DNA of 64,000 nt from Vitrella brassicaformis CCMP3155 (Eukaryota > Protista > Chromerida): assembly GCA_001179505.1 (NCBI GenBank), contig CDMY01000258.1, forward strand, positions 1 through 64,000, in the 5' to 3' direction. The position numbers were made by a program, and so were the translations under genes. Every line of letters starts with the position of its first letter. Positions within the stretch are counted from its first letter, which is position 1. The notes beneath the pieces are model-generated. The model worked only from the letters and a program-made list of their open reading frames with translations. It was not told the DNA's origin and searched no databases. Shown piece by piece: positions 1-64,000 of the stretch.

Positions 1-44
1 GGGCTGCTGGGGGCCTGCGAGCTGGATGCAGTTTTCTGTCTTAA

Positions 45-1273
45 ATGGCGCCGTTTCTTTTCGGCCTGCTTTCCCTCCAGCTCTTGACCGCGGTGGTGAG
101 CGCTGCTGAATCCGGGTTCGGGGCGGCGCTCTGGAGGGGGACAAGATCGAGACGGGCTTGAGACTCAATGTGTCGCGGCATCTGGCTGCCGTCGAGAAGG
201 GGACGCCTGTCAACCAGACCCTGGACGAGAAGGCACTGCAGACGATCAAGGACCTTTGCAAGAGTGAACATACGTCAGTCCCCCATGAGTTCCTGCGCTC
301 GTCAGCCGGCCTGCAGTGCGCAGCGTATATCAGTCTACGTACCTTCGCTTCAATGCCTGCCCTATGTTGTTCTTTTCTGTAGCTATTGTATGGTGGCTGC
401 TCACAGAAACCTTTTGGAGGTGAGAGAGCCAAGCACAACGCCACGAGCTCTGAGACTCAGCGATTGTCGGTGCGTAATATTCATTCATGTCTCCCTCCGT
501 AGGGCTGGAGGCCACAAGATCCGAAGGGCTTCTGGACGCAACACAGCAAGGCGCTGATCGACAGCATGAATGCCACGGGCTACTTCGAGAGTGACAAAGT
601 GCTCTATCACATCAAGTAGGCCGTAAGATTGCGCTGCCCTGTCAGTGAGTGCACCGCTGGTGTTTGCCGTGTGTCAGGTACTCATCGGGCGTCATGGGCA
701 TCGTCGTTTTGGCTGATGTCGCGTCTGGTGAGGATTCAGAACATCCGCATGTGTCTACTTTTGAGACCCAACCCAACATGTTATCTTTCTTTGCCCACCA
801 GGCCAGCTGCAGTCCCAAGATCCGGCACATGCAACGTTGCCACACGGTCGACACACGACTTTCCTAATCTGATTTCTTCACTTCTGTCCTCGTTTCGGAC
901 CGCAGAGGACCGGACGACGCTGCACGTGGCGATAAAGATGAGCAGAAGCGATCCGAGCCCTTATCGTCACGCCATCTTTGCTGATGAGCTACAAAAAGAG
1001 AAAACAGGTAACAAACGGGCGACTGCAACAGCAACGAAGGCACACACGCCATTCTCACCCATTGATCAGCATACAAAAAACTTGAAGACCTCATGGCAGC
1101 TAAGGAATGCTACTCAGCAGGCGATGATTAGAAGCAACCCGTGGGAAGATGGATGGATGGATGGATGGATGGACGGATGTGTCAGGGCATCTCTCGAGAC
1201 ACACACCTCCCTCGGATTCCCCGAGTGTATGTCCCCGTTCCCGGGAAAGCCGACAAGCCTCTCTCAGGTCCCT

Positions 1274-1307
<34 letters not shown>

Positions 1308-2918
1308 CTGCACTCAAACGCAGAAGCCAAAAAATGCACGTGTACCTTTCGGTGGATTTGAACCGCAGACGCCTACTTGTATCTCGGTTCCTGAGAGGAC
1401 GCATTCTCTGCTTGCTACATTGTGTGATGACTCTTCTGTGTGTGTACTTTGAGTGTCTTTGCCGCAGAACGGTTCGATGGCGAGAATTTGTGGCACATGT
1501 AAGACAACGAGACATAGCAATGATTCACACTCGTCAATAGCGACATTGGTCAACTTCACCAGGCAAGAGGAGCATGTCCCAGTCAACAGCCTAGTGCCGC
1601 TAATGCTACCCGGCGATAAGACGAGACACACACTCGTTCGTTTTGGTTCGTTCATGTTGGCTTTGGTCATCGAAGCGACCCTTGCCCTCCACAAGATCGG
1701 CATCGCTCACTGCGAGTGAGCGCGGGGAGATGGGACAAGAGATGTGGTCATCGCACACACGTTTGTTTGTTTCCCGTGGGTCAGTCTCAATCCCGGTATG
1801 TACCGCGCGTGTATGCACACCGGACGGTGGCAGGCCAAGTAGTATGACCAGACGCACGGTGGATTGCTTCGCTTCAGGTAACATCCTCTTGCCGCTTCTG
1901 AAAGCAGAGGACATCCATTGGCCATATGGCGCAGCTGCACCCAAAAGAGTAGGTGTCTCACCCACAGTCGAACAGTCGCATCAATCTCTTCGTTCGTCTC
2001 TCTTTTCCCCATAATCGGTACAGGGCGACGTCTTTGTGGCGACGGAGCTCAAGCCTAGATCACTCATACTGATAGATTTCAGTTCCCTTGCCTTCATCAC
2101 GGCCCCGGACGAGCGCGACCCGTGTGAGAAGGAGTCCTGGGATGCAGCCAAAATCGTCCAGTAAGTGAGTGCATCGTCAGCGCCTCTCCGCCCCCTGTCT
2201 TCATGCATTGTTTGCGCAGGCTGAGTGATTTGACGTTCACCGGTCCAATGCTAGCTTCGCGGCCCGTGCTGGAGTCACCCACGCTCATTGACATGATCAA
2301 ACATCAGCACGATCCCGACAAGGTGGGAGGCGTGCACTAGACGGGACTCTTGCATGTGTCTCATGTTATGTCATGTTACGTTGTGTGGGGGTGTGTACAT
2401 CCCGATCCAGAGCTGCTACATGTTCAGCCTATTCTTTGGGGGGCCAGTGGCAACTGAGTAGATCGTCAACACCACAGGCCAATACCTGGGGGAAGGTATC
2501 TATCTAACACGGCCGTGCATCGCATCCATCCCTATATGTGTCCATGGAACTTGCTCATGTATGTCTGCAGACCTGGTGTCTCGCCTCCGTGAGTACGAGC
2601 GGCTGGCTCCGCTGCTCGAAATGCCTCCCTCGAACTCCCAATATTTAAACTTCTTCCAAGCCATGGCCGCCAAGTAGGCTAATTCGGCAGCCCAGAGACA
2701 TCCCTCTTTGTCCATTTCGCATTTAAAGGGACCCGGTAGAGTACAAGAAGAAGCTCCTGGAGCACAAGCCGGAGTTGCAATCCCAGCAAGAAGACGTCGA
2801 CAGGATCCTCTCGATGGCGGGCTCATGCTCGCCTACGCGCCAGGACAAGTGGCTGAGGGAGATGCGGGACCTCGCCCTGAAGGACGGCATCACGTATGGC
2901 CCCGACCACAAACCCGTG
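45..2918 (+). pseudogene. Secreted atypical protein kinase-like pseudogene (paralog of 14500-16551)
   Basis: ATG at 45 gives signal-peptide-like MAPFLFGLLSLQLLTAVVSAA. Spliced exons give YSSGVMGIVVLAD (Gly-loop region), LHVAIK, LALHKIGIAHCD-LNP-GNILL (using an 11-nt microexon at 1785-1795), LILIDFS and a C-terminus EDVDRILSMAGSC...WLREMRDLAL*. Lesions: frameshift near 130, stop/frameshift near 1500, in-frame TAG at 2459-2461. Confidence 0.75.
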
Positions 2919-2993
2919 AGACACGCCACAGAGATGCCATGAATGAGCTGATGCATCACGTCAAGCCGATGAGGAACGCAGAGGCCGGCCCGT

Positions 2994-3296
2994 CCCGTGT
3001 GTGCGATTGAGCGAATGAGTACTGACTGTTGGAATTGGCCATGTGGCGTCGGTATCTCTGTCAGTCATTGTCAACAGTGATCGATTCAAACGAGAGATGT
3101 CCATACATACATGCATTGGATCGTCAAGCGAGCACTCTTGGACGTGCAGACAGACGGAGCACGCAGCCAGCAGACAGACACTTGCAGACAGACACACATG
3201 TGCACGCAGCAGAGCTGCAGACAGACACACCACATATAAACGAACGCATGGGGCGGACGGACGGTGGCGATACAGACACGCACGTCATTGAAGGCA
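2994..3296. repeat. ~300-bp dispersed direct repeat, copy 1
   Basis: The stretch cccgtgtg..gcgattga.cgaatgagtactgactgttgga...catgcattggatcgtcaagcgagcactcttggacgtgcag...cgaacgcatggggcggacggacg...ttgaa.gca recurs near-identically at 7243-7564. Confidence 0.9.
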
Positions 3297-4041
3297 AGGA
3301 ATTCCTGGTTTGACAAGGAATTCCTTGCTTCAGAGGGCCATTCCCGCCAGGTTTGCTTCATCTGGTCGGCCATTCCGTCGAGCTTCGAGCTTCTTGATCC
3401 GTCTTCGCTAATTTTGCTCGTCGGAGGTCTCCTGGCCTTCCCCTGGGGCTGTCTTCGCCAGATTCACGCATCCAGCCTCTCCCCGACAAGATCTCTTGTT
3501 CAAGACGTCATCCCCGCAGCTTGGCGGGTTCGGTTGATCAACAGCTCTATCGCACCAGCCCCTTGTGTCTCGTGCTTCCTCTGCTGATTTGGTGCCTCTA
3601 CGCGTGGCCGACAAAGCCGGGAAGCGAGCAAGGGGATAGAACTGATAGGACGGACAGACTAGTCTTGAGACGTGTGCATTTGTATATTCGACAAGTGTGT
3701 GACACTGTGCGTAGCAGTGTGCCATTGTGACTCGTTGCCTCCTTTGACTATCGACTTCTTACCTTCGTCGTCTAGTTGAGCGTCGCAAGCGGTGTCTCTC
3801 TAGCGTGAACCACATTAAAGTGGTCCCTTAACACGGGCTACCCTGCCCGTCGGTGGTTCTCTCACAGAGAAACCTGCTGTGCGCGTGACATCAGGTCGAC
3901 TTGACTCGTGTGCTTGTCGTCATTTATTCTTAATTGTGTCTCTTATCGATTGGTCAATCAGCATCGAGTAAGCGGTATTTCATAGCGTCATCTATACGAA
4001 TGATCCCAGGCCACCCCACCCCACCCACCGGGCCCGCCTGC

Positions 4042-6255
4042 TCACTCGAGCGCATCCAGCTGTTCGATGGCCTGCCGCACTTTCTCCCACACCCCCTCAG
4101 GCGCCACCCGCTCCAGCGACCCGACGTCCATCTCCCAACGACGCTGGCCGACCATGGAACAGAGCGTGTCGAAGTGCCTGTTCTCTCGCCCACGGTTGCC
4201 GCCGAACAATTCGATGAGAGCCGATCCGGTGCGCATATATAGGCAATGGGTCAGGCCCGCCCCATGGACGCCCATCAGGATGTCAGCCGAGGTCGCCGTC
4301 AACACTTGCTCGGTGAAGGTGTGCGCCTCGCCAGGGTTGTAGTCCTTTATTTGCCACCCCGACAAACGTGAGTCGGTCGCCGCCGCCTTGTCTAATGACT
4401 GCCGCAGGGACGCCAGCAGCTCAGCCTCGTTGCCCACCTGACGTCACAACAACCCGAATACACTCATCACACGACGTCTGGCCGCACGTGGCTGTGGTGT
4501 GGCTAACGTGTCTAGCTGGCGTGTAGGTTTTGATGTGGCCTCTTGCCTTGTCGACAACTTGCGAGTACGGCCGTCTGCTGAGCCACAAGATGCGCCTCTC
4601 ACGCCTCGGGGGCCACTGCCACTGTTGCCGCAAGAACTCATCCGCCATGGTGGTCGTGTTGCTCAGCTGGCCCGGACGTCTTTTGTCCAACGCCTCCACG
4701 GTGCTGCTGCTGTTGGTGTCACGCTGAGAGGTGGAGACGTTGAGTGCTGTCAGGACGTGTGTACGGAATGCGTGCATGATGGCCGATTCGCAGAGATTGG
4801 AGTGCCCGTCGCCAGCTGGGTGGAATTCGGAGCGAGAGTTGCCTCGCAACAAAACACGATCGGCAAGATGCGTCTGCCAGTCGAGGTTCATGAGGCCCAC
4901 ACCGCCGTGAGCGCCATGGACGAGACGCGAAAAGCACAGCTTGCCCTGATAAAACCGCTGTGTGGCTGGTGATGGGCGTGTGCCGATGAAGACAGGGGGG
5001 TGCGAGGGCAACATGCCCTGCCAGAAGTCGATAAAAGGTCCCGGCGGCTGCTTGTCGACTGTCAGCACCCACACACGCACACAAATGGAATCTGTGTCTT
5101 TCTTCTGTTTCTCTTTTCTGTGTGTGTGCATCACAGACTTGCGAGGAATTGTGTTTCGAAGGGCGACAGTCCGGCCACAGCCAACGCGATGAACGCACCC
5201 ACCGCATCCAGGTGCATCTGGTTGATGTTGGTCGGATCCCACCTGCACGCACGCCCACGACACGACACGACACTGAATGACGCACTCACACACGGGCCCA
5301 TATCTATGGTATGTGGGTACCTTTCCAAAACAAGCACAGGATGCCGCACCCAGTGTCTCTCATCGCACACCACATGGCCACTTGCATTCGACTCGCCATA
5401 ATAGTGCAGCTTCTCCAGAAACCGAGCAGGCGGGCTGTCTGAGATGTCTGCCTCCTTCTCCAGCTGGAGGTCGGGAGTGCAGCCCGTCTGCACGCCCTCC
5501 CACTGGTCCTTGCCTGGCTGCCCCCAGCCCTTGCCGCCCGTTGCGTACTGCCACACAGCCGCCCGGATGGCGACAAAGTCACACATGACACGCGGGAATT
5601 TGAAGTCGCCCTTTCTCAGATAGCAGTTGACAGATGACACAGGGGCGTCGTTGTCGCGTCGGCTTTGGCAGATCTGCACCCGGAAGCCTCGCCAGCGGTC
5701 GATGAAAGGCAGGCCGTACCAGTACCTGCAGAGGCCGGGCTCCCTGACCTCGTCAAGGGCTCGGTCGGCCTGCTGAATCTCGTCATAGATGAGGCTGCAC
5801 GCTGAGAGGCTGGATGGAGCCGTTGGCTGATGCTGGTCTGACTCACGTCTGTCGAAGTGCCACTTGGGGTGTCCACGGAATTTGATGGTCTTGTTGCCCT
5901 CTTTGTCCGTCTCCGTTGACATGAGGTCACCGCCCTGGAACTCGCGGCTGAGATTGGCGTGCCCTGCCTTGACGAACTTCTGCCTCACACGAGACAAGGC
6001 AAGGACACACACAGGATGACAACATCTGGTGCCCGTAGACGTGTGCTTGTGTGCAGACGACGCAGAAACGTCGTAAGGCCATCTTGTGCGACGTCTCACC
6101 GTCTTGCGAACATCTTTGGTTTCCGTGCGCTCGGTGTAGTAGGCTGTCAGGGGGACTTCGCACGGCTTAGGCTGGAGGTTCCTGCATGTCACCAGAGCGA
6201 CGCTGGAGGCGAGCACCAGGGCCTTAAGCAGGAGGGCAAGCACGACGGATGCCAT
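4042..6255 (-). CDS. Glycosyltransferase family 61 (DUF563; EOGT/POMGNT2-like) with N-terminal signal/anchor
   Basis: Hydrophobic start MASVVLALLLKALVLASSVALV; ILWLSRRPY; C-terminal ADILMGVHGAGLTHCLYM...ALIELF matches the GT61 hallmark GxHGAGLT. The start is uncertain because the ATG directly follows a cag acceptor, so an upstream exon is possible. Confidence 0.85.
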
Positions 6256-6857
6256 CTGCAATGACATGCACCAAACGGAACAGAGCCATCCCATCCTAAT
6301 GGCACAATGGGACGGCGCGGCAGTCAGCCCCCGGCCGCCTCGTCTCGCTCACCGTCTCGATACCCACAGGCAACTCAAATGGTGAAGGGTTCAGTCAGGG
6401 ACACCCAGAGAGGCTTCCGGGACCGCAGAAACGAAGGCGGCAGCTGAGCGGCGCTCCCTGGCTTGATACGAGGCGTTGTGTCACAAGGCCTCGTGGCAAA
6501 GCCCCCAGCGGAGAGGAGACGCCCCTAAAGCTTACAACCCGAAGAACGAAAGGGATGGCGAGTTTACGAGTCTCGAATCTTAACGACACCTTTGAGCTGC
6601 CATCGAGACTCTTAACGCTAACAGGTGACGCCTGCTTTGCTGAGCCGCTGGCGATGATGGTGATGCGTCGTTTCGCCCTCGAATCATCTTGGTGATGTGC
6701 AGCCCAGCGCAACGATGGCCGACGTAAGCTGAGGGGGGACACACACGCACCGAACCCATAAAGGGGCGAAACTGACCCGCTCAGGTTGTTGTATAGATTG
6801 ACGGCCCACCAACGATTGATCCATCACACGAGAGCCACAATCACACACTTGCGTAAC

Positions 6858-7200
6858 ACTCACTCGTCACCTTTGGTTCTGTTTTGCTTTGCTTTGCTTT
6901 GCTTTGCTTTGTTTTGTTTTGCCTTGCTTGTCTCCTCTCACTCGTCACCTTTGGCTTTGGCTTTGCTCTGCGTACGGGCCAGGTAAATTTGCGAAGCGCT
7001 GTTTCTGCTGGCAAGCTTTGCTTGGCTTTGGCGAGCTTCGCTTGGCTTCGTCGCGGGACCCTTTCGGCTCGCCCCCAGCTTTTTGCGCAGCGTTCCCAGC
7101 ACAGAGAGGGCTTTGCTCTGCTTCGCTTTGCTCTGCTGTGCTCATTGACACTCCAGAGGAATGGGTTCCTTTGGTTTGCTTTGCTCAGGCCGGTTTGCTG
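6858..7200. repeat. Degenerate (GCTTT)n pentamer tract containing a duplicated 18-mer
   Basis: ttgctttgctttgctttgctttg runs and ctttgctctg variants; ctcactcgtcacctttgg occurs twice (~6858 and ~6937). Confidence 0.7.
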
Positions 7201-7242
7201 CGTTTGCTTTGGGGGCTGTAGCCGCTGCACACTTGGGCCCTG

Positions 7243-7564
7243 CCCGTGTGAGCGATTGAACGAATGAGTACTGACTGTTGGATTAATTAAACATGTGGCG
7301 TCGGTATCTCTGTCAGTCAGTGTCAACAGTGATCGATTCAAACAAAGAGAGAGATGTCCATACATACATGCATTGGATCGTCAAGCGAGCACTCTTGGAC
7401 GTGCAGACAGACGGAGCACGCAGCCAGCAGACAGACACTTGCAGACAGACACACATGTGCACGCACCAGAGCTGCAGACAGACACACCACATATAAACGA
7501 ACGCATGGGGCGGACGGACGTGGCGATGGCGATAGACATACATACACGCACGGCGTTGAAAGCA
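7243..7564. repeat. ~300-bp dispersed direct repeat, copy 2
   Basis: Same orientation as 2994-3296 and near-identical, with a few small indels. Confidence 0.9.
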
Positions 7565-8070
7565 CAGACACAGCCTCTCACACAACAAACAAAACCAAAA
7601 CGCAATGAGAGCTCGTCCAACGTGATGCACTCATTCATGTGTGTGTGTGCTTGCGTCGCCAGAAGCTGTCCGTTCCCTCGCTGTGCTCTGTGCGGGCGGT
7701 GTGATTCGATCAGCTGCCCCGTGGCCACCTCTGTGCTATCTGCCGGTGCAGTCGGCACATGCACAGCCGTGGCCGCACGAGTTCTGATCAAACCGCACAG
7801 CCCCAGCGGAGCGACAGACCGACAGACCAAGATGGACAGAGAGACCACATCACGCAAGAAGAAGCGGTCAAGCCGGCCTTCCTTCCTTACTCACTCACTC
7901 ATGCGGCCACACGCACACACACACACACTGGTCCCATACACTGATGCAGCTGACTGACTACAAATCGTTAGTCTCGGCCGATCAGTCCACGGCGGCAGCA
8001 GACACAGACAGACAGACAGACAGGCAAGGAGAGAAGGGTGGAGGGAGGGAGGGAGGGAGGGAGAGAGGCG

Positions 8071-9514
8071 TCACTGGGTCTTGCACTCCTGCTGGTCTCC
8101 AGCACCGCCCTGACACACATATGTACATGACACATACATTGCATGAGAATGCAGCACTGGTGAAAGAGAGGCCGGCCGTGTGCTGTGCGCACCTTTCCCT
8201 CCTTGCCCTTAGGCGCTCCGTGGTGGCCATGCTTGCCCTTGCCCTGACCACACACACACATATACACAGACAGAGAGACAAACAGTCGTGAGTGCGACCC
8301 GACCCACACAGGATATATGGTCGATACACACGAGTCATGAGAACAGTCCAGCCAGCCAGCCGATCGGTCAGTCCTTCCTTGCTAGATTTGTGTGCGTGTG
8401 TGTGTGTCAGCCAGCCAGTCATCTCATCCATGACATACACACATCCATCCATCCAGGCCCAGCCATATGATTTGGTGATTATCACATGATCTCTTAGGTG
8501 TGCTGTCTCTGACGCACTTTTCCCTTGGACTTCGGCATGTCTGCATCGTCCTCCTCGTCGTCGTCCTCGTCGTCATCGCCCTAAACACACACACGCATAG
8601 ACACACATCGACCCATCCATCCATCCATCCATCCCCCTCTCTCCCCTCTGTCTGTCTGTCTGTCTGAGTGGATGGTGTGTGTGGCCTCCACACATGGTCA
8701 TCGTCGTCAAGGTCGTCGTCATCGAATTCGTCGTCGCTGTCCTCCTCGTCGTCGCTGTCCACCTCCTCACCAGTGTACCACAACACCGCACGAGGGATGA
8801 TCTTCTCCTACACGCATATAATCACGCAGCGACACGAACGAAGGCTGACCCCTTTGTGTGGACCAGTCCTCGTGTGTCGCCCACCCGTATGATGCATCCG
8901 GCCTGGTAGTCGGCCTCGACGATGACCTCGAGCTCCTCCACGGCCTCCTCCTCCATCTTCTCCAAATCCTGCTCACTCGGAATCACTATATGCACACATA
9001 CATAATAAGGTCGAGCACTCGTATCCATCCATCCATCCATCCATCCACTCGTCGGTAAGGCCCTCTCTGACTGACTGACCGTGTTTCTTGAAGAAGTTGA
9101 AGAAGGAGGGGACGTCGACCTGCTCGGTGATCTTGCGGGTCGCCTTGGTACCTGATGTGTGAGGCATGCGAAGATGGACACACACATGCATGTGTGTGTT
9201 GGTGCCTGTGTGTCATGTCTGGCGTCTTGTTGTTACGTTTATTCTTTTGTTTGCGCGTGACGGTCTTCTTGGTGACGTCTTTGCCGGGCTTCCACACCAA
9301 CTCAGTGCTGACCACCATATACATAACACATATACAGTCAGCACGCACATGCTCCCTCAGACAGCCCCCCCCTCCCTTCCCTTAGGGCCTACCAGTCGGT
9401 TGACGAGAGGACTTCGTCTTTGCCGTCGTCAGGCTGCTCGAGAATGTAGCTCTTGACGATCGTCGACGGCTCAAAGTAGGGATTCTCGCTGAACTTGAAA
9501 ATCAAACGGAAACT

Positions 9515-9548
<34 letters not shown>

Positions 9549-10595
9549 GTTAAGGCAGAGTGATGTGCTGGCGTTCATTCCCACGTACGCTTTGTTCCTT
9601 GTCGTCGAACCACTCTGACTGAATGTCCTCAAGATACGCCTACACACACGACACACGACGCAGTGGGGGTTTGCATGGCATGGGTGTGGTGTGTCCCTCT
9701 CTCTCTCCTCCCGACCTCGACTTACCAGTACAGGCTCATCGTGTGTTTCAATCATGTCGGCCAGCAACCGGTGGTTCTTCAGAGCCGTCAACCAAAACTT
9801 GGGCAGACCCTGCACACACACACACACGGCAGCACACATATAGTTCACTGTCTGTTCCCAACTCGTATATGTGTGTGCATGCGTCTGTCTGTCTGTCTGT
9901 CTGTCTGTTACCGCGGTGCCGATGTGGACATCGGTCTCCTCCTTGTCTTGTGTCTTGTCGCTGTCGGGTGCCTGCGAGTCGTCCTGACTCGCCTGAGTCG
10001 TGCCGTCGCTGGGCACTGTGCTCTCGTCCTTCTTAGTCAGCACCGAGTAGCGCTGCAACCCACGCACACACCGACATTCATTTACACAAAGACATTCACA
10101 CCTCAGTCACGTGGAATGTTCGAGAGACTGTGTCGGATCTGCCTACCTTCCTGTAGATGGGGTCCTTGAGCTTCTGGTACTTGGTCTTGAGCTCGTTCCA
10201 CTCCTCGCGGTACTGCTTCTCGATCTCGTCGTGCTGCTTCTGCACACACGCAGCGCAGAGATGGGGGATCTCCACATGCGGCAGGGCGGGCGGCCATGCT
10301 ATCTCGTGTGTGCTGACGTGCAGATCTCGGAGGTCGTTGAGAGTCTTCTTCTCAGAGTCAGACAGCTTGTCTGTGACAAACACAACCACACACAGAGAGA
10401 GACGAAGGCGTCCTCCTCGCGGCCCGGTGCTGTGACCCGCCACAGCACGTCCATCCTGAGGCGTACCGAGTGCGAGATTGAACATGCCATTCGTCACCTC
10501 CTGCACCTGCTGATCAGTCTACACACACGCACAGACCAAACACCAGGGACGCGACATGAGTGCACCGAAGGAAGAGCTCATGTGTCCTGTACCAT
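8071..10595 (-). CDS. NAP1: Nucleosome assembly protein (NAP1 family)
   Basis: Exons read KQHDEIEKQYREEWNELKTKY, GLPKFWLTALKNH, FRLIFKFSENPYF, LVWKPGKDVTKK, VPSFFNFF, EKIIPRAVLWYTGE, an acidic tail, then GGAGDQQECKTQ*. The 5' start exon is tentative. Confidence 0.95.
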
Positions 10596-10849
10596 CTTGA
10601 GGCGAAGATCTGCAGACGGGTCACCACGATGCTCTTGCCCCTCACCAGAACAATGCCCAAGCACAGCGCAGTTTCCACACCTTTTGAGCTCGCAATGGCG
10701 ATCGGAAAATGCTGCTGATCGGAAAATTCCGCTGTTCCCGTGTTTGTTTTCGAGGCATCCATCAACTCTCACGGCGTGGATCTGACGACTGTAGCATACA
10801 ATGGCCTGATAGTCGATAGCCTTGACTTTCCCGCCGGCATCTGGTGGCG

Positions 10850-13659
10850 ATGGATTCAGTAGCGAAGAGAAGGCGGCTCACGTCCACAGAGGTGAGGGCA
10901 GCACTGCCTTGACGAGCCAAACCTGTCCATTCAATGCATGTGTCGTTCCATTCATCCATCGTTCAGTCGGAGTCAGTCGCTGCGGTGCTGTGTGGCGTTG
11001 AGGACAAGTACGAGCATGTGTTGCAGGAGATCAAGGCACTGCGCCGACAGTTGAGGAGCGAGTATGGGCAGACGGCCGTTGCTGCATCCATGGATTGGGG
11101 TCTTTCATGACTTCTCGGTGTACAGGCCGGTGATGTGCTGGCACTCAAGCAGCGGCGGGAGCAGGCCGTCGGCAACGACATGTGCCCGAACGTAGCTAAG
11201 GTGACCTACAAGATGACACACCGACCACGGGGACGAGATATAATTGCCTGCGCACATGCGTATCTTCTTATGTGCAGATGGTGTTTTTGGACTATGAGAG
11301 GCTCAAGGTCCTGCTGTCCAAGATAGCCCCAGCCGATACCCCGCCCAGCACACAGGACATCCTCATCGGTATCGCACAGCAGAAACTGACTGCGATGACA
11401 CACAACCTACGCCTAGATGTAAGCAGCAACACAAACCGATGGATACACATGCACAGGTTGGGCAGCCCTGTCACTTTTGTGCTCCGCGTGTTGTGCTCTG
11501 TTCAGTCGTTGGCCCCTTCGCTGCTCACCCTCCCTGACGCGCTGCTGTTTGACCGACTCGGCCCCCTCGTCGGCACCGAGTCCATCATCGGCGGCCTGGC
11601 ACGGGCCCACTCGTCGTTCCTTCGTCCCTCCCACGACCCCGACATGCACACCACCGTCACCTTTATGGCCGACCGCGCCATCCACCCCACCGACAAGCAA
11701 CTGGAGGCATGGGTGCCCCGGCTGGCCAAGACGTCGCGGGCGGTTGTGCGGTGTCACATGACCATGGGGATGGTGAACCTTCTTGAGTGCATTAGCGAGA
11801 CCCTCGAGAGTCTGGAGGCGGACAGCACATCAACAGAGCCACACGAGATCGATCTTTTGGATCTGAACAGCGAAAAGGAGCCGATATTCCCCCGGTTGAA
11901 GACAGTAGCAGTGGGCGGGCGGTGGGCGTGGGTCAAGGAGCAGCGCTACTGGGACCTACGGTGCGTGAGTCTTACAAAACACAATTCAGCCAGAGAGTCT
12001 GGTACTCCAGACAGACAGGCACCGATTGAACACTCCCTCTTGTCTCTGTGTGTGCGCCACAGGTCGCTCGAGTGTCTGAAGCTGCGCAAGCAGAGCATGC
12101 AGGAGAGGATCGCCCACAACCACGAATTCGACCCCGACAGTCGCTACGGGGAGCTCTGACTGTTCTGGCGCACGAGCGTGCCCACCATCCTCCTGTCGCC
12201 TCCCTTTGCGTGGAGTGCACGTGACGCGATGGGCCTCGTGGCGGATATCGTCGTCGAGCAGGTGATCTTGTTGTCCCCACTTAGAGGGGCGACGAGCGTT
12301 GTGCATGGATGCGTGTGTGTCTGCTCGCGTGTGTGTGTGTGCTCAAGCAGGTGTCGAGCTTCAGCATCACTGCGGACGAAGTCAACCAGAGGGGCTGGAT
12401 TGAGCGGGGCTGGATTGACGACTTCGATACGCCGGTGGGGTTGCTCAAGGCCATCGAAGCCACGATCAACGTCAGACAGATCACCCCAAGCATCATATCG
12501 GTGAGTGACCAATGCATACACACAATAAAGTGGCCATTTTCAATGCATCCTATGTTTCCTGCTGGTGTCACAGTCACTGGATACTGTTCACAAGTACTGT
12601 GTGGACCCTCACGGCAAGGAGGACTTCAGCAGCAGCGTATTCGACTTCCCCTTCACCCTCCTCTGGCACACACAGCCTGGCAGCCCCATCCGCAGGATCT
12701 ACGACGACGAGAACCCCATATTCATATCATCCACCCTCACCCTGGCGGCCTCCCTCGCCACATCGGTGACCTTCCCCACCAGCCTCGCACAGGACAACGT
12801 CATCCCGGCCTTCTACTTCCTCCTGCCCAAGCTGGTCTTCACGTCAGCCCGCACCCTCACCCTGCAGCCGGCCACAGACACCGACAACCCCCTCCCAGAG
12901 CCACTGCTCTTCAGTCTCGGCCGCATCTTCCCAGCAGTGCGGTGTGTCGACCTGGGCAAGGCGCACCAGCTGGCCGAGGAGGCCGTCGTCAACGTGATAG
13001 ACGACCTCCCATCGCTGCGGGTGGCGCGTTTCGCCCGCCCGCCGGGTTTCATGGGTCGCGTGCCGATCAGACGCGACAGTTTTTTCCTGCCATCGTATCT
13101 GCGCAGCTGCTCGGGCGACGGGCCACTGCTGCAGGTCAAGGGGGCGTTTCAGTCGCGTTTTGATGGTAGCGAGAGTTGGTCACTGTGGGAGGGGGAGGGG
13201 GAGGGGGAGGAAGAGGAAGACGAGAGTAGTGAGGAAGATTCGGCTAGCGAGGCTGAGGTGCCGGTTGGCCAGACAGGCGGGACACGTTGGCGAGTTGAGC
13301 ATCGCATCCGGCGGATTAGCGTTTATTTCTCGGCTGGCTATGCGCCTGAGCCAGAGGGGATATGGCTAGACAGGCCGGCCTTCACGGATTTGTTTGACAC
13401 ATGCATCAAGGCCATCACCGCACTGCCCAAGCTAGAGCGCATCACACTCACCACCGACGACCCATTCCCAGGCTATCTGCTGCACGAGTGTGGGTGGTGT
13501 GGCGTGGGGAATCGGCTGAGCCTTCACGGGTTCGACGCTGTGCAGGCAGGCCCCTGTAGTGTCGAGCTGTATCGGGATGGCCAGCCCATCACGGAGGGCC
13601 AGCGACTGATCACTGACTACTTCTCGCGTGTCGATAATAGCAATGAGATGGTTGACTAG
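10850..13659 (+). CDS. F-box-like / LRR-like lineage-specific protein with an internal in-frame TGA (possible pseudogene)
   Basis: Starts MDSVAKRRRLTSTE (NLS-like); F-box-like SLLTLPDALLFDRLGPLV; LRR-like segments (FPRLKTVAV, FPAVRCVDL, LPSLRVARF, LPKLERITL). TGA at 12157-12159 has coding-looking sequence in the same frame on both sides. Confidence 0.6.
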
Positions 13660-14499
13660 ATGGGTGTACTGGCTGGTGGCGTGTGGGGGGTGTGTACAAA
13701 GGAAACATTCATGTTTGTGCCTGCCGCCGTTTGTTGCATGCGATGCCATCGTGGTTTTGAGGGTCCATTCCAGCGCCCCCTCTTAGCTTGTCTCTCTGCT
13801 TCTTGTCTTCCTGGCCGATCCACCGGCCAAAGTCGAGAAAGAGTAGTTGGACAGTGTGCAGAGGAGCGCGTCTGTGCCGCTCAGATGCACACATATCCTG
13901 ACTGACTGATGCTCCATTTCCTCACTGCACACCTGGCTGGTGTCGGAGCGAGTTGTGTAAAGACCGTCGATTCGATGTGCGCAGCTCTGACAGTGTGTGT
14001 CTGTCTATATCTTCGCTTGAGAGACCGCCACGTCGCGGCCACACATGGGAGCGAGGATGAGGACACACAAGCGACGTTTGACTTGCATCAATTTTGAGAC
14101 TGGGCAGCCAGGGATTGGGTGAGAAGGATGACCCGATAGAGATAGATTGAGCTCTAGCTGTTCAGACAGACAGAGGGAGAGATAAGGATGGGTGGATGGA
14201 GTCGCCGGGTATGGGTATGGCAGTCAGACAGACAGAGGGAGAGACCGTCGGAGGATTGACAGGCTGACAGATGGATCGACCAGCTAGATGAGCGAAGGAT
14301 TGCAACGCTCCCCTCCCCCCGGTCGCACAGCAAGGCACCATCCATGTACAGATGGGACCATTCGTGTACATATCTATGTAAATCGCTGAGACTGGGGGCG
14401 ACAGTTCTGAGACGCCCCGCGCTTCGCTGCCGCTGACGGAAGCCAGCGAGGCGTGGTTCCACGAGTTGCCTTTGTGCCCATTCTGGCTCGGTCAATAAC

Positions 14500-16551
14500 A
14501 TGTGGGTGGCTTCGGCTGTGATCCTCTTGTCATTGGTCTGGCCAACCATATGCATCAGCCGAGAAGGAGGCCCCGGCCTGCCATCATTTGCACTGAGACG
14601 GACAGCCTTCGCCGACAGTGCAAAGGCTTGGCCCGGAGGCATCCTGGAGGAAAATGCCGCTCAAGCACGGCCACATGCCACTAGCAATGGCATTTTCATC
14701 CTGGAGCCCCCCAAGCTGGACGAGCAATGCCTGGCGGACATCAAGAAGATCTGCCAGACGAAATATGTCTACTGCGACATACTGCAGGTATGTACTTGTG
14801 TACCTCTGTATACGTTGATGCAGTGATGCGTTCAACTTGGTGCAGGTCGAGGATAGTTTTACCTTCTGGAAGGACGGTGCAGTCAGGAAGTCACTTGCCC
14901 GAATGACCGACGGGGCGGAGATCGTCGTTGCCGGTGTGACGTACAGAATCAAGGTCTCGGCTGGATATTTTGGCATGGCAGTCTTCGCTGACGTCGATAT
15001 ATCGATGGGTGTGTGGGCGGGTGTGTGGGTTGGTGCGTGGGGTGTACATTTCCTTTGTTGTCGTACATTTCATTTGTTTTGTCGATGTAGCCGGCATCCA
15101 AAGGCCTGTGGGGTTCCCTGCTCACAAGCTCAAGAGATACACGTCACCAGGCAAAGCGAGACACAGCTGACTGAGCCGTGCCATGCATATGTCTCCGTCT
15201 GTCATGTGCGGTCAGATGATGAGCCGGTTAGGCTGATGCCAGTGGTCATCAAGGTGGCCAACATCGCGCACAAGGGCATGAGAGAGCTGCTGGCAGAGAA
15301 GAGGGCATACGAGCATCTGTGGCAACACATACAAGACGGGGCCATCGACCAAAGCAGCTTCCCTGAAATCCCCCGTTTCTACCCAAACCCCATTCCGGGA
15401 CGCCTGGCGAGCTACCTTATTATCGACCAGATGGACGGCATTGCCCTTGGCGAGGTGCTCGCGATGATGCGGAACCGGAAATAGACCCCACTGAAAATGT
15501 GCCGGTGACGGGCGGACTGTCGCTTGTTGACGGCAGTGAGGAGCTATTCCCCACTGAGATGCCTTTGGGACGCTTTCTGATTCTCCTGCTTTTAGAAGGA
15601 CTCTACCAAACGCACCGAAACAAGATTCTACACTGCGACATGAACGAGTCCGTGAGTACCTACGCACACAAACAACACACAAGAGACACACACACGTCTT
15701 TGCCGTGCATTGCCTTGTCCACACGTGCTGGACAGGGGAAACATTCTGCTGTCCCTTCGCCCATCGAGCGCCATCAAGATGCCTTTCGGCATACACATCT
15801 CAGGCAAGGTTCGTTCGTACGAGCATTTATATAGCATTTAATTGGTGCACGTGTGTGACGTCACCCTGCCCGTGGATGCAGGCGGGCAAGATGCTGCAGA
15901 CGGAGATATCTGCACACAACCTTCAGCTGATTGATCTGTCCAGAATAGCTGACGTTACTGACCGCTTTGTGGCCGAAGAGTGCAAAGACAAGACACAATT
16001 CGATGGTTCCTCGGTTGGCAGGCATCTCTTTGGCATCCTGCAAATCATGCTTATGCGCACCCCGGCCGATGCCAACGCCATGAGCATGATGGCTGTGGTG
16101 CTGGATCCTAGCAAATCATGTTTCGTCCACAGTTGCGACGCCCCACCTCTTCTGATCCGCCAATGGCTCAACACAGACCAATATCTTGAGGCCGCCCCAG
16201 GTACGCACACACATACAACAAACAAAGATATCTCATGTGTTGTCTAACTCTAAGTGCCTGTCTCGGGCAGAGGTACGTGCCCGAGTGGAGGAGTACCTGA
16301 AAGGCGTGGCGCAGTTCTTCTCAAGAAGTGGGAAGGACCACCGGGGATACTACAGCAGACATCCACAGGAGAGACGCCCGACTTTGGCGGCGGACGACAC
16401 AAGTGGAATTCTGGATTGGATGATTTCCACTTGTTCGGTCCTGGGGGAGGAGACATTCATGCGGGAGATGGCCGCTATTGCACTCAGTGGTGGCAAAACG
16501 ACAAGGATGAAATCGATTTCAGCTGCCTACATACCAGAGGGATGGGAGTGA
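14500..16551 (+). CDS. Secreted atypical protein kinase-like protein (one 1-bp frame lesion at ~15480)
   Basis: Signal peptide MWVASAVILLSLVWPTICIS; VSAGYFGMAVFAD, VVIK, ELLAEK, spliced ILHCDMNE-GNILL, QLIDLS. CGG AAA TAG at 15476-15484 needs one more A to continue into IDPTENVPV. Confidence 0.75.
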
Positions 16552-16716
16552 CGATGGGAGTGAGCGATGAATACGAGGCATGGATTTCGACGCGTGTTCA
16601 TAAGTGCGCGACCGGGACAAGACTCAGCGTCATTGTACAACTCCATGCAGACAAATGCGTCGCTTTGTCAACGGAATGGGGCGTCAGGGAAACCCAATAA
16701 GTCGTTTCTGACATAG

Positions 16717-16972
16717 TTCACAGCAGCCGACAGAAATCCCGGCCGCTACTCAGACACCTCTACAATGGCACTCACAGCCCCATTATCGGTAATGATCCCT
16801 ATCAGCACCACCAGCGCATCGATGGCCGCTCCCAGGATGAGGACATAGACAAGCGATGCATGAATTCATCCAGGACCTGGCCCCAGAATTCCAGGCAGTC
16901 TTGAATGAAGTGCTTCGCACCATTGCAATCAGAAGGCTGCAGCTCTTGACCGCTGCCTTGCCAGCTCGATGA
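16717..16972 (+). pseudogene. Orphan exon resembling the kinase-family C-terminal exon
   Basis: After the acceptor acatag it reads HSSRQKSRPLLRHLYNG...GNDPYQHHQRIDGRSQDEDIDKR, then after a -1 shift MHEFIQDLAPEFQAVLNEVLRTIAIRR...*. SQDEDIDK resembles SQQEDVDR of the kinase at 45-2918. Confidence 0.4.
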
Positions 16973-17101
16973 CAGGAGCCTTGAAAGAACTCAGGCGATG
17001 AATTCAGTCCGAGGAAATCTCCCGGGCTTGGGGGCCACCGCTAGCTTGCCGGCGTCTCGTCCGTTCTCTTTTATAGGTCAGCCTTCTGAGCCGTCCCCGC
17101 G

Positions 17102-18842
17102 ATGGAGCGTGAGCTGTACAGGTACCCCTCATGCAGTCTGTGCGTATGTGTGACATTGTCCGTCTGGGTGTGTGCGCTGATGGCGTCAAGTGGTGCTGAC
17201 TGCTGTGATTGGTGCTGCAGGTGGCTGCAGTCCCTTGACCTTTCCTACTCGGTCAAAAACGTCAGGAGGGACTTCTCAAATGGTGCAGTGCACACCCATT
17301 CCATTCAGCCCCACGTGGGCACAGGGAATGAGCATTGAGAGGCCTGCCTGTCTGCTGTGTGTATTCCTTTTCCTTCGTGTGCCAGGTTTCCTTGTTGCTG
17401 AGATTTTCTCCCGCTATTACCCGCAGGATGTGACGCTGCACTCGTACGACAACGCCTCCAAGCTGGCGGCCAAGAACAACAACTGGGAGCAGCTCTACAA
17501 GTTCTTCAGGCGGAAGAACATCCCACTCAACAAGAGCGACTTCGAGCCCGTCATCTACTCGGCACCTGGTCAGTCAGTCAGCAGCCACACCCACCATTCA
17601 TTGGCAACACAGAAGTCACAACAGTATGGTCCTTTTCTCTGCGCATGGTCGTATCGCAGGTGCGGCCATCATGCTGCTGAACAAGATATACAACTTCCTC
17701 ACCAAAAGGGCAGCCGACCGGTTCCAGGCGGAAGACATCATCGGCAAGACCCTCCAGGACCCCTTGCTGCTGGCCACTGCCAACCTGAGGGGCGCCCCGG
17801 TGACGGACGAACAGCCCCTCTACGCCAAACCCACCGCCTCGACACTGCTCAGAGACGCCGAGATCAACCGAATCGAAGACAAAGAGAAAATGACGGCCAG
17901 GGCCGAACAAGTTCTGCAGGCGCACAACGAGGTTTGCAAGAGAGATCTGTCGGAAGCGGTACTAGACTCCTTTGTGTCTCTTGCACGCTCAGAATTTGTC
18001 CTACGAGAGGAGCAACGAGCGCATGTTGCAGAGTATGAGGCCGCGGATTCAGCAGCTGGCTGTGGCGGCAGCGCGAGCCCCCTCGTCCAAGGCCATCAGC
18101 CCAGAACCCGACATCACCAATGTCGAAATCAAGGAGGTACACCTGGAGGCAAGACAGCGTTTCGTCTCTATTGATTGGATTCATGGATGCTGTTTGGCCT
18201 GCCTGCAGGTGGAGGTAGCGTCTATTGCGCAGGGCGGCACCATAGCACAGCTGAGGGCGCAGAAAGACCTGCAGCAACAGACTATCAAGTGGGAGGGAAT
18301 GGAGAAGCGGAGATTTATGGGAGAGCACCTGCATGTGTATGCATGTCGTGTCGTCAGATCCCGTTCATCTCAGAGGGGAAGAGAGTCGGCACTGGGCAAC
18401 ATCGAGGTGACACAATGACACAATAACGCCAGATACAGAGAGATACATGTGTCTCGGTGTCTGTGTGTGTCCCTTCCTGTGCCTGTGCAGTCCATGGCGC
18501 AGGCCGCCCCCGTCCCACAGGCCATCAGTAAGGGGCAAGATAGTTTGATCGAATCATTTGCTGGCAAGGGTGGGGTGAGAGTTGGGTGTTGGCTGTCCTT
18601 CAGCTGTGAAGCCCGTGCAGTCGATTCTGAGTGCACTCATGAGGCCGGCCCTCAGAGAACACCCTGGTGTGTGCGTCATACACATAGAGCTGCATCAAGA
18701 TAGACCAGTGTGTGCTGTGCTGTCTGGTCTGTCAGATGTCCAGAAGGCCCTCGATCCCCGGAGGGACGCCTTCTCCTCTTTCATGGAGATATGTGCCAGC
18801 GCATTCCCTGAGAGTCAGTCAGAACGGGCCGATAAACAGACC

Positions 18843-18875
<33 letters not shown>

Positions 18876-21832
18876 TCACCTTTTGTTTCCTTGTCTGTCT
18901 GCAGATGTGTGTGTGGGTGTCTTCGACACCGTTGCGAGCAGGGCGTCGCTGCTCACCGATTCCCTCATCAAGAGCCCCACTGTGAGAATGATTGCAATCA
19001 CAGTTGACGAACTCATGGGTTCTCGACCTTTCTGCATGTATGTATGCCTCCATTTTCAGGAGTTCTGGAAAGCTTGGACCCTCATCTACCCTGGTAAGCA
19101 AGACTAAAACACACAATTGAAGAAACAGGGAGTAGATAATCCATTCGACAGAGTCTCTTCGCCCGTGCATTTCCACACACACATCACATGTATGTGCGCA
19201 GCCTTGTGGGAGTTCAGCGGGTCCTCGCCTGTGTTCGAGTCGATCGTCTATCTGCTCAAGCGCATTGCAGAGTGTATCAGAAACGCCGACCCGCTCCTCA
19301 CACAGCAGGTGCCCATCCACGCCTCCACGCTCACAGAATCAAATTCCCAGGACCCCTCGTTTCTTCCATGTCATGCAGTATTTGATGGACGTGATCCTCC
19401 CGCAAGTGGCGCCGATCCTGGCCGCATCCCCAGGGAGGCGGGAGGCCTTGTGTGAGGTGCTGTACGCCTATGCACAGGAGACACCCGCCGCACACCTCGC
19501 TCTCCTCAGGGGACTCAAAGTCAGTCGCATCACGATAGATACGCAAGTAGCGACCGACCGGGATGGCTTCTCTTGTGTTGTGTGTTTGGTTGTGGACACA
19601 GGACAAGCTTGCGAGCGTGGCGTCGTATATTCTCTGTCTCTCATTTTTCGTCCCTCTCGACGAGACACACATGGTCAGAGCGAACAGAATGTCCACGCGA
19701 AGCGATCAAGGGCAGAGAGAGAGATATACGGGTTTGGCGCGTACGTGTGGCCAACGTCCGTATCCGTGTGGTGTGTGTGCACAGGACGACCATCTGCTCG
19801 ATTTGGCCCTTTACTATGCCTTGATCGGTCTGAGCCAGCCGCAGCCGTCTCTGCGCGTGGCGGGCCTGTCCATCCTCAACGGCCTGGCCAACATGATGGG
19901 CGACCAATATGCCGCTATCCTTAACCTGCTGCGTACAAATGCACCGCCCCACAGACACGTACACTCTCGACGCACATGTGTGTGTGTATGTGTTTGCCAC
20001 ACACACCTACAGCGACCTTGATGGATCTGGGGAGCGATGAGTGGTGGGAGGTGGAGGCCCAGCTGATGGTCCTCACGTCCACCCTGCTGCTGAAGCTGTC
20101 CACCAACCACCCAGAGGTCACCCAACACCTCGCACACAAGTCCATCGCGCCACCCCCGATGCCGACACGCAGCGAGCAGCGGCGGGCGTCCACCACACCA
20201 CCGCTGGCCCTTGCGGCGCCACTGGATGTGGTGCTGGGAGAGGGGGAGGGGGAGGACGAGATTGAGGCCAAGGAGAACGCCATGATGATTGAGTATGCCG
20301 AGCAGCTGCTCATGCTCGTCGCGAGGACCTTCCAGCTCTCCAAATCAAAGTGCGGACGTATGTACGTGTGGAGTGAGTGGCTGGACCACCTGCTGGTGCT
20401 GTGCTGTTTCTCTCCTGTTTGGTTCAGGAATGTGTTGCAGATAGGATTGTGTTGCCTTTGTCGGAACCTTGACGCCTTCCCCTCACTGGCCGACATCTAC
20501 ATCACAGTACGTACAGTCAGTGAGTCGACTCCCATCCACGTTTGCTCACACACGTCTCGCTTGCCACAGGTGTTGCTGGCCCATCCCGCCCCGATGCGTC
20601 AGCGGCTGCTGATGCCGCGGGGCGAGGGCGCGGAGACACAGGCGCCAAGGCTCGCATACGTGAGTCAGCAGGAAGATCGCGGTCGCTCTCCTGCTTCCAT
20701 CACATCACATGACATTGTCGTTTGTTTGTCTGTGTGTGTCGTGCAGGTGATGGGTGCGGCGTCTCGGCTGTATGAGGAGCCATACCTCCCCGCACTCTGG
20801 TCTGTCGGCCTCACCTAACACGCAGGCGCCGCCCACACAGATTGAATCTTGATTGAACGAATGAATGATCGGACTTGCAGGCCGTCGCTGAAGGTGGCCA
20901 AGGCGTTCTGCTCACAGGCAAGTCAGACCACCACGCCACGCCTCACGCAAAGCCACCTGTTTGTCGTCCATGTGCACAGCTGGAGGCCCGATCGCTGACG
21001 CATTTCGAGTTGGAGCACCTGGAGGTCCTCATCGCTACGCTTCCAGAAGACGGTAAACAGGGCGAGACACGCAGAGAACCTGTGTCTCTGTCTGTCTGAT
21101 TTTATCCGTCGATCCATTGATCAGACTTCGCTGCGTCAAGTGAGGTGATATCCGACTGGCTTGACCTCTTCGACCGTCTCAAGGCATACATATTCGTCGC
21201 TCTCATCGAGGAGGACTTCCACGACCACGCCGCACAGATCGTGAGTATCCGTCCATCCATCTGTCCATCGACACGATGTGACACAGAGATACATATGTCT
21301 GTCTCGTGTATGTGTGTGGGACGCCCGGCAGATAGCCAAGTTCTGGTTGAGTGGTGTGGAGGAGCTGCGGACGCCGGTGCTCGACGCGAGTCGGAAGACG
21401 CTGCTGCAGACGCTGAGGATACTCTACAGCGAAGGCATCGAGCGATCAAAGGCACTGATGGATGGATGGCTGGACGGGAGGGAGAGGGAGGGAGACACGC
21501 GTGGACGGTCGACGATGCATCCCTGTGTGTGTGTATCAGGTTGCCGAGAGTGTGCTTGTTGAGTTCCTGCAGGACATCCACAGCGAAGGTAGGACGGCAA
21601 AAGAACAGGAGCGGCTCATGTCATGTGTGGGCATTTTCTCTTTCTGTTTGGTCCTGTCAGGTCCGCCCGTGTCTGAGCTGATCGACGACGTGCTGCAGAT
21701 GTACAAAAAGGTAATAAGAGGCAAGAAAGCGCTAGTATATGTGTGTGTGTGTGTGTGACCTGGTCTCTTCTTTCGTGTGCCCAGTCTGACCCCGATGGCT
21801 TCGCCTCAACCAACCTGGTGCACTTCATATGA
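17102..21832 (+). CDS. SPATA4/SPEF1-like calponin-homology (CH_2/DUF1042) protein with a long helical C-terminal region
   Basis: Spliced N-terminus [40 protein letters not shown]...[10 protein letters not shown] is the SPEF1/SPATA4 CH signature. Many further exons run to [15 protein letters not shown] (TGA 21830-21832). Confidence 0.8.
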
Positions 21833-22891
21833 ACAGCTGGGTACATCTGTGTGTGTGTGTGTGTGTGTGTGCTCGTGGATGGACGAATGGGATGTTGTGT
21901 GCCTGCGCGTATCCATGTTTGAATGCCTCCTCCTCCGGAGACTCATGCCCCGCAATATGAACAGCTTAGCTAGCTGGATTCGTTTGATGGATAATACGTG
22001 TGGGTCCGTCCGCTTGTCCAAAGAACCAAGACCTCCGTCTCTGTCATGTCTGTAATGATGCAAGTATGCAGGTCATAATTACACACCGAGAAGGCAAGGC
22101 AGACAAGGCAAGGTAAGGCGAGAGGTCAGAGGGGTCGGTCGGTCGGTCGGTTGAGTAAAATACACAGAGAGCATCGTGATGAGGATGATGACGTATGGCG
22201 AATTCACAGACACACAGACGGATAGACAGAGAGAGAGACAGAAAGACAGACGGACAGACGGACAGACAGACGGACAGACGGACAGGCAGGCTGCAAAGCC
22301 TCATCCGGAGAGCGGCCGCCCCCACGGATGGGTGGATGGATGGATGCCAGAAACAAACGAGTGACAGCAGCACAACAGCAGGTATATCAAATACGTCAGC
22401 CCCTCTCGGCCATGCCACTCACCTGACCTTTCCGTAACCTGTTCGCAATGTACATGCATTGAATGGGCATCGATCCCATTCTCTGCGTGTACGCCACCAG
22501 CAGGAAACGGCAAGGAACAGCTGACATGGCTGGCAACAAGGAGCACTAGCGGGACACACCACACCACACCACCATAACTGCACAAAAAGTGAATTCTCAC
22601 TCTCATCGATTCATGGATCGTCCACTGGTCGCCACGCCACTAGTCAAATAAGCCATCCATCCATCCGTTTGCACCATCATGATGCAGGAAGGGAAGGCAT
22701 GCACTAAGCTCACGTAAGCAAAGAAAGCACCCATCCATCCATCCACACCCTTTCACATGGCCACAGCAGCAGCATCGAATGGTACAAGCCAGCCAGCCAG
22801 CCAACCACCCTCACCCACTACGTACCCACCCCGCCACACACATACAGTCCACATACAGATCGTTTCCAACGTGCACCGCGCCCAAGCACCG

Positions 22892-25883
22892 TCAGGTCTT
22901 CTGTCCGAAGTTGACAGGACTGTCGTTGGGCACAGACACAGACGGGCTCGCATCCTCGGCGGCAGCACCAGGATGCTGCTGCCGTCCCATCCCCCTCTCG
23001 CCCACCCCATTGCACGCCGGCTGCGTGTGGGCCCCATCCGTCACATTCACACCCACACCACCCTCGCTCCCGCCGCGCCTCCACTGTGTTGGTGTGTCGG
23101 TGTTGTCATTCTCGCTCTGCGCCGGCCTGTGTGCGTGTGCGGTTGTGGCGGGGCTGGGTGCGGGGAAGTCCTCACCGACAGACATGTTGGATGGGGGAGG
23201 GGCCTTGGATGGGCCTGAGGGGGCGGGGGCGGGGGCGCTGCTGCTGGTGGTGTCGGTGTTGGTGTTGGTGTGGTTGTGGGTGCTGTCTGAGGATGACGGG
23301 CGCCGCCCTGACCTCTCGGCCTCTGCAAGGGACATCCGGATGGCCTGCTGGATCAAGGCGCACTCCTGCACACACACACGGACACACACGACAGCAGGTC
23401 AACTCATTGATTGATGGCGCTTCTTATGCGGGTGTGCGCGTGTGTGCAGACGAACGGACCTCTTCATCGTCCACGGCAAAGTCTGGCGTGAGGATGGAGT
23501 GGCCGGCATTCTGACAACCATACCACACACGTAGTGCCACGGCTATTGCGTTTTCCCTCTCCGCTAACGTCTCTTTCGAAATGGAAGGTCTGCTGCGGCG
23601 GCTGCATCTCGTGACGGTGCGGAGGGCGGTCGCGAGCTGACAACCACAGGGCATGAACGTGTGTGTGTGTGTGTGTGTATGTGTGTGTTGTGATGGCTTA
23701 CGCGGCGATGGCTGCGTCTGGGCTCTCTTGGGAGAGACCCCGGAGACTGCCCCCGCGGCCAACAAACGACTCATATCCACACCCTGCAGACCAGACACGC
23801 AGAAGACACACAGAAGGGCAGACAGCGGCCCTTGATGGCTCTCTCGCCTTGTGCCGGCATATATACCTACCTGTGTTTCAGTGAGGTTCTGTGCGGGCGA
23901 CCGGCCGCCCCTCCTGTCGCGGGAGGGAATCATCGAACACTGCACTCACACACACACACGTGTCGAGGAATCCCGCGTGGTTCGTGTGTGTGTGTGTGTG
24001 TGTGTGTGTGACCTGTAGTGTGGTGTGGAAGAAGAACATGATGCTGTTATTGAGGAACTGGGGGCGGGCCGAGTTGTGGTCGCCCTCACATATCACCATG
24101 TTCTGTGGAAGCAAGCACATGAGTGTGTGGCCGCATATGTGTGTGTATGTGGGTGGGTTTGTGTGACTGACTTTGTCTCCTGAGTATCTGTCGTGCAGGT
24201 CTTTGGTGTGGTGTGGCTGGATGAACTGGTCGCCCTCGCCTGCGATGAACAGCGCTGCAACCAAACCTCGCACAGAAACACACGTGCGTGTGCGTGTGTG
24301 TGTGTGTGGCCAGTGGTGACGTCTGTTCTGTGCAGGTCCATGCCCACACCTGGTATGAAAGTCTTGTCGACATGGTTGATGGGCGTCAGCTTGTCGATGT
24401 CAAACGCTGCCTTGCTGGATATCGTCATGCGAATCTGACACACACACACACACACACCAGGTGTGTGCGCGCTTCTGTGTGTCCGTCAGTCAGTGGTTTG
24501 CTTACGAATGCCATAGCGGTGCCGATGAGCCACTTGGGCATCTTCCACTTGACGTAGGTGTCACACAACTCCTCAGCCAACAACCTGACGACACACACAG
24601 CACAAAACACGGCACAGCCACACACTGGTGGATGTGTGTGTGTGTGTGTGTGTGTACCTGAGGCTGGCGAAGGGCGAGTCGAGGACCATGCCGCCGATAG
24701 ATGGGTCTCGGTCGCCGTGCAGCAGAGCCGTCACTGCCAGCCAGCCAATACACACATGTCATCATGTGTGTCAATTAACGGCTGGCAGCACCCACCGCAT
24801 CACTCACTGCGGTGGGTGTGTATGTGGGTGTGCCTATTGCCTTTCCTAACCTGCGCCCATGGACCTGCCCCACAGCCCGATGCAGGTGGTGCGATTCGAC
24901 TCCCGCAGATACGATACCACCTGACCGACCGGCCGGTCGATACAGATCGATGCACACCGACACACACACACATGCTCGATGGCACCACGTCCTGCGATGG
25001 GTAGCGTACCGCAGCGACGTCGTCCCTCTCCCAGTATCCGAGGGAGATGTACTCGCCCTCCGACTGCCCCGAGCCCGAAAAGTCAAACGCGAAGACCGTT
25101 ATGTGGTTGGGCAGCAACACGCTCAGGCTCGTCACTGACACATACACATACACACAATACAGTGCGCACACGCGTGTGCGGCTGTAAGTGGATCAGGTCA
25201 GCAGCAGGGGTGCGGTGTGGTGGTGTGGTGTGCTTACGCGCTTCGAGCCTGGATGAGCAGTTGCCGTGGAGGTAGATCACACACGGCAGCTTCTCGGCTG
25301 GACGCTCCCTGCCAGGCAGGCAGGCAGGCAGGTAGGCACAACACACACACAACACACATACACGTGTGAGTGTGTGTGTGTGTGCCTCTGCGGGCGTGTA
25401 TCTCTCTCTCTCTGCTTATCATACTCTTGCACAGGTTCGAAATGGCTGCATTTGAGCGTCAGGCCCCGGGAGCCCTTCAGGTTGATATCTGCACACACAC
25501 ACAGATGATGCCAGATGGATGGATGGATGGATGGCGCTGTGTGCCCCTGTGTGTGTGTGTGCGCGCCTGTTCGCTGATAGTTGTAGTCCCCGATAGTGAA
25601 GACCGTCGGGCCAAGATCCTCCACCTGCAGCACACCAACAGACAGGGAGAGGGAGGGAGGGGGGAGGGAGCGACTGCCGAGTCACGCCGAGGACGACAAA
25701 CTGATATCGTACTGAAATGCGCGACCTGGTAGTTGTCCCTGGGCGGCCGGATGATGGCCTTCCACAACTCAGCATAGTGCTCCGACCACTGACACACGCA
25801 TCACACGAACACCATTCTCAGCTTCGTTCGCCACCCACGCAAAGGCGCAGGCGGCTCGGCTGCTCTCTCACCCTGGAGAACAT
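22892..25883 (-). CDS. Alpha/beta-hydrolase (serine aminopeptidase S33-like) with a C-terminal ubiquitin-interacting motif
   Basis: LPCVIYLHGNCSSRLEA, FAFDFSGSGQSEGEYISLG, nucleophile GLWGRSMGA, GMVLDSPF, acid AGEGDQFI, His EGDHNSARP; spliced DDEEECALIQQAIRMSLAE. Confidence 0.9.
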
Positions 25884-26199
25884 GGCCGCTGGCAGGGCTG
25901 CCCTTCCTCCCACACAGGCAGAGACCTTACTGAGGCGCTGGTCTCCTCTCTGGCTTCTGCACCGACGACTGCTGGCGATGACGTGTTGCTCTGAAGGTGA
26001 TCAGGAGGTCCCTCCTCTCAGTGCTGGCGCATTGATGGCGTCACGCATCTCTCAACAAACCTCCAACTCTACTCAAACACAACGCGGTGACGATGCGAGC
26101 TGATTTTCGGAGCTCGCAGGATGAGGTGGGGGAAGCGGAGCACACACATTTGTCGGCACTGATGCTGCAGGTGGCTGGGGCGAGTCTTTGTGTTGAGTG

Positions 26200-26962
26200 A
26201 TGCTGTACAGTTTTTATTTGTATTACCGTCACTACTGCGTGTACCATGAGGCCTTCAACCACGGGAGGGTGGCCAAGGACCTGCGGGGCGACCAGAAGCT
26301 CATCAGCGGGCTGCTCTTCTCCATGAAGTCATTCTGCCAAAAGATCAACCCAAAAGAGTGAGTACACACCAGTGACTGGGGAGGGAGTGCCTCAGTGCCT
26401 GCCTGCCCCTGTCTGTGTGTCTGTCTGTCTGTGTGCGTCAGTTTGGGTCCGAATGCGTTGGGGAATCCCTTTCGGTCGTACAGCACGCCCGAGTACAAGC
26501 TGCACTACTTCGAATCTCTCAGCGGATATAAGGTCAGTCAGGTCGACCAACCGGAGAGAGAGGAGATGCAGAGCCGATGGACAGACACGCCATGGATGGA
26601 TGGTTGGCTGCGTCCGTCGTGCGATTGATTGGTGATGTTTCTGTCGTCGTGTGGTGTGCAGCTGCTGTTCATGACGGACCCCTCGGTGCCCCTACTCAGA
26701 GAGCTGCTCAGGTCCGCCCGTCACTCACACCACAAATAACCCATACGCACACACAACGGGGCCGATTTGCGGTGTGTGTGTGTCATTGGTTGATTCATTC
26801 ATCAGTTTCATCTACGGCAGTTTGGTAGTGGAGCAGATCATCAAGAACCCCACATTTGACATCGGCGAGCGGCTGACGGGCCACCCTCTGGCGCCGGCAT
26901 TCTCCAAGGCCCTCAACGACTGCGTGCAGGCCACACCTTTCTTCGCTTCACTGCCTCAGTAG
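26200..26962 (+). CDS. TRAPPC1: TRAPP complex subunit 1 (Bet5, sybindin-like)
   Basis: MLYSFYLYYRHYCVYHEAF...QKLISGLLFSMKSFCQKINP; FRSYSTPEYKLHYFESLSGYK; LLFMTDP; LVVEQIIKNP. Confidence 0.88.
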
Positions 26963-27719
26963 ATAGACAGACAGACAGACAGATGGTGGTAGAATGGTGA
27001 GTGCTTGCAATGCGCCGTGTGTGAAGTACATGTATACATAGCTGGTCGGTCGGCCAGCCTGCGTGTGAGTTGACTTCGCTCGGTTTTGTGTGGACCAACC
27101 AGAAAGACCAATCCAGCATCAATCAATCTGTCCGTCCCCTCCCCTGAAATCAGCCGACAGAGGCACAACAAAGGGTTTGGCACAGGTGCATCGACGTATC
27201 TACACCTACCCTTGTCGATGTCCACAGATCACCTCAGCTCACACACACGCACCTACGCACATGCTTCAATCCACACGTATGTGGTCGGTCGGTCGGCTCA
27301 TCACATACATGGTCGGCAGCCGTGTGCCGTGCTGCGGTACAAGATCTCTGCCGGCCATCGCTCCCTCGCCACCTTGGATATCGGCAACGAGGGAGTGATG
27401 ACCGCGTGGAATCTCACACCACAGCACAGCCGCCATTGCAACTCCAAATGCAATGGAATCCTCGCTCCATATCGACCGTATTGCAGACACATCCTTCACC
27501 ATTATTGATGCATTTCACTGCTTGACGGCAATGGCATCGCTGGTCTGATTCTGCCCGCGGCCCGAAACGTGTGATGGTCTCTCGCGACGTCAGAGGAACC
27601 ATCATCCGTTTCGGTCGGAGACTCAAAGCAGCCCAGCGGTGCCACGTCAGAAAACCGCCACACACAAATATATACATGGAGCGTCTCTCCCTCTCCATCT
27701 CTCGTTGTCGCTGCCTAAG

Positions 27720-30700
27720 TCATGTGGACGACAGGCTCTCGACAGGCCCCACCGGCACGAAGTCCTGAGGGTCGAACGGGGGCTCCTCCTCATACTGACC
27801 GCTCGCCGCCGGCCAGTCCTTCTTGTGCTTCTTCGCAGGCACTGGCCGACCCACACCACCACCACCACCACTCACACGCCTGCATGGCCACAGACACACA
27901 CACACACATAGGTCGAAGGCCCCCTTGTTCTTAAGAGGAGCGCATGGCTTCCTACGTACCTTGGCAGCTGCAGCTTCATGACGGGCCCCGTGTCGCCGTC
28001 TTTGTGGACGAAGGGGACGCCCGTCAGCTCGTGGCGTGTGAGGACGATGTTCTGCTGGTCCGTTTGGGAGTCGTCACCATGGTGGCGGAGGTCGGCCAGC
28101 ACGCACACGTCGAACAGAGGCCAGTGGGGGAAGCCGCCAAGCCGAAACGCCTGCATCAATCAGAAGGCAATGCAATGGTGGGAGTGTGAGCGTGGCACAC
28201 ACGTGTGTGCCTCTGTGTGTTGTGTGTACCTTCCATGGCTGTATTGCGTCAGGGAGTGCGAGGTCGACCCCCCTGACCCCTCTGAATGCCCCCTGGATGG
28301 CCGTGTAGGCTTCTTGGAGGCTGTCGAACGTCTCCGGCGGCCGCCCCTTGCACCACTGCTCGTCCTTGACTATCACCTGCACGTCGTCGCACGACGCCGT
28401 CAGGCTCGTCAGCCACACATCGGTCAGCTTGGCCTCTTGTCCGCCATCAGTCAGCACCACGTCGATCTCCACTTGCATGGGCAAAGTCAGCGGCAGCAGC
28501 GGCGCTACGCTCGGCAGAGTGACGTGCCGCCAGTCGTGTGCAGGGCCGGGCAGCACATCGTCCCCACTGTGCGTGCGCTTGCCCACTGCTGCTCGGGAGC
28601 CCTGGCGGACCGTCCTGGCCTTCGCCTTGGCCTTCGGTCGGGCCGGCTTGGGCGGCGGAAACTGCTTCCTGATCGTTCACACACACACACACACACACAC
28701 ACAGAGGGCAGAAAGGATCAGGTGTCCATCGGCTCGCCGATGGCTGGGTTTGTGTGTGGAGGGTGTCTGTTTGTCTGTTTGTTCACACACTTAAGGAACT
28801 GGACGTGCTCCTTGAGCATGGCGTTTGTGAGGGCGAATGGGCGGTCGGTCATCTTGCCCAGGGGCTCGAGCAGCTTCTTGAGGTACTGCATGAAGGTCCC
28901 CTTGGCGTCGGCCTCCAGCTGCAGCCTCGCCGCCTCGCGGCTGTCCTCACCCTCCAGCGCAGTGCTGCACACACACACACATATACAAGGGCGGGAGAGA
29001 GAGGGAGGCACATACAGACGTGTGGTCAGTGGTCAGTGGTCTCTGCCGTTTACTAGGCGTCTTTGATGATTCTATGTATCAGTTCCAGCTTCACGACCCA
29101 CTGCCCGATGCACTGCAGTGGGGAGGCAGTCAACGCAGGCTGACGACAGACACACACACACATGCATCACATCAACGCACACAGAGGTAATGCCGTGTGC
29201 TGCGTCACTTGCCTCTTTGCGTTTCTTGTTTGCAGCCGCCGTGGGTGTCTGGGGAAAGGCAGCGGTGGGGCTGCCCTGGGGGCTGGCTTCATCCTGACGC
29301 GGCGATGGCGACGGCTCAGGCGACGCGGCGCCGTCAATCTCCATCGGCACAGGCCCATCACCTGCACCTGCCGCTCCTGCCGGCGCAGCTGCTGCCGGTG
29401 GGCTCGCCTCTCCCTCTCCCTGTCCCTCAGGTCTGTGTGGCGGGGGTGCCTCCGGTGCGGCCTTGGCGTTGGCGGTGGCCGCCTGCTGCCGCAGCCGGAA
29501 GTCATCGAATGCCTGCAGACAGACGCCACAACGCAACACACACAAGACACACAAGTTGTGGGACCGGCCGCATGAGGGTGGTTGGTGGTGTAGTGTGTGG
29601 CCAGCTTGCTGGCACACTCAGGTACCTGTCTGAGTTCTAGTCTGTGTGTGGGGTCGTCGCCGAAGAGCTCCGACGAAAGGATGTGCTGCTCACACTCCTC
29701 ACGGAACACACGACCCATCTGTGGGGTGTGGTGTGCAGGCAGGCCGCCCCGGCACACAGGAGTGGATGTGTGTGTGTGTCTCTGTGTGTGTGTGCGGTGA
29801 CCTTGATCTTCTCGCTCAGGTAGTCAATGCGCCACAAACGCTGCAGATGTGCCAACAGAGAGAGATGTGTGGAGTCGTTAATGCGCCAGTGGCGCATTGA
29901 GTGTCTGCCTGCGTACGTACGTCGAACTGTCGCTTCTTGATGTCAGGGCACATGTGTTTGACGGCGTGGAAGAGGTTGCGCCACACGTTGATGCGCGCAG
30001 GGCTCTTGCCCTGACACACACACACACACACACACGGACACACACTCACACAATGAATGCAGTCCACTCCACCGAGGGGGTCGAGGGAGCATGACGTGGT
30101 AGCTGGCTGACTTACAGCTTTGTCCCAGTGGAGGGCCAGCACAGACACGTCGGTCTCGTGCAGCACTGCCTCTGCCAGGGCACCGAACTGACAGAGGGAG
30201 GAGGGGGGATCTCAACCATGGTTCTTCCTCTGCTTGTCTGTTGTTCTGTCTCACCTTCTGCTTGATGTGCTGCAGGTGGTCGCGGGTATCTGTTGCCGGC
30301 CGAGACACCACACACACAAAGACAGACACTTTGTCGACGGGCGAGCCGGTGTCTCTTCCCCTTCCTCCCTCCCTCACCCTCTAGCGCCTGCAGGTCCCGC
30401 GACAAATCAGCGAAGAAGGCCTGGACGGTGGGCGTCGAAAACTGCACAAGGCGCGCAATGGAACACGCAGTTGAGAACCCAACTCACCATTGGGATCCAT
30501 CGAGACCGTCTGTCTGTCTGCCCCGGTTACCGGCATTCGGTCTATCTGTTGGAAGTGCTGCCATAGTGGGACGGTGAGCTGCCCGAGTGAGTCGATGTCT
30601 CTCTGGAAGTCGTCAGCAGCGGCCTTCTCGGAGTCGCTCTCCTCGTCCGACGACCCTTGGCGGAAGATGAAGTCGCTCGGGTCATACAGCAGCTCCTCGT

Positions 30701-31787
30701 CAGTCTCTGCGCACGCGCCAACACACATACAACACCGGTGGGGTGGGGTGGATGGATCTGTGCGAGACAGGTGTGGTCTGCGCCAATTCACCATTTCCTC
30801 ACCGCTGTGTGTGCCCTCGTCGTCGTCATTGTCTTGGCCGCCGCCATTGTCTTTGTTGCCGTTCTTCTCGGCCCGCTCCCGCCGGTCCTTCTCGGCCTCC
30901 TCAAACTCAGCGCGCAAATCGAACCCCAACTCATGCACCTGACAACGGGACACAGGCACCGCACCGCACCGCGTGTGTGTCTGTGTGTCGATGGTCTGTT
31001 GAGTTGACGCACCCACCTGTTCAGAGTCGTCGATGAAGTCTCGGTCCACTTTGTTGACCCGGCCCTGCCTGAGCTCCCGGTAGTAGGAGGTGGGGTCGCA
31101 CGCCATGCTTGTGCGGTTCAGACGCTGCTCGAGAGACGCTATCACGTCCTGCAAACGCGACTCGCCGATGCCAAACATACCCCAGCCCTCTTGCTGACAC
31201 CACACACACACACAGAGAGAGAGAGACACACATGGACATACAAACATGTCAGTCACCACACCATGTGAATGTGCCGACCGTCCCTCCCCATCCCTACCTG
31301 CATAAGCCGTCTCTGCGCCTCCAGCTCCTGTTTGTCGGCCCTCTTGGCATCCTCCGCCCCACCCTGCTCCTTGTTCTTCCCCTCCCTCTCCAGCTGCTGC
31401 GCGAGGGCCTCCCGCTGCTCGCGAAGCTCACGCAGCTTCTTCTCTTCAGGCCGCTCGGGCACCTCCTCATACGCCCCGCCCTCATACTGCTCAGCCAGGG
31501 CGTCACGCACAGACACCACGATGGGCTTGCCGTCTGCTGATCGGAGGGGCCCGAGATAGACGGGGCAGCCGCCCTTGAGCCGGGTTTTCTTGCGTGTGGT
31601 GAGCTCCTCCTCCTCCTCCTCCTCCTCCTCCTCTGGGCCCATGTCGACCTCTTCTTCTTTGTCGTTGTCATTGTCATTGTCATCCTCCTCCTCGTCATTG
31701 TCATTGTCATTGTCGTCTCCCATATCCTCGTCCTGAGTCAATCAAGTGCACACAACACACCAATGCGTCCTGCTTCCCGATACATAC

Positions 31788-31823
<36 letters not shown>

Positions 31824-32270
31824 CCGTGCGCTGGTTGCTTGTTCATCGATGCGGTTCGGTTCACCTCTTCGTCGTTGCTGTTGTGTGGCTCTTTCCCATC
31901 ATGCTCGACGTCCATCGGCCTGGCCTCTGGAGAGGCGCCTGGAGGCCATTAAGCAAACAAGCAACACGGCCACAGGTAGATCTGACGGCATGAGTGAGTG
32001 ACTGATCTGGTACAGTGACTGACCTGCTGCTGCTGCTGCTGCTACCGCCGCCGCTGGTGGTTCTGCTGCTGGAGCAGGATGCTCAGCATTGTTGCCGGCG
32101 TCACGTGGCGACTCTCGTCGAGGCTCCTCCTGCTTCACATCAGGTCAGTGCTGCTCCTGCCGCTGCTGCTGGTGGTGCTGCTGCTGCTCGTCACCGCTGT
32201 CCTTGTCCACATCTATGATCTCTCTATCACTCCCTGACCGCTCCCAGCCATCTTTCACGAGAACCACCAT
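27720..32270 (-). CDS. Acidic nuclear protein with a HUN/HRD-like motif (ubinuclein/HPC2-like histone chaperone subunit)
   Basis: Highly acidic N-terminal region; VDRDFIDDSEQ resembles the HUN consensus YDxxDxFIDDSE and is followed by DPSDFIFRQG; basic NLS-like patches. TGA or frameshift at 32145-32147 in the first exon; one GC-AG intron (donor 29212). Confidence 0.5.
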
Positions 32271-32402
32271 CAAAGCAAAGCTCGCGAGGGATCGCTGCGA
32301 GGAATAATTGATGCTTATCGGATGCAACACGTGAGTAGCACTCCCTGGGTGCTCTGCCGCCTGGTCCATTCGCTCTCGTAGCAGACATCTTCGCGAAAAA
32401 CG

Positions 32403-34201
32403 ATGCAACAGCCGGCGTCACAGACAGCGGCAAGCAGTGCTGCCGAGGCCTCCCAGCAGGCCCAGAGCGGCACACAAGGCGACCAGGAGACGGCCTTCTA
32501 TGAATCGCAGCGACGGGTGGGGAAAATGACCCACATGCACCTACAGGTGGCGGGGGCATGCTGGTAATTGTGTTTGTTTTGTGTGTGTGTGTGAGTGTGT
32601 GTGTGCAGCTGGTATTACACGACTACTGCACGGGTGAGTTTGTGGAGGAGACCCTGGCGGTGCTACCGCAGAGGTTCACGTCGCTCGAGCAGTACCGCAT
32701 GTGCTTCATTCCCGCGGTCAGCCACTGGCCCACATACACAGACAGACAGACAGAGTCCCATCTGTGTGTGTGTGTGTGTGTAGGCTGAGGCCAACATCAA
32801 GGCCGAGATCTACGCGTCCATCTGCCAACTCAACCACAAGCGCCAGCTGTGAGAAAGCAACGAGGAGGTCACACACGTGTGCACCCGTCGTGTGTGTCTG
32901 TGTCTAGTGAGATGGTGCTCTCTGTGTCCACCGAGCGGCGATTTGTCCACGGTCGGTATCAAATCGCCTATCAGTGGGCGAGCAAGGAGGACTTCAAACA
33001 GGACTGCGTGCGGGCGCTCCTCCACACCAACGAGGTGGTGCTGGTCTACGACAGGAGCCTCGACATCACCACCAAATTCGACCTCAAGGTGGCCGACGCA
33101 GAGGAGGGCAGATGGGCGCTGGGAGTCATCGACAAACACAGATCACTCAGCCACTGGTCAGCCAATACAGCGAGCCCACCCCACCATGTGTGCCGGATAT
33201 ATGTATGTGTATATGTGGTTTATCGATCTCCCTCTCTCTCTCTGGGTGTGGTGTGGTGTGGTTTGGTGTGTTGTGTGCAGGGACGACATAGAGGGGTTGC
33301 AGGAGCACGACAGGCGTGAGCAAGACGGGCGCGACGGCCGCGGCAGGGGGCGCTTTCCGGCAGGAGCAGCAGCGGGTGGCGGTGGAGGGAAGGGTCGCGG
33401 CCGCGGGCGGGGCATCGTTAAGGGCCAGCAGGGTCCGCGACCGCCTCGCGGATTCACCGGCCCGCTGTACGAGGGCGAGTCGTTCAACAACGGTGCGGCC
33501 GATGAGCAGCAGGCCACCCCTGGTGACCCCGAGCAGCTGGACATACGGCACCGCATGACGCTGACCGAACTGACCGACCTCGGACAGCCAACCACGGTGA
33601 GAGAGGGCCGGGAGAGGGTGTGGGTCTAATGGGTGTTGTTGGTGTTTGTCCATGCGTCTGATAAACTTGTTAGGTGATCAACTTCTACACGTGGTCTGCG
33701 GCGGTGCCTGCGTTTGTCCAAAACGCCGTTACCAACGTCATGGTCATCCCTCTCGTGCAGGTGGGTGCATTCATGAGATTAGATGCACTTCACCCGTACG
33801 TATACATTCGTGTGGGGCTGTCTGTGTGTGTTGGTGTGATGTGACGCAGATCCCAACATCGCTGCGCGCCGGCCTCCTGAACCCCACCACAATAGGCCCT
33901 GAACTGTGAGCGCAATGCCACCTGACCTGCCAACAGAGCAAAGCCACCCAACGTGTGTGTCGTTCAGTGTGCCGGAGGTGTTGGGTGTGCAAGCGGAGGA
34001 GATCGACAGCAAGGACCAGCAGATCGCCGCACAGGCCAAGCAGTTCCTCGCGGAGAAGTTTCAGGCGGAGAATCCACATGCACAGGTGCTGCCGGTGACC
34101 GACCAGCTGGCCAATGACATCTGCCAAAAACTGAGACTCAATCAAAGCCAGGCCACTGCCGTCAAGGTGACTCTTCCCCTCTCCCTCCCACCTACCACAC
34201 A

Positions 34202-34236
<35 letters not shown>

Positions 34237-35281
34237 GGAAAGGGAGAGAGATCCATGTGCGTGTGTGCGTCTGGTGCAGGAGTGTCTGGTGAACCCCACT
34301 CGCCGGGTGCAGCTCATCCAGGGCCCCCCTGGGACCGGCAAGACGTCCACCATCGCTGTCATGCTGGCTGCCCTCGCCCTCTGCGGCCGCCGCACGATGG
34401 CCGTCTCACACACAAACATCGCCACTGCTGAGGTAAACAAGGAGGGAGGGAGGGAGGGAGGGACACTGCACGCATCCACACGTATCTGTGTGTCCATCTG
34501 TCCACGTGTCAGATAGCGCGGAAGTTCCTGACTCGTTTGGTGCGGCACACCGACCCTTTGGAGCTGCTGATGGAGAAGCCGAAGCTGCTCGTGCCGCAGT
34601 CCTACCCGCTCGACGACAGGCGCATGCGCCGCGCGCCGAAGACACACGAAGTGGACCACTTCCTGCCGTCGCACATTGTCCTGGTAAGTCTGTCTGCAGT
34701 GTGCGTGTGTGTGTGTCCGTATGGTTGCAGTGGTGCTGTGTGTGCGTGTGTGGCTGCAGGTTGGTTCGGAGGGCCGAGTAGACACGCGTGAAGGCATAGA
34801 CGCCATTTGGGTATGCGCGTGTGCCAGGGGGGACGGAGGGAGGGAAGAATATGCATTCATGGGGTGGGGCGTTTGTGTGGCGTGTGTGTGTTGTGTTGCA
34901 GGCCGACCATAGAATCCACATGCTTCAGGCGAGTGTGCGGATCATTTTGGAGCTGCTCCGGGGCATCAAGGGCCGGTACAGGCCCAGCACCATACAGAAC
35001 TGGATGAAGCTGCCATGGACCGTTGACACCACACAGGAGGACCGTAAGACATTCATCCACACACACATCCACACACACACAGAGGGATGGGTGTGTCGAT
35101 GGGTACGTTTGTGTGTGTCAGGCATTCCGTTTCCCGATGGTGCAGCTGAGATCTACGCCGCGTTTGACAAGTATCTCAGGCTGATACGCATCAACGGACC
35201 ACCGCCCAGATGGTACACACACACATACACACACACACACACAGATGCACACGTGCGTGTTGGTTGTGTGTCCTGTGTATA

Positions 35282-35313
<32 letters not shown>

Positions 35314-38300
35314 TGTGTAGGGCTGCGCACCAGAAGATCGAGACGTGGCCTCGTACCATCACAGACGAGATTCTCTTCCTGGGCGTCCTCTTCCTGGTGC
35401 CTTAAATGCATATACACATATCACACCAAGGGAGAGTGCGAAGAAGGGGAGGCGAGAAAAGGCCAACCGACCTGCATCGTGAACCCATGGTTGGTCTCTT
35501 GTCGCTTCTCATTGTCCAGCAAGCCTTCGCTCGCCGCTCCCAACTCCCCGATAGGCCTCTTGTAACAACAACACCCCAACACCCCAACACCCCCCCACAC
35601 AGAGAGAGAGAGGGATTCGTGTTTTGTTTATGTCGGTTATCAGGGCGAGAGGACTGACGATGTGCTGCCGATGATGTACCGGACGATGGTGTGGTTCAAC
35701 TGCCCCGGGCGTGTGCCGCCCCCCACAGAGGAACCCCAGCGCATCGAGATTTGCGAGAGCCCTGCACCACACATCATGTAGCGATGCGATCGACGCACAC
35801 TTACACACTTACACGCACATCGTGGTGGCTGGAGAGGAGATGCTGTGGGTGTGGTTGGTTGTCTGGTGCCGTGTGTGTCACTCACACATGGATGGCCATG
35901 ATATGGATGCAGGCCGAATCTGGTCGATTTGATGGCGGAGGATACCTCGGCTGGCGTGCTGGAAGAGGCGCTGGAGAGGATCCGCTTGCTGCTCTACCGC
36001 AGACTCGTGGACGTCAACCAACGCAACTTCTCGCGTAAGCAAAAGGGGATGGATGGATGGATGGATGGTCGACTCGTATGTGTATGTGTGTGTCTGTGGT
36101 GGTCAGATCGTGTGTTGAACAAGATGTTGGTGGACAGCGCGTCAGTGTGCTTCTGCACCACAACAGTGGTACGGTAGTTACGTGCGTGTGCACGGCGGGT
36201 GGGTGCTGCTGGTGGTGTGTCTGCATGCCCTCCCTCCCCCCTCCCCTCCCCGTGTGTGTCCTTGCGCCATTCAGGCATGCAGACGATTGTTCAACGACAT
36301 GTGGTTCCACACACTCGTCATCGACGAGGCCTGCCAGGTCACTCTCACTCTCATCCCCCCTCCCGGACCGACCCCCATTGCCCATGGTGGTGTGTGTGTG
36401 TGTGCGTGTGTGTGTGCAGGTGTTGGAGAGCGAGAGCCGCACGGCGTTCAAGGCGTGTTTGGAGGCGGCCATTCTGGTGGGCGACCACAAGCAGCTGGGG
36501 CCGATTGTCATCAGCAACGCGGCGTCGGAGAGCGAATTCAAGCGGTCGCTGTTCGAGCGGCTCGTCAGCAACGGACACCCCTTCATCAGACTGCAGACAC
36601 AGGTGGGTGTGAACGAATGCAGTCAAGACAGAGAGAGAGAGACGCATGTGGTCCATCCATCCATCCATGTGTGTGTGTGTGGGTGTCTGTGTGTGCAGTA
36701 TCGCATGCGGCCGGAGATTGCTGCCTTCTCTGTCCGGGAGTTCTACGAGAGTAAGCCCGTACTCACACACACGTGCGCAGGACAGAATCGACACACGATG
36801 GGCAGCTGCAAATGTGTGTGTGTGTGTGTGTGTGTGCAGATGCCGTCGAGAATGCCGGCAACGTGACGTCGGAGGAGTGGTCCAAACCGTGGCACTCCTA
36901 CAAGTCAGCAGCCCCCCCCTCACACACACACACACACACAGATGGCCACCATGTGTGTGGTGAATTGGTGCACATGGCAGGCACGGTCTGTTCCCGCCAT
37001 TCTGTCTGTTCGACACGAGCAACGTGTCGCGCGACCTGGTGCACGAAGCCCACGACTTGACCTCCACTTTTGCCAACAGCAAGATGAACCAGGGCGAGGT
37101 CGACGTCATCATCGCCCTCCTCTGCTGGCTATACGACACCTACGAACACCTCTTCCCGCCCATAGACACCCACCTCGAGGACACCGACCTGCCCATCACT
37201 GCCAATGTCACGCCGATGGACATCGGCATCATCGCGCCTTACCGTCGGCAGGTCCGGGCGGCTGCCATTGGGGCCACACAGACTTCACACACTCGTGTGT
37301 GTTGTCCATGTGTGGGTGCAGATTGAGTTGATCCAGGAGCAGCTGGCGGCGAGGATCCCGCGGATGCTCAACTACGTCACCATTGCCACCGTTGACGCCT
37401 TCCAGGGCCGCGAGAAGAGCATCATCATCTTCAGCGCCACACGAGCCAATGCACACGGTAGGTAGGGTGCACACACATGACCACAACACACGCACGGATG
37501 CACTGACAGACACTGATAAAATAAACACATCACACCCTCCTGTCTGTGTGTGTTGATGATCAGGTGAGATTGGCTTCACCAGCGACGCCCGCAGGCTCAA
37601 CGTCGCCCTCACTCGAGCCAAACACTCCTTATGGGTACGCCCCCCGGCACACACACACATGTGGATGGATGGATGGATGGACGGATGGACACAGTAATGT
37701 CCGACAGGCAGACGGTCTGCCAAGGTGCCCTTGTGTGATGTGACCTCCCTGCTGCTGTCTGTCTGTCTATCTATCTGTGTACGTGTGTGTCAGGTGATCG
37801 GCCACATGAAGACCCTCGTGCAGAACAAATGCGCGCGCAGGCCGATGGGGTCGCTGTGGTGAGAGGGTCTTAAAGAGCATCACGCCACACATATCAAAGG
37901 AGGCAGCCAGCGATCAAGCTGCATCGATCCCTCTATGTCTGTGTGTGTATGTGTGTGTGTGTGTGCGTGTGTGTGTTGACTGACTGACACACAGGGAGGA
38001 CCTGCAGTCCCACGCGTTGGTCATGGCGCAGCGCACCCAGGCCTCCGATGACAACCTCCTCTCAGCATTTGTCGACGTGGCCCATGAGCCAAGGCTCATG
38101 GAGTTCGTCGGTATGTGCACACACAGACACACACACTCACACCCAGGCACATCCACCTGGCCCCACCCTCTCTGCGCCTGCAGGACTGTCAGGGAGCAGT
38201 GGGGTGGCCCGCCGTGACCCCCTGATGACGACCATCAAGTCTTCCTCGCTGCTGGGAGCCTTCACCTTCCCCGTGCTGATGTCGTCCCACGCCATCAACT

Positions 38301-41300
38301 GGCTCATGGCCATGGCCAGGGGCCACTTTGACGTGGGCACCATCAACAAGATCAAGGTCTGCATCAGAAATCTCGCCAGGGGCAACCAGGATGTCCGTCG
38401 TCGCAAGCTCCTGATATCCGCCACTCAGAGGCCGTAGGCCTGCATCAACGGGCAGCAGGGGCCACAACACAAGACAAGACACACAGGTGGCGTGCCCTTT
38501 GTGTGTGTGTGTGTGTGCGTCTTTACGTGTGGGATCGAATCTATCACCGCCAGCAACATCGAAGACCTGTTGATCTTCGAGGAGGCCGTCCAGCAGACAC
38601 CTTTGGTCATCATCTGGAGCATGGCGCTCGACGACGCAACCAACGGCCAGGCAGTCCGAATTTGGACCATCGAACACAGAACAAACCGCACACGTGAGCG
38701 ACGCGAGCCACCGACCGACCTAACGGTGGTGTTGGGTGCATCACAGAGCTCTGTGTGTGTGTGTGTGTGTGTGTGTGTCAGGGTCGTCCTACGACTACGA
38801 CGGCAGGATTCTCGCTTGGACTCATTTCAACGTCCACACGAGCGAGTACCGCAGGGCGTGTCTGGCCCACGGCGACCTCGAGGACATCAAGAGGCGCCCA
38901 GACCGCCCCCTGCCCAACAAGGACGTCCAGATCAACCCCGGCTGGACAGACAACCGTGAGTGGCGCGCGGTGAAGAAACCTGACCATAGGAGTGCGTCGG
39001 CAGCATCGGGTGGTGACAGCTGGGGTTCGCCGGCGATTGAGAGGCTCAGCGGGGCTGAGTGTGAGGTGAGGGGCTACGAGATGGAGACCATCGACATCGA
39101 GGACGCCGAAGGCGAGCCACTGCTCCCATTCCTCCCCACACATCGCACCTTCCACCGAATGAACAGGTCAGTCAGTCAGTCAGTCTGCCCCCACCGCCCC
39201 ACACCCAGGCGCATCCACCCTGTGTGTCTGGTTTCTTTTCCTCGCCGTCCGGCCAGTGAGTTCTTTGGCCACTTCGTGGAGCTGCTCAAGCACGTGTGTG
39301 AGTCGGCCGGTTCGTCCTCATCTGGCCCGCTCGCCGACAGGCCCGCCGCCGAGCTGGAGCTCTTCCACGTGTCGGGTGGCCACCGTGCGTGGCCCCCGGC
39401 CCTCGACTACCGCCTGCAGCGGATCGCTGCCGACGGTGGGGCCTCGCTGTTCATCATGGGCACCGCTGGGGCCGGCAAGACCAATGTCCTCATGGCCAGG
39501 TGAGTGGGTGAGACAGGCAGCCTGAGGCAGGTGCATATGGATGGATAGATGGATGGCGTGTGTGTCGCAGGATGCGTCAGGTGGAGCAGGAGTGGGTGGT
39601 GCGTGAGCATGTGGGGCTGCGGCCGCTGACCGAGCACGGCTGGGGCGGTGAGGGGGGGTGGCGGCAGGGAGACGACCCCGAACAACTCAGAGAGGACGAC
39701 CCCCGGATGCTCACACAGCCCACATGGAATGACTCTGATGGCGACAATGACGCACAGGCAGCGCCTGTCCGTCCAGTCAATCCCTACCCCGCGCCGTCCA
39801 TTCTCCTCGTCGCAGCCGACGACGCCCTGGCAGACACCCTCCGGCAGCAACATGAGCTGCACCGAAGCTGGAGTCGCCTCTCGGCCCCCTCGCCCAGCAA
39901 GCTCATCAACGACGGCAAGGCGCAGCAGTACGACTGGATTTTCCAAAAGAAGAAGGACGGCCTGCCCCTCTACGTCCCGCCGCGTGTCGAGGCCCTGCGC
40001 GACGCCATCAACAGCCGCATCCACCGGGTCAGCGGCAACCCGCCAGATCCCATCAGGTCGGAGCCGCTGTTCAGCCGGCAGGTGTTCCGGCTGCCTGAGG
40101 GGCGATCAGTGTGCTCAAGGGAGGCGGGGGCCGCCGACGACGGTGCCGGGGCTGGGGGAGGGGCGGGGGCGGCCGATGACTGCCATCCTGCCATCGTGGG
40201 GCCGAGGGCGCTGCTCGTCTCTGTCGACGGTACACACACACACACACACGCACACACAGATGGGAACCTCCCTTTATCACTGTGTGTGTCTGTGTCTGTA
40301 TGTGTGATGCAGAGAATCTGATCGACCCGTTTTTGGACCATCCCGACCTCCCTGGTCGTCACAACCTGTACCCTCTCGCGCGAAACATCCGACGAGTCGA
40401 CATACGAGTGGGTACACACACACACACACACACACAGAGTGATGCCCACTGTCGCTGGACAATGCAGGACGAGGTGACGTTCCGCGAGTTCTTCGAAGGC
40501 TTTTGGCCCCACATCAAGTGGTATATGAACGGGTGGCTTAGGGAGCTCCAGCACAGCAGGAGCGGCCGCATCATCGACATGGACCTGCCCGACGACATTA
40601 GTGCGGAGGACGTGACGCGCTGCGGGCTGGCCGAGTACCTCACCCACCCAGACGGCACCTACGATTCCAAACACGAGACTGGACTGGTGAGTGTGTGCGG
40701 TGGGTCAAAACAGAGAGAGAGAGAGAGAGAGATGGGTGGGTGCGTCCGTGTTGGGTGTGTCTGATATGGTCAATTGGTCAATCAGGGGTATTTGGTGTGG
40801 AGTGAGATCATCTGTTCCATACCAGCGCACCTCTCCACCACCCAGCGCAAGAAGGACGAGAAGCGGCTCGAGGCCTACCTCTTCCTCCGCTGGGGCACCA
40901 CCCGCCCCCGAATCACATTCGACAACGACGGCAACACCGCCAGCCCTTCGCCCTCTTCACCATCAGTATCATCATCATCAGCCGCAGCAGCAACAGCAGC
41001 AGCGGAGGGGCCCACAGTGGTGGACGAGGACACCTACGGTCAGTACGGCGGGAACCCCATGGCCCTGACGGCGAGCGAGTACCTGCAGCAGGCGGAGCGG
41101 ACGGGGCGGCCTGCGTATCTGTCTCGGGGCGACCTGGTGGTGGTGTACGCCATGTGGCGGCAATACGCCCAGATGAAGGAGAACAGGGGCAGGGGCGAGT
41201 GGGACAGAGCCGACCTCGCCACACATGCACTGGTCGGTCAGCAGACAAAGAAAGAGGCGATGGTGTCTGTGCATATGGATGGGATGATCCGTCTGTGTTG

Positions 41301-43858
41301 CACATGGGTGACATGGAGGTGTGGGTGTGTGTCAGGTGTTGCTGTCTGCTCATGCTCGTCGTGCGTATCGTGGGAGGGTGTTCGACTACGTCTTCTGCGA
41401 CGACGTGGACTTGTGGGCGCCAGTGGAGGTGGCCGTCGCATTCCACCTGGTGGGCAGCAAGCGACGCATCGCCATGGCCGTCTCGCAGGTACGCACACAC
41501 CCCCCTCCTCCCCCCCTCCACAGCTCATTATTCCAGCGATGGACACTTGCATGGTGCGTCTGTCTGTCGTGTTAGGAGGGCGTGCTCGGCCCGCAGACAT
41601 GCGACAATGTCTTCCCCATGTACTCCAAATTCATACGTACGCCACACACACGTCACCACCCGACAGACAGACGGTATTGGTGCGTGTGTGTGTGTGAAGG
41701 CTCCCGCGCCCAGCTGACGCCGCCGTCGATTCTGCTTCACTCGTGCCGGTCGACCGAGTTCCTGACGCTTCTGGCCGCCACTGTTGTGAAACCTCTGCGC
41801 CGGCTGCTGAGTGGCAAGACGATGCTCTTGAAGAAGGGACAGCTGCACACCGATGACAGCGACCACATCGCCCGGGCACTGTCAGTACCCGCCAACAGAA
41901 GATACAACACCGTCGAGCAGCAGCAGGTGGGGAAGAGGGTGGGGTGGGTGTTGGGAGAGCAGGTGGGGGCATCCATCTATCCATCCATCCATCCATCATG
42001 TGTGTGCAGGTTGACGGGCCCGATGCGCTGCCCGACGACCTGGTCCGTGCGCGGCGGGAAGAGGCCGACACACGTGCCCTGCTGTCACTCCGTCGCCAGG
42101 GGACCTTCCTCAAGCCATCGCTCCTGCTGCTGCCTGAGGAATGGCTGGACTTGAGGAATGTGCCGCACGAGGCGAAGGCGGACCTTCTGTTCGAGGCGTT
42201 CCAGCTGGTGCAGCCCCAGTTCATCGACAGCCGGCGGTCTGTGGGCGACCACACAGGTGGGTGGTGCGCAGAGATCCATGCGGATGGATGGATGTGCTGT
42301 CCTTTGCAGTGGCGATCGTTGTTCGGCGGGAGTACGACGTAAAAATGGTCGCGGAAGCACTGGCAGATATCACTCAGGTGCGGACACACACACACACAGA
42401 GATACCTATACAGACGCAATGATCCCGCCCCGCCCCGCCCCAGGATGACAAGCACAACGGCCGCTGGCGATGGCAGCGGATAAACTGTCACGACAGCGCT
42501 CAACGCTCTCGCCTGCATCTGCGTCACCGCCAGCGGTCGCTCTCGCCAAGCCGCCGGTCTGCGCACTCGGGGTCGTCTCCGGGCCTGTCACGTGCCACTG
42601 TGTCGAGCCGTGAGGGGCCTGTGGCGGGCCGTGACAAGGATGAGCGCTGCGTCATCCTTGTCGAGCGATTCGACGACCTGCTCGCACTCAATATGGAGTT
42701 TGATCAGGTACGCTTAAGAAGGGCGGGAGAAGGAGCAGAGGAGAGGACACGAGATGGATGGATGGATGGATGCTCTCTCTCTCCCTGTCTCTGCGTCTCT
42801 CTCCTCTCCTCTCCGTGTGTGTCGATGTGTCGATAGGTGGTAGTCTACGATTTCTTCTTCCGTTCGGAGCAGCTGGATTTGGTGTGGATGCAGCCGTGGG
42901 TTGGCTGGGTCTTGGAGAGCTTCCAGTCGGGCGTGCCCTTCATGCCCTACGTCCAGCAGTTCCCCGTCGACGTCTCCAACCTCGTCGATGAGCTCCGCCT
43001 TCTCTACGCCATCATACGCATGGCCAGGATCAACGTCAGCTTCATTGAGGTGCGGCACACACACACACACATTGACAACACAGAAAGCCCACATGTATTC
43101 CGATGTCATTTGTGTGTGTGTGTGTGTTGGGGGCCGTGTGTGTCATGCAGTCGAGTCCCGACTCGTCCGTGGCACTGAGCGCCTGGTGGTCGGCCCGGGG
43201 CATCGTGGACGTCCATGAGCTCGCCAATGTCCGCAGGCAGGACCAGCGGGGCCGCCTCGCGCTAGAGCTCAGCGGGTCGCCGCAGAAGCTCTTCGATCAA
43301 CACAAGAGGGCCATCGCCCGGTGCGAGCAAGAGAGCCAGCAGATGAAGCAGCAGATGGAGACGAGCACCCGCAACAACAACACCGGAGCTGCTGCTGCTG
43401 CTGCTGCTGTTGCTGTTGCTGTTGCTGCCCAGCCATCCCGCCCCTCCCGTCCAGCAGCTGCAGCAGCATCATCAGGGCGTGGCGGGCGTGCTTCCCCCGC
43501 CCCATCCTCCATCGCACCCATGGCACCCCCCCGTCCACACGCACCGTACAACGACACCAACAACCGAGACCGAGGCGGCCGCTACCCTGACGATGACCTT
43601 GAGGATCTGCCGATGCCGCCGCCGCCCAGGGACCGTCGAGGTGGCAGTTATAGGTGGCAGCAGCGTGACTTCCGTGACGACTGGGCGGACGACGACAGCA
43701 GTGAGGATGGTGACAGCAGCTACGAGTACAGCCGATATGGGGGCGGCGGGGGTGGGGCGTACCAGAACTCCTGGCAGAACCAGCAGATGAGGGGCGGGTA
43801 TGATGACTATTATTATGGCTATGATGACGACGCGCGGTCGGACTACAGCTACCGGTGA
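32403..43858 (+). CDS. Double SF1 helicase: UPF1/senataxin-like (AAA_11/AAA_12) + probable RelE-like domain + degenerate UvrD/TRANK1-like helicase
   Basis: QGPPGTGKT (34319-34345), VIDEACQ (~36317-36337), LVGDHKQLGP, RSLFERL, LQTQYRMRPEI, IGIIAPYRRQ, TVDAFQGREK, RRLNVALTRAK. Second module: IMGTAGAGKT (~39453-39482), VTFREF, FDYVFCDDVD, LNMEFDQVVVYDFF, ELRLLYAIIRMAR. Splice phases are consistent at the ~10 junctions checked from 35.6 to 41.7 kb. Confidence 0.85.
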
Positions 43859-44355
43859 CTGACGGATACAGTGTGTGACACATAGATACATACATGACCG
43901 ACTGACTGATCTGACTGATTAGTGGGGAGGGACCGGCGCATGCGGTGCATGCACATCGATGCTGCATGCATCGATATATGCTGTTTTGCTGTGTGACGGG
44001 AGTAGCGGGCCCGCGGATCGGGGCCGATGCGTACAGAGTCTTTTACGAGTAGGGGAGGACAGCACCACCTACGTGTGTATGTTTGTGTCTGTCGTTGTGC
44101 TGTCGTCACTTTCGATGCACCGTCGACGTGATCTTACTGCTGCTAGCTGCCTCGGGAGCATTACGGATGGTGTCGGCAGGCAGCCGAAGTGACTTCAGCA
44201 CGATGCACGACAACAGAACAAGCGAATCTCAGTGGTTTGAGAGAGAGACCTCCATGGCAAAATGCGGGAGGCTTCAAACGTGCTTGGTGAGACTGCGACG
44301 TCCATTTACTTGGCCCCCTCGCCCCCCGTCTCAGCTCGCACCCCCCGGCCTAGCG

Positions 44356-47300
44356 ATGAGTTCTGACAACGTCGGGTCGCCCAATGGCGGCTCTGCGTCG
44401 ACGTTTGCCGAGAAGCACCGGCAGCGTACGGAGAAGCTTCGTCAGGACAAGGACAGCCGGCGGGCCAACGAGATAGACAAGATGACCAACGAGCGGCTCG
44501 AGAGAGAGCTCAAGGCCAAGGGCATCCCCACTTTCGGCACCAGGCAGGAGAGAGCGGCGAGGCTCAAAGTGGCCTGCGGTATGTATGCTACTCCCAAGTG
44601 AACCCACAAACACCCGAGAAGCACACACACCTGTATTTCCCTATGTGTGTGTGTCTGTGGCACGCGGCCTGTAGGTCTGCCCGCCAGCAGTGATGCTGAT
44701 GAGAAGAAACCGGGCAAGGCCAAGAAGGGCGGCGTGGTGGAGGAGATCGAGCGACTCAGGCAGCAGAGAGAGCAAAGACGGCGCAAGATGGAGGAGGACC
44801 GCAAGACCAAGGAAGACGAAAAGAGCCACAACGAAGCCATGGGCCTCCCCGGCGACGTCGACTTCCAAAGGATGGTCACGCAGTTCCGGACCGATTCGAA
44901 GAGCGGCAAGGCCCTCTCGCCCATCATGGGACAGGGGGCTGGGGGGAAGGGCTCGTCGCAGGCGGTGGGCATCTGGGTGTGTGTGCGAAAGCGGCCTTTG
45001 AACGACAAGGAGGTGGGGCGGCGGGAGATCGACACGGTCACAGTGGTGAACCCCAAGTGCCACGTGCACGAGTGCAAGTTCAAGGTGGACGGCATCACCA
45101 AGTTCCTGGAGAACCACCACTTCGCATTCGACCGGACCTTCACCGACTCCACACCCACACAAAGCGTAAGAAACAGACACACACATATATTGCCGAATAT
45201 GGATGGGCAGATTCATAAGCCATAAGCCATTCGGTCGGCCTTTGTCTCGTGTGATGTGGTCAGCTTCACGAGTGCTGCAGCAGGCCATTGGTGGACTTCG
45301 CGCTCAGAGGGGGCGGCAGGCGTGCCACCATCTTTGCGTACGGCCAGACGGGGAGCGGCAAGACCTACACGATGAGAGGGATGCAGTCGCTGCTGTGCTC
45401 GGACCTCTATGACGGCCTAGAGGGCAACCCCCACAAGGACGATTTGGACGTGTCGGTGAGCTTCTTCGAGATCTACGGAGGCCGCGTCTACGACCTGCTC
45501 AACAATCGCCAGAGGCTGCAGGTGCTCGAGGACGCTAAGCAGGAGGTGAGGTGGGTGGTGTCTGAAGGGTCCGTCAGGAGCCGGCGGGGGCGTGTTCTTG
45601 TCTGCAGGTGCAAGTGCAGGGTTTGTGTGAGCGGCCTGCCAAGAACGCCAAAGATCTGCATGACATCATCGGTAAGCTAGCTATGCATCACACCTACACC
45701 GTGGCGTCGGTGTCTCATGCCGCGCCTCACCCCGCATGCATCCGTGTGGTGTCTCGTCTCTGCGTGCAGAGTATGGGCACTCAGTGCGCACCACCAAGGC
45801 CACATCCACCAACGCAGGTATGCAGACCAGACACACGTCAGTCACAACAAAAAAATGGAAATCAAGCGCCGCACCCGTGTCCCTCCATACGTCTCTGTGA
45901 TGTGCACACACAGACTCCTCCCGCTCCCACGCCGTGTGTTGCATCGCGCTAAAACTGCCCCGGACCACCCCGCTGCCCAGCCCCCCCGAGAGGAAGCAGC
46001 TGGTGCCGCAGCCCCCACCCGACAAATTCACAGTATATTCGAAACTCACACTCGTCGACCTGGCCGTACGGACGGACACTTAAGCAATAAACAAACAGAC
46101 ACCAGCCAGCCAGCCAGCCAGCCAGAGACAATTCATTCATGTGTGTGCCTCTGTGTGTGCAGGGCAGCGAGAGGGCGCAGGACACGCGGCACCACAACCG
46201 CGCCAGACGAGTCGAGGCCGCAGAGATCAACCGCAGCCTCCTCGCACTCAAAGTCAGTACGTCACCTTACACACACAGACAGAGAATGGATGTCTCTCTC
46301 TCTCTCTCTGTCTCTCTGCAGGAGTGCATCCGTGCATTGGCTGTTGAGAGCTCCAGTGGGCCGCCCGCTAGCCAGGCTGGCGCATCGCCATGGGCGTCAC
46401 CGTCCGGAGCTGGGGGTGGGGCGGGGGGTGGCAGCGGCTCGCACATCCCGTTCAGAGCGTCCAAACTGACGATGGTCCTGCGGGAGTGCTTCGTGTGCAG
46501 CGCTTCCCGCACACTCATGATCGCATGTGTATCACCAGGTGGGTCGGCTGCAGACGTCAGACATAAAGTCGAATGTGCGTGTGTGGTCTGGCTCCATCCA
46601 TCCATCCATCAGGGATGGCGTCGGCAGACCACACGCTAAACACATTGCGTTATGCGGCGCGGCTCAAGGAGACCCCAGACAGTCCCCAGCCAGCAGGCGT
46701 GGCGGGAAGCTCCCCACGGCCACCTCAGTCGGCACCTGCGTCACCCGCCGTGCATCAACCACCCGAGCCAACAGGTAACGAGTGCATTGGCTTAGACCTT
46801 GCCACGCGACATTGTCCCGGCTCGGTTGGTTCAGAGGCCGGTGGTCCCGGATTTCGTCTGCCGCCTCGTGCAAAGTCCAAAGCCGCGGTCGCCCCCTCGT
46901 CCCCCCCAGCCCCCCGCCCTCCCCCTCCCTCCCACCCGGTCAGAGATGCCGACCGGGTACCCCTCTCGCCGATACCCCCACCAAGAGGGTCCAAACGGGC
47001 CGCCGGTGGAGCTGCGAGTCCGCCGCCCCCCGCACCAGGCCCCGCCCCCATCCCCCACGCGGCATCGTCCCCTGCACCCTCCTCATCCACACACGCACCG
47101 GGGAGCAAATCGCCACCAGAGCCATCCGCTTCGTCAGGTGAGACACGGCCATGTACTCTGCTGCTAGGGATGTGATGTCTGTCGGTGCTGCTAGGGGTTC
47201 CTGAGGCGGAGAGTGACGCGTCGCCCAACGAGGGTGAGGAGGAGACGGAGGCCGAGGGAGAGGGAGAGCCTGAGGACGGGAGACACCTGGCGAGGGTGTC

Positions 47301-48019
47301 TCGGGCTGACATGGACTTCCTCAAAGAATCGCTAACGAAGCAAGGGGTGGGTGGGGTGGCGCAGAACACACAGATGTGAGGTGCATGAGAGGCTCTGTGT
47401 TTATCCATCCATCAGATGGGGGAGGCCTTGGCCATCACGGACTCGGAATATCTGGAGGTACGGACACACATCCATCCATCTGTACTGCGATGGACACACG
47501 TATATGTGTCTGTCTCTCGTGTCATCTCTCACAGACTGTGGAGGATTTGTATGAGTGGGAGGATCGCATCACACGGACACACATGAGCACCATGAAGGTG
47601 ACAGACACCCACAGCCAGCCAGCCAGCCAGACAGACAGTATGTGGCCTGCTACAGGAGGACGCCAACATGCTCACCATGGAGGGCGAACTCATGAAGAAG
47701 GTAAATCAACAACAACTCGCCCATCCACAACTGTGGTCAATTGCTTGCGCGTCTGCGTCATGGGCGCAGTTCCAAGATGACGATGGGTACGAGCTTGAGG
47801 ACTACGTGGAGGACATTGAAAAGATTGTCGAGCGCAAGGTGCATCTGTACAAGGGCCTGCTCAAAACAATCAGCAAAGTCAAAACCATCATGCAGCAAGA
47901 GGAGACGTCGTACAAGAAGGTGTGCTGTATGTGGCCGATGGTCGGTGGACGTGCCTATGCGATGGATCGTTGTCTCGGTGCGTGGCTGTGTGCAGGCCGA
48001 GCAGCGAGACAACAAGTGA
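44356..48019 (+). CDS. Kinesin-13 family microtubule depolymerase with an N-terminal SAP-like motif
   Basis: VCVRKRPLN, KVD finger (CKFKVDGITK), FAYGQTGSGKTYTM, NADSSRSHA, LVDLAGSERA, AEINRSLLALKECIRAL, HIPFRASKLT, TLNTLRYA, and a C-terminal coiled coil. Confidence 0.95.
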
Positions 48020-48323
48020 CTTCACTTAAGGGGCGTGCCTTCCGGCCAAAGGCTGCCGTGACGCCGTGGCGCTGCAGTAGCGAGATCTGTATGTCTTTCT
48101 TCTGCTGGTCCGGCAGTGTCTCGATATGTGAATCATCGATGTGTACACATTGGCGATCATTTGGACAGTGTGACGCGCTGTATGTATCGTGCCGTGCCGA
48201 GTGGCCATGACGCAATGACGACGACTCTGCATGCATGCGCCCAGTCGCGATCATCGTCTGTGCGAGCTCGTGGGCGTCTCGCCCGCAGTCATTCTTGTGA
48301 CTACGCAGTCGTTCTTCTGACTC

Positions 48324-51300
48324 ATGAACCTGCAGCTGGGCAAGACGGCGGCTAAAGCCGTCTTTGGGCAAGCTGTCGAGTCGTCGAAGAACGTCATCTC
48401 AAGGATACGCTTCGCCAAGGGGGACGATGACAAGGATCAAACAGGAGAGGAACCAGCCGCCTCACCCGCCGCCGCCGCAGCTGCTGCTGCGGGTACATCC
48501 GCCCATGCATCCATCGAAGCGCCCACCATCACTGATCTGTGCTGCTTGCATGTTTGTCAGCGGCCCCGATAAGAAGCAAGACCTGCGAGGAAGAGGGCGA
48601 TACCGTTGATCTCAAGGCGACTGGCGCGGAGGGCACGAGGCCGTGATCGAGGGCGAGGAGGAGGACGAGTCAGCACAAGCCGACGACCGTGACCGAGTGA
48701 TCACAGAGGAGGAGTACCGCCAGCTGCGGAAGAAGAAGGCGCGGGAGGCCCGGTCGAGGAATGAGGGGCAGGTGGTGGCCCTGCCGGCCGGGGACTGGGG
48801 CGAGGACAACCTAAGGGGGGATGGCTCGGAGGAGAGCGAGAAGCACTGGCGGATACTCAGACGATTCAAGTGCCGCATCTGGAACATTCGGCTGGAGAAC
48901 TTGCTCGAGGACACAAAGACGCAGACGCTCTTCCTCGGTCAGTGCAATCTCTCCTCGCCCCCTTTCTGTCTATCTGCATGTGTGTGTGTGTTTGTCTTTG
49001 TCTCTTGGCGAGCAGCCTTCACGATTGGCGGCACCTTGGAGGAGTTCCGTGTGGTGAATTACAAGGGTGAGGAGCGGGCTGTGTGTGAGGGCTACCCCGG
49101 CACCGTGTTCAAGACGCATCACGCTGATGTCAAGGGTGCGTAGTTGGCCAGAGGGGGCGTACACAGCCGAATCCAATGAGCAACAGACATGGGAGCGCAC
49201 CTTCCACTTGCCTGTCTGTCCCTGTGTGGTGTGATATGTGCACTACTGCAGGCGGTGAGACGATCGAGTTCACGACTAAGCCCGACCTCGAGTGGCGGGG
49301 CTCATATATCGACCTGGAAAACGTACACACACACGCACACACACACACAGACAGACAGACGGCAGCAATGTACTAAGGGCAAGTGACACATACTGTGTGT
49401 CTCCTCTGGGTTGTAAAGGAGTGGCTGAGCATCGACGTGTGGAAGCTCCAGACCCGGGCGGTGAATCAGCTGATTGGCTCGCAGTCGGCGTCGCTCTACA
49501 CCTTTGCCACGGGGTGGGTGGAGCAGGCATTCACCTTTGAGCGGATCGTCAAGAAGAAATCCGTGCCAGCGTACAAAGTCAGCTTCCAGGTGAGTCAGGC
49601 TGACTGACTGACTGAGACAGACAGGTCTGCCGGTTCTCTCTCTGAGCAGATATTGTTCCAAGAGATATACGACTTTGAGCTGACTCTCTGCGACTGGAAA
49701 GTCTCCAACCTCATGCCCCTAGACGTACGCCAACACAGAGACAGCAACACCCGCCCAGAGACATCCAAAGTGTGTCCGTCTGTCCGTCATCATACAGACG
49801 ATGAAGGACCTCATCCAGCGCATCAAAAGAGGGGACATCGACAGCACCGCCGGCAAGAAGGAGGTCTTCTCCCCACTGAGTGACACCAAAGGCGACGACG
49901 AAGAGGGTATGGTGCCAAGACAAGCGGCCAAGAAGGGCCATGGGGAGGAAATGGACGCCATTTTGAAGGGCTTCGACCTCGAGGGCGACGGAGAGGTCGG
50001 TCGGCGGCCCGGCGGGAGGGGTGATGGGCCAGAGAGTGAGGTGGACACGCGGCTGCTGGTGGAGGTGGTCAAGACGGACCCCAAGATGGTCATGAGGATA
50101 GCGCCTAAGGCTGAGAACATGAATGTGATGCGAGTGGAGACCATGCCCAGGTGAGTTGAATCTGCCCACGTGCCTCTATGTGCGCGTGTCTATGTGCGTC
50201 TATGTGTGTGTGTATGTCTATGTGCGTCTATGTGTATGTGTATCTGTGTGTGTATTTGTATGAAGGTACAACACAAACAACCCGTCATGGGAGATGCTTG
50301 GGTGTCTCTACTGGAGGTAGGTCCGTCCGCCAGAGGAGAAGAGAATGCACAGTCAGTCCTTTCTGATGCCTGCCTACCTGCCTGCCTGTGTGCGCTGCAC
50401 AGGGGCACTCCCCACGACTTGGAGAACGAGAGTCTCGAAGTCCGTGTCAAGGACACCTACAGGGCCAACCAAGTTATCGCAGAGGCCAAGATCCCCCTCA
50501 AGGGCATCCTCGAGTACGCCCAGATGGTTCGCCTCCCAGGTGACTCTGCTCGACGAGACGCGGCTCGACGGGCTGGACTTCGGGCGTGTGGAGGGCAAGG
50601 TGGCGGTGGAGAACAAGCCGCGCTACCGGCAGATCGGGAGTGTCATGGAGATGGACAACGACAAGATATACGTCATTGTCAAGGTCGTGAAAATCGACCA
50701 GCTGCACACGTCAGACGAGGCCGACCACATCGACTCGTATGTTGAGGTGACTTTCGACGGCATGGCCAACAGGTCCCGCCACGTGGTGGACTCCCTCAGC
50801 CCGACCTACCAGCACGAGCTGTCCTTTGTGGTCAACCTCCGGAACACGGAGCGGATAAGCGCTGAGGAGGTGCAGAACAAGGGGCCGGTGCACATCGACG
50901 TCTGGGGCAACAGCACGGGCGACGTCAGCAACGAGCACCTTGGGTGGACCACCATCTACTTGAATGAAGTCCTCTTTACGCCTGACGGCAAGGTGGGGTG
51001 GGTGGGCGAGTGAGGCGGTCGATCTGTCGACAACACGGATGTGTGGCCTGGCCTCGTTTGGCTCGTGTTTGGTTTGCAGCCTCGCGAGATGGAGGAGAGG
51101 AAGTTCTACAACAACATGACCAGGAACGAGGAGGAGTACGACACTCGCGTCTTCCACGGCAAGAAGCGATTGAGGCTCCTCTGGGACAGAGACAAAAAGA
51201 AGGAGTCCTTCGTCTACTTCCAGGTGACTAAGCTAACCTTCCCCCCTCTCGTCTGCTCATGTTCTGTATGTATGTCTGCGACTGACTATGTGAATGCCCA

Positions 51301-53993
51301 GATCTGGACCAAATCCGATTTGGGTGCGGGTGGCGCCATCATCCAGGGCTTCGGGATGAAAACCACCCTCGAGAAGGTCGACCCCTGGAAGAAGATACCC
51401 CGCTCATACGAGTCGCGGCTGGACGTCTTCACGCAATGCTGGACCACCATGACCAAGCAGCTCGAGGGGTGGGCGAGACACCGCACCTTCAGGTGCACTG
51501 TGCGCGACCACCGGGGCGATTCCCACGTGCTGTGTCGCTACGTGACCCCCATGAAGCCGCCAAAGGCCGTTGCCGGAGATAATGCCGTTAACCGGTTTGT
51601 CAGGTGAGCGTGCGGAAGAGACACGTGAGGTGGCTGACATGGATGTGGTGTGGTATGTGGTGTGTGGTGGAAGGTGCATTCCCTTTTGTGAGGGCTCCCG
51701 TGCCAAGGATGAGTTCTGGACCACACCTGACTTTCTGGTCAACCTGATGAAAGGGCCAGCCATGGACCACACACTCCTACACGCATCACTTCTGCTGTAT
51801 GCTATGACACCTGAGACAGACAGAGACATCATCACCCCCGCCTTCATCTCTGATGTGCGTTTACTTACATCACAGGGGCATTCCCCTGTGCGCCTTTGTG
51901 TGCCTGGGGACTCTGTGGAACCGTGACAAGCACGCATGGGTCATGACGATGCAGCGGAGCGGGCGGGTCTACTTCTGGGACACGGCCAAAGGCGCCATAT
52001 ACGAGCTGCCCGACCGATTCCTCGCACCACAGGAGCTTACACAAATCCTACCGTCCACACGCATCTATGAGCCAACTTCGGAAGGTAAGATACCCCACCC
52101 CCATGAGACAAAGAAAGGTTGGTCCAAGCGCCTCTCGTTCCCTCTCTGCGCTCGCAGGCGGCCGCAGCCCTGCTCGTGCTGCTGTGGTGAGCGGCGACCC
52201 GCGTGTGTGGTCGAGTCGGCACATGAAGCACGCGGCCAGCGGGAGGGGGATGGAGGTGCCCGACACCATGCCAGCATTGGTGCACTTCGAAAACACACCA
52301 AACCTCCCATACAGGTAGACCAGTCTGCCTGCCATCAGGGGCAGGAAGTGCCTCCCTCAAGTGTTCCTTCCGTTGGTGTGTGTGGTCAACCGTTGATACC
52401 CACTACGCAGGTCGATTGAGGTGATATTCAACGACCGTGACATGTTTGCCAATCTGCAGCACCAGGACCCGTCGGGCATCTACTACGACTTCTGGGACCC
52501 TGACCTCTGGTACTCCTTCACCTACGGGGCCCCCATCCACCACCCTGATGAAATCGTGACGCCACGTACGGGACGGGCGAATGAACGCACTGACTGGCAC
52601 GGCGGATGAATGCAATGCCACCCACAGAATTTGCCCTTTTGTGTGTCTCGGGGTCGGTCTGTCCCTATTCTCAACATCATATCATGCAGCTCCGTGTTTC
52701 CAGCCCAAGATCATGTCGGCACCCATGAGTGACGAATGGACCGCCAGAACCAAACGGTACTTGCAGAAAAGCTGGCTAGACACACGCACACACACACACA
52801 CACACGCAGAGCTCTGTGATGCAACGCAGGTCCTTGTCGGAGAAGATAATGCGTTACATCCAGGTGCATCGGAACAGCAAGAAGATCATGACCCGATGGG
52901 CCACCGACGCGGCGCTCCAGGGCTTCCTCGAGAAGGGCCTCAGGTTGTTGGAGCAGGTCGACACATGCCCCCTTGAAGACTTCGACTTCAGCGTCGCTAA
53001 ACTACAGGTAAGCAACCGAGCAGCCCACCACCATTCCATTCGCTCACCTTTTGGCTGCGTAGGAGTGGCGCCAAGTGCTGTATTCCAAGACCCCTCTCAA
53101 CCACCGGTAGTTGAAGGCAGCAACGACGGGAGGCCATTCGTTCGCAGTCGTGTCTCTTTGTGGATGTCGGTCAGTTTGCGCGGCGGGCCGGTCCGTTTCG
53201 CATCTCGCGACCCATCCCTCGTAGCCGGAGCGTATTCAACAAATTCGACTTCTTTGAAATCAGAGACAAAAGCGGTCAGTCGGTCTGTATGCATGGGGAC
53301 ACGGAAACAAGCGACGCGCTCATCTCCTATTGGAATGCAATGCAGCTCAGTTTGCGATCGCCGTGCACGTGGCTCCTCTGCCCAACGGGGTGGTGGCGAG
53401 CTATGTGTACGTCATCATGATGCAGCAGATCAAGGTGAGACAGAAGAGACAGACAGACATGTGCACACCTGCAAGTGTGTGTGTCTCTGTGTGTGTGTGC
53501 CTCTCTTTCTCTGTGTGTGTGTGTGCAGGAGAGCGAAGTCAAGTCCATCCTCCGCAGCCGCATGCAGAAGAAGCGACGGGCAAGACCACCACCAGCCCCG
53601 TCACCGTCACCAGCACCCCAACCACCATCAGAACCGTCCCCCGCCCCGGCCCCCTCCGCCCCCCCACCAGCATCCCCACAGAGACCACGGCGGTCATATC
53701 TGCAGTACAAAGATGATGAAGAGGAGGCCGAACGGCCTGCAGGACGAGTGCCTTCGGGCAGACGGCTAACCGTTAAGCCGCCAAGAGATGGCGAGTCGGG
53801 TTCGGCGGAGGAGCCGCCGACAGAGGGAATGGGTGGTGTTCAGCAGCGGCTGAGGGTGGGCAGTGTGGTGACCCGCCGGCAGTCCGTGACGATGCAATAC
53901 CCGAGTGGGGGCGCGCCGCCGACGGCGAGGGAGCGGAAGCTCAAGCCGACGGCAGAGGCAGAGGGAGAGGGGGGAGTGGGTGATGAGACGTGA
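48324..53993 (+). CDS. Multi-C2-domain protein with a CEP76/CC2D2A-type transglutaminase-like domain (frame lesions at ~48630, 50527, ~53234)
   Basis: C2-like exons (LEVRVKD...IAEAKIPLKGIL; DSYVEVTFDG...SLSPTYQHELSF...HIDVW...HLGWTTIYL); FWTTPDFL...GPAMDHTLLHASLLLG..AFVCLG...HAWVMT...FWD; LPYRSIEVIFND...ANLQ; FAIAVHVAPLPNGVVASYVY. Confidence 0.75.
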
Positions 53994-54279
53994 ATTATGT
54001 ACGTGTGTCACACGATTTCATGGTCATGCGACGATTCGTTGACCTACCTTGGCTGTGGCACTCACTGCATGCGATATCATATCGTCTGTGTACATATCTG
54101 ACGTACGTGTCGACCTCCGCGTGTGGTCTCGGTGTCGATTTGTGCGTGCCTTTACTTCAACAAATGGGTCGGTCACTACATCAAGCCCATGCAGTCACGG
54201 TTGGTCATGTACCAAACACAAACATCTCGCAGATCAGTGGTCGATACGCTGGTCCAGGAACAAAATCAGCGTCTTTCAC

Positions 54280-57200
54280 TCACAGTGGAGTGGACAGCCA
54301 GTCGTCATAGCCCCTGAGCTTCTTGTCGTGATAGCCATACACGGGATGGAACCAGTCCTCGAACTCCCAGCTCTTCCCCGGCACACGCACCTCCACCTCG
54401 GCGGGGGGCTTGAAATCCACCAAACGGGGAGACACAGGAGACAGCGGCGAGAGGGACCCACGGGTTTGCGCAATCCAGGGCTGCGCCGCCTCTTGTGCTG
54501 ACCGCTCCTCTTGCGCCTTCTGCTGCAGCTGCCTCCTGCGCGTCAGCGTCCAATGCCGCGTCAGTTTGTCCAGGTCGAGCAGACTCAGCCGCCTGCTGCC
54601 CTCTGCCTCTTGGAAGGCACTGGCCATCTCGTGCTCGGGCACCACCTCTCTGAGGATTTCCGAAAGGCCGGCGAGGCAGTCGGCCGTGTCGAAGGTGATG
54701 GGCTTCGGCCTGGTTCGCCTGTGGTAAGGCTGGTCCTTCAGCTCATGGCCGACGAGCAACGACATGGTGTCTGGCTGCTCTCTGTGGTCGACGGAATGAT
54801 AGAGCGCCAGCAGCATGCAGGTGGCCGCGACGGTTCCTTGTGGGTGGTGGAGGGCATCGTGCAGCCACCGCACCAGGTGTGATCTCTGCTGATAGGACCG
54901 AGTGCGAGGGTCGGGGTACAAAAGGGTCTCCAGCCGACGATCGGCCTGTATGTGAGACGTGCCGTGCAGGGGAGGGGAGACATAGCAGTTGGTGTCTGTT
55001 GCACGCGCACCATGACAATATCGGCTCCCGTCCTGAGCTGCTGATCGAACTTCCTCACAGAAGCAGCATGCTCCATCGCAGCAGCTGCGAGGCGGTAGTG
55101 CACTGATGAGGGAGGAATCGGGGCCTCCCTGACACACAGAGACAGGGATGGAGTAAGATAGAGGTGGGTGAGTCCACGATGCTCCCGGATGGTCTTACGG
55201 CATCTCGGTGTCTTGGAGTATGTCGCTCTTGTCAGCCACTGGACGGAAGGGGACAGCCTGAACCATGCACGTCACTTTGCCTTCATAGACGACGAAAGCT
55301 ATGACCTTCGTCTCACTTACGTCAATGTATCCGTCGACCGACTTGTCAGAAACCGAGGAACAATCCTGCATCCGAAGGAAGGCAAAAACAGGAAACAAAG
55401 ACAGCCTTGTTGGAGCCGCCCGTGTCTCAGGTCACCTCCGTCTCCTCATTGTCTGTTTCAGCAGTTTGTGGCAATGTGGGCACGGACCTCTCGGGCCAGG
55501 GTGTGTACAAAAACAGACGGCCCAAGCGCACAGGCTCGACAGCCGGGAAGGTGGGAACACTGGCACGGGTGTCAGGGCGGCCAAAACCCTGCACTCACAC
55601 CCACACGACCATATGGCCACCGTACCGTGCTGATATCTGCGTTCTCACCGTGCTGGGTCCCGCAGCTGCCATTCGTGGAGCAGGCGGCGGTGCAGCCTTT
55701 GGCTGCACTGGAGGTGGCACGGTCTTCTGCGCAGCGGCCGGCGGTATTGCCTCTTTCGTCTTGCTTCTGACCTTAGCTCTCTGGTTTCGCACCAGGAGAA
55801 ACCCGGCAGATTTGAGTCGCGGCTTCAGGCCAAATTTTTGTGCGAAGCCTGGGTGGAGCGACGGTGGGATGGCAACCCTCTGATAAAGAGACATGCACAA
55901 ATGATGGACGGACGGTGTTTATCTCCTCCTCCCGTCCCTCACTTCCTGACCGGGAACATGCGCCCCCTGAGGCTGTACTTCTTTATCCGTCTGTGGATCT
56001 CCCCTGCTGATGGCAGGTAGGCGTCGAGCGACGACCATACAGAGTCGGCCGTCTGCTTCTCAAAATCCAACTTCAAGAACTGCAGGCAGGCGGGAAGCAT
56101 AGCATATGTGCACATTGATGACCAGAGGGGGGATGCCGTGTCGTGTATCACCCACCCTCCATATGATTGGAAAGCTCGGCAGAGCGCCTTTCTCCTGTTC
56201 AGCTGTCTTGTCCTGCCCATCATCGCCCTCCTCTTTGTCTTGTTGCTTCCTTGGCGCGGTGATGGCGTCAGGATTGAAGGAAGCCCACCTGTCGATCGGG
56301 AGACCGCAGAATATTTGCCTCACGCGATAGCCTCCTGCACTGATCAGGTCACACGCTCTTCTGACTTGTTGCGACGGCCTCTAAACCAAATACATTACAT
56401 ATGAGGTGGCACACCAGCAGAGACGCGTGAGAAATGCTCCATTCCTCACGTACCACTCTCTTTGCGGCGAGGTGTCCGAGCTGCGGCATCATGAGGCACC
56501 TTCCGAGCATCCCACATTCCCGTGTGGCGGCTTTCCACACAAACAGCATGGGCCAGTTGACGCGAAACGGCCTCGTGTCCGTCATGCGCGCGGCCATGGA
56601 CGGCCGGGCCGAGTGAACCTTGGTCGGAACTGCAGGCAGAAGCATCCGAGACATTGGAATGCATTTGGCCGACTGGTGTCTTGTCTTGCTCAGGTGGTAC
56701 CTCGCTGGCATGCGAAAGTGACGGGAATCAACGTCATGCTCTGTCGACAGACAGACACGCTCACTGAGACCGCTGTATTTCATGTCTTGCCGGTGGCGAG
56801 TACCTACCGGCAAGGGAAGGAGCTCTGCGATGCCGATAAAGATGGCGGTCGTCGGGTACACAAAGTACCGATATCTGAGGACGGATACAGAGAATACATG
56901 GGCAAATGACGTCGCTTTTGTCCCTCCTCTGTGTGTCTTCTCTACCTCACTCGAAGATCTGCTCTGCTGCGTAGATGATGTCCTCCAAAGGTGTCCCATC
57001 CTTGAGTCTTGTCTTGACGTCATCCTTCAGCCCCAGCTCATTCAGGCTCATCGTCACTGCCAGTGCCTTCTTCGCCCCCTCCGCCTGAGACACCGACGCC
57101 CTCGCTCGCGGCGCAATGTAGCGAATGGGGGCCGCAGGCACCGTCCAGGCGTCTTGCTTCAGCCTCTCCTTGGCCACCTGACGGGTTCGATCTTCCTTGG

Positions 57201-57761
57201 ACAGTGCTTCCGTGGCTGTGTCTGCGCTTGCCGCAGAGGGAGCCGCGGGGGCTTGCTTGGATGGACTCGTAGCAAGCCTTTTCCCGCTTGCTTCGCCCTT
57301 GGCCGGCGGTAGGGAGGGAGAAGGCTTTTCAGGGATGGATTCTGCGGGTTCAGCCATCGCTGTCGGCTCAAACCTGCACAGACAACGACAGCCACACACA
57401 CAGACAGGCATTGTGCCCCCGTCGAGAGAAGAAACAGAATGTTGTCAGCTCACGAAAATTTGTTGATGAAGAGCGCCACGCGGCTGAGGTTGATGGAGAG
57501 GGAGAGTTTGTCGTCGAGGACCGGCTTGATGAGGTCGCTGAGGTGCTGAAATGAGTGCATTAGCTTGAGCTTGAGCTTGACTCGCCTGAGCTTCGTCTTT
57601 GCACCCATGAGTATCTTCCGCCTCTCCTCCGCCCTTTGCCTTTTGAGCTTCATTGCTGCTTTTGCCGCAGCCGCAGCTTCGGAGAGCTGGCTCAGGTTGG
57701 TCTGGTCGTGGTCGTTGTCAAGCCGGATGCCGCCACGAGGAGGGCTCGTCATGGTTGTCAT
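54280..57761 (-). CDS. Hypothetical multi-exon protein of unknown function
   Basis: Exons with GT-AG boundaries (phases checked only at the 5' junctions): KLKRQRAEERRKIL, RYFVYPTTAIFIGIAELLPLP, QIFCGLPIDRW, FLKLDFEKQ, CCDGACCFCEE..YCH, ending GYDDWLSTPL*. No family recognised. Confidence 0.55.
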
Positions 57762-58052
57762 GATACCAAACGACGCACGGGGGGGAAGGGAAGGGGCTGG
57801 GGGAACAGTGGTTGGCGCGTTACGAGGGAAGGCCTTGTTGACGGGAGGGAAGGGCTGGATCCAGTTCGATTTGGAGGCACGCACTTGGGGGGCAGGATCG
57901 AGCTCATTGATGACAAAAGGCACTCAGCGTTCGGGCGGCACTCACTCACGTCAACCACACGTGCACTGTCCTTTTCAGAGACACCACATCCATCCATCCA
58001 TCCATATGTTCACACCGACATCCCCACAGCGACAAATGTCACATGCATAACG

Positions 58053-60021
58053 TCACGTCACTGTGGCTGCAGCATAGGCCTCCTCTGCACGGCCCACCCC
58101 AGTCCTCAACAAACACATGGCGGCCCGCTCCCCGCTGTCCAAAGCGCCATTAAGAGTCGGTGTGGACATATAGTCGCCACACAGCACCAGCCCCTCCGGC
58201 AGCGTGCCGGCTAATGTCGGGTCGCTCTGCAGCGGCACCTTCATCGGGGGTTCCTGCGATGGCTGCGAATAGCGTATCCTGTAAGACCTGCAGTGCACCA
58301 ACCAACACACCGCGGTGGTCCGAGGGGCAGATCGCCGTCAGGTGTGTTTCGCTCCCTCACCTCAGGAACTTTGCGTTTGCCATTACATCAGGCCAGATGT
58401 CCTGGAGTACCTGCCTGACTGCCGGCTCGACTTGGCTCTCGTCTTTGTCGCGCCACTCATCGCTGTCGCACAGCGTGACAGAGAGCAGGGCCTTGCCGGC
58501 AGGCGCATAGCTGCCACACACCTGACACAACCAACCAGCGGATTGCCATGTGTGGATGAGTGGAGGGCCCGAACAAGCGCCCACCTGTGAGGGGAAGCAC
58601 ATATTGTTGATTCGGAAGGGCAGCCTCCGCTCTGTTTCGCCGTTCAGCAACAGGATCGGGGCCTTTATTGGGGCTTCCTGAGCAACCATCAAAGTCACAC
58701 GGAATGAATGCACCGTGTCGTTTGTTCTTCCCTCCATCACCTACTTGGTCCAGCCCCCAGTAGAATGTCCAACTCTCGAGGCCGGGCTTGAACAAGTCAG
58801 CTAACGATCCACTCAATGCATTAGCGGTGACGCCCACCCCACTCAGCAGCTTAAGGGTGGCTGGCGCATCCGTTGCAAGCACCACAGACCGGCACTTGAC
58901 GGTCTCCCCACCAGCCAAAGCGACCACATATGTCCCATCCCTCGCCCTCTCCACCCGCAACACCTCAGTCGACAGCCGCAGGTCTTTGACGCCGCTCGCC
59001 AGCTGTCGCGCCAGCTCCCCCATGCCGCCCTCGGGCAGCGATGCGGGCCCCCGGGCGAAGAGAGAGAAGAGCCACTCAAACATCCTGCTCGATTGTCTGT
59101 CCAGCGGCGCCAGAAAGATGCCCCGGTAGAAGGGCAGAAAGAACGATGAAATCATGCTGTCGGAGAGCTTCAGCTCGTTGCGGAGGAAGTCAACTGTGGG
59201 TCGTTCTGGTCGGCTGAAGATGTCCTCTTCGGTCGATCGGACGCAGGACAGCCGATAGAGCCCCACCTGAAAGCACGCGTGATGGGGCGCACGATGAAGA
59301 GTGAGTCAGACAACCAGTGTGTCCGTCTATGTACCTTGAGTTTGTCGGCGAAGGTGCCGATGGGCGAGAGAAGTGAAGCCAAGAGGTCCTGTGGCCTCCT
59401 TATTGGGTCAGACACGAGATTGAACTCGCCGCCTTTCAGTACAAGAGCACCTGCACACACCACACACCACAGTGGCGATGGCCTGGGGGGCGACCAGGTT
59501 GCGTGTGTAACATCACCAACCGGGCAGGAAGTTTCTCAGCTTTAGCGCTTTGTAGTCAAACGTCCGCTTTGCCATGGGGTACTCCTCGATGAACACCTGA
59601 AAGCCCTGGACACACAAAGCACGTGTGAGGATCATGCAGCGCATGAGTGTGGTGTTGGCTCACCCACCCTATCGCAGAGGAATCCATCGACATTGTCCGT
59701 CTGCACGCGGCCCCCTGGCGCCGCATCTTTCTCGACAACCACCACGCTCAGATCTGGCTGCTGCTGTGCAAGCGTCCTCGCAGTGCTCATGCCACTCATG
59801 CCGGCACCGACAATCACACCTGACAAGCAAACAGAGGCGTAGAGAGTGACAATGGCGCAGTGGCTGTGCTGCTCACAGTCTGCTGTTGATGAGGCAGCCA
59901 TGCTCACGCTCCTTGTTGGCAGATGGCTCCGCCGCCCGCCTATGCTGCGATGCCGCGACAGAGATGGCGAGATGAAGGCCTCCGCAGGGGCGAGTACAAG
60001 CAAGGGGACCCAGATCAACAT
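58053..60021 (-). CDS. Plastid-targeted FAD-dependent oxidoreductase (flavin amine oxidase / protoporphyrinogen oxidase-like)
   Basis: Leader MLIWVPLLVLAPAEA-FISPSLSRHRS...; Rossmann motif IVGAGMSG...VVVEK...GGRVQTD..DGFLCDRGFQVF; FYRGIFL; SLPEGGMG; C-terminal LCGDY...TLNGALDSGERAA. Confidence 0.9.
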
Positions 60022-60045
60022 CTTCACACCGATGCATCACAATAT

Positions 60046-60103
60046 GGGGTTAGGGTTTAGGGTTTTGCAAACCCTGAACCCTAAACCCCAAACCCTAAAC
60101 CCT
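60046..60103. repeat. Interstitial telomere-like repeats in inverted (head-to-head) orientation
   Basis: ggggttagggtttagggtttt followed by g-caaaccctgaaccctaaaccccaaaccctaaaccct. Confidence 0.8.
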
Positions 60104-60324
60104 CACAGTGCGCGTCCTCCATGCTTGAGGCTGCTCGCCAAACTGCTCTGGCTGGCCAGAACACACTGACATGATGTGTCTTCCATGCGGTTTTGTGTGG
60201 TCCGATGAGCGCATTCACACGGCACTATGTGTGTCACAGAAGGTAGGCCCTGTCTCGCCACTCACATCATCGTCCATGCAGTCACGTGAGTGCAGTGCAG
60301 CGGTGAATGAATAAAGATGACTGG

Positions 60325-63300
60325 CTACTCCTGCCATGTGAGTGGCGGCTCAAGCGTCTTGGTCAGGAAGGTGAACACATCTGCGATCTCCTCGAGCACT
60401 TTGGTGGTCGGCTTGCCCGCGCCGTGGCCGCTCTTGGTGTCGATGTAGGCAAACAGGGGCTGTTTCTGGCCAGCATGCTCCCGCAAATGATGCTGAGCAT
60501 ACAGACACAGAGGAGGGTCATTCGAACAGGGAAGGGTAGATTGGATATGCACCTGAATTGTGGCGATGAACTTGAGCGAGTGAAATGGCGACACGCGGTC
60601 GTCGTGGTCTCCCGTCAGCAACAGCAGCGCCGGATAGGAGCCGCCATCCGCAGGCACCTTCACGTTGTGTATCGGCGAATAGCTGAAGACACACACACAC
60701 ACATGCAGTGCAGCGCAGTGCAGCTCGTGGTGTCGGCGTCTGTTCGCTCGGTAGTGCATTTGATTACTTGATGACCGAGGCGAATCCGCTTGGGTCATCG
60801 CTGCAGCCGTAGTCGCTCTGCCACGCTCCCCCGATGCCGAACTTGTGGTACCTCAGCATGTCCATGACGCCCACCTGCACACACACGAATAGCCACACAC
60901 ATGGCAGTGGATGCACCTTTCTTTCTGTAGGTGCGATTTGTGGTGGAACGACTTGGGCAATGCAGGCCCCAAAGAGGTCTGGCCGCTGGTTGGCGCAGGC
61001 AGCCACCAGCAGCCCACCATTCGACCCGCCCTGGGACGCCAACCTGAACACACACACACGCGCAGACAGACAGACAGACAGACATCTGCTGAGCAGAAGT
61101 GGGGCTATGCACCGAGTGCTTCATGCCTTGACCTGCTTGGTGCGGTGTATCCGCTCTTGACCAGATAGTCTGCTGCGGATTGGAAATCGTCAAAGCAGTT
61201 CTGCACACAGCACAACAGCAACACGAGACCATTCTCCACCCAAAGCGCCACAAGAAACCATGCAGAGCAGAGCTAGAGCGATTCCACACCTGTTTCTTGT
61301 CGAGGCGGCCGTCGTGGTACCACGAAAGGCCATACTCTGCCCCGCCCCTGATGTTGGCCACGGCGTACACACCACCTGCACACACACACGTATATGCGAC
61401 ACACAGTGCAAGAGTGACACAACCATCCCATCCGTGCAGCGAGCGTGCAGAGGCAAGAGTCATTACCGAGCTCCTTCATCCAGATGAGGTTCTTTGGAGA
61501 GAATGACGGCGTGAGTGATATGGAGAAGCCGCCGTAGCCGTAGAGCAGCACTGGGTGAGATCCATCCAGCTTGAGACCCTGCATCGCGCAGACAAATCGA
61601 CAGACAGAGACAGGACGGGCACATCACATCGGGGCTGTCTGCACTCTGCACGTGTCTCTCTCTTTCCGGAGGATAGGGTACGTACCTTCTTGTGCGTAAT
61701 GAACATCGGTATCTTTCGGTAGTCAGTAAAAACACATACAAGAGTACGCAAACACAAACAAGAGTTCGCACAGAGGCATCATGGCATGGACACTGTCGGT
61801 GAGAAACACATCATGCAGGCCACAGCAGCCCTCGAGTCAAGTCACCTTAGTGCCGTCCTTCAGGCTCGGAAAGAACACCTGCACGGACAAGACAGAGAAA
61901 GATCATTCGTTTGATGGGGGTCCGATCCACGACACGTACCTGCTTCGTCTCGAACTCGCTCGAGTTGAAGCCCTTGACCTGAACATTCCAGCAGACCGCC
62001 CACCCCACACATCTTCCTTCGGTGAATTCACCCTCTACCCTCCTGCGTCCGCGTGTGTGTCACCTGTGCTTGTTTGAATATGGACGGCTGCAGCTCCCCC
62101 CCCGCGGCCAGCCCAGCCAGATCCAGACGATAAATGGTCGACGGCTCAGTGAAACCAGTCACCTTGTAGAAAATCTCTGACCATACACACACACACACGC
62201 ACGCACACACACACACACACGTGTCGGCTGAGTGGAGGTGGCATTGCTTTCTCCTCGTCTCTTTCTCCGCTCCCTCGCCGCACCCACCGGTGTCCTTCCT
62301 GCTGGATGAGGTGACCATCATGTTCATGCCGGCATCGACAGTCTTTCGGTGCTTTACCGTCACCTCCCGCCCCTCCCGCTCCTTCTCGGCCTCGACCCAC
62401 TCGAATGAGCCTTCACCGTCGTTGACCGTGAACAGCTCGAGCTTGTTACGGACGTCCTGCAGGTACTCACACAGCAGGATGTTGGGCGCCGCGCGGCTGG
62501 TGCCCTCGAGCACAGCGCCATTCTCTGCCTCGGGGATGACGTCGTATTGGCGGGCTATACGGCCTTCTGAAAGCGAAAGCAGAGGGGGAAAGGCATACGA
62601 TGAGTGTCCGGGGGAGCGGTCATGTCCTTCTCTCATTTCTTGCCTGGTGTTTCTGCGGTGAGGTCTATGTCCATGGCTATGACCTTGTAACGCTGCGCGT
62701 CCTTGTTTGTCTGCACATAAAGGTTTTGTACGTTGGTATGGCTGCACTACTGACTCGTGTGCTGCCCTGCCCTGCCCAGCTTGTGTGTGCATACCTGCCA
62801 CAGGAATGTCGGGCCGATGTTGCCGATCAAGTCGTATCCAGCATCGAAATTATCTGGATGATATGGACGGCTCAAGCAGGGTGTCACTCAGATGGGTGCG
62901 GTGTGTGTGCGCATGTGTGTGTACCGTACCGATGACTGGCTTCCACGACGACTTGACTTTGGTCATGTCCCTACCGATGGCCTCCAGATCACAAATCCAC
63001 ACTTGATTGGTCTGTTGGGTGCAACATGCACACACAGACAGAGTGTGCACGCCTTGTGTGCTGTATCTTCTGGTGCGTGGGGTCACTTTCATCTCTCACC
63101 GGCTCGCATGAACGGGAGATCGACAGCACAAGGTAGCGGCCATCTGCAGGCAGTCCAGAAGACATGCACACAACATCCACAATGAATCTTCACTCCACAA
63201 ATCCACACATCCATCCATCCATCCATCCACTCCTGGACCTTTGGTCTCTGAGGCGCTCGCCATCCACCTGACCCACACACCATCCGAACAGGGATGCATG

Positions 63301-64000
63301 CGGCGCATTGAGGCTGACAATGCGTCATTCTGCTCACTCAGGGTCGTCAAATTGAGCCAGGAGGACGTCTTCCGACTGGGGCGTCCCTAGCCGATGGAAA
63401 TACACCTATCACACACAGAATGGAATGCAAGACGGATGCACAGCGTCTCAGTGTCGCGTGTCTGTCTCTGCCGAACCTTTTGGTTCTGGTTCTTGGTCGT
63501 CTCCGTGCCGTCAGTTTTGGCGTACTTGTCGAGGTCGAAGTTGGAGTAGTACAGCCCACTGTCGTCGTGGTTCCAGCTCACGCCACTGTACTTGACCCTC
63601 TTGAGCTGGTCGTCGATCACGTACTGAGCCTCGTCGGCAGTGCTGTTGTCACCACTTGCCTGAAAGCTCTCCATGTCCACCACCTGCACACACCATGCAC
63701 CACACACCGTGAACGAGGGAAGGCCGACAGCATCTCTCTGAGCGATCTGTCCGTCTGTCATCGGCTTGCCTTGAATGCGGTCCAGTCCGAGCCCTTCTCA
63801 GAGATGCCGTAGGCCAGTTTGGAGCCGTCGTCAGTGAAGGTGAGTGATGTGAGGGCGATGGTGCCGTCCTCCGACCATGTGTTGGGGTCGAAGGCGCATC
63901 GGGAGGGTGCGTCCAGGGAGGGCAGGGTGTACAGCACGTATTGTTGCTGACATGACACGCAAACATGAATGACACACAGAGTCAATGGACGGACGGATGG
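60325..64000 (-). CDS. PREP: Prolyl oligopeptidase (peptidase S9A), 5' end outside the window
   Basis: [47 protein letters not shown], catalytic [35 protein letters not shown]. Confidence 0.95.

Follow-up and report, generated by a model that had tools for sequence, protein, structure and literature searches.

A giant Vitrella brassicaformis gene predicted to join a complete UPF1-like helicase to a diverged UvrD-like P-loop module

Proteins that join a UPF1/SEN1-like helicase to a TRANK1-type, UvrD-like module exist in plants and protists, and vertebrate TRANK1 corresponds to the second module only. HELZ2 contains two UPF1-like helicases that flank an RNB exoribonuclease, and PD-(D/E)xK/NERD nucleases commonly adjoin UvrD-like or UPF1-like helicases, as in the NERD-helicases, DNA2 and RecB/AddA. 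Giant proteins of the UPF1-like plus TRANK1/UvrD-like type occur in several eukaryotic lineages, and to our knowledge none has an established mechanism. A survey of the literature on TRANK1 together with UvrD or UPF1 found no mechanistic work; in chicken, TRANK1 has been described among the genes that viruses induce early (PMC8517014).

We analyzed a 64,000-nucleotide stretch of Vitrella brassicaformis CCMP3155 DNA (the window) that contains a gene with the same predicted domain order as the TRANK1-type double helicases, namely a UPF1-like SF1B helicase (helicase 1) followed by a UvrD-like P-loop module (module 2) in one giant protein. The likeness drawn here is one of architecture; neither TPR nor ankyrin repeats were seen in the Vitrella protein, and its module 2 has diverged so far that an exon search against 1.8 billion representatives gave a partial paralogue only. 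HELZ2 would be a conceptual parallel, as a helicase-RNase-helicase arrangement in one chain, if the region between the two Vitrella modules were a nuclease; unlike HELZ2, however, the Vitrella protein has a second module that is UvrD-like and degenerate, and no RNB or other recognisable nuclease domain was found in it. Taken as a whole, the reading that we favor with slightly better than even confidence is that of one gene encoding a UPF1-like motor and a diverged UvrD-like module, which would function in RNA remodelling or surveillance.

In our own exon model, which was restricted to GT-AG introns, 45 exons form a frame of ~2,457 aa without an internal stop (Table 1). The frame starts at the first in-frame ATG downstream of a stop and ends with the stop codon at 43856-58. 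It is flanked by a divergent gene on the minus strand, whose end is near 31741, and by a kinesin gene from ~44.1 kb, with intergenic gaps of at least 500 nt on either side. The gene itself is real and apparently intact, and it is most likely a nuclear gene of V. brassicaformis with a product of ~2,460 aa; the coordinates that the earlier note gave for its giant multi-exon gene were borne out. The exons at 32.4-36.3 kb were modelled without RNA contigs, and a few small ones among them are uncertain; alternative exon solutions exist at two spots of the 5' third (35644-35777 and 36107-36168). Micro-exons of 4, 8 and 19 nt that a gene finder placed at 35.8-36.2 kb were set aside in favor of simpler exons, and an intron that it placed within the RNA-supported exon 41336-41488 was also rejected. 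The N-terminal region carries an RGG box (aa ~163-185), and its two largest exons had no match in Pfam. At the other end of the protein, the tail has a high content of Ala, Ser, Arg, Asp, Gly and Tyr, finishes with RGG/YG-type repeats, and gave nothing significant against Pfam.

Table 1. Features of the helicase fusion gene, with positions given in the window
Feature	Position	Strand	Evidence
Whole gene, 45 modelled exons	32403..43858	+	Stop upstream of ATG; open GT-AG exon chain
N-terminal region, aa 1 to ~340	32403..34166	+	Own gene model and translation; exons modelled without RNA
Helicase 1, complete UPF1-like SF1B, aa ~340-980	34280..37858	+	Pfam, PDB phmmer, motifs, X2 contig
Linker exon, continuing the helicase C-terminal extension	37995..38110	+	Read from sequence; in phase with both neighbours
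Middle orphan region	38184..38693	+	Exons 38184-38433 and 38554-38693; RNA-like contig depth
Module 2, diverged UvrD-like (SF1A) P-loop module, aa ~1290-2222	39257..43049	+	SF1A profile tests
RNA-supported exon chain	40468..43099	+	One 2,230-nt X1 contig and several X2 contigs
C-terminal tail, 235 aa, low complexity	43151..43858	+	Translation and composition

The first module contains motifs I to VI, all canonical and in order, at aa 362, 696, 723, 764, 916 and 949 of the spliced model (nt 34322, 36317, 36480, 36699, 37391 and 37596), with motif II reading DEAxQ and motif III being of the GDxxQL type. Single exons matched Pfam AAA_11 (31.4 bits, exon 34280-34432) and AAA_12 (38.7 bits, exon 37322-37456), both above the gathering score of 27 bits; additional partial Pfam matches were obtained on 36420-36602 and 36982-37251, and AAA_30 also matches this module. 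Among the solved structures, a phmmer search of PDB ranked UPF1/NAM7 nearest (E 2.4e-10), followed by ZNFX1, SEN1, AQR, DNA2 and IGHMBP2. These data confirm, at the level of sequence, the earlier assignment of a complete UPF1-like SF1B helicase with canonical motifs. The motif set and the AAA_11/AAA_12 domains are common to helicase 1 and the UPF1-like group (UPF1/NAM7, SEN1, ZNFX1, AQR, IGHMBP2 and DNA2). In contrast to UPF1, the Vitrella protein has a different N-terminal region and extends for ~1,450 extra residues C-terminal to the helicase; neither a CH zinc-knuckle domain nor an SQ region was seen in it.

The second module is far more diverged. It comprises a Walker A motif (GTAGAGKT, nt 39459), a II-like CDDVD (nt 41393), a IV-like SCRS (nt 41738), a V-like NMEF (nt 42687) and a VI-like YAIIRMAR (nt 42999). 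None of the database searches gave a significant match for it: Pfam returned nothing on all long plus-strand frames at 38-43.9 kb, and exon-wise searches of Pfam, NCBIfam and PADLOC at E<=10 yielded nothing beyond weak Pfam and NCBIfam matches to UvrD-helicase and AddA (E 0.03-0.35), which covered the Walker A only. With E. coli UvrD and RelE as single sequences, a test of low power, Walker A motifs alone were detected. A narrow profile, built from 80 gammaproteobacterial UvrD sequences of 66-98% identity, was also tried and discarded, as it saw the Walker A only and its long hhalign alignment was junk elsewhere. Using a purpose-built, IMG/VR-based profile of 83 UvrD/Rep/PcrA sequences, hhalign aligned module 2 colinearly with SF1A helicases, starting at the Walker A and continuing over motifs II, IV, V and VI. 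For the Walker A, the match had P=2e-5, and for motifs II to VI a marginal P of ~0.02 was obtained in a separate colinear alignment of 363 columns, which pairs CDDVD with VDEfQD, SCRS with NYRS, NMEF with GLEF and YAIIRMAR with YVaiTRA. The II-VI score was reached by 8 of 390 shuffles, and the score together with 300 columns by none of 190. Module 2 scored 25.3 against the SF1A profile, compared to 13-15 for non-helicase parts of the same protein; with the sequence reversed, a raw score of similar size was obtained on a short stretch. Since helicase 1, a true SF1B member, also scores against this profile, the assignment of module 2 to SF1A rather than SF1B rests on motif IV, the segment preceding motif II and an insert of 250 aa between motifs IV and V. 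In an independent hmmsearch, aa 1782-1833 aligned to the SF1A-specific segment immediately before motif II. In these alignments, module 2 would follow UvrD/Rep/PcrA in the colinear order from Walker A to motif VI, the pre-motif-II segment and the long IV-V insert.

Module 2 differs from UvrD/Rep/PcrA in its 1B insert of ~400 aa and in having lost the Glu of motif II, the Gly-Asp of motif III and the register of Arg in motif VI. In the hhalign alignment, motif II has Asp in place of Glu and becomes Asp-Asp; motif III is lost, with other residues where Gly-Asp would stand; and in motif VI the column of the Arg is occupied by Met, directly preceded by an Arg. The UvrD-type catalytic residues (Asp-Glu in motif II, Gly-Asp..Gln in motif III and Arg in motif VI) are consequently not found in module 2 as a set; the Lys-Thr of the Walker A and the Arg of motif IV are retained. 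Because of these three changes, module 2 is probably an ATP-binding pseudo-helicase, and its inactivity would follow from motif changes placed by an alignment of low confidence. For the second UvrD/TRANK1-type module that had been proposed, support for a UvrD-like layout comes from the targeted SF1A profile and from none of the database searches, and the catalytic motifs are degenerate; judged from these motifs, the name "helicase" overstates the evidence. A canonical first motor next to a catalytically degenerate second module suggests a division of labour between a motor and a nucleotide-gated regulator.

Between the two modules lies a region of ~150-170 aa, which probably extends into exon 38782-39166 and is divided by a 120-nt intron that opens with an in-frame TAG. 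On present sequence comparisons it is an orphan, without a recognisable family. Its two exons, each searched alone, had no match at E<=10 in Pfam, NCBIfam or PADLOC, libraries that contain many RelE/ParE/HigB/YoeB models, and the region had none in PDB sequences (phmmer) or the ESM Atlas. For its first exon, no homologue was found in 5.8 billion protein clusters, toxin-sized proteins included; tblastn of the region against a set of 72,556 plasmids in which RelE/ParE toxins abound gave no toxin match, and its hhalign score against a RelE-proper profile fell below the shuffle mean. These searches were of low power for a domain that is divergent and split and whose halves were searched separately. 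Of the middle alpha/beta domain described previously, the existence of two coding exons stands, and AF2 modelling of the first exon alone reached a pLDDT of 58. Inspection by eye suggests a strand, two helices and three to four strands, an order that fits RelE/ParE, NTF2-like and PD-(D/E)xK/NERD-like folds equally well.

The headline proposal had been a RelE/ParE-fold endoribonuclease in this region, forming a sensor-effector whose helicase would load onto RNA, or unwind it, for cleavage by the RelE-like domain. We regard this as improbable. The strand-helix-helix-strands pattern read by eye, the basic residues before the second strand, a His-Arg that ends a late strand and the two helices that AF2 places, at low confidence, where a RelE fold expects them would agree with it, and helicase-RNase-helicase layouts such as that of HELZ2 do exist; however, every profile, structure, cluster and plasmid search described above was blank, and the fifth strand and helix contributed by exon 38782-39166 suit other folds equally. 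The RelE claim is therefore unsupported by any of these tests, whereas the gene model of this uncharacterised family is well supported. Of the RNA sensor-effector fusion, the presence of two P-loop modules in one gene is supported, an RNA-related role is plausible, and RNA cleavage by RelE found no support. As module 2 also looks catalytically impaired, the label "helicase-RNase-helicase" does not fit what is encoded here.

A PD-(D/E)xK or NERD-type nuclease-like domain, which would make DNA or RNA-DNA hybrids the substrate of the protein, has a still lower probability. One strand has Asp-Asp at its end, and ~16 residues on comes a strand with Glu-x-Arg (aa ~1129-1148), giving a spacing that resembles D...(D/E)xK, and such nucleases are known to pair with SF1 helicases; against this, the NERD and PDDEXK models were unmatched, and the position of the catalytic Lys is occupied by Arg, so that the likeness is one of pattern only. 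That the middle region is a genuine nuclease of either kind, RelE/ParE or PD-(D/E)xK, with a working UPF1-like motor on one side and a pseudo-helicase that binds ATP on the other, is, on balance, unlikely. If it were true, the protein would be a single-chain eukaryotic "helicase-nuclease-switch", an effector of RNA surveillance or antiviral defence that parallels HELZ2 or the nuclease-helicase defence proteins of prokaryotes; this would offer a first mechanistic handle on the uncharacterised TRANK1-like double-helicase family, which would thereby become a candidate for RNA-surveillance or defence effectors.

The favored reading of one gene further requires that helicase 1 and the downstream part belong to the same transcript. 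Splicing is directly documented in the 3' third, where transcript-like contigs confirm eight GT..AG introns (40687-40785, 41233-41335, 41489-41575, 41637-41699, 41927-42009, 42257-42309, 42378-42443 and 42708-42836) whose joints are absent from the DNA runs X3 and X4. After coordinate refinement, the frame is open through this entire RNA-supported chain. Support for splicing from RNA-like contigs is confined to this chain plus scattered exons. Further upstream, 37318-37456 lies within an X2 transcript contig that extends beyond it, and the bins of 38100-38699 have RNA-like contig depth; this depth is zero in both RNA-like runs over 37700-38099, which includes exons 37794-37858 and 37995-38110. 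No contig in either RNA-like run joins helicase 1 to module 2. A scan for a spliced-junction pattern, of a kind expected in cDNA only, gave no match. The phase consistency claimed in the earlier note held in a reading by hand of the six junctions that lead from helicase 1 downstream (37457|37564, 37634|37794, 37858|37995, 38110|38184, 38433|38554 and 38693|38782). Since the non-coding gaps at 37.4-38.8 kb are all phase-consistent and measure 73-159 nt, we infer a single gene.

The alternative, which we consider about as improbable as the PD-(D/E)xK reading, is that of two adjacent genes, the first encoding a UPF1-like helicase that ends with TGA at 37860-62 and the second starting from an ATG near 38022 and comprising the orphan region and module 2. 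Intron 37859-37994 splits a Trp codon (TG|G), and its retention would halt the helicase frame immediately at this TGA and leave a plausible free-standing helicase; this, the ATG inside exon 37995-38110 and the zero depth at 37700-38099 in both RNA-like runs are in line with two genes. However, the zero-depth stretch includes an exon that the second gene itself would need, and the gap between the two genes would be ~160 nt, compared to at least 500 nt for the real intergenic gaps in the window. Moreover, both donor and acceptor of intron 37859-37994 fit the local splice consensus, six consecutive junctions keep the spliced frame open, and the GC3 of exon 37995-38110 is of the coding type in the spliced frame.

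Considering the single-gene reading, the protein would consist, in this order, of an RGG N-terminus, the UPF1-like SF1B helicase, the orphan region, the diverged SF1A module and a disordered, RGG/Tyr-rich tail. The UPF1-class motor, together with tails of the RGG and Tyr/Gly-rich type, makes an RNA-related role plausible, and we infer RNA as the substrate; any role assigned to the middle region is likewise conjectural. RNP remodelling or surveillance is the most likely function of the protein, with RNA as its target and single-stranded DNA as a less likely one; helicase 1 would be a 5'-3' motor and module 2 a nucleotide-binding module with a regulatory, clamping or scaffolding function and slow or no ATP hydrolysis. 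The RGG and Tyr-rich segments could supply RNA binding or recruitment to granules.

Relatives of the downstream part are scarce. Homologue searches with a 187-aa exon and with 38784-39497, under a length filter that leaves out giant proteins, returned nothing. No match was obtained with two exons in the ESM Atlas, with one module 2 exon in a phmmer search of PDB, with four pieces in tblastn against plasmids, or in a metagenome scan based on the alignment of the window with the paralogue. It is highly improbable that the part downstream of helicase 1 is a relic, that is, a decaying duplicate of a double-helicase gene that is transcribed without a function of its own, as the degenerate catalytic motifs of module 2, the lack of relatives in very large databases and a partial module 2 copy in the genome might suggest, given that ~1,450 codons stay free of stops over 19 exons, the GC3 signal follows the coding frame all along, splicing is precise, and the Walker A and motif layout are kept. 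The partial copy of module 2 is located elsewhere in the genome, at L001 9349-11178. In a phmmer search with exon 40765-41280 against the 1.8 billion representatives, the sole match was P0001, a 365-aa annotated fragment of the partial paralogue.

The giant gene and both of its P-loop modules are real. The window is GC-rich and eukaryotic, with numerous short introns packed with TG/CA and GGAT repeats. To assemble the exons, we sought the best GT-AG chain by dynamic programming, using a small codon and splice-site model trained on exons confirmed in this analysis, and then corrected the outcome by hand at four places. The resulting model comprises 45 exons encoding 2,457 amino acids without internal stops, separated by introns of 42 to 247 nt. 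It begins with the ATG at 32403 (+), the earliest in-frame ATG past a stop, and the frame is closed by a stop codon at 43856-58, matching exactly the limits proposed in the earlier note (32403-43858). Its 3' limit is fixed by the adjoining kinesin gene. Between 40686 and 42837, transcript-like contigs of the RNA-like runs X1 and X2 carry eight GT..AG joints, none of which was found in the DNA runs X3 and X4. A single 2,230-nt contig joins nine exons with the frame open, and further RNA contigs lie over exons at 37.1-37.6, 38.1-39.1, and 39.8-40.0 kb.

The UPF1-like helicase 1 and the downstream part very probably belong to a single gene. A split into two genes would agree with the finding that no RNA contig spans from one part to the other, with the zero contig depth of the linking exons (37794-37858 and 37995-38110) in X1 and X2, and with the immediate stop that retention of intron 37859-37994 would place in the helicase 1 frame. 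However, phase is kept at each of the six junctions from 37457 to 38782, where the splice sites resemble the consensus, and the spliced frame stands out by its GC3. The largest non-coding gap in this interval measures 159 nt, as against at least 500 nt for the real intergenic gaps flanking the giant gene.

Helicase 1 was confirmed as a UPF1-class enzyme. Single exons matched Pfam AAA_11 at 31.4 bits and AAA_12 at 38.7 bits, each above the cut-off of 27 bits. Among PDB sequences, UPF1/NAM7 ranked first (2.4e-10, with a 61-aa exon as query), followed by ZNFX1, SEN1, Aquarius, DNA2, and IGHMBP2. Motifs I, II, III, IV, V, and VI are all canonical.

General searches with module 2 were empty except for weak Walker A matches to UvrD-helicase and AddA, and a targeted SF1A profile was therefore built from 83 sequences, namely, Escherichia coli UvrD and Rep, four gammaproteobacterial UvrD proteins, and 77 UvrD/PcrA-like proteins from IMG/VR (26-50% identity). 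With hmmsearch, the Walker A region aligned to this profile (i-E 4e-4), and residues 1782-1833 aligned separately to the SF1A-typical segment leading into motif II (i-E 0.07). With hhalign, the Walker A part was recovered (P=2e-5), and a second alignment of 363 columns extended from the segment before motif II through motif VI, pairing CDDVD/VDEfQD, SCRS/NYRS, NMEF/GLEF, and YAIIRMAR/YVaiTRA, identical to the assignments previously made by eye. The score of this second alignment was reached in 8 of 390 shuffles, and the score together with 300 columns in none of 190. Against the same profile, module 2 scored 25.3, four other, non-helicase stretches of the protein 13-15, and helicase 1, a true SF1 control, 23-36 in shorter pieces. 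Because of these colinear alignments, shuffles, and in-protein controls, similarity of module 2 to SF1 helicases appears supported at a modest statistical level. Motif IV, the segment before motif II, and the 250 aa inserted between motifs IV and V suggest the UvrD-like (A) subtype. In the 363-column alignment, motif II carries Asp in place of Glu, motif III lacks its Gly-Asp, and the Arg of motif VI lies out of register. Lys-Thr of Walker A and Arg of motif IV are kept. Module 2 is probably a pseudo-helicase, and the simplest reading is that it would bind nucleotide with little or no hydrolysis.

Plants have giant proteins in which a UPF1/SEN1-like helicase and a TRANK1-type UvrD-like module are fused. 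Such uncharacterised proteins are the closest kind by architecture, a kind already known though unstudied. Unlike an ordinary double helicase, the Vitrella protein has a degenerate second module, an orphan middle region, and RGG/Tyr-rich tails. A literature search on TRANK1 found no mechanistic paper; TRANK1 is reported to be induced early by influenza in the ileum of chickens (PMC8517014). For one module 2 exon, database searching gave a single relative, P0001, a 365-aa annotated protein on contig CDMY01000624.1 (GCA_001179505.1). Its annotation is largely out-of-frame junk over a partial module 2 paralogue, the pieces of which match residues ~1467-1507 and ~1626-1788 (numbering of earlier gene model v2) with 56-79% identity by piece and 87% DNA identity over 180 bp. 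This paralogue probably represents a pseudogene or a fragment of a gene.

The middle region shows, by eye, a strand, two helices, four strands, and a helix; the intron dividing it (38434-38553) begins with TAG. Both exons gave no match in Pfam, NCBIfam, and PADLOC at E<=10 or, by tblastn, in 72,556 plasmids, and the first exon none in PDB, the ESM Atlas, or 5.8 billion clusters, where the length window takes in free-standing toxins. The AF2 model of the first exon alone was poor (pLDDT 58). The pattern fits a PD-(D/E)xK/NERD-like fold, with Asp-Asp followed ~16 residues later by Glu-x-Arg, and is equally compatible with an NTF2-like fold. A RelE-proper profile scored under the shuffle mean. 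The proposed RelE-fold, RNA-cutting effector is thus so far without support and is unlikely. One X2 transcript-like contig matches the window from 38289 on, which is not a splice site, and the 255 letters ahead of that point in the contig do not resemble the window; it may be a paralogous transcript with a common middle region or a chimeric contig.

RGG/Tyr-rich segments are characteristic of proteins that bind RNA or belong to granules. The RGG box and the tail composition favour RNA as the putative substrate.

Features of the giant gene, its neighbours, and its paralogue
Feature	Position	Strand	Basis or remark
RGG box	aa ~163-185	+	Translation of gene model
Middle ('RelE') region	Exons 38184-38433, 38554-38693; probably plus start of exon 38782-39166	+	Gene model
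C-terminal tail, 235 aa			Rich in Ala, Ser, Arg, Asp, Gly, Tyr; ends in RGG/YG-type repeats
Divergent multi-exon gene	28200-31741	-	Upstream neighbour of giant gene
Kinesin gene	44100-48000	+	Next gene downstream; exon 45294-45545 matches Pfam Kinesin motor domain, 4e-21
Partial module 2 paralogue	L001 (contig CDMY01000624.1) 9349-11178		Matches module 2 only

The minus-strand neighbour carries, near its 5' end at 31313-31741, a long acidic stretch of Asp, Asn, and Glu, gave no Pfam match for three exons, and shares with the giant gene an upstream region of ~660 nt, which precedes ATG 32403. Further downstream, an exon at 50528-50992 (+) with a C2 domain (Pfam C2, 3.7e-09) belongs to another multi-exon gene. 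Short intronic GTCA-type and CA-type repeats (39167-39185, 42384-42402, and 43056-43071) attract many unrelated contigs from the DNA and RNA-like runs. Depth spikes there 6- to 25-fold and DNA contigs break, and these motifs are therefore dispersed genome-wide in introns.

Follow-up and report, generated by a model that had tools for sequence, protein, structure and literature searches.

In the genome of Vitrella brassicaformis CCMP3155, a gene with two helicase modules raises the question of whether the segment between them is a domain with the fold of the RelE/ParE toxins, which are commonly viewed as small proteins that serve addiction or defence in bacteria. The window analysed is a stretch of 64,000 nucleotides (positions 1 to 64,000 of the forward strand of contig CDMY01000258.1, assembly GCA_001179505.1), and the coordinates given below refer to it. 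An earlier note on this DNA had placed a probable RelE/ParE-like domain between the two helicases and had proposed that it acts as an effector controlled by the flanking NTPases.

Gene organization and the upstream helicase

The segment in question lies inside a eukaryotic gene of many exons that spans the region from about 32500 to 43855. Its location between two helicases was described correctly in the earlier note, as the first helicase is detected by Pfam and a second Walker A motif, GTAGAGKT, is present downstream at about 39470. The Walker A exon of helicase 1 (GPPGTGKT; 34286..34477, plus strand) was recognized by AAA_30 (1.1e-8), AAA_19 and AAA_11 in a Pfam scan of window:34118-34513:+, with matches at residues 57-120. 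The plus-strand exons containing motif V (37316..37456) and motif VI (37563..37637) matched AAA_12 at 2.4e-10 (profile 120-165) and 9.2e-9 (profile 166-190), and a search of the genome with the PF13087 profile returned the matches 37316-37468 and 37557-37637. This exon-by-exon agreement with the AAA_11 and AAA_12 models of Pfam, from motif I to motif VI, confirms the prediction of a Upf1/Sen1-like SF1B helicase, the core of which ends with the motif VI exon. It is followed by linker exon X (37999..38110, plus strand, 5' end approximate), an open frame that terminates with ...HEPRLMEFV/G, the slash here and below marking an exon boundary, at a GTATGT donor at position 38111. Neither ankyrin nor TPR matches were obtained for the window-gene exons scanned, and no antitoxin-like exon was seen in the gene between about 32500 and 43855.

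Exon structure of the segment between the helicases

The peptides that had been cited in support of a RelE/ParE-like domain were located by translation on two plus-strand exons, 38184-38433 (exon A) and 38554-38693 (exon B). Translation of window:38183-38434:+ yielded the first two stretches, FTFPVLMSSHAINWL... and TINKIKVCIRNLARGNQDVRRRKLL, and that of window:38555-38695:+ the third, NIEDLLIFEEAVQQTPLVIIWSMALDDATNGQAVRIWTIEH. According to translation and hhalign, exon A (acceptor ...gcag/ga, donor cc/gtaggc) specifies the N-terminal half of the predicted domain, comprising strand 1, helices 1 and 2 and then KLL, and exon B (acceptor ccag/c, donor c/gtgagc) the beta-sheet half with the motifs IFEE..., VIIW and RIWTIEH. 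The domain is divided by a plus-strand GT-AG intron of 120 bp (38434..38553; GTAGGC...CCAG) that contains a (GT)n tract and an in-frame TAG at its start (38435-38437). The phases of exons A and B fit those of their neighbours (...MEFV/G upstream and R/SSYDYDG... downstream), and the splice phase of exon X is compatible with exon A. The segment after the sheet was assigned by splice phases to exon C (38782..38955, plus strand), in which the sequence SEYRRAC is similar to DEYLHRC of a paralogue described below, the resemblance not being significant (pairwise z 0.7).

Database searches and identification of a paralogue

Searches with the window exons yielded no relatives. Exons A and B matched no family of Pfam, NCBIfam or PADLOC, and the window exons gave no match to PDB sequences (phmmer) or to viral contigs. 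The ESM Atlas likewise contained no relative, with a score of 0.80 for exon A and of 0.91, at low recognition, for exon B, the latter to unnamed short or beta-propeller-like fragments. A phmmer search with exon A against 1.84 billion representative proteins returned just two spurious repeat proteins. Queries of the own genome with exons A and B did not reveal a paralogue, and the PF05016 model found nothing over the whole of this genome. AlphaFold2 predicted two low-confidence helices for exon A alone (pLDDT 57).

A paralogous gene was nevertheless present on contig C329, where the region from 15133 to 20599 was read as an AAA_12 motif VI, the same kind of domain and the Walker A motif LGRSGTGKT, in this order. 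The domain pieces of the window and of this paralogue are not significantly similar in pairwise comparison (z 0.2-1.8), and a word search with the beta-sheet exon of the paralogue was blank. Starting from the paralogue, the intron-free metagenome relatives L215, L216 and L218 were reached, and the GRSGTGKT form of Walker A is common to the paralogue and the family described below. Several other candidates were rejected: C505 encodes an ordinary UvrD, C1040 and C495 (PAP_assoc matches) lack a double helicase, C624 holds only a partial duplicate of helicase 2 exons without the domain, and a degenerate DNA pattern for GRSGTGKT detected ClpX, ABC transporters, AddB and IstB in bacterial genomes and no relatives.

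A family of pre-helicase domains with a predicted RelE/ParE fold

The family comprises at least 351 proteins at E<=1e-5, which are mostly from stramenopiles. They occur in diatoms, with several paralogues per species, in chrysophytes and in V. brassicaformis, and their lengths range from 700 to more than 2200 residues. Family members match PF00580, PF13361 and PF13538, and ankyrin, TPR, ubiquitin and MYND parts are frequent additions. The best 120 of the 351 members all consist of the pre-helicase domain and a UvrD-like helicase, 117 of them having a precomputed Pfam match to UvrD-helicase PF00580. The annotation of these proteins currently does not go beyond 'UvrD-like helicase domain-containing'. 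In favour of a toxin-like domain, JGI has named protein P0107 a toxin-antitoxin module component.

For the family member L216, AlphaFold2 modelling of residues 1742-2107 (alignment A2) resulted in a pLDDT of 87.3, a pTM of 0.82 and a RelE topology, with the order beta-alpha-alpha-beta-beta-beta-helix. In a Foldseek search of this model against the PDB, nearly all of about 45 top matches were RelE, YoeB, YafQ, HigB or ParE, with a target-normalised TM of up to 0.78. All 50 top PDB entries found by VIA-align belong to the RelE/ParE superfamily, with Z values of 11.5 (6af4) and 10.0 (6n90), of 9.0 for both E. coli RelE (4fxe_E; rmsd 2.2 over 80 of 82 residues) and ParE2 (5czf), and of 8.4 for the CARF-RelE protein Cami1.

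None of the curated RelE/ParE models (PF05016 and relatives, NCBIfam) exceeded its threshold on the window or the family; TIGR02683, the NCBIfam model of a RelE/ParE family toxin, gave weak matches at the domain in three of 48 members, the best of them (E 0.008) being far under its cut-off. The pieces from the window and the paralogue were not significant in hhalign against 35 ParE_toxin sequences. The link to RelE/ParE is one of predicted structure only, since the family aligned to the same 35 sequences by hhalign with a probability of 1%. The fold proposed for the window segment is supported indirectly, by way of its alignment to a family with a RelE-like model.

Among 111 domain copies that span 85 or more residues, four polar residues proved to be nearly invariant, namely K48 (108/111), E60 (108/111), R68 (110/111) and H100 (106/111). 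The hhalign alignment indicated that the window copy has kept the equivalents of the Lys, Glu and His residues and has Val at the position of Arg68. The paralogue on C329 has lost the conserved Arg and also the His.

Alignment of the window exons with the family

The family profile provided the connection between the window and the modelled domain. By hhalign, exon A aligned to the domain family profile with a score of 19.25 and P 0.0037 (query 3-59 on profile 3-54), and exon B with a score of 13.9 and P 0.037 (query 3-45 on profile 53-92), so that the match of exon A ends at column 54 of the profile, where that of exon B begins at column 53. The score of exon A was reached by none of 300 shuffles and that of exon B by 12 of 300. 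A second hhalign comparison mapped exons A and B to residues 6-43 and 58-97 of the L216 domain. Moreover, seven window exons were found in strict order along the 978-column family profile, and of the 13 positions that are nearly invariant in the family, ten are unchanged or conservatively substituted in the window copy by hhalign. By these alignments, in which each exon was queried singly and the significance is modest, the window segment is assigned to the domain family of which a member was modelled.

Two explanations would remove the domain from this locus. One of them regards the segment as a divergent linker that matches the domain by chance, such that helicase 2 would be the only part homologous to the family. 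The weak P values of the single exons (0.004-0.05), an hmmsearch in which exon B reached no more than 4 bits and exon A had no match, and the blank phmmer result of exon A in the 1.84 billion representatives are in line with such a linker. We regard it as improbable, since each of the two exons matches the expected half of a 105-column domain, the two matches being complementary and adjoining in the 978-column profile, and since the pair directly precedes the Walker A exon, itself next in the order of the alignment; the failure of all 300 shuffles to reach the score of exon A and the ten retained positions likewise speak against a chance match. The other explanation, that exons A and B are spurious and reflect an incorrect gene model with chance open frames in GC-rich DNA, can draw on the absence of the window protein from the same representative library. 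It is highly implausible in view of canonical GT-AG sites, phases that are consistent over four consecutive exons and the ordered alignment of the gene's exons to a protein family.

The downstream UvrD-like module

By hhalign, the exons downstream of the domain are collinear with a family of UvrD-like helicases; five of them, directly after the domain, cover the UvrD-like SF1 core with P values of 0.0007-0.1. All are located on the plus strand. The Walker A exon (LFIMGTAGAGKT; 39240..39499) corresponds to profile columns 290-399 (P 0.0012) and resembles the Walker A exon of the paralogue with a pairwise z of 7.6. It is followed by exon D1 (40471..40690; profile 477-544, P 0.099, collinear with the remaining exons) and the conserved part of exon D2 (41050..41259; profile 520-583, P 0.00068), of which the partial duplicate on C624 is 66% identical. 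The Walker B region (41360..41485; profile 586-625, P 0.002) reads YVFCDDVDL in place of the family consensus YVDEVQD, and the motif VI exon (LLYAIIRMAR; 42837..43052) aligns to profile 764-824 (P 0.002). In this module, erosion has affected motifs II and III, and no Pfam helicase model matched its window exons. Judged by the profile alignments, the second module is a divergent UvrD-like P-loop NTPase.

Possible function of the domain

Taken as a whole, the explanation that we consider probable is that exons A and B carry a RelE/ParE-fold pre-helicase domain, that the family acts as an endoribonuclease and that the window copy is attenuated. Exons A and B, perhaps with the start of exon C, would encode a toxin-fold domain of about 110 residues, built from a strand, two helices, three or four further strands and a C-terminal helix. 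Within a large family of eukaryotic proteins, this would be the conserved accessory domain placed directly before the UvrD-like SF1 NTPase, and in the window gene this pair is fused behind the Upf1/Sen1-like SF1 helicase. Lys48, Glu60, Arg68 and His100 of the family may form an RNase site of the YoeB/RelE type. The RNase residues of RelE are Lys52, Lys54, Arg61, Arg81 and Tyr87, and those of YoeB are Glu46, Arg65 and His83, which the Lys/Glu/Arg/His pattern of the family presumably parallels. The proteins would then be endoribonucleases coupled to helicases, with mRNA on the ribosome as a possible substrate. In the window copy the invariant Arg of the family is missing, and it therefore may not be catalytic; because of the Val at this position and the eroded motifs of the second NTPase, a weakened version, or one that just binds RNA or ribosomes, is more likely than an RNase of the toxin type with full activity.

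The domain might also adopt the RelE/ParE fold and be a nuclease in no member of the family, serving instead in binding or regulation, for example as an autoinhibitory lid or as a surface on which proteins or RNA dock for the UvrD-like motor. ParE-type members use the same fold and are not RNases, ParE2 structures score as well as RNases do (Z 9.0 for 5czf), a sequence link to any RNase subfamily is missing, and the conserved Arg is lost in both the window copy and the paralogue, the latter also lacking the His. Such a module is nonetheless somewhat unlikely, as the conservation of four polar residues at 95-99% in 111 members is typical of a catalytic site.

With respect to the endoribonuclease reading, a role in surveillance or defence is suggested by the several paralogues per diatom species and by the exchange of ankyrin, TPR, ubiquitin and MYND parts between proteins. 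In the proposal of the earlier note, the domain of the window gene might be a toxin-derived effector governed by its flanking NTPases. A wider generalization, which we consider rather doubtful, is that the domain defines a eukaryotic class of SF1-gated, helicase-coupled endoribonucleases in surveillance or antiviral processes that extends to animal TRANK1. Such proteins would contain a toxin-derived and possibly ribosome-dependent mRNA cutter under the control of one SF1 motor or of two, which might be used in translation-linked surveillance or antiviral defence.

Comparison with known systems

The L216 family member shares its predicted fold and topology with the RelE/ParE toxins (rmsd 2.2-2.9 over 80-99 residues). 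In addition, the family Arg would be located on the strand equivalent to the 'YRLVY' strand, and a His or Lys would follow just after the last strand, equivalences that we presume from the known RelE and YoeB sequences. In contrast to the toxins, the family domain is neither a free-standing small protein nor accompanied by an antitoxin gene but is embedded in eukaryotic proteins ahead of a UvrD-like helicase, and the window copy is devoid of the Arg. TRANK1 (TPR and ankyrin repeat-containing protein 1) has, besides its TPR and ankyrin repeats, a UvrD-like P-loop helicase at the C-terminus; it is interferon-induced and has been linked to psychiatric disease. No TRANK1 sequence was among the matches of the phmmer search with exon A or of the word search, which was restricted to a band of lengths. 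Many family members resemble TRANK1 in having ankyrin (PF12796), TPR (PF13414/PF07719) and PF00580 matches, whereas the window gene differs by its extra Upf1/Sen1-like helicase.

Multidomain fusions of RelE are present in prokaryotic defence, for instance in CARF-RelE Cami1 (PDB 8phj/8phb), and a helicase with an N-terminal RelE-like domain adjoins Tiamat type I-K (bioRxiv 10.64898/2026.09.30.754977); helicase fusions of RelE are not listed by Gerdes 2025 (PMC11980606). The present proteins are similar to Cami1 in joining a RelE-fold module to a domain with sensor or motor function, and to the Tiamat neighbour in the order of a RelE-like domain and a helicase. Unlike these prokaryotic fusions, the family is eukaryotic, expanded and equipped with eukaryotic adaptor domains, and the window gene has a second, Upf1/Sen1-like helicase upstream. 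In the literature searched, which did not span all journals, no description of a pre-helicase RelE-fold domain was found, and specialists may know it already.

These data indicate that the predicted RelE/ParE fold is a constant component of large helicase proteins found by the hundreds in eukaryotes, together with a Lys-Glu-Arg-His set of conserved residues. It would appear that a toxin-derived module for cutting RNA was incorporated into machines driven by ATP in eukaryotes, much as happened in bacteria with CARF-RelE. If the wider class of SF1-gated endoribonucleases were real, TRANK1 would gain a testable biochemical activity. The helicases of this family may be coupled to RNA cutting, which would give an unannotated family a concrete and testable activity.

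Structure of the gene containing exons A and B

The window lies on contig C258 of a eukaryotic assembly (72.7 Mb, 1064 contigs) and shows a G+C content of about 58% and short GT-AG introns rich in (GT)n. The peptides on which an earlier note had based a RelE/ParE-like domain between two helicases were borne out by translation, as they are encoded by window:38183-38434:+ and window:38555-38695:+. Reading of the DNA placed the respective exons A and B at 38184-38433 (+) and 38554-38693 (+), separated by an intron of 120 bp with an in-frame TAG at its start. Their splice phases are compatible with those of the upstream exon (...MEFV|G) and of exon C (38782-38955, +), which follows exon B. The gene containing both exons is located on the + strand and spans positions ~32500-43855. 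The exons 5' of exon A match the Pfam models AAA_30, AAA_11 and AAA_12 and specify an Upf1/Sen1-like SF1B helicase (helicase 1), and a second Walker A motif, GTAGAGKT, is present downstream of exons A and B. The helicase 2 module was not recognized by exon-by-exon searches of Pfam and PDB sequences.

The 3' end of the gene (43400-43855) encodes a low-complexity tail, at first Ala-rich and then rich in Arg, Gly, Tyr and Asp (...RGGYDDYYYGYDDD...), a composition that recalls RNA-binding tails of the RGG or YG type. The neighbouring gene on the 3' side (44600-48200, +) looks like a kinesin gene, with the motor motifs FAYGQTGSGKTYTM, SSRSH-like and LVDLA distributed over many short exons. A (GT)n/(CA)n microsatellite occurs in nearly every intron of the window, for instance at 37940-37975, 38500-38518 and 38752-38778. 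Repeats of the TGGATGGA type, read as GWMDGWMDG, recur as well and are a source of spurious protein matches.

All searches with window sequences were performed with single exons, never with exons A and B joined. Neither exon gave a match in Pfam, NCBIfam or PADLOC, among PDB sequences, in the ESM Atlas or on viral contigs, and a profile search of the whole genome detected no PF05016 domain. A phmmer search of 1.84 billion representatives with exon A returned two proteins only, both rejected as false, repeat-driven matches. The AlphaFold2 prediction for exon A alone consisted of two helices at low confidence.

Paralogous genes and the pre-helicase domain family

Scanning of the 1.5 kb downstream of each AAA_12 locus in the genome yielded a second gene with the same order of parts (L030/L057; G000:C329:15133-19770, minus strand), comprising the AAA_12 motif VI, a low-complexity linker of ~300 residues, the pre-helicase domain and a UvrD-like helicase with the canonical LGRSGTGKT. 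The first piece of the domain after the linker reads KWEISVSAAFLARVNG...KKIIQLIKG and the piece after the intron ...KELWELAV...SLIWWVRIDD...TILVFDLV, followed by LFVLGRSGTGKT; the intron position is unlike that in the window. The C329 gene carries the same kind of domain at the same position as exons A and B, and the direct similarity of the domain pieces from both genes was not significant. Moreover, a partial duplicate comprising helicase 2 exons alone was found at G000:C624:112799-114150 (minus strand; L005, L006, L015), with 66% identity to the window over residues 94-160 of exon D2; it also includes the Walker B exon and a CHPAIVGPRALL piece. This copy has neither a RelE-like part upstream nor a Walker A motif and has the appearance of a pseudogene or gene fragment.

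With the Walker A exon of the C329 paralogue as query, six relatives were detected on metagenome contigs. The intron-free ORF L216 (1302 residues, 36% G+C) encodes the complete domain without interruption (residues 567-688; L216:1742-2107:+), immediately before LLGRSGTGKT and a Pfam UvrD-helicase/UvrD_C core, and the relative L215 contains the same domain. In the ORF of L218 (1193 residues; contig Ga0194125_10044802, L218:336-3914:+), whose organism may be bacterial, the RelE-like domain stands at the very N-terminus, and behind it lie a UvrD-like helicase (GSSGTGKT) and an extended array of TPR-like repeats. This architecture is the most similar to that of TRANK1, the animal protein invoked by the earlier note, that was met in this analysis; a full-text literature search for TRANK1 together with RelE, toxin, ribonuclease or domain architecture gave nothing relevant.

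A word search with residues 567-1066 of the L216 ORF identified 351 proteins with E<=1e-5. Among the 120 best-scoring ones, which come mostly from diatoms and chrysophytes, 117 have a precomputed match to PF00580 and many contain ankyrin, TPR, ubiquitin or MYND-finger parts. A local jackhmmer search located the domain in nearly all listed family proteins, with 111 copies spanning at least 85 residues. There is more than one paralogue, and often several, within a single species, as in Cylindrotheca closterium, Chaetoceros tenuissimus and Thalassiosira profunda. Among the diatom proteins P0046, P0058, P0060, P0062, P0067, P0069, P0092 and P0112, ubiquitin-like domains (PF00240, PF11976) precede the RelE-fold domain and helicase in several, and others contain MYND fingers or ankyrin arrays.

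Predicted fold of the family domain

The AlphaFold2 model of L216:1742-2107, calculated with the 48-row family alignment A2, reached a pLDDT of 87.3 and a pTM of 0.82, with strands at residues 7-10, 48-50, 58-62, 68-77 and 87-97 and helices at 12-20, 24-38 and 100-121. In a Foldseek search of the PDB the first ~45 ranks were occupied almost only by RelE/ParE-superfamily toxins, including E. coli RelE (4fxe_E; E 9e-3, target-normalised TM 0.74), YoeB/ParE (6n90; TM 0.78, rmsd 2.7), YafQ, HigB and archaeal RelE. All 50 top entries of the VIA-align comparison belonged to the same superfamily, with Z scores of 11.5 for 6af4, 11.2 for 6af3, 10.0 for 6n90, 9.0 for ParE2, 8.4 for the CARF-RelE protein Cami1 and 9.0 for E. 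coli RelE (rmsd 2.2 over 80 of 82 residues).

In sequence comparisons, almost nothing of the link between the family domain and RelE/ParE is visible. Pfam assigned no RelE/ParE-type family, only weak, sub-threshold matches to unrelated models, and hhalign gave a probability of 1% against 35 ParE_toxin sequences from 151 bacterial genomes. NCBIfam TIGR02683 (RelE/ParE family toxin) matched weakly at the domain position in three of 48 members (best E 0.008); the match in P0107, named 'putative component of toxin-antitoxin plasmid stabilization module' by JGI, covers residues 644-713.

Probable membership of exons A and B in the family

Single window exons were compared by hhalign with the 111-column domain profile, using 300 shuffles as control. 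Exon A aligned with query columns 3-59 to profile columns 3-54 (score 19.25, P 0.0037, 0/300 shuffles) and exon B with query columns 3-45 to profile columns 53-92 (score 13.9, P 0.037, 12/300 shuffles), so that each exon represents one half of the domain, the two halves being complementary and abutting. The two pieces of the C329 paralogue did likewise (P 0.019 and 0.11), and a second hhalign comparison, against A2, agreed, placing exon A on residues 6-43 and exon B on residues 58-97 of the L216 domain. On the complete family profile of 978 columns, the alignments of the window exons followed one another in strict order: exon A (columns 201-252, P 0.048), exon B (252-290, P 0.088), the Walker A exon (290-399, P 0.0012), the helicase 2 exons D1 (477-544, P 0.099) and D2 (520-583, P 0.0007), the Walker B exon (586-625, P 0.002) and the motif VI exon (764-824, P 0.002). 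Since these seven individually weak values coincide with a fixed order, chance is judged an unlikely explanation. Two results were unfavourable to the link: hmmsearch, weaker than hhalign, scored exon B at 4 bits and missed exon A, and the direct comparison with the domain pieces of the C329 paralogue was not significant. The window segment is very probably, though not with certainty, homologous to the pre-helicase domain family. The proposed RelE/ParE fold gained support through the L216 model of the homologous family and its PDB matches; exons A and B themselves matched no RelE/ParE sequence model.

The family domain shares its predicted fold with type II toxins, but it occurs here without an antitoxin, forms an inner part of a large eukaryotic protein and fails the sequence-model test; therefore, it is not classed as a classical RelE/ParE toxin. 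The nearest working likeness would be multidomain proteins of prokaryotic defence that contain RelE, namely CARF-RelE (Cami1) and a helicase that bears a RelE-like domain at its N-terminus and adjoins Tiamat type I-K (bioRxiv 10.64898/2026.09.30.754977). Helicase fusions are not listed by Gerdes 2025 (PMC11980606).

Putative active site

Five residues of the domain, in L216 numbering, are highly conserved among the 111 members: Lys48 and Glu60 (108 each), Arg68 (110), His100 (106) and Arg116 (107). Known active-site residues are Glu46, Arg65 and His83 in YoeB and Arg61 and Arg81 in RelE. Arg68 lies in the 'RILW' strand, which we take from these residues, and not from a superposition, to be the counterpart of 'RLVY', and His100 is situated immediately past the last strand. 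By analogy, the conserved residues argue for a predicted RNase site in the family. According to the hhalign alignment, the window retains the Lys in RRKLL, the Glu in IFEE and the His in TIEH, and Val replaces Arg68 (PLVIIW); Arg and His are both absent from the C329 paralogue. Helicase 2 of the window contains DDVD where DEVQD is expected, and its motif III is eroded. In view of the Val residue and of both changes in this second NTPase, the window copy may be attenuated or non-catalytic.
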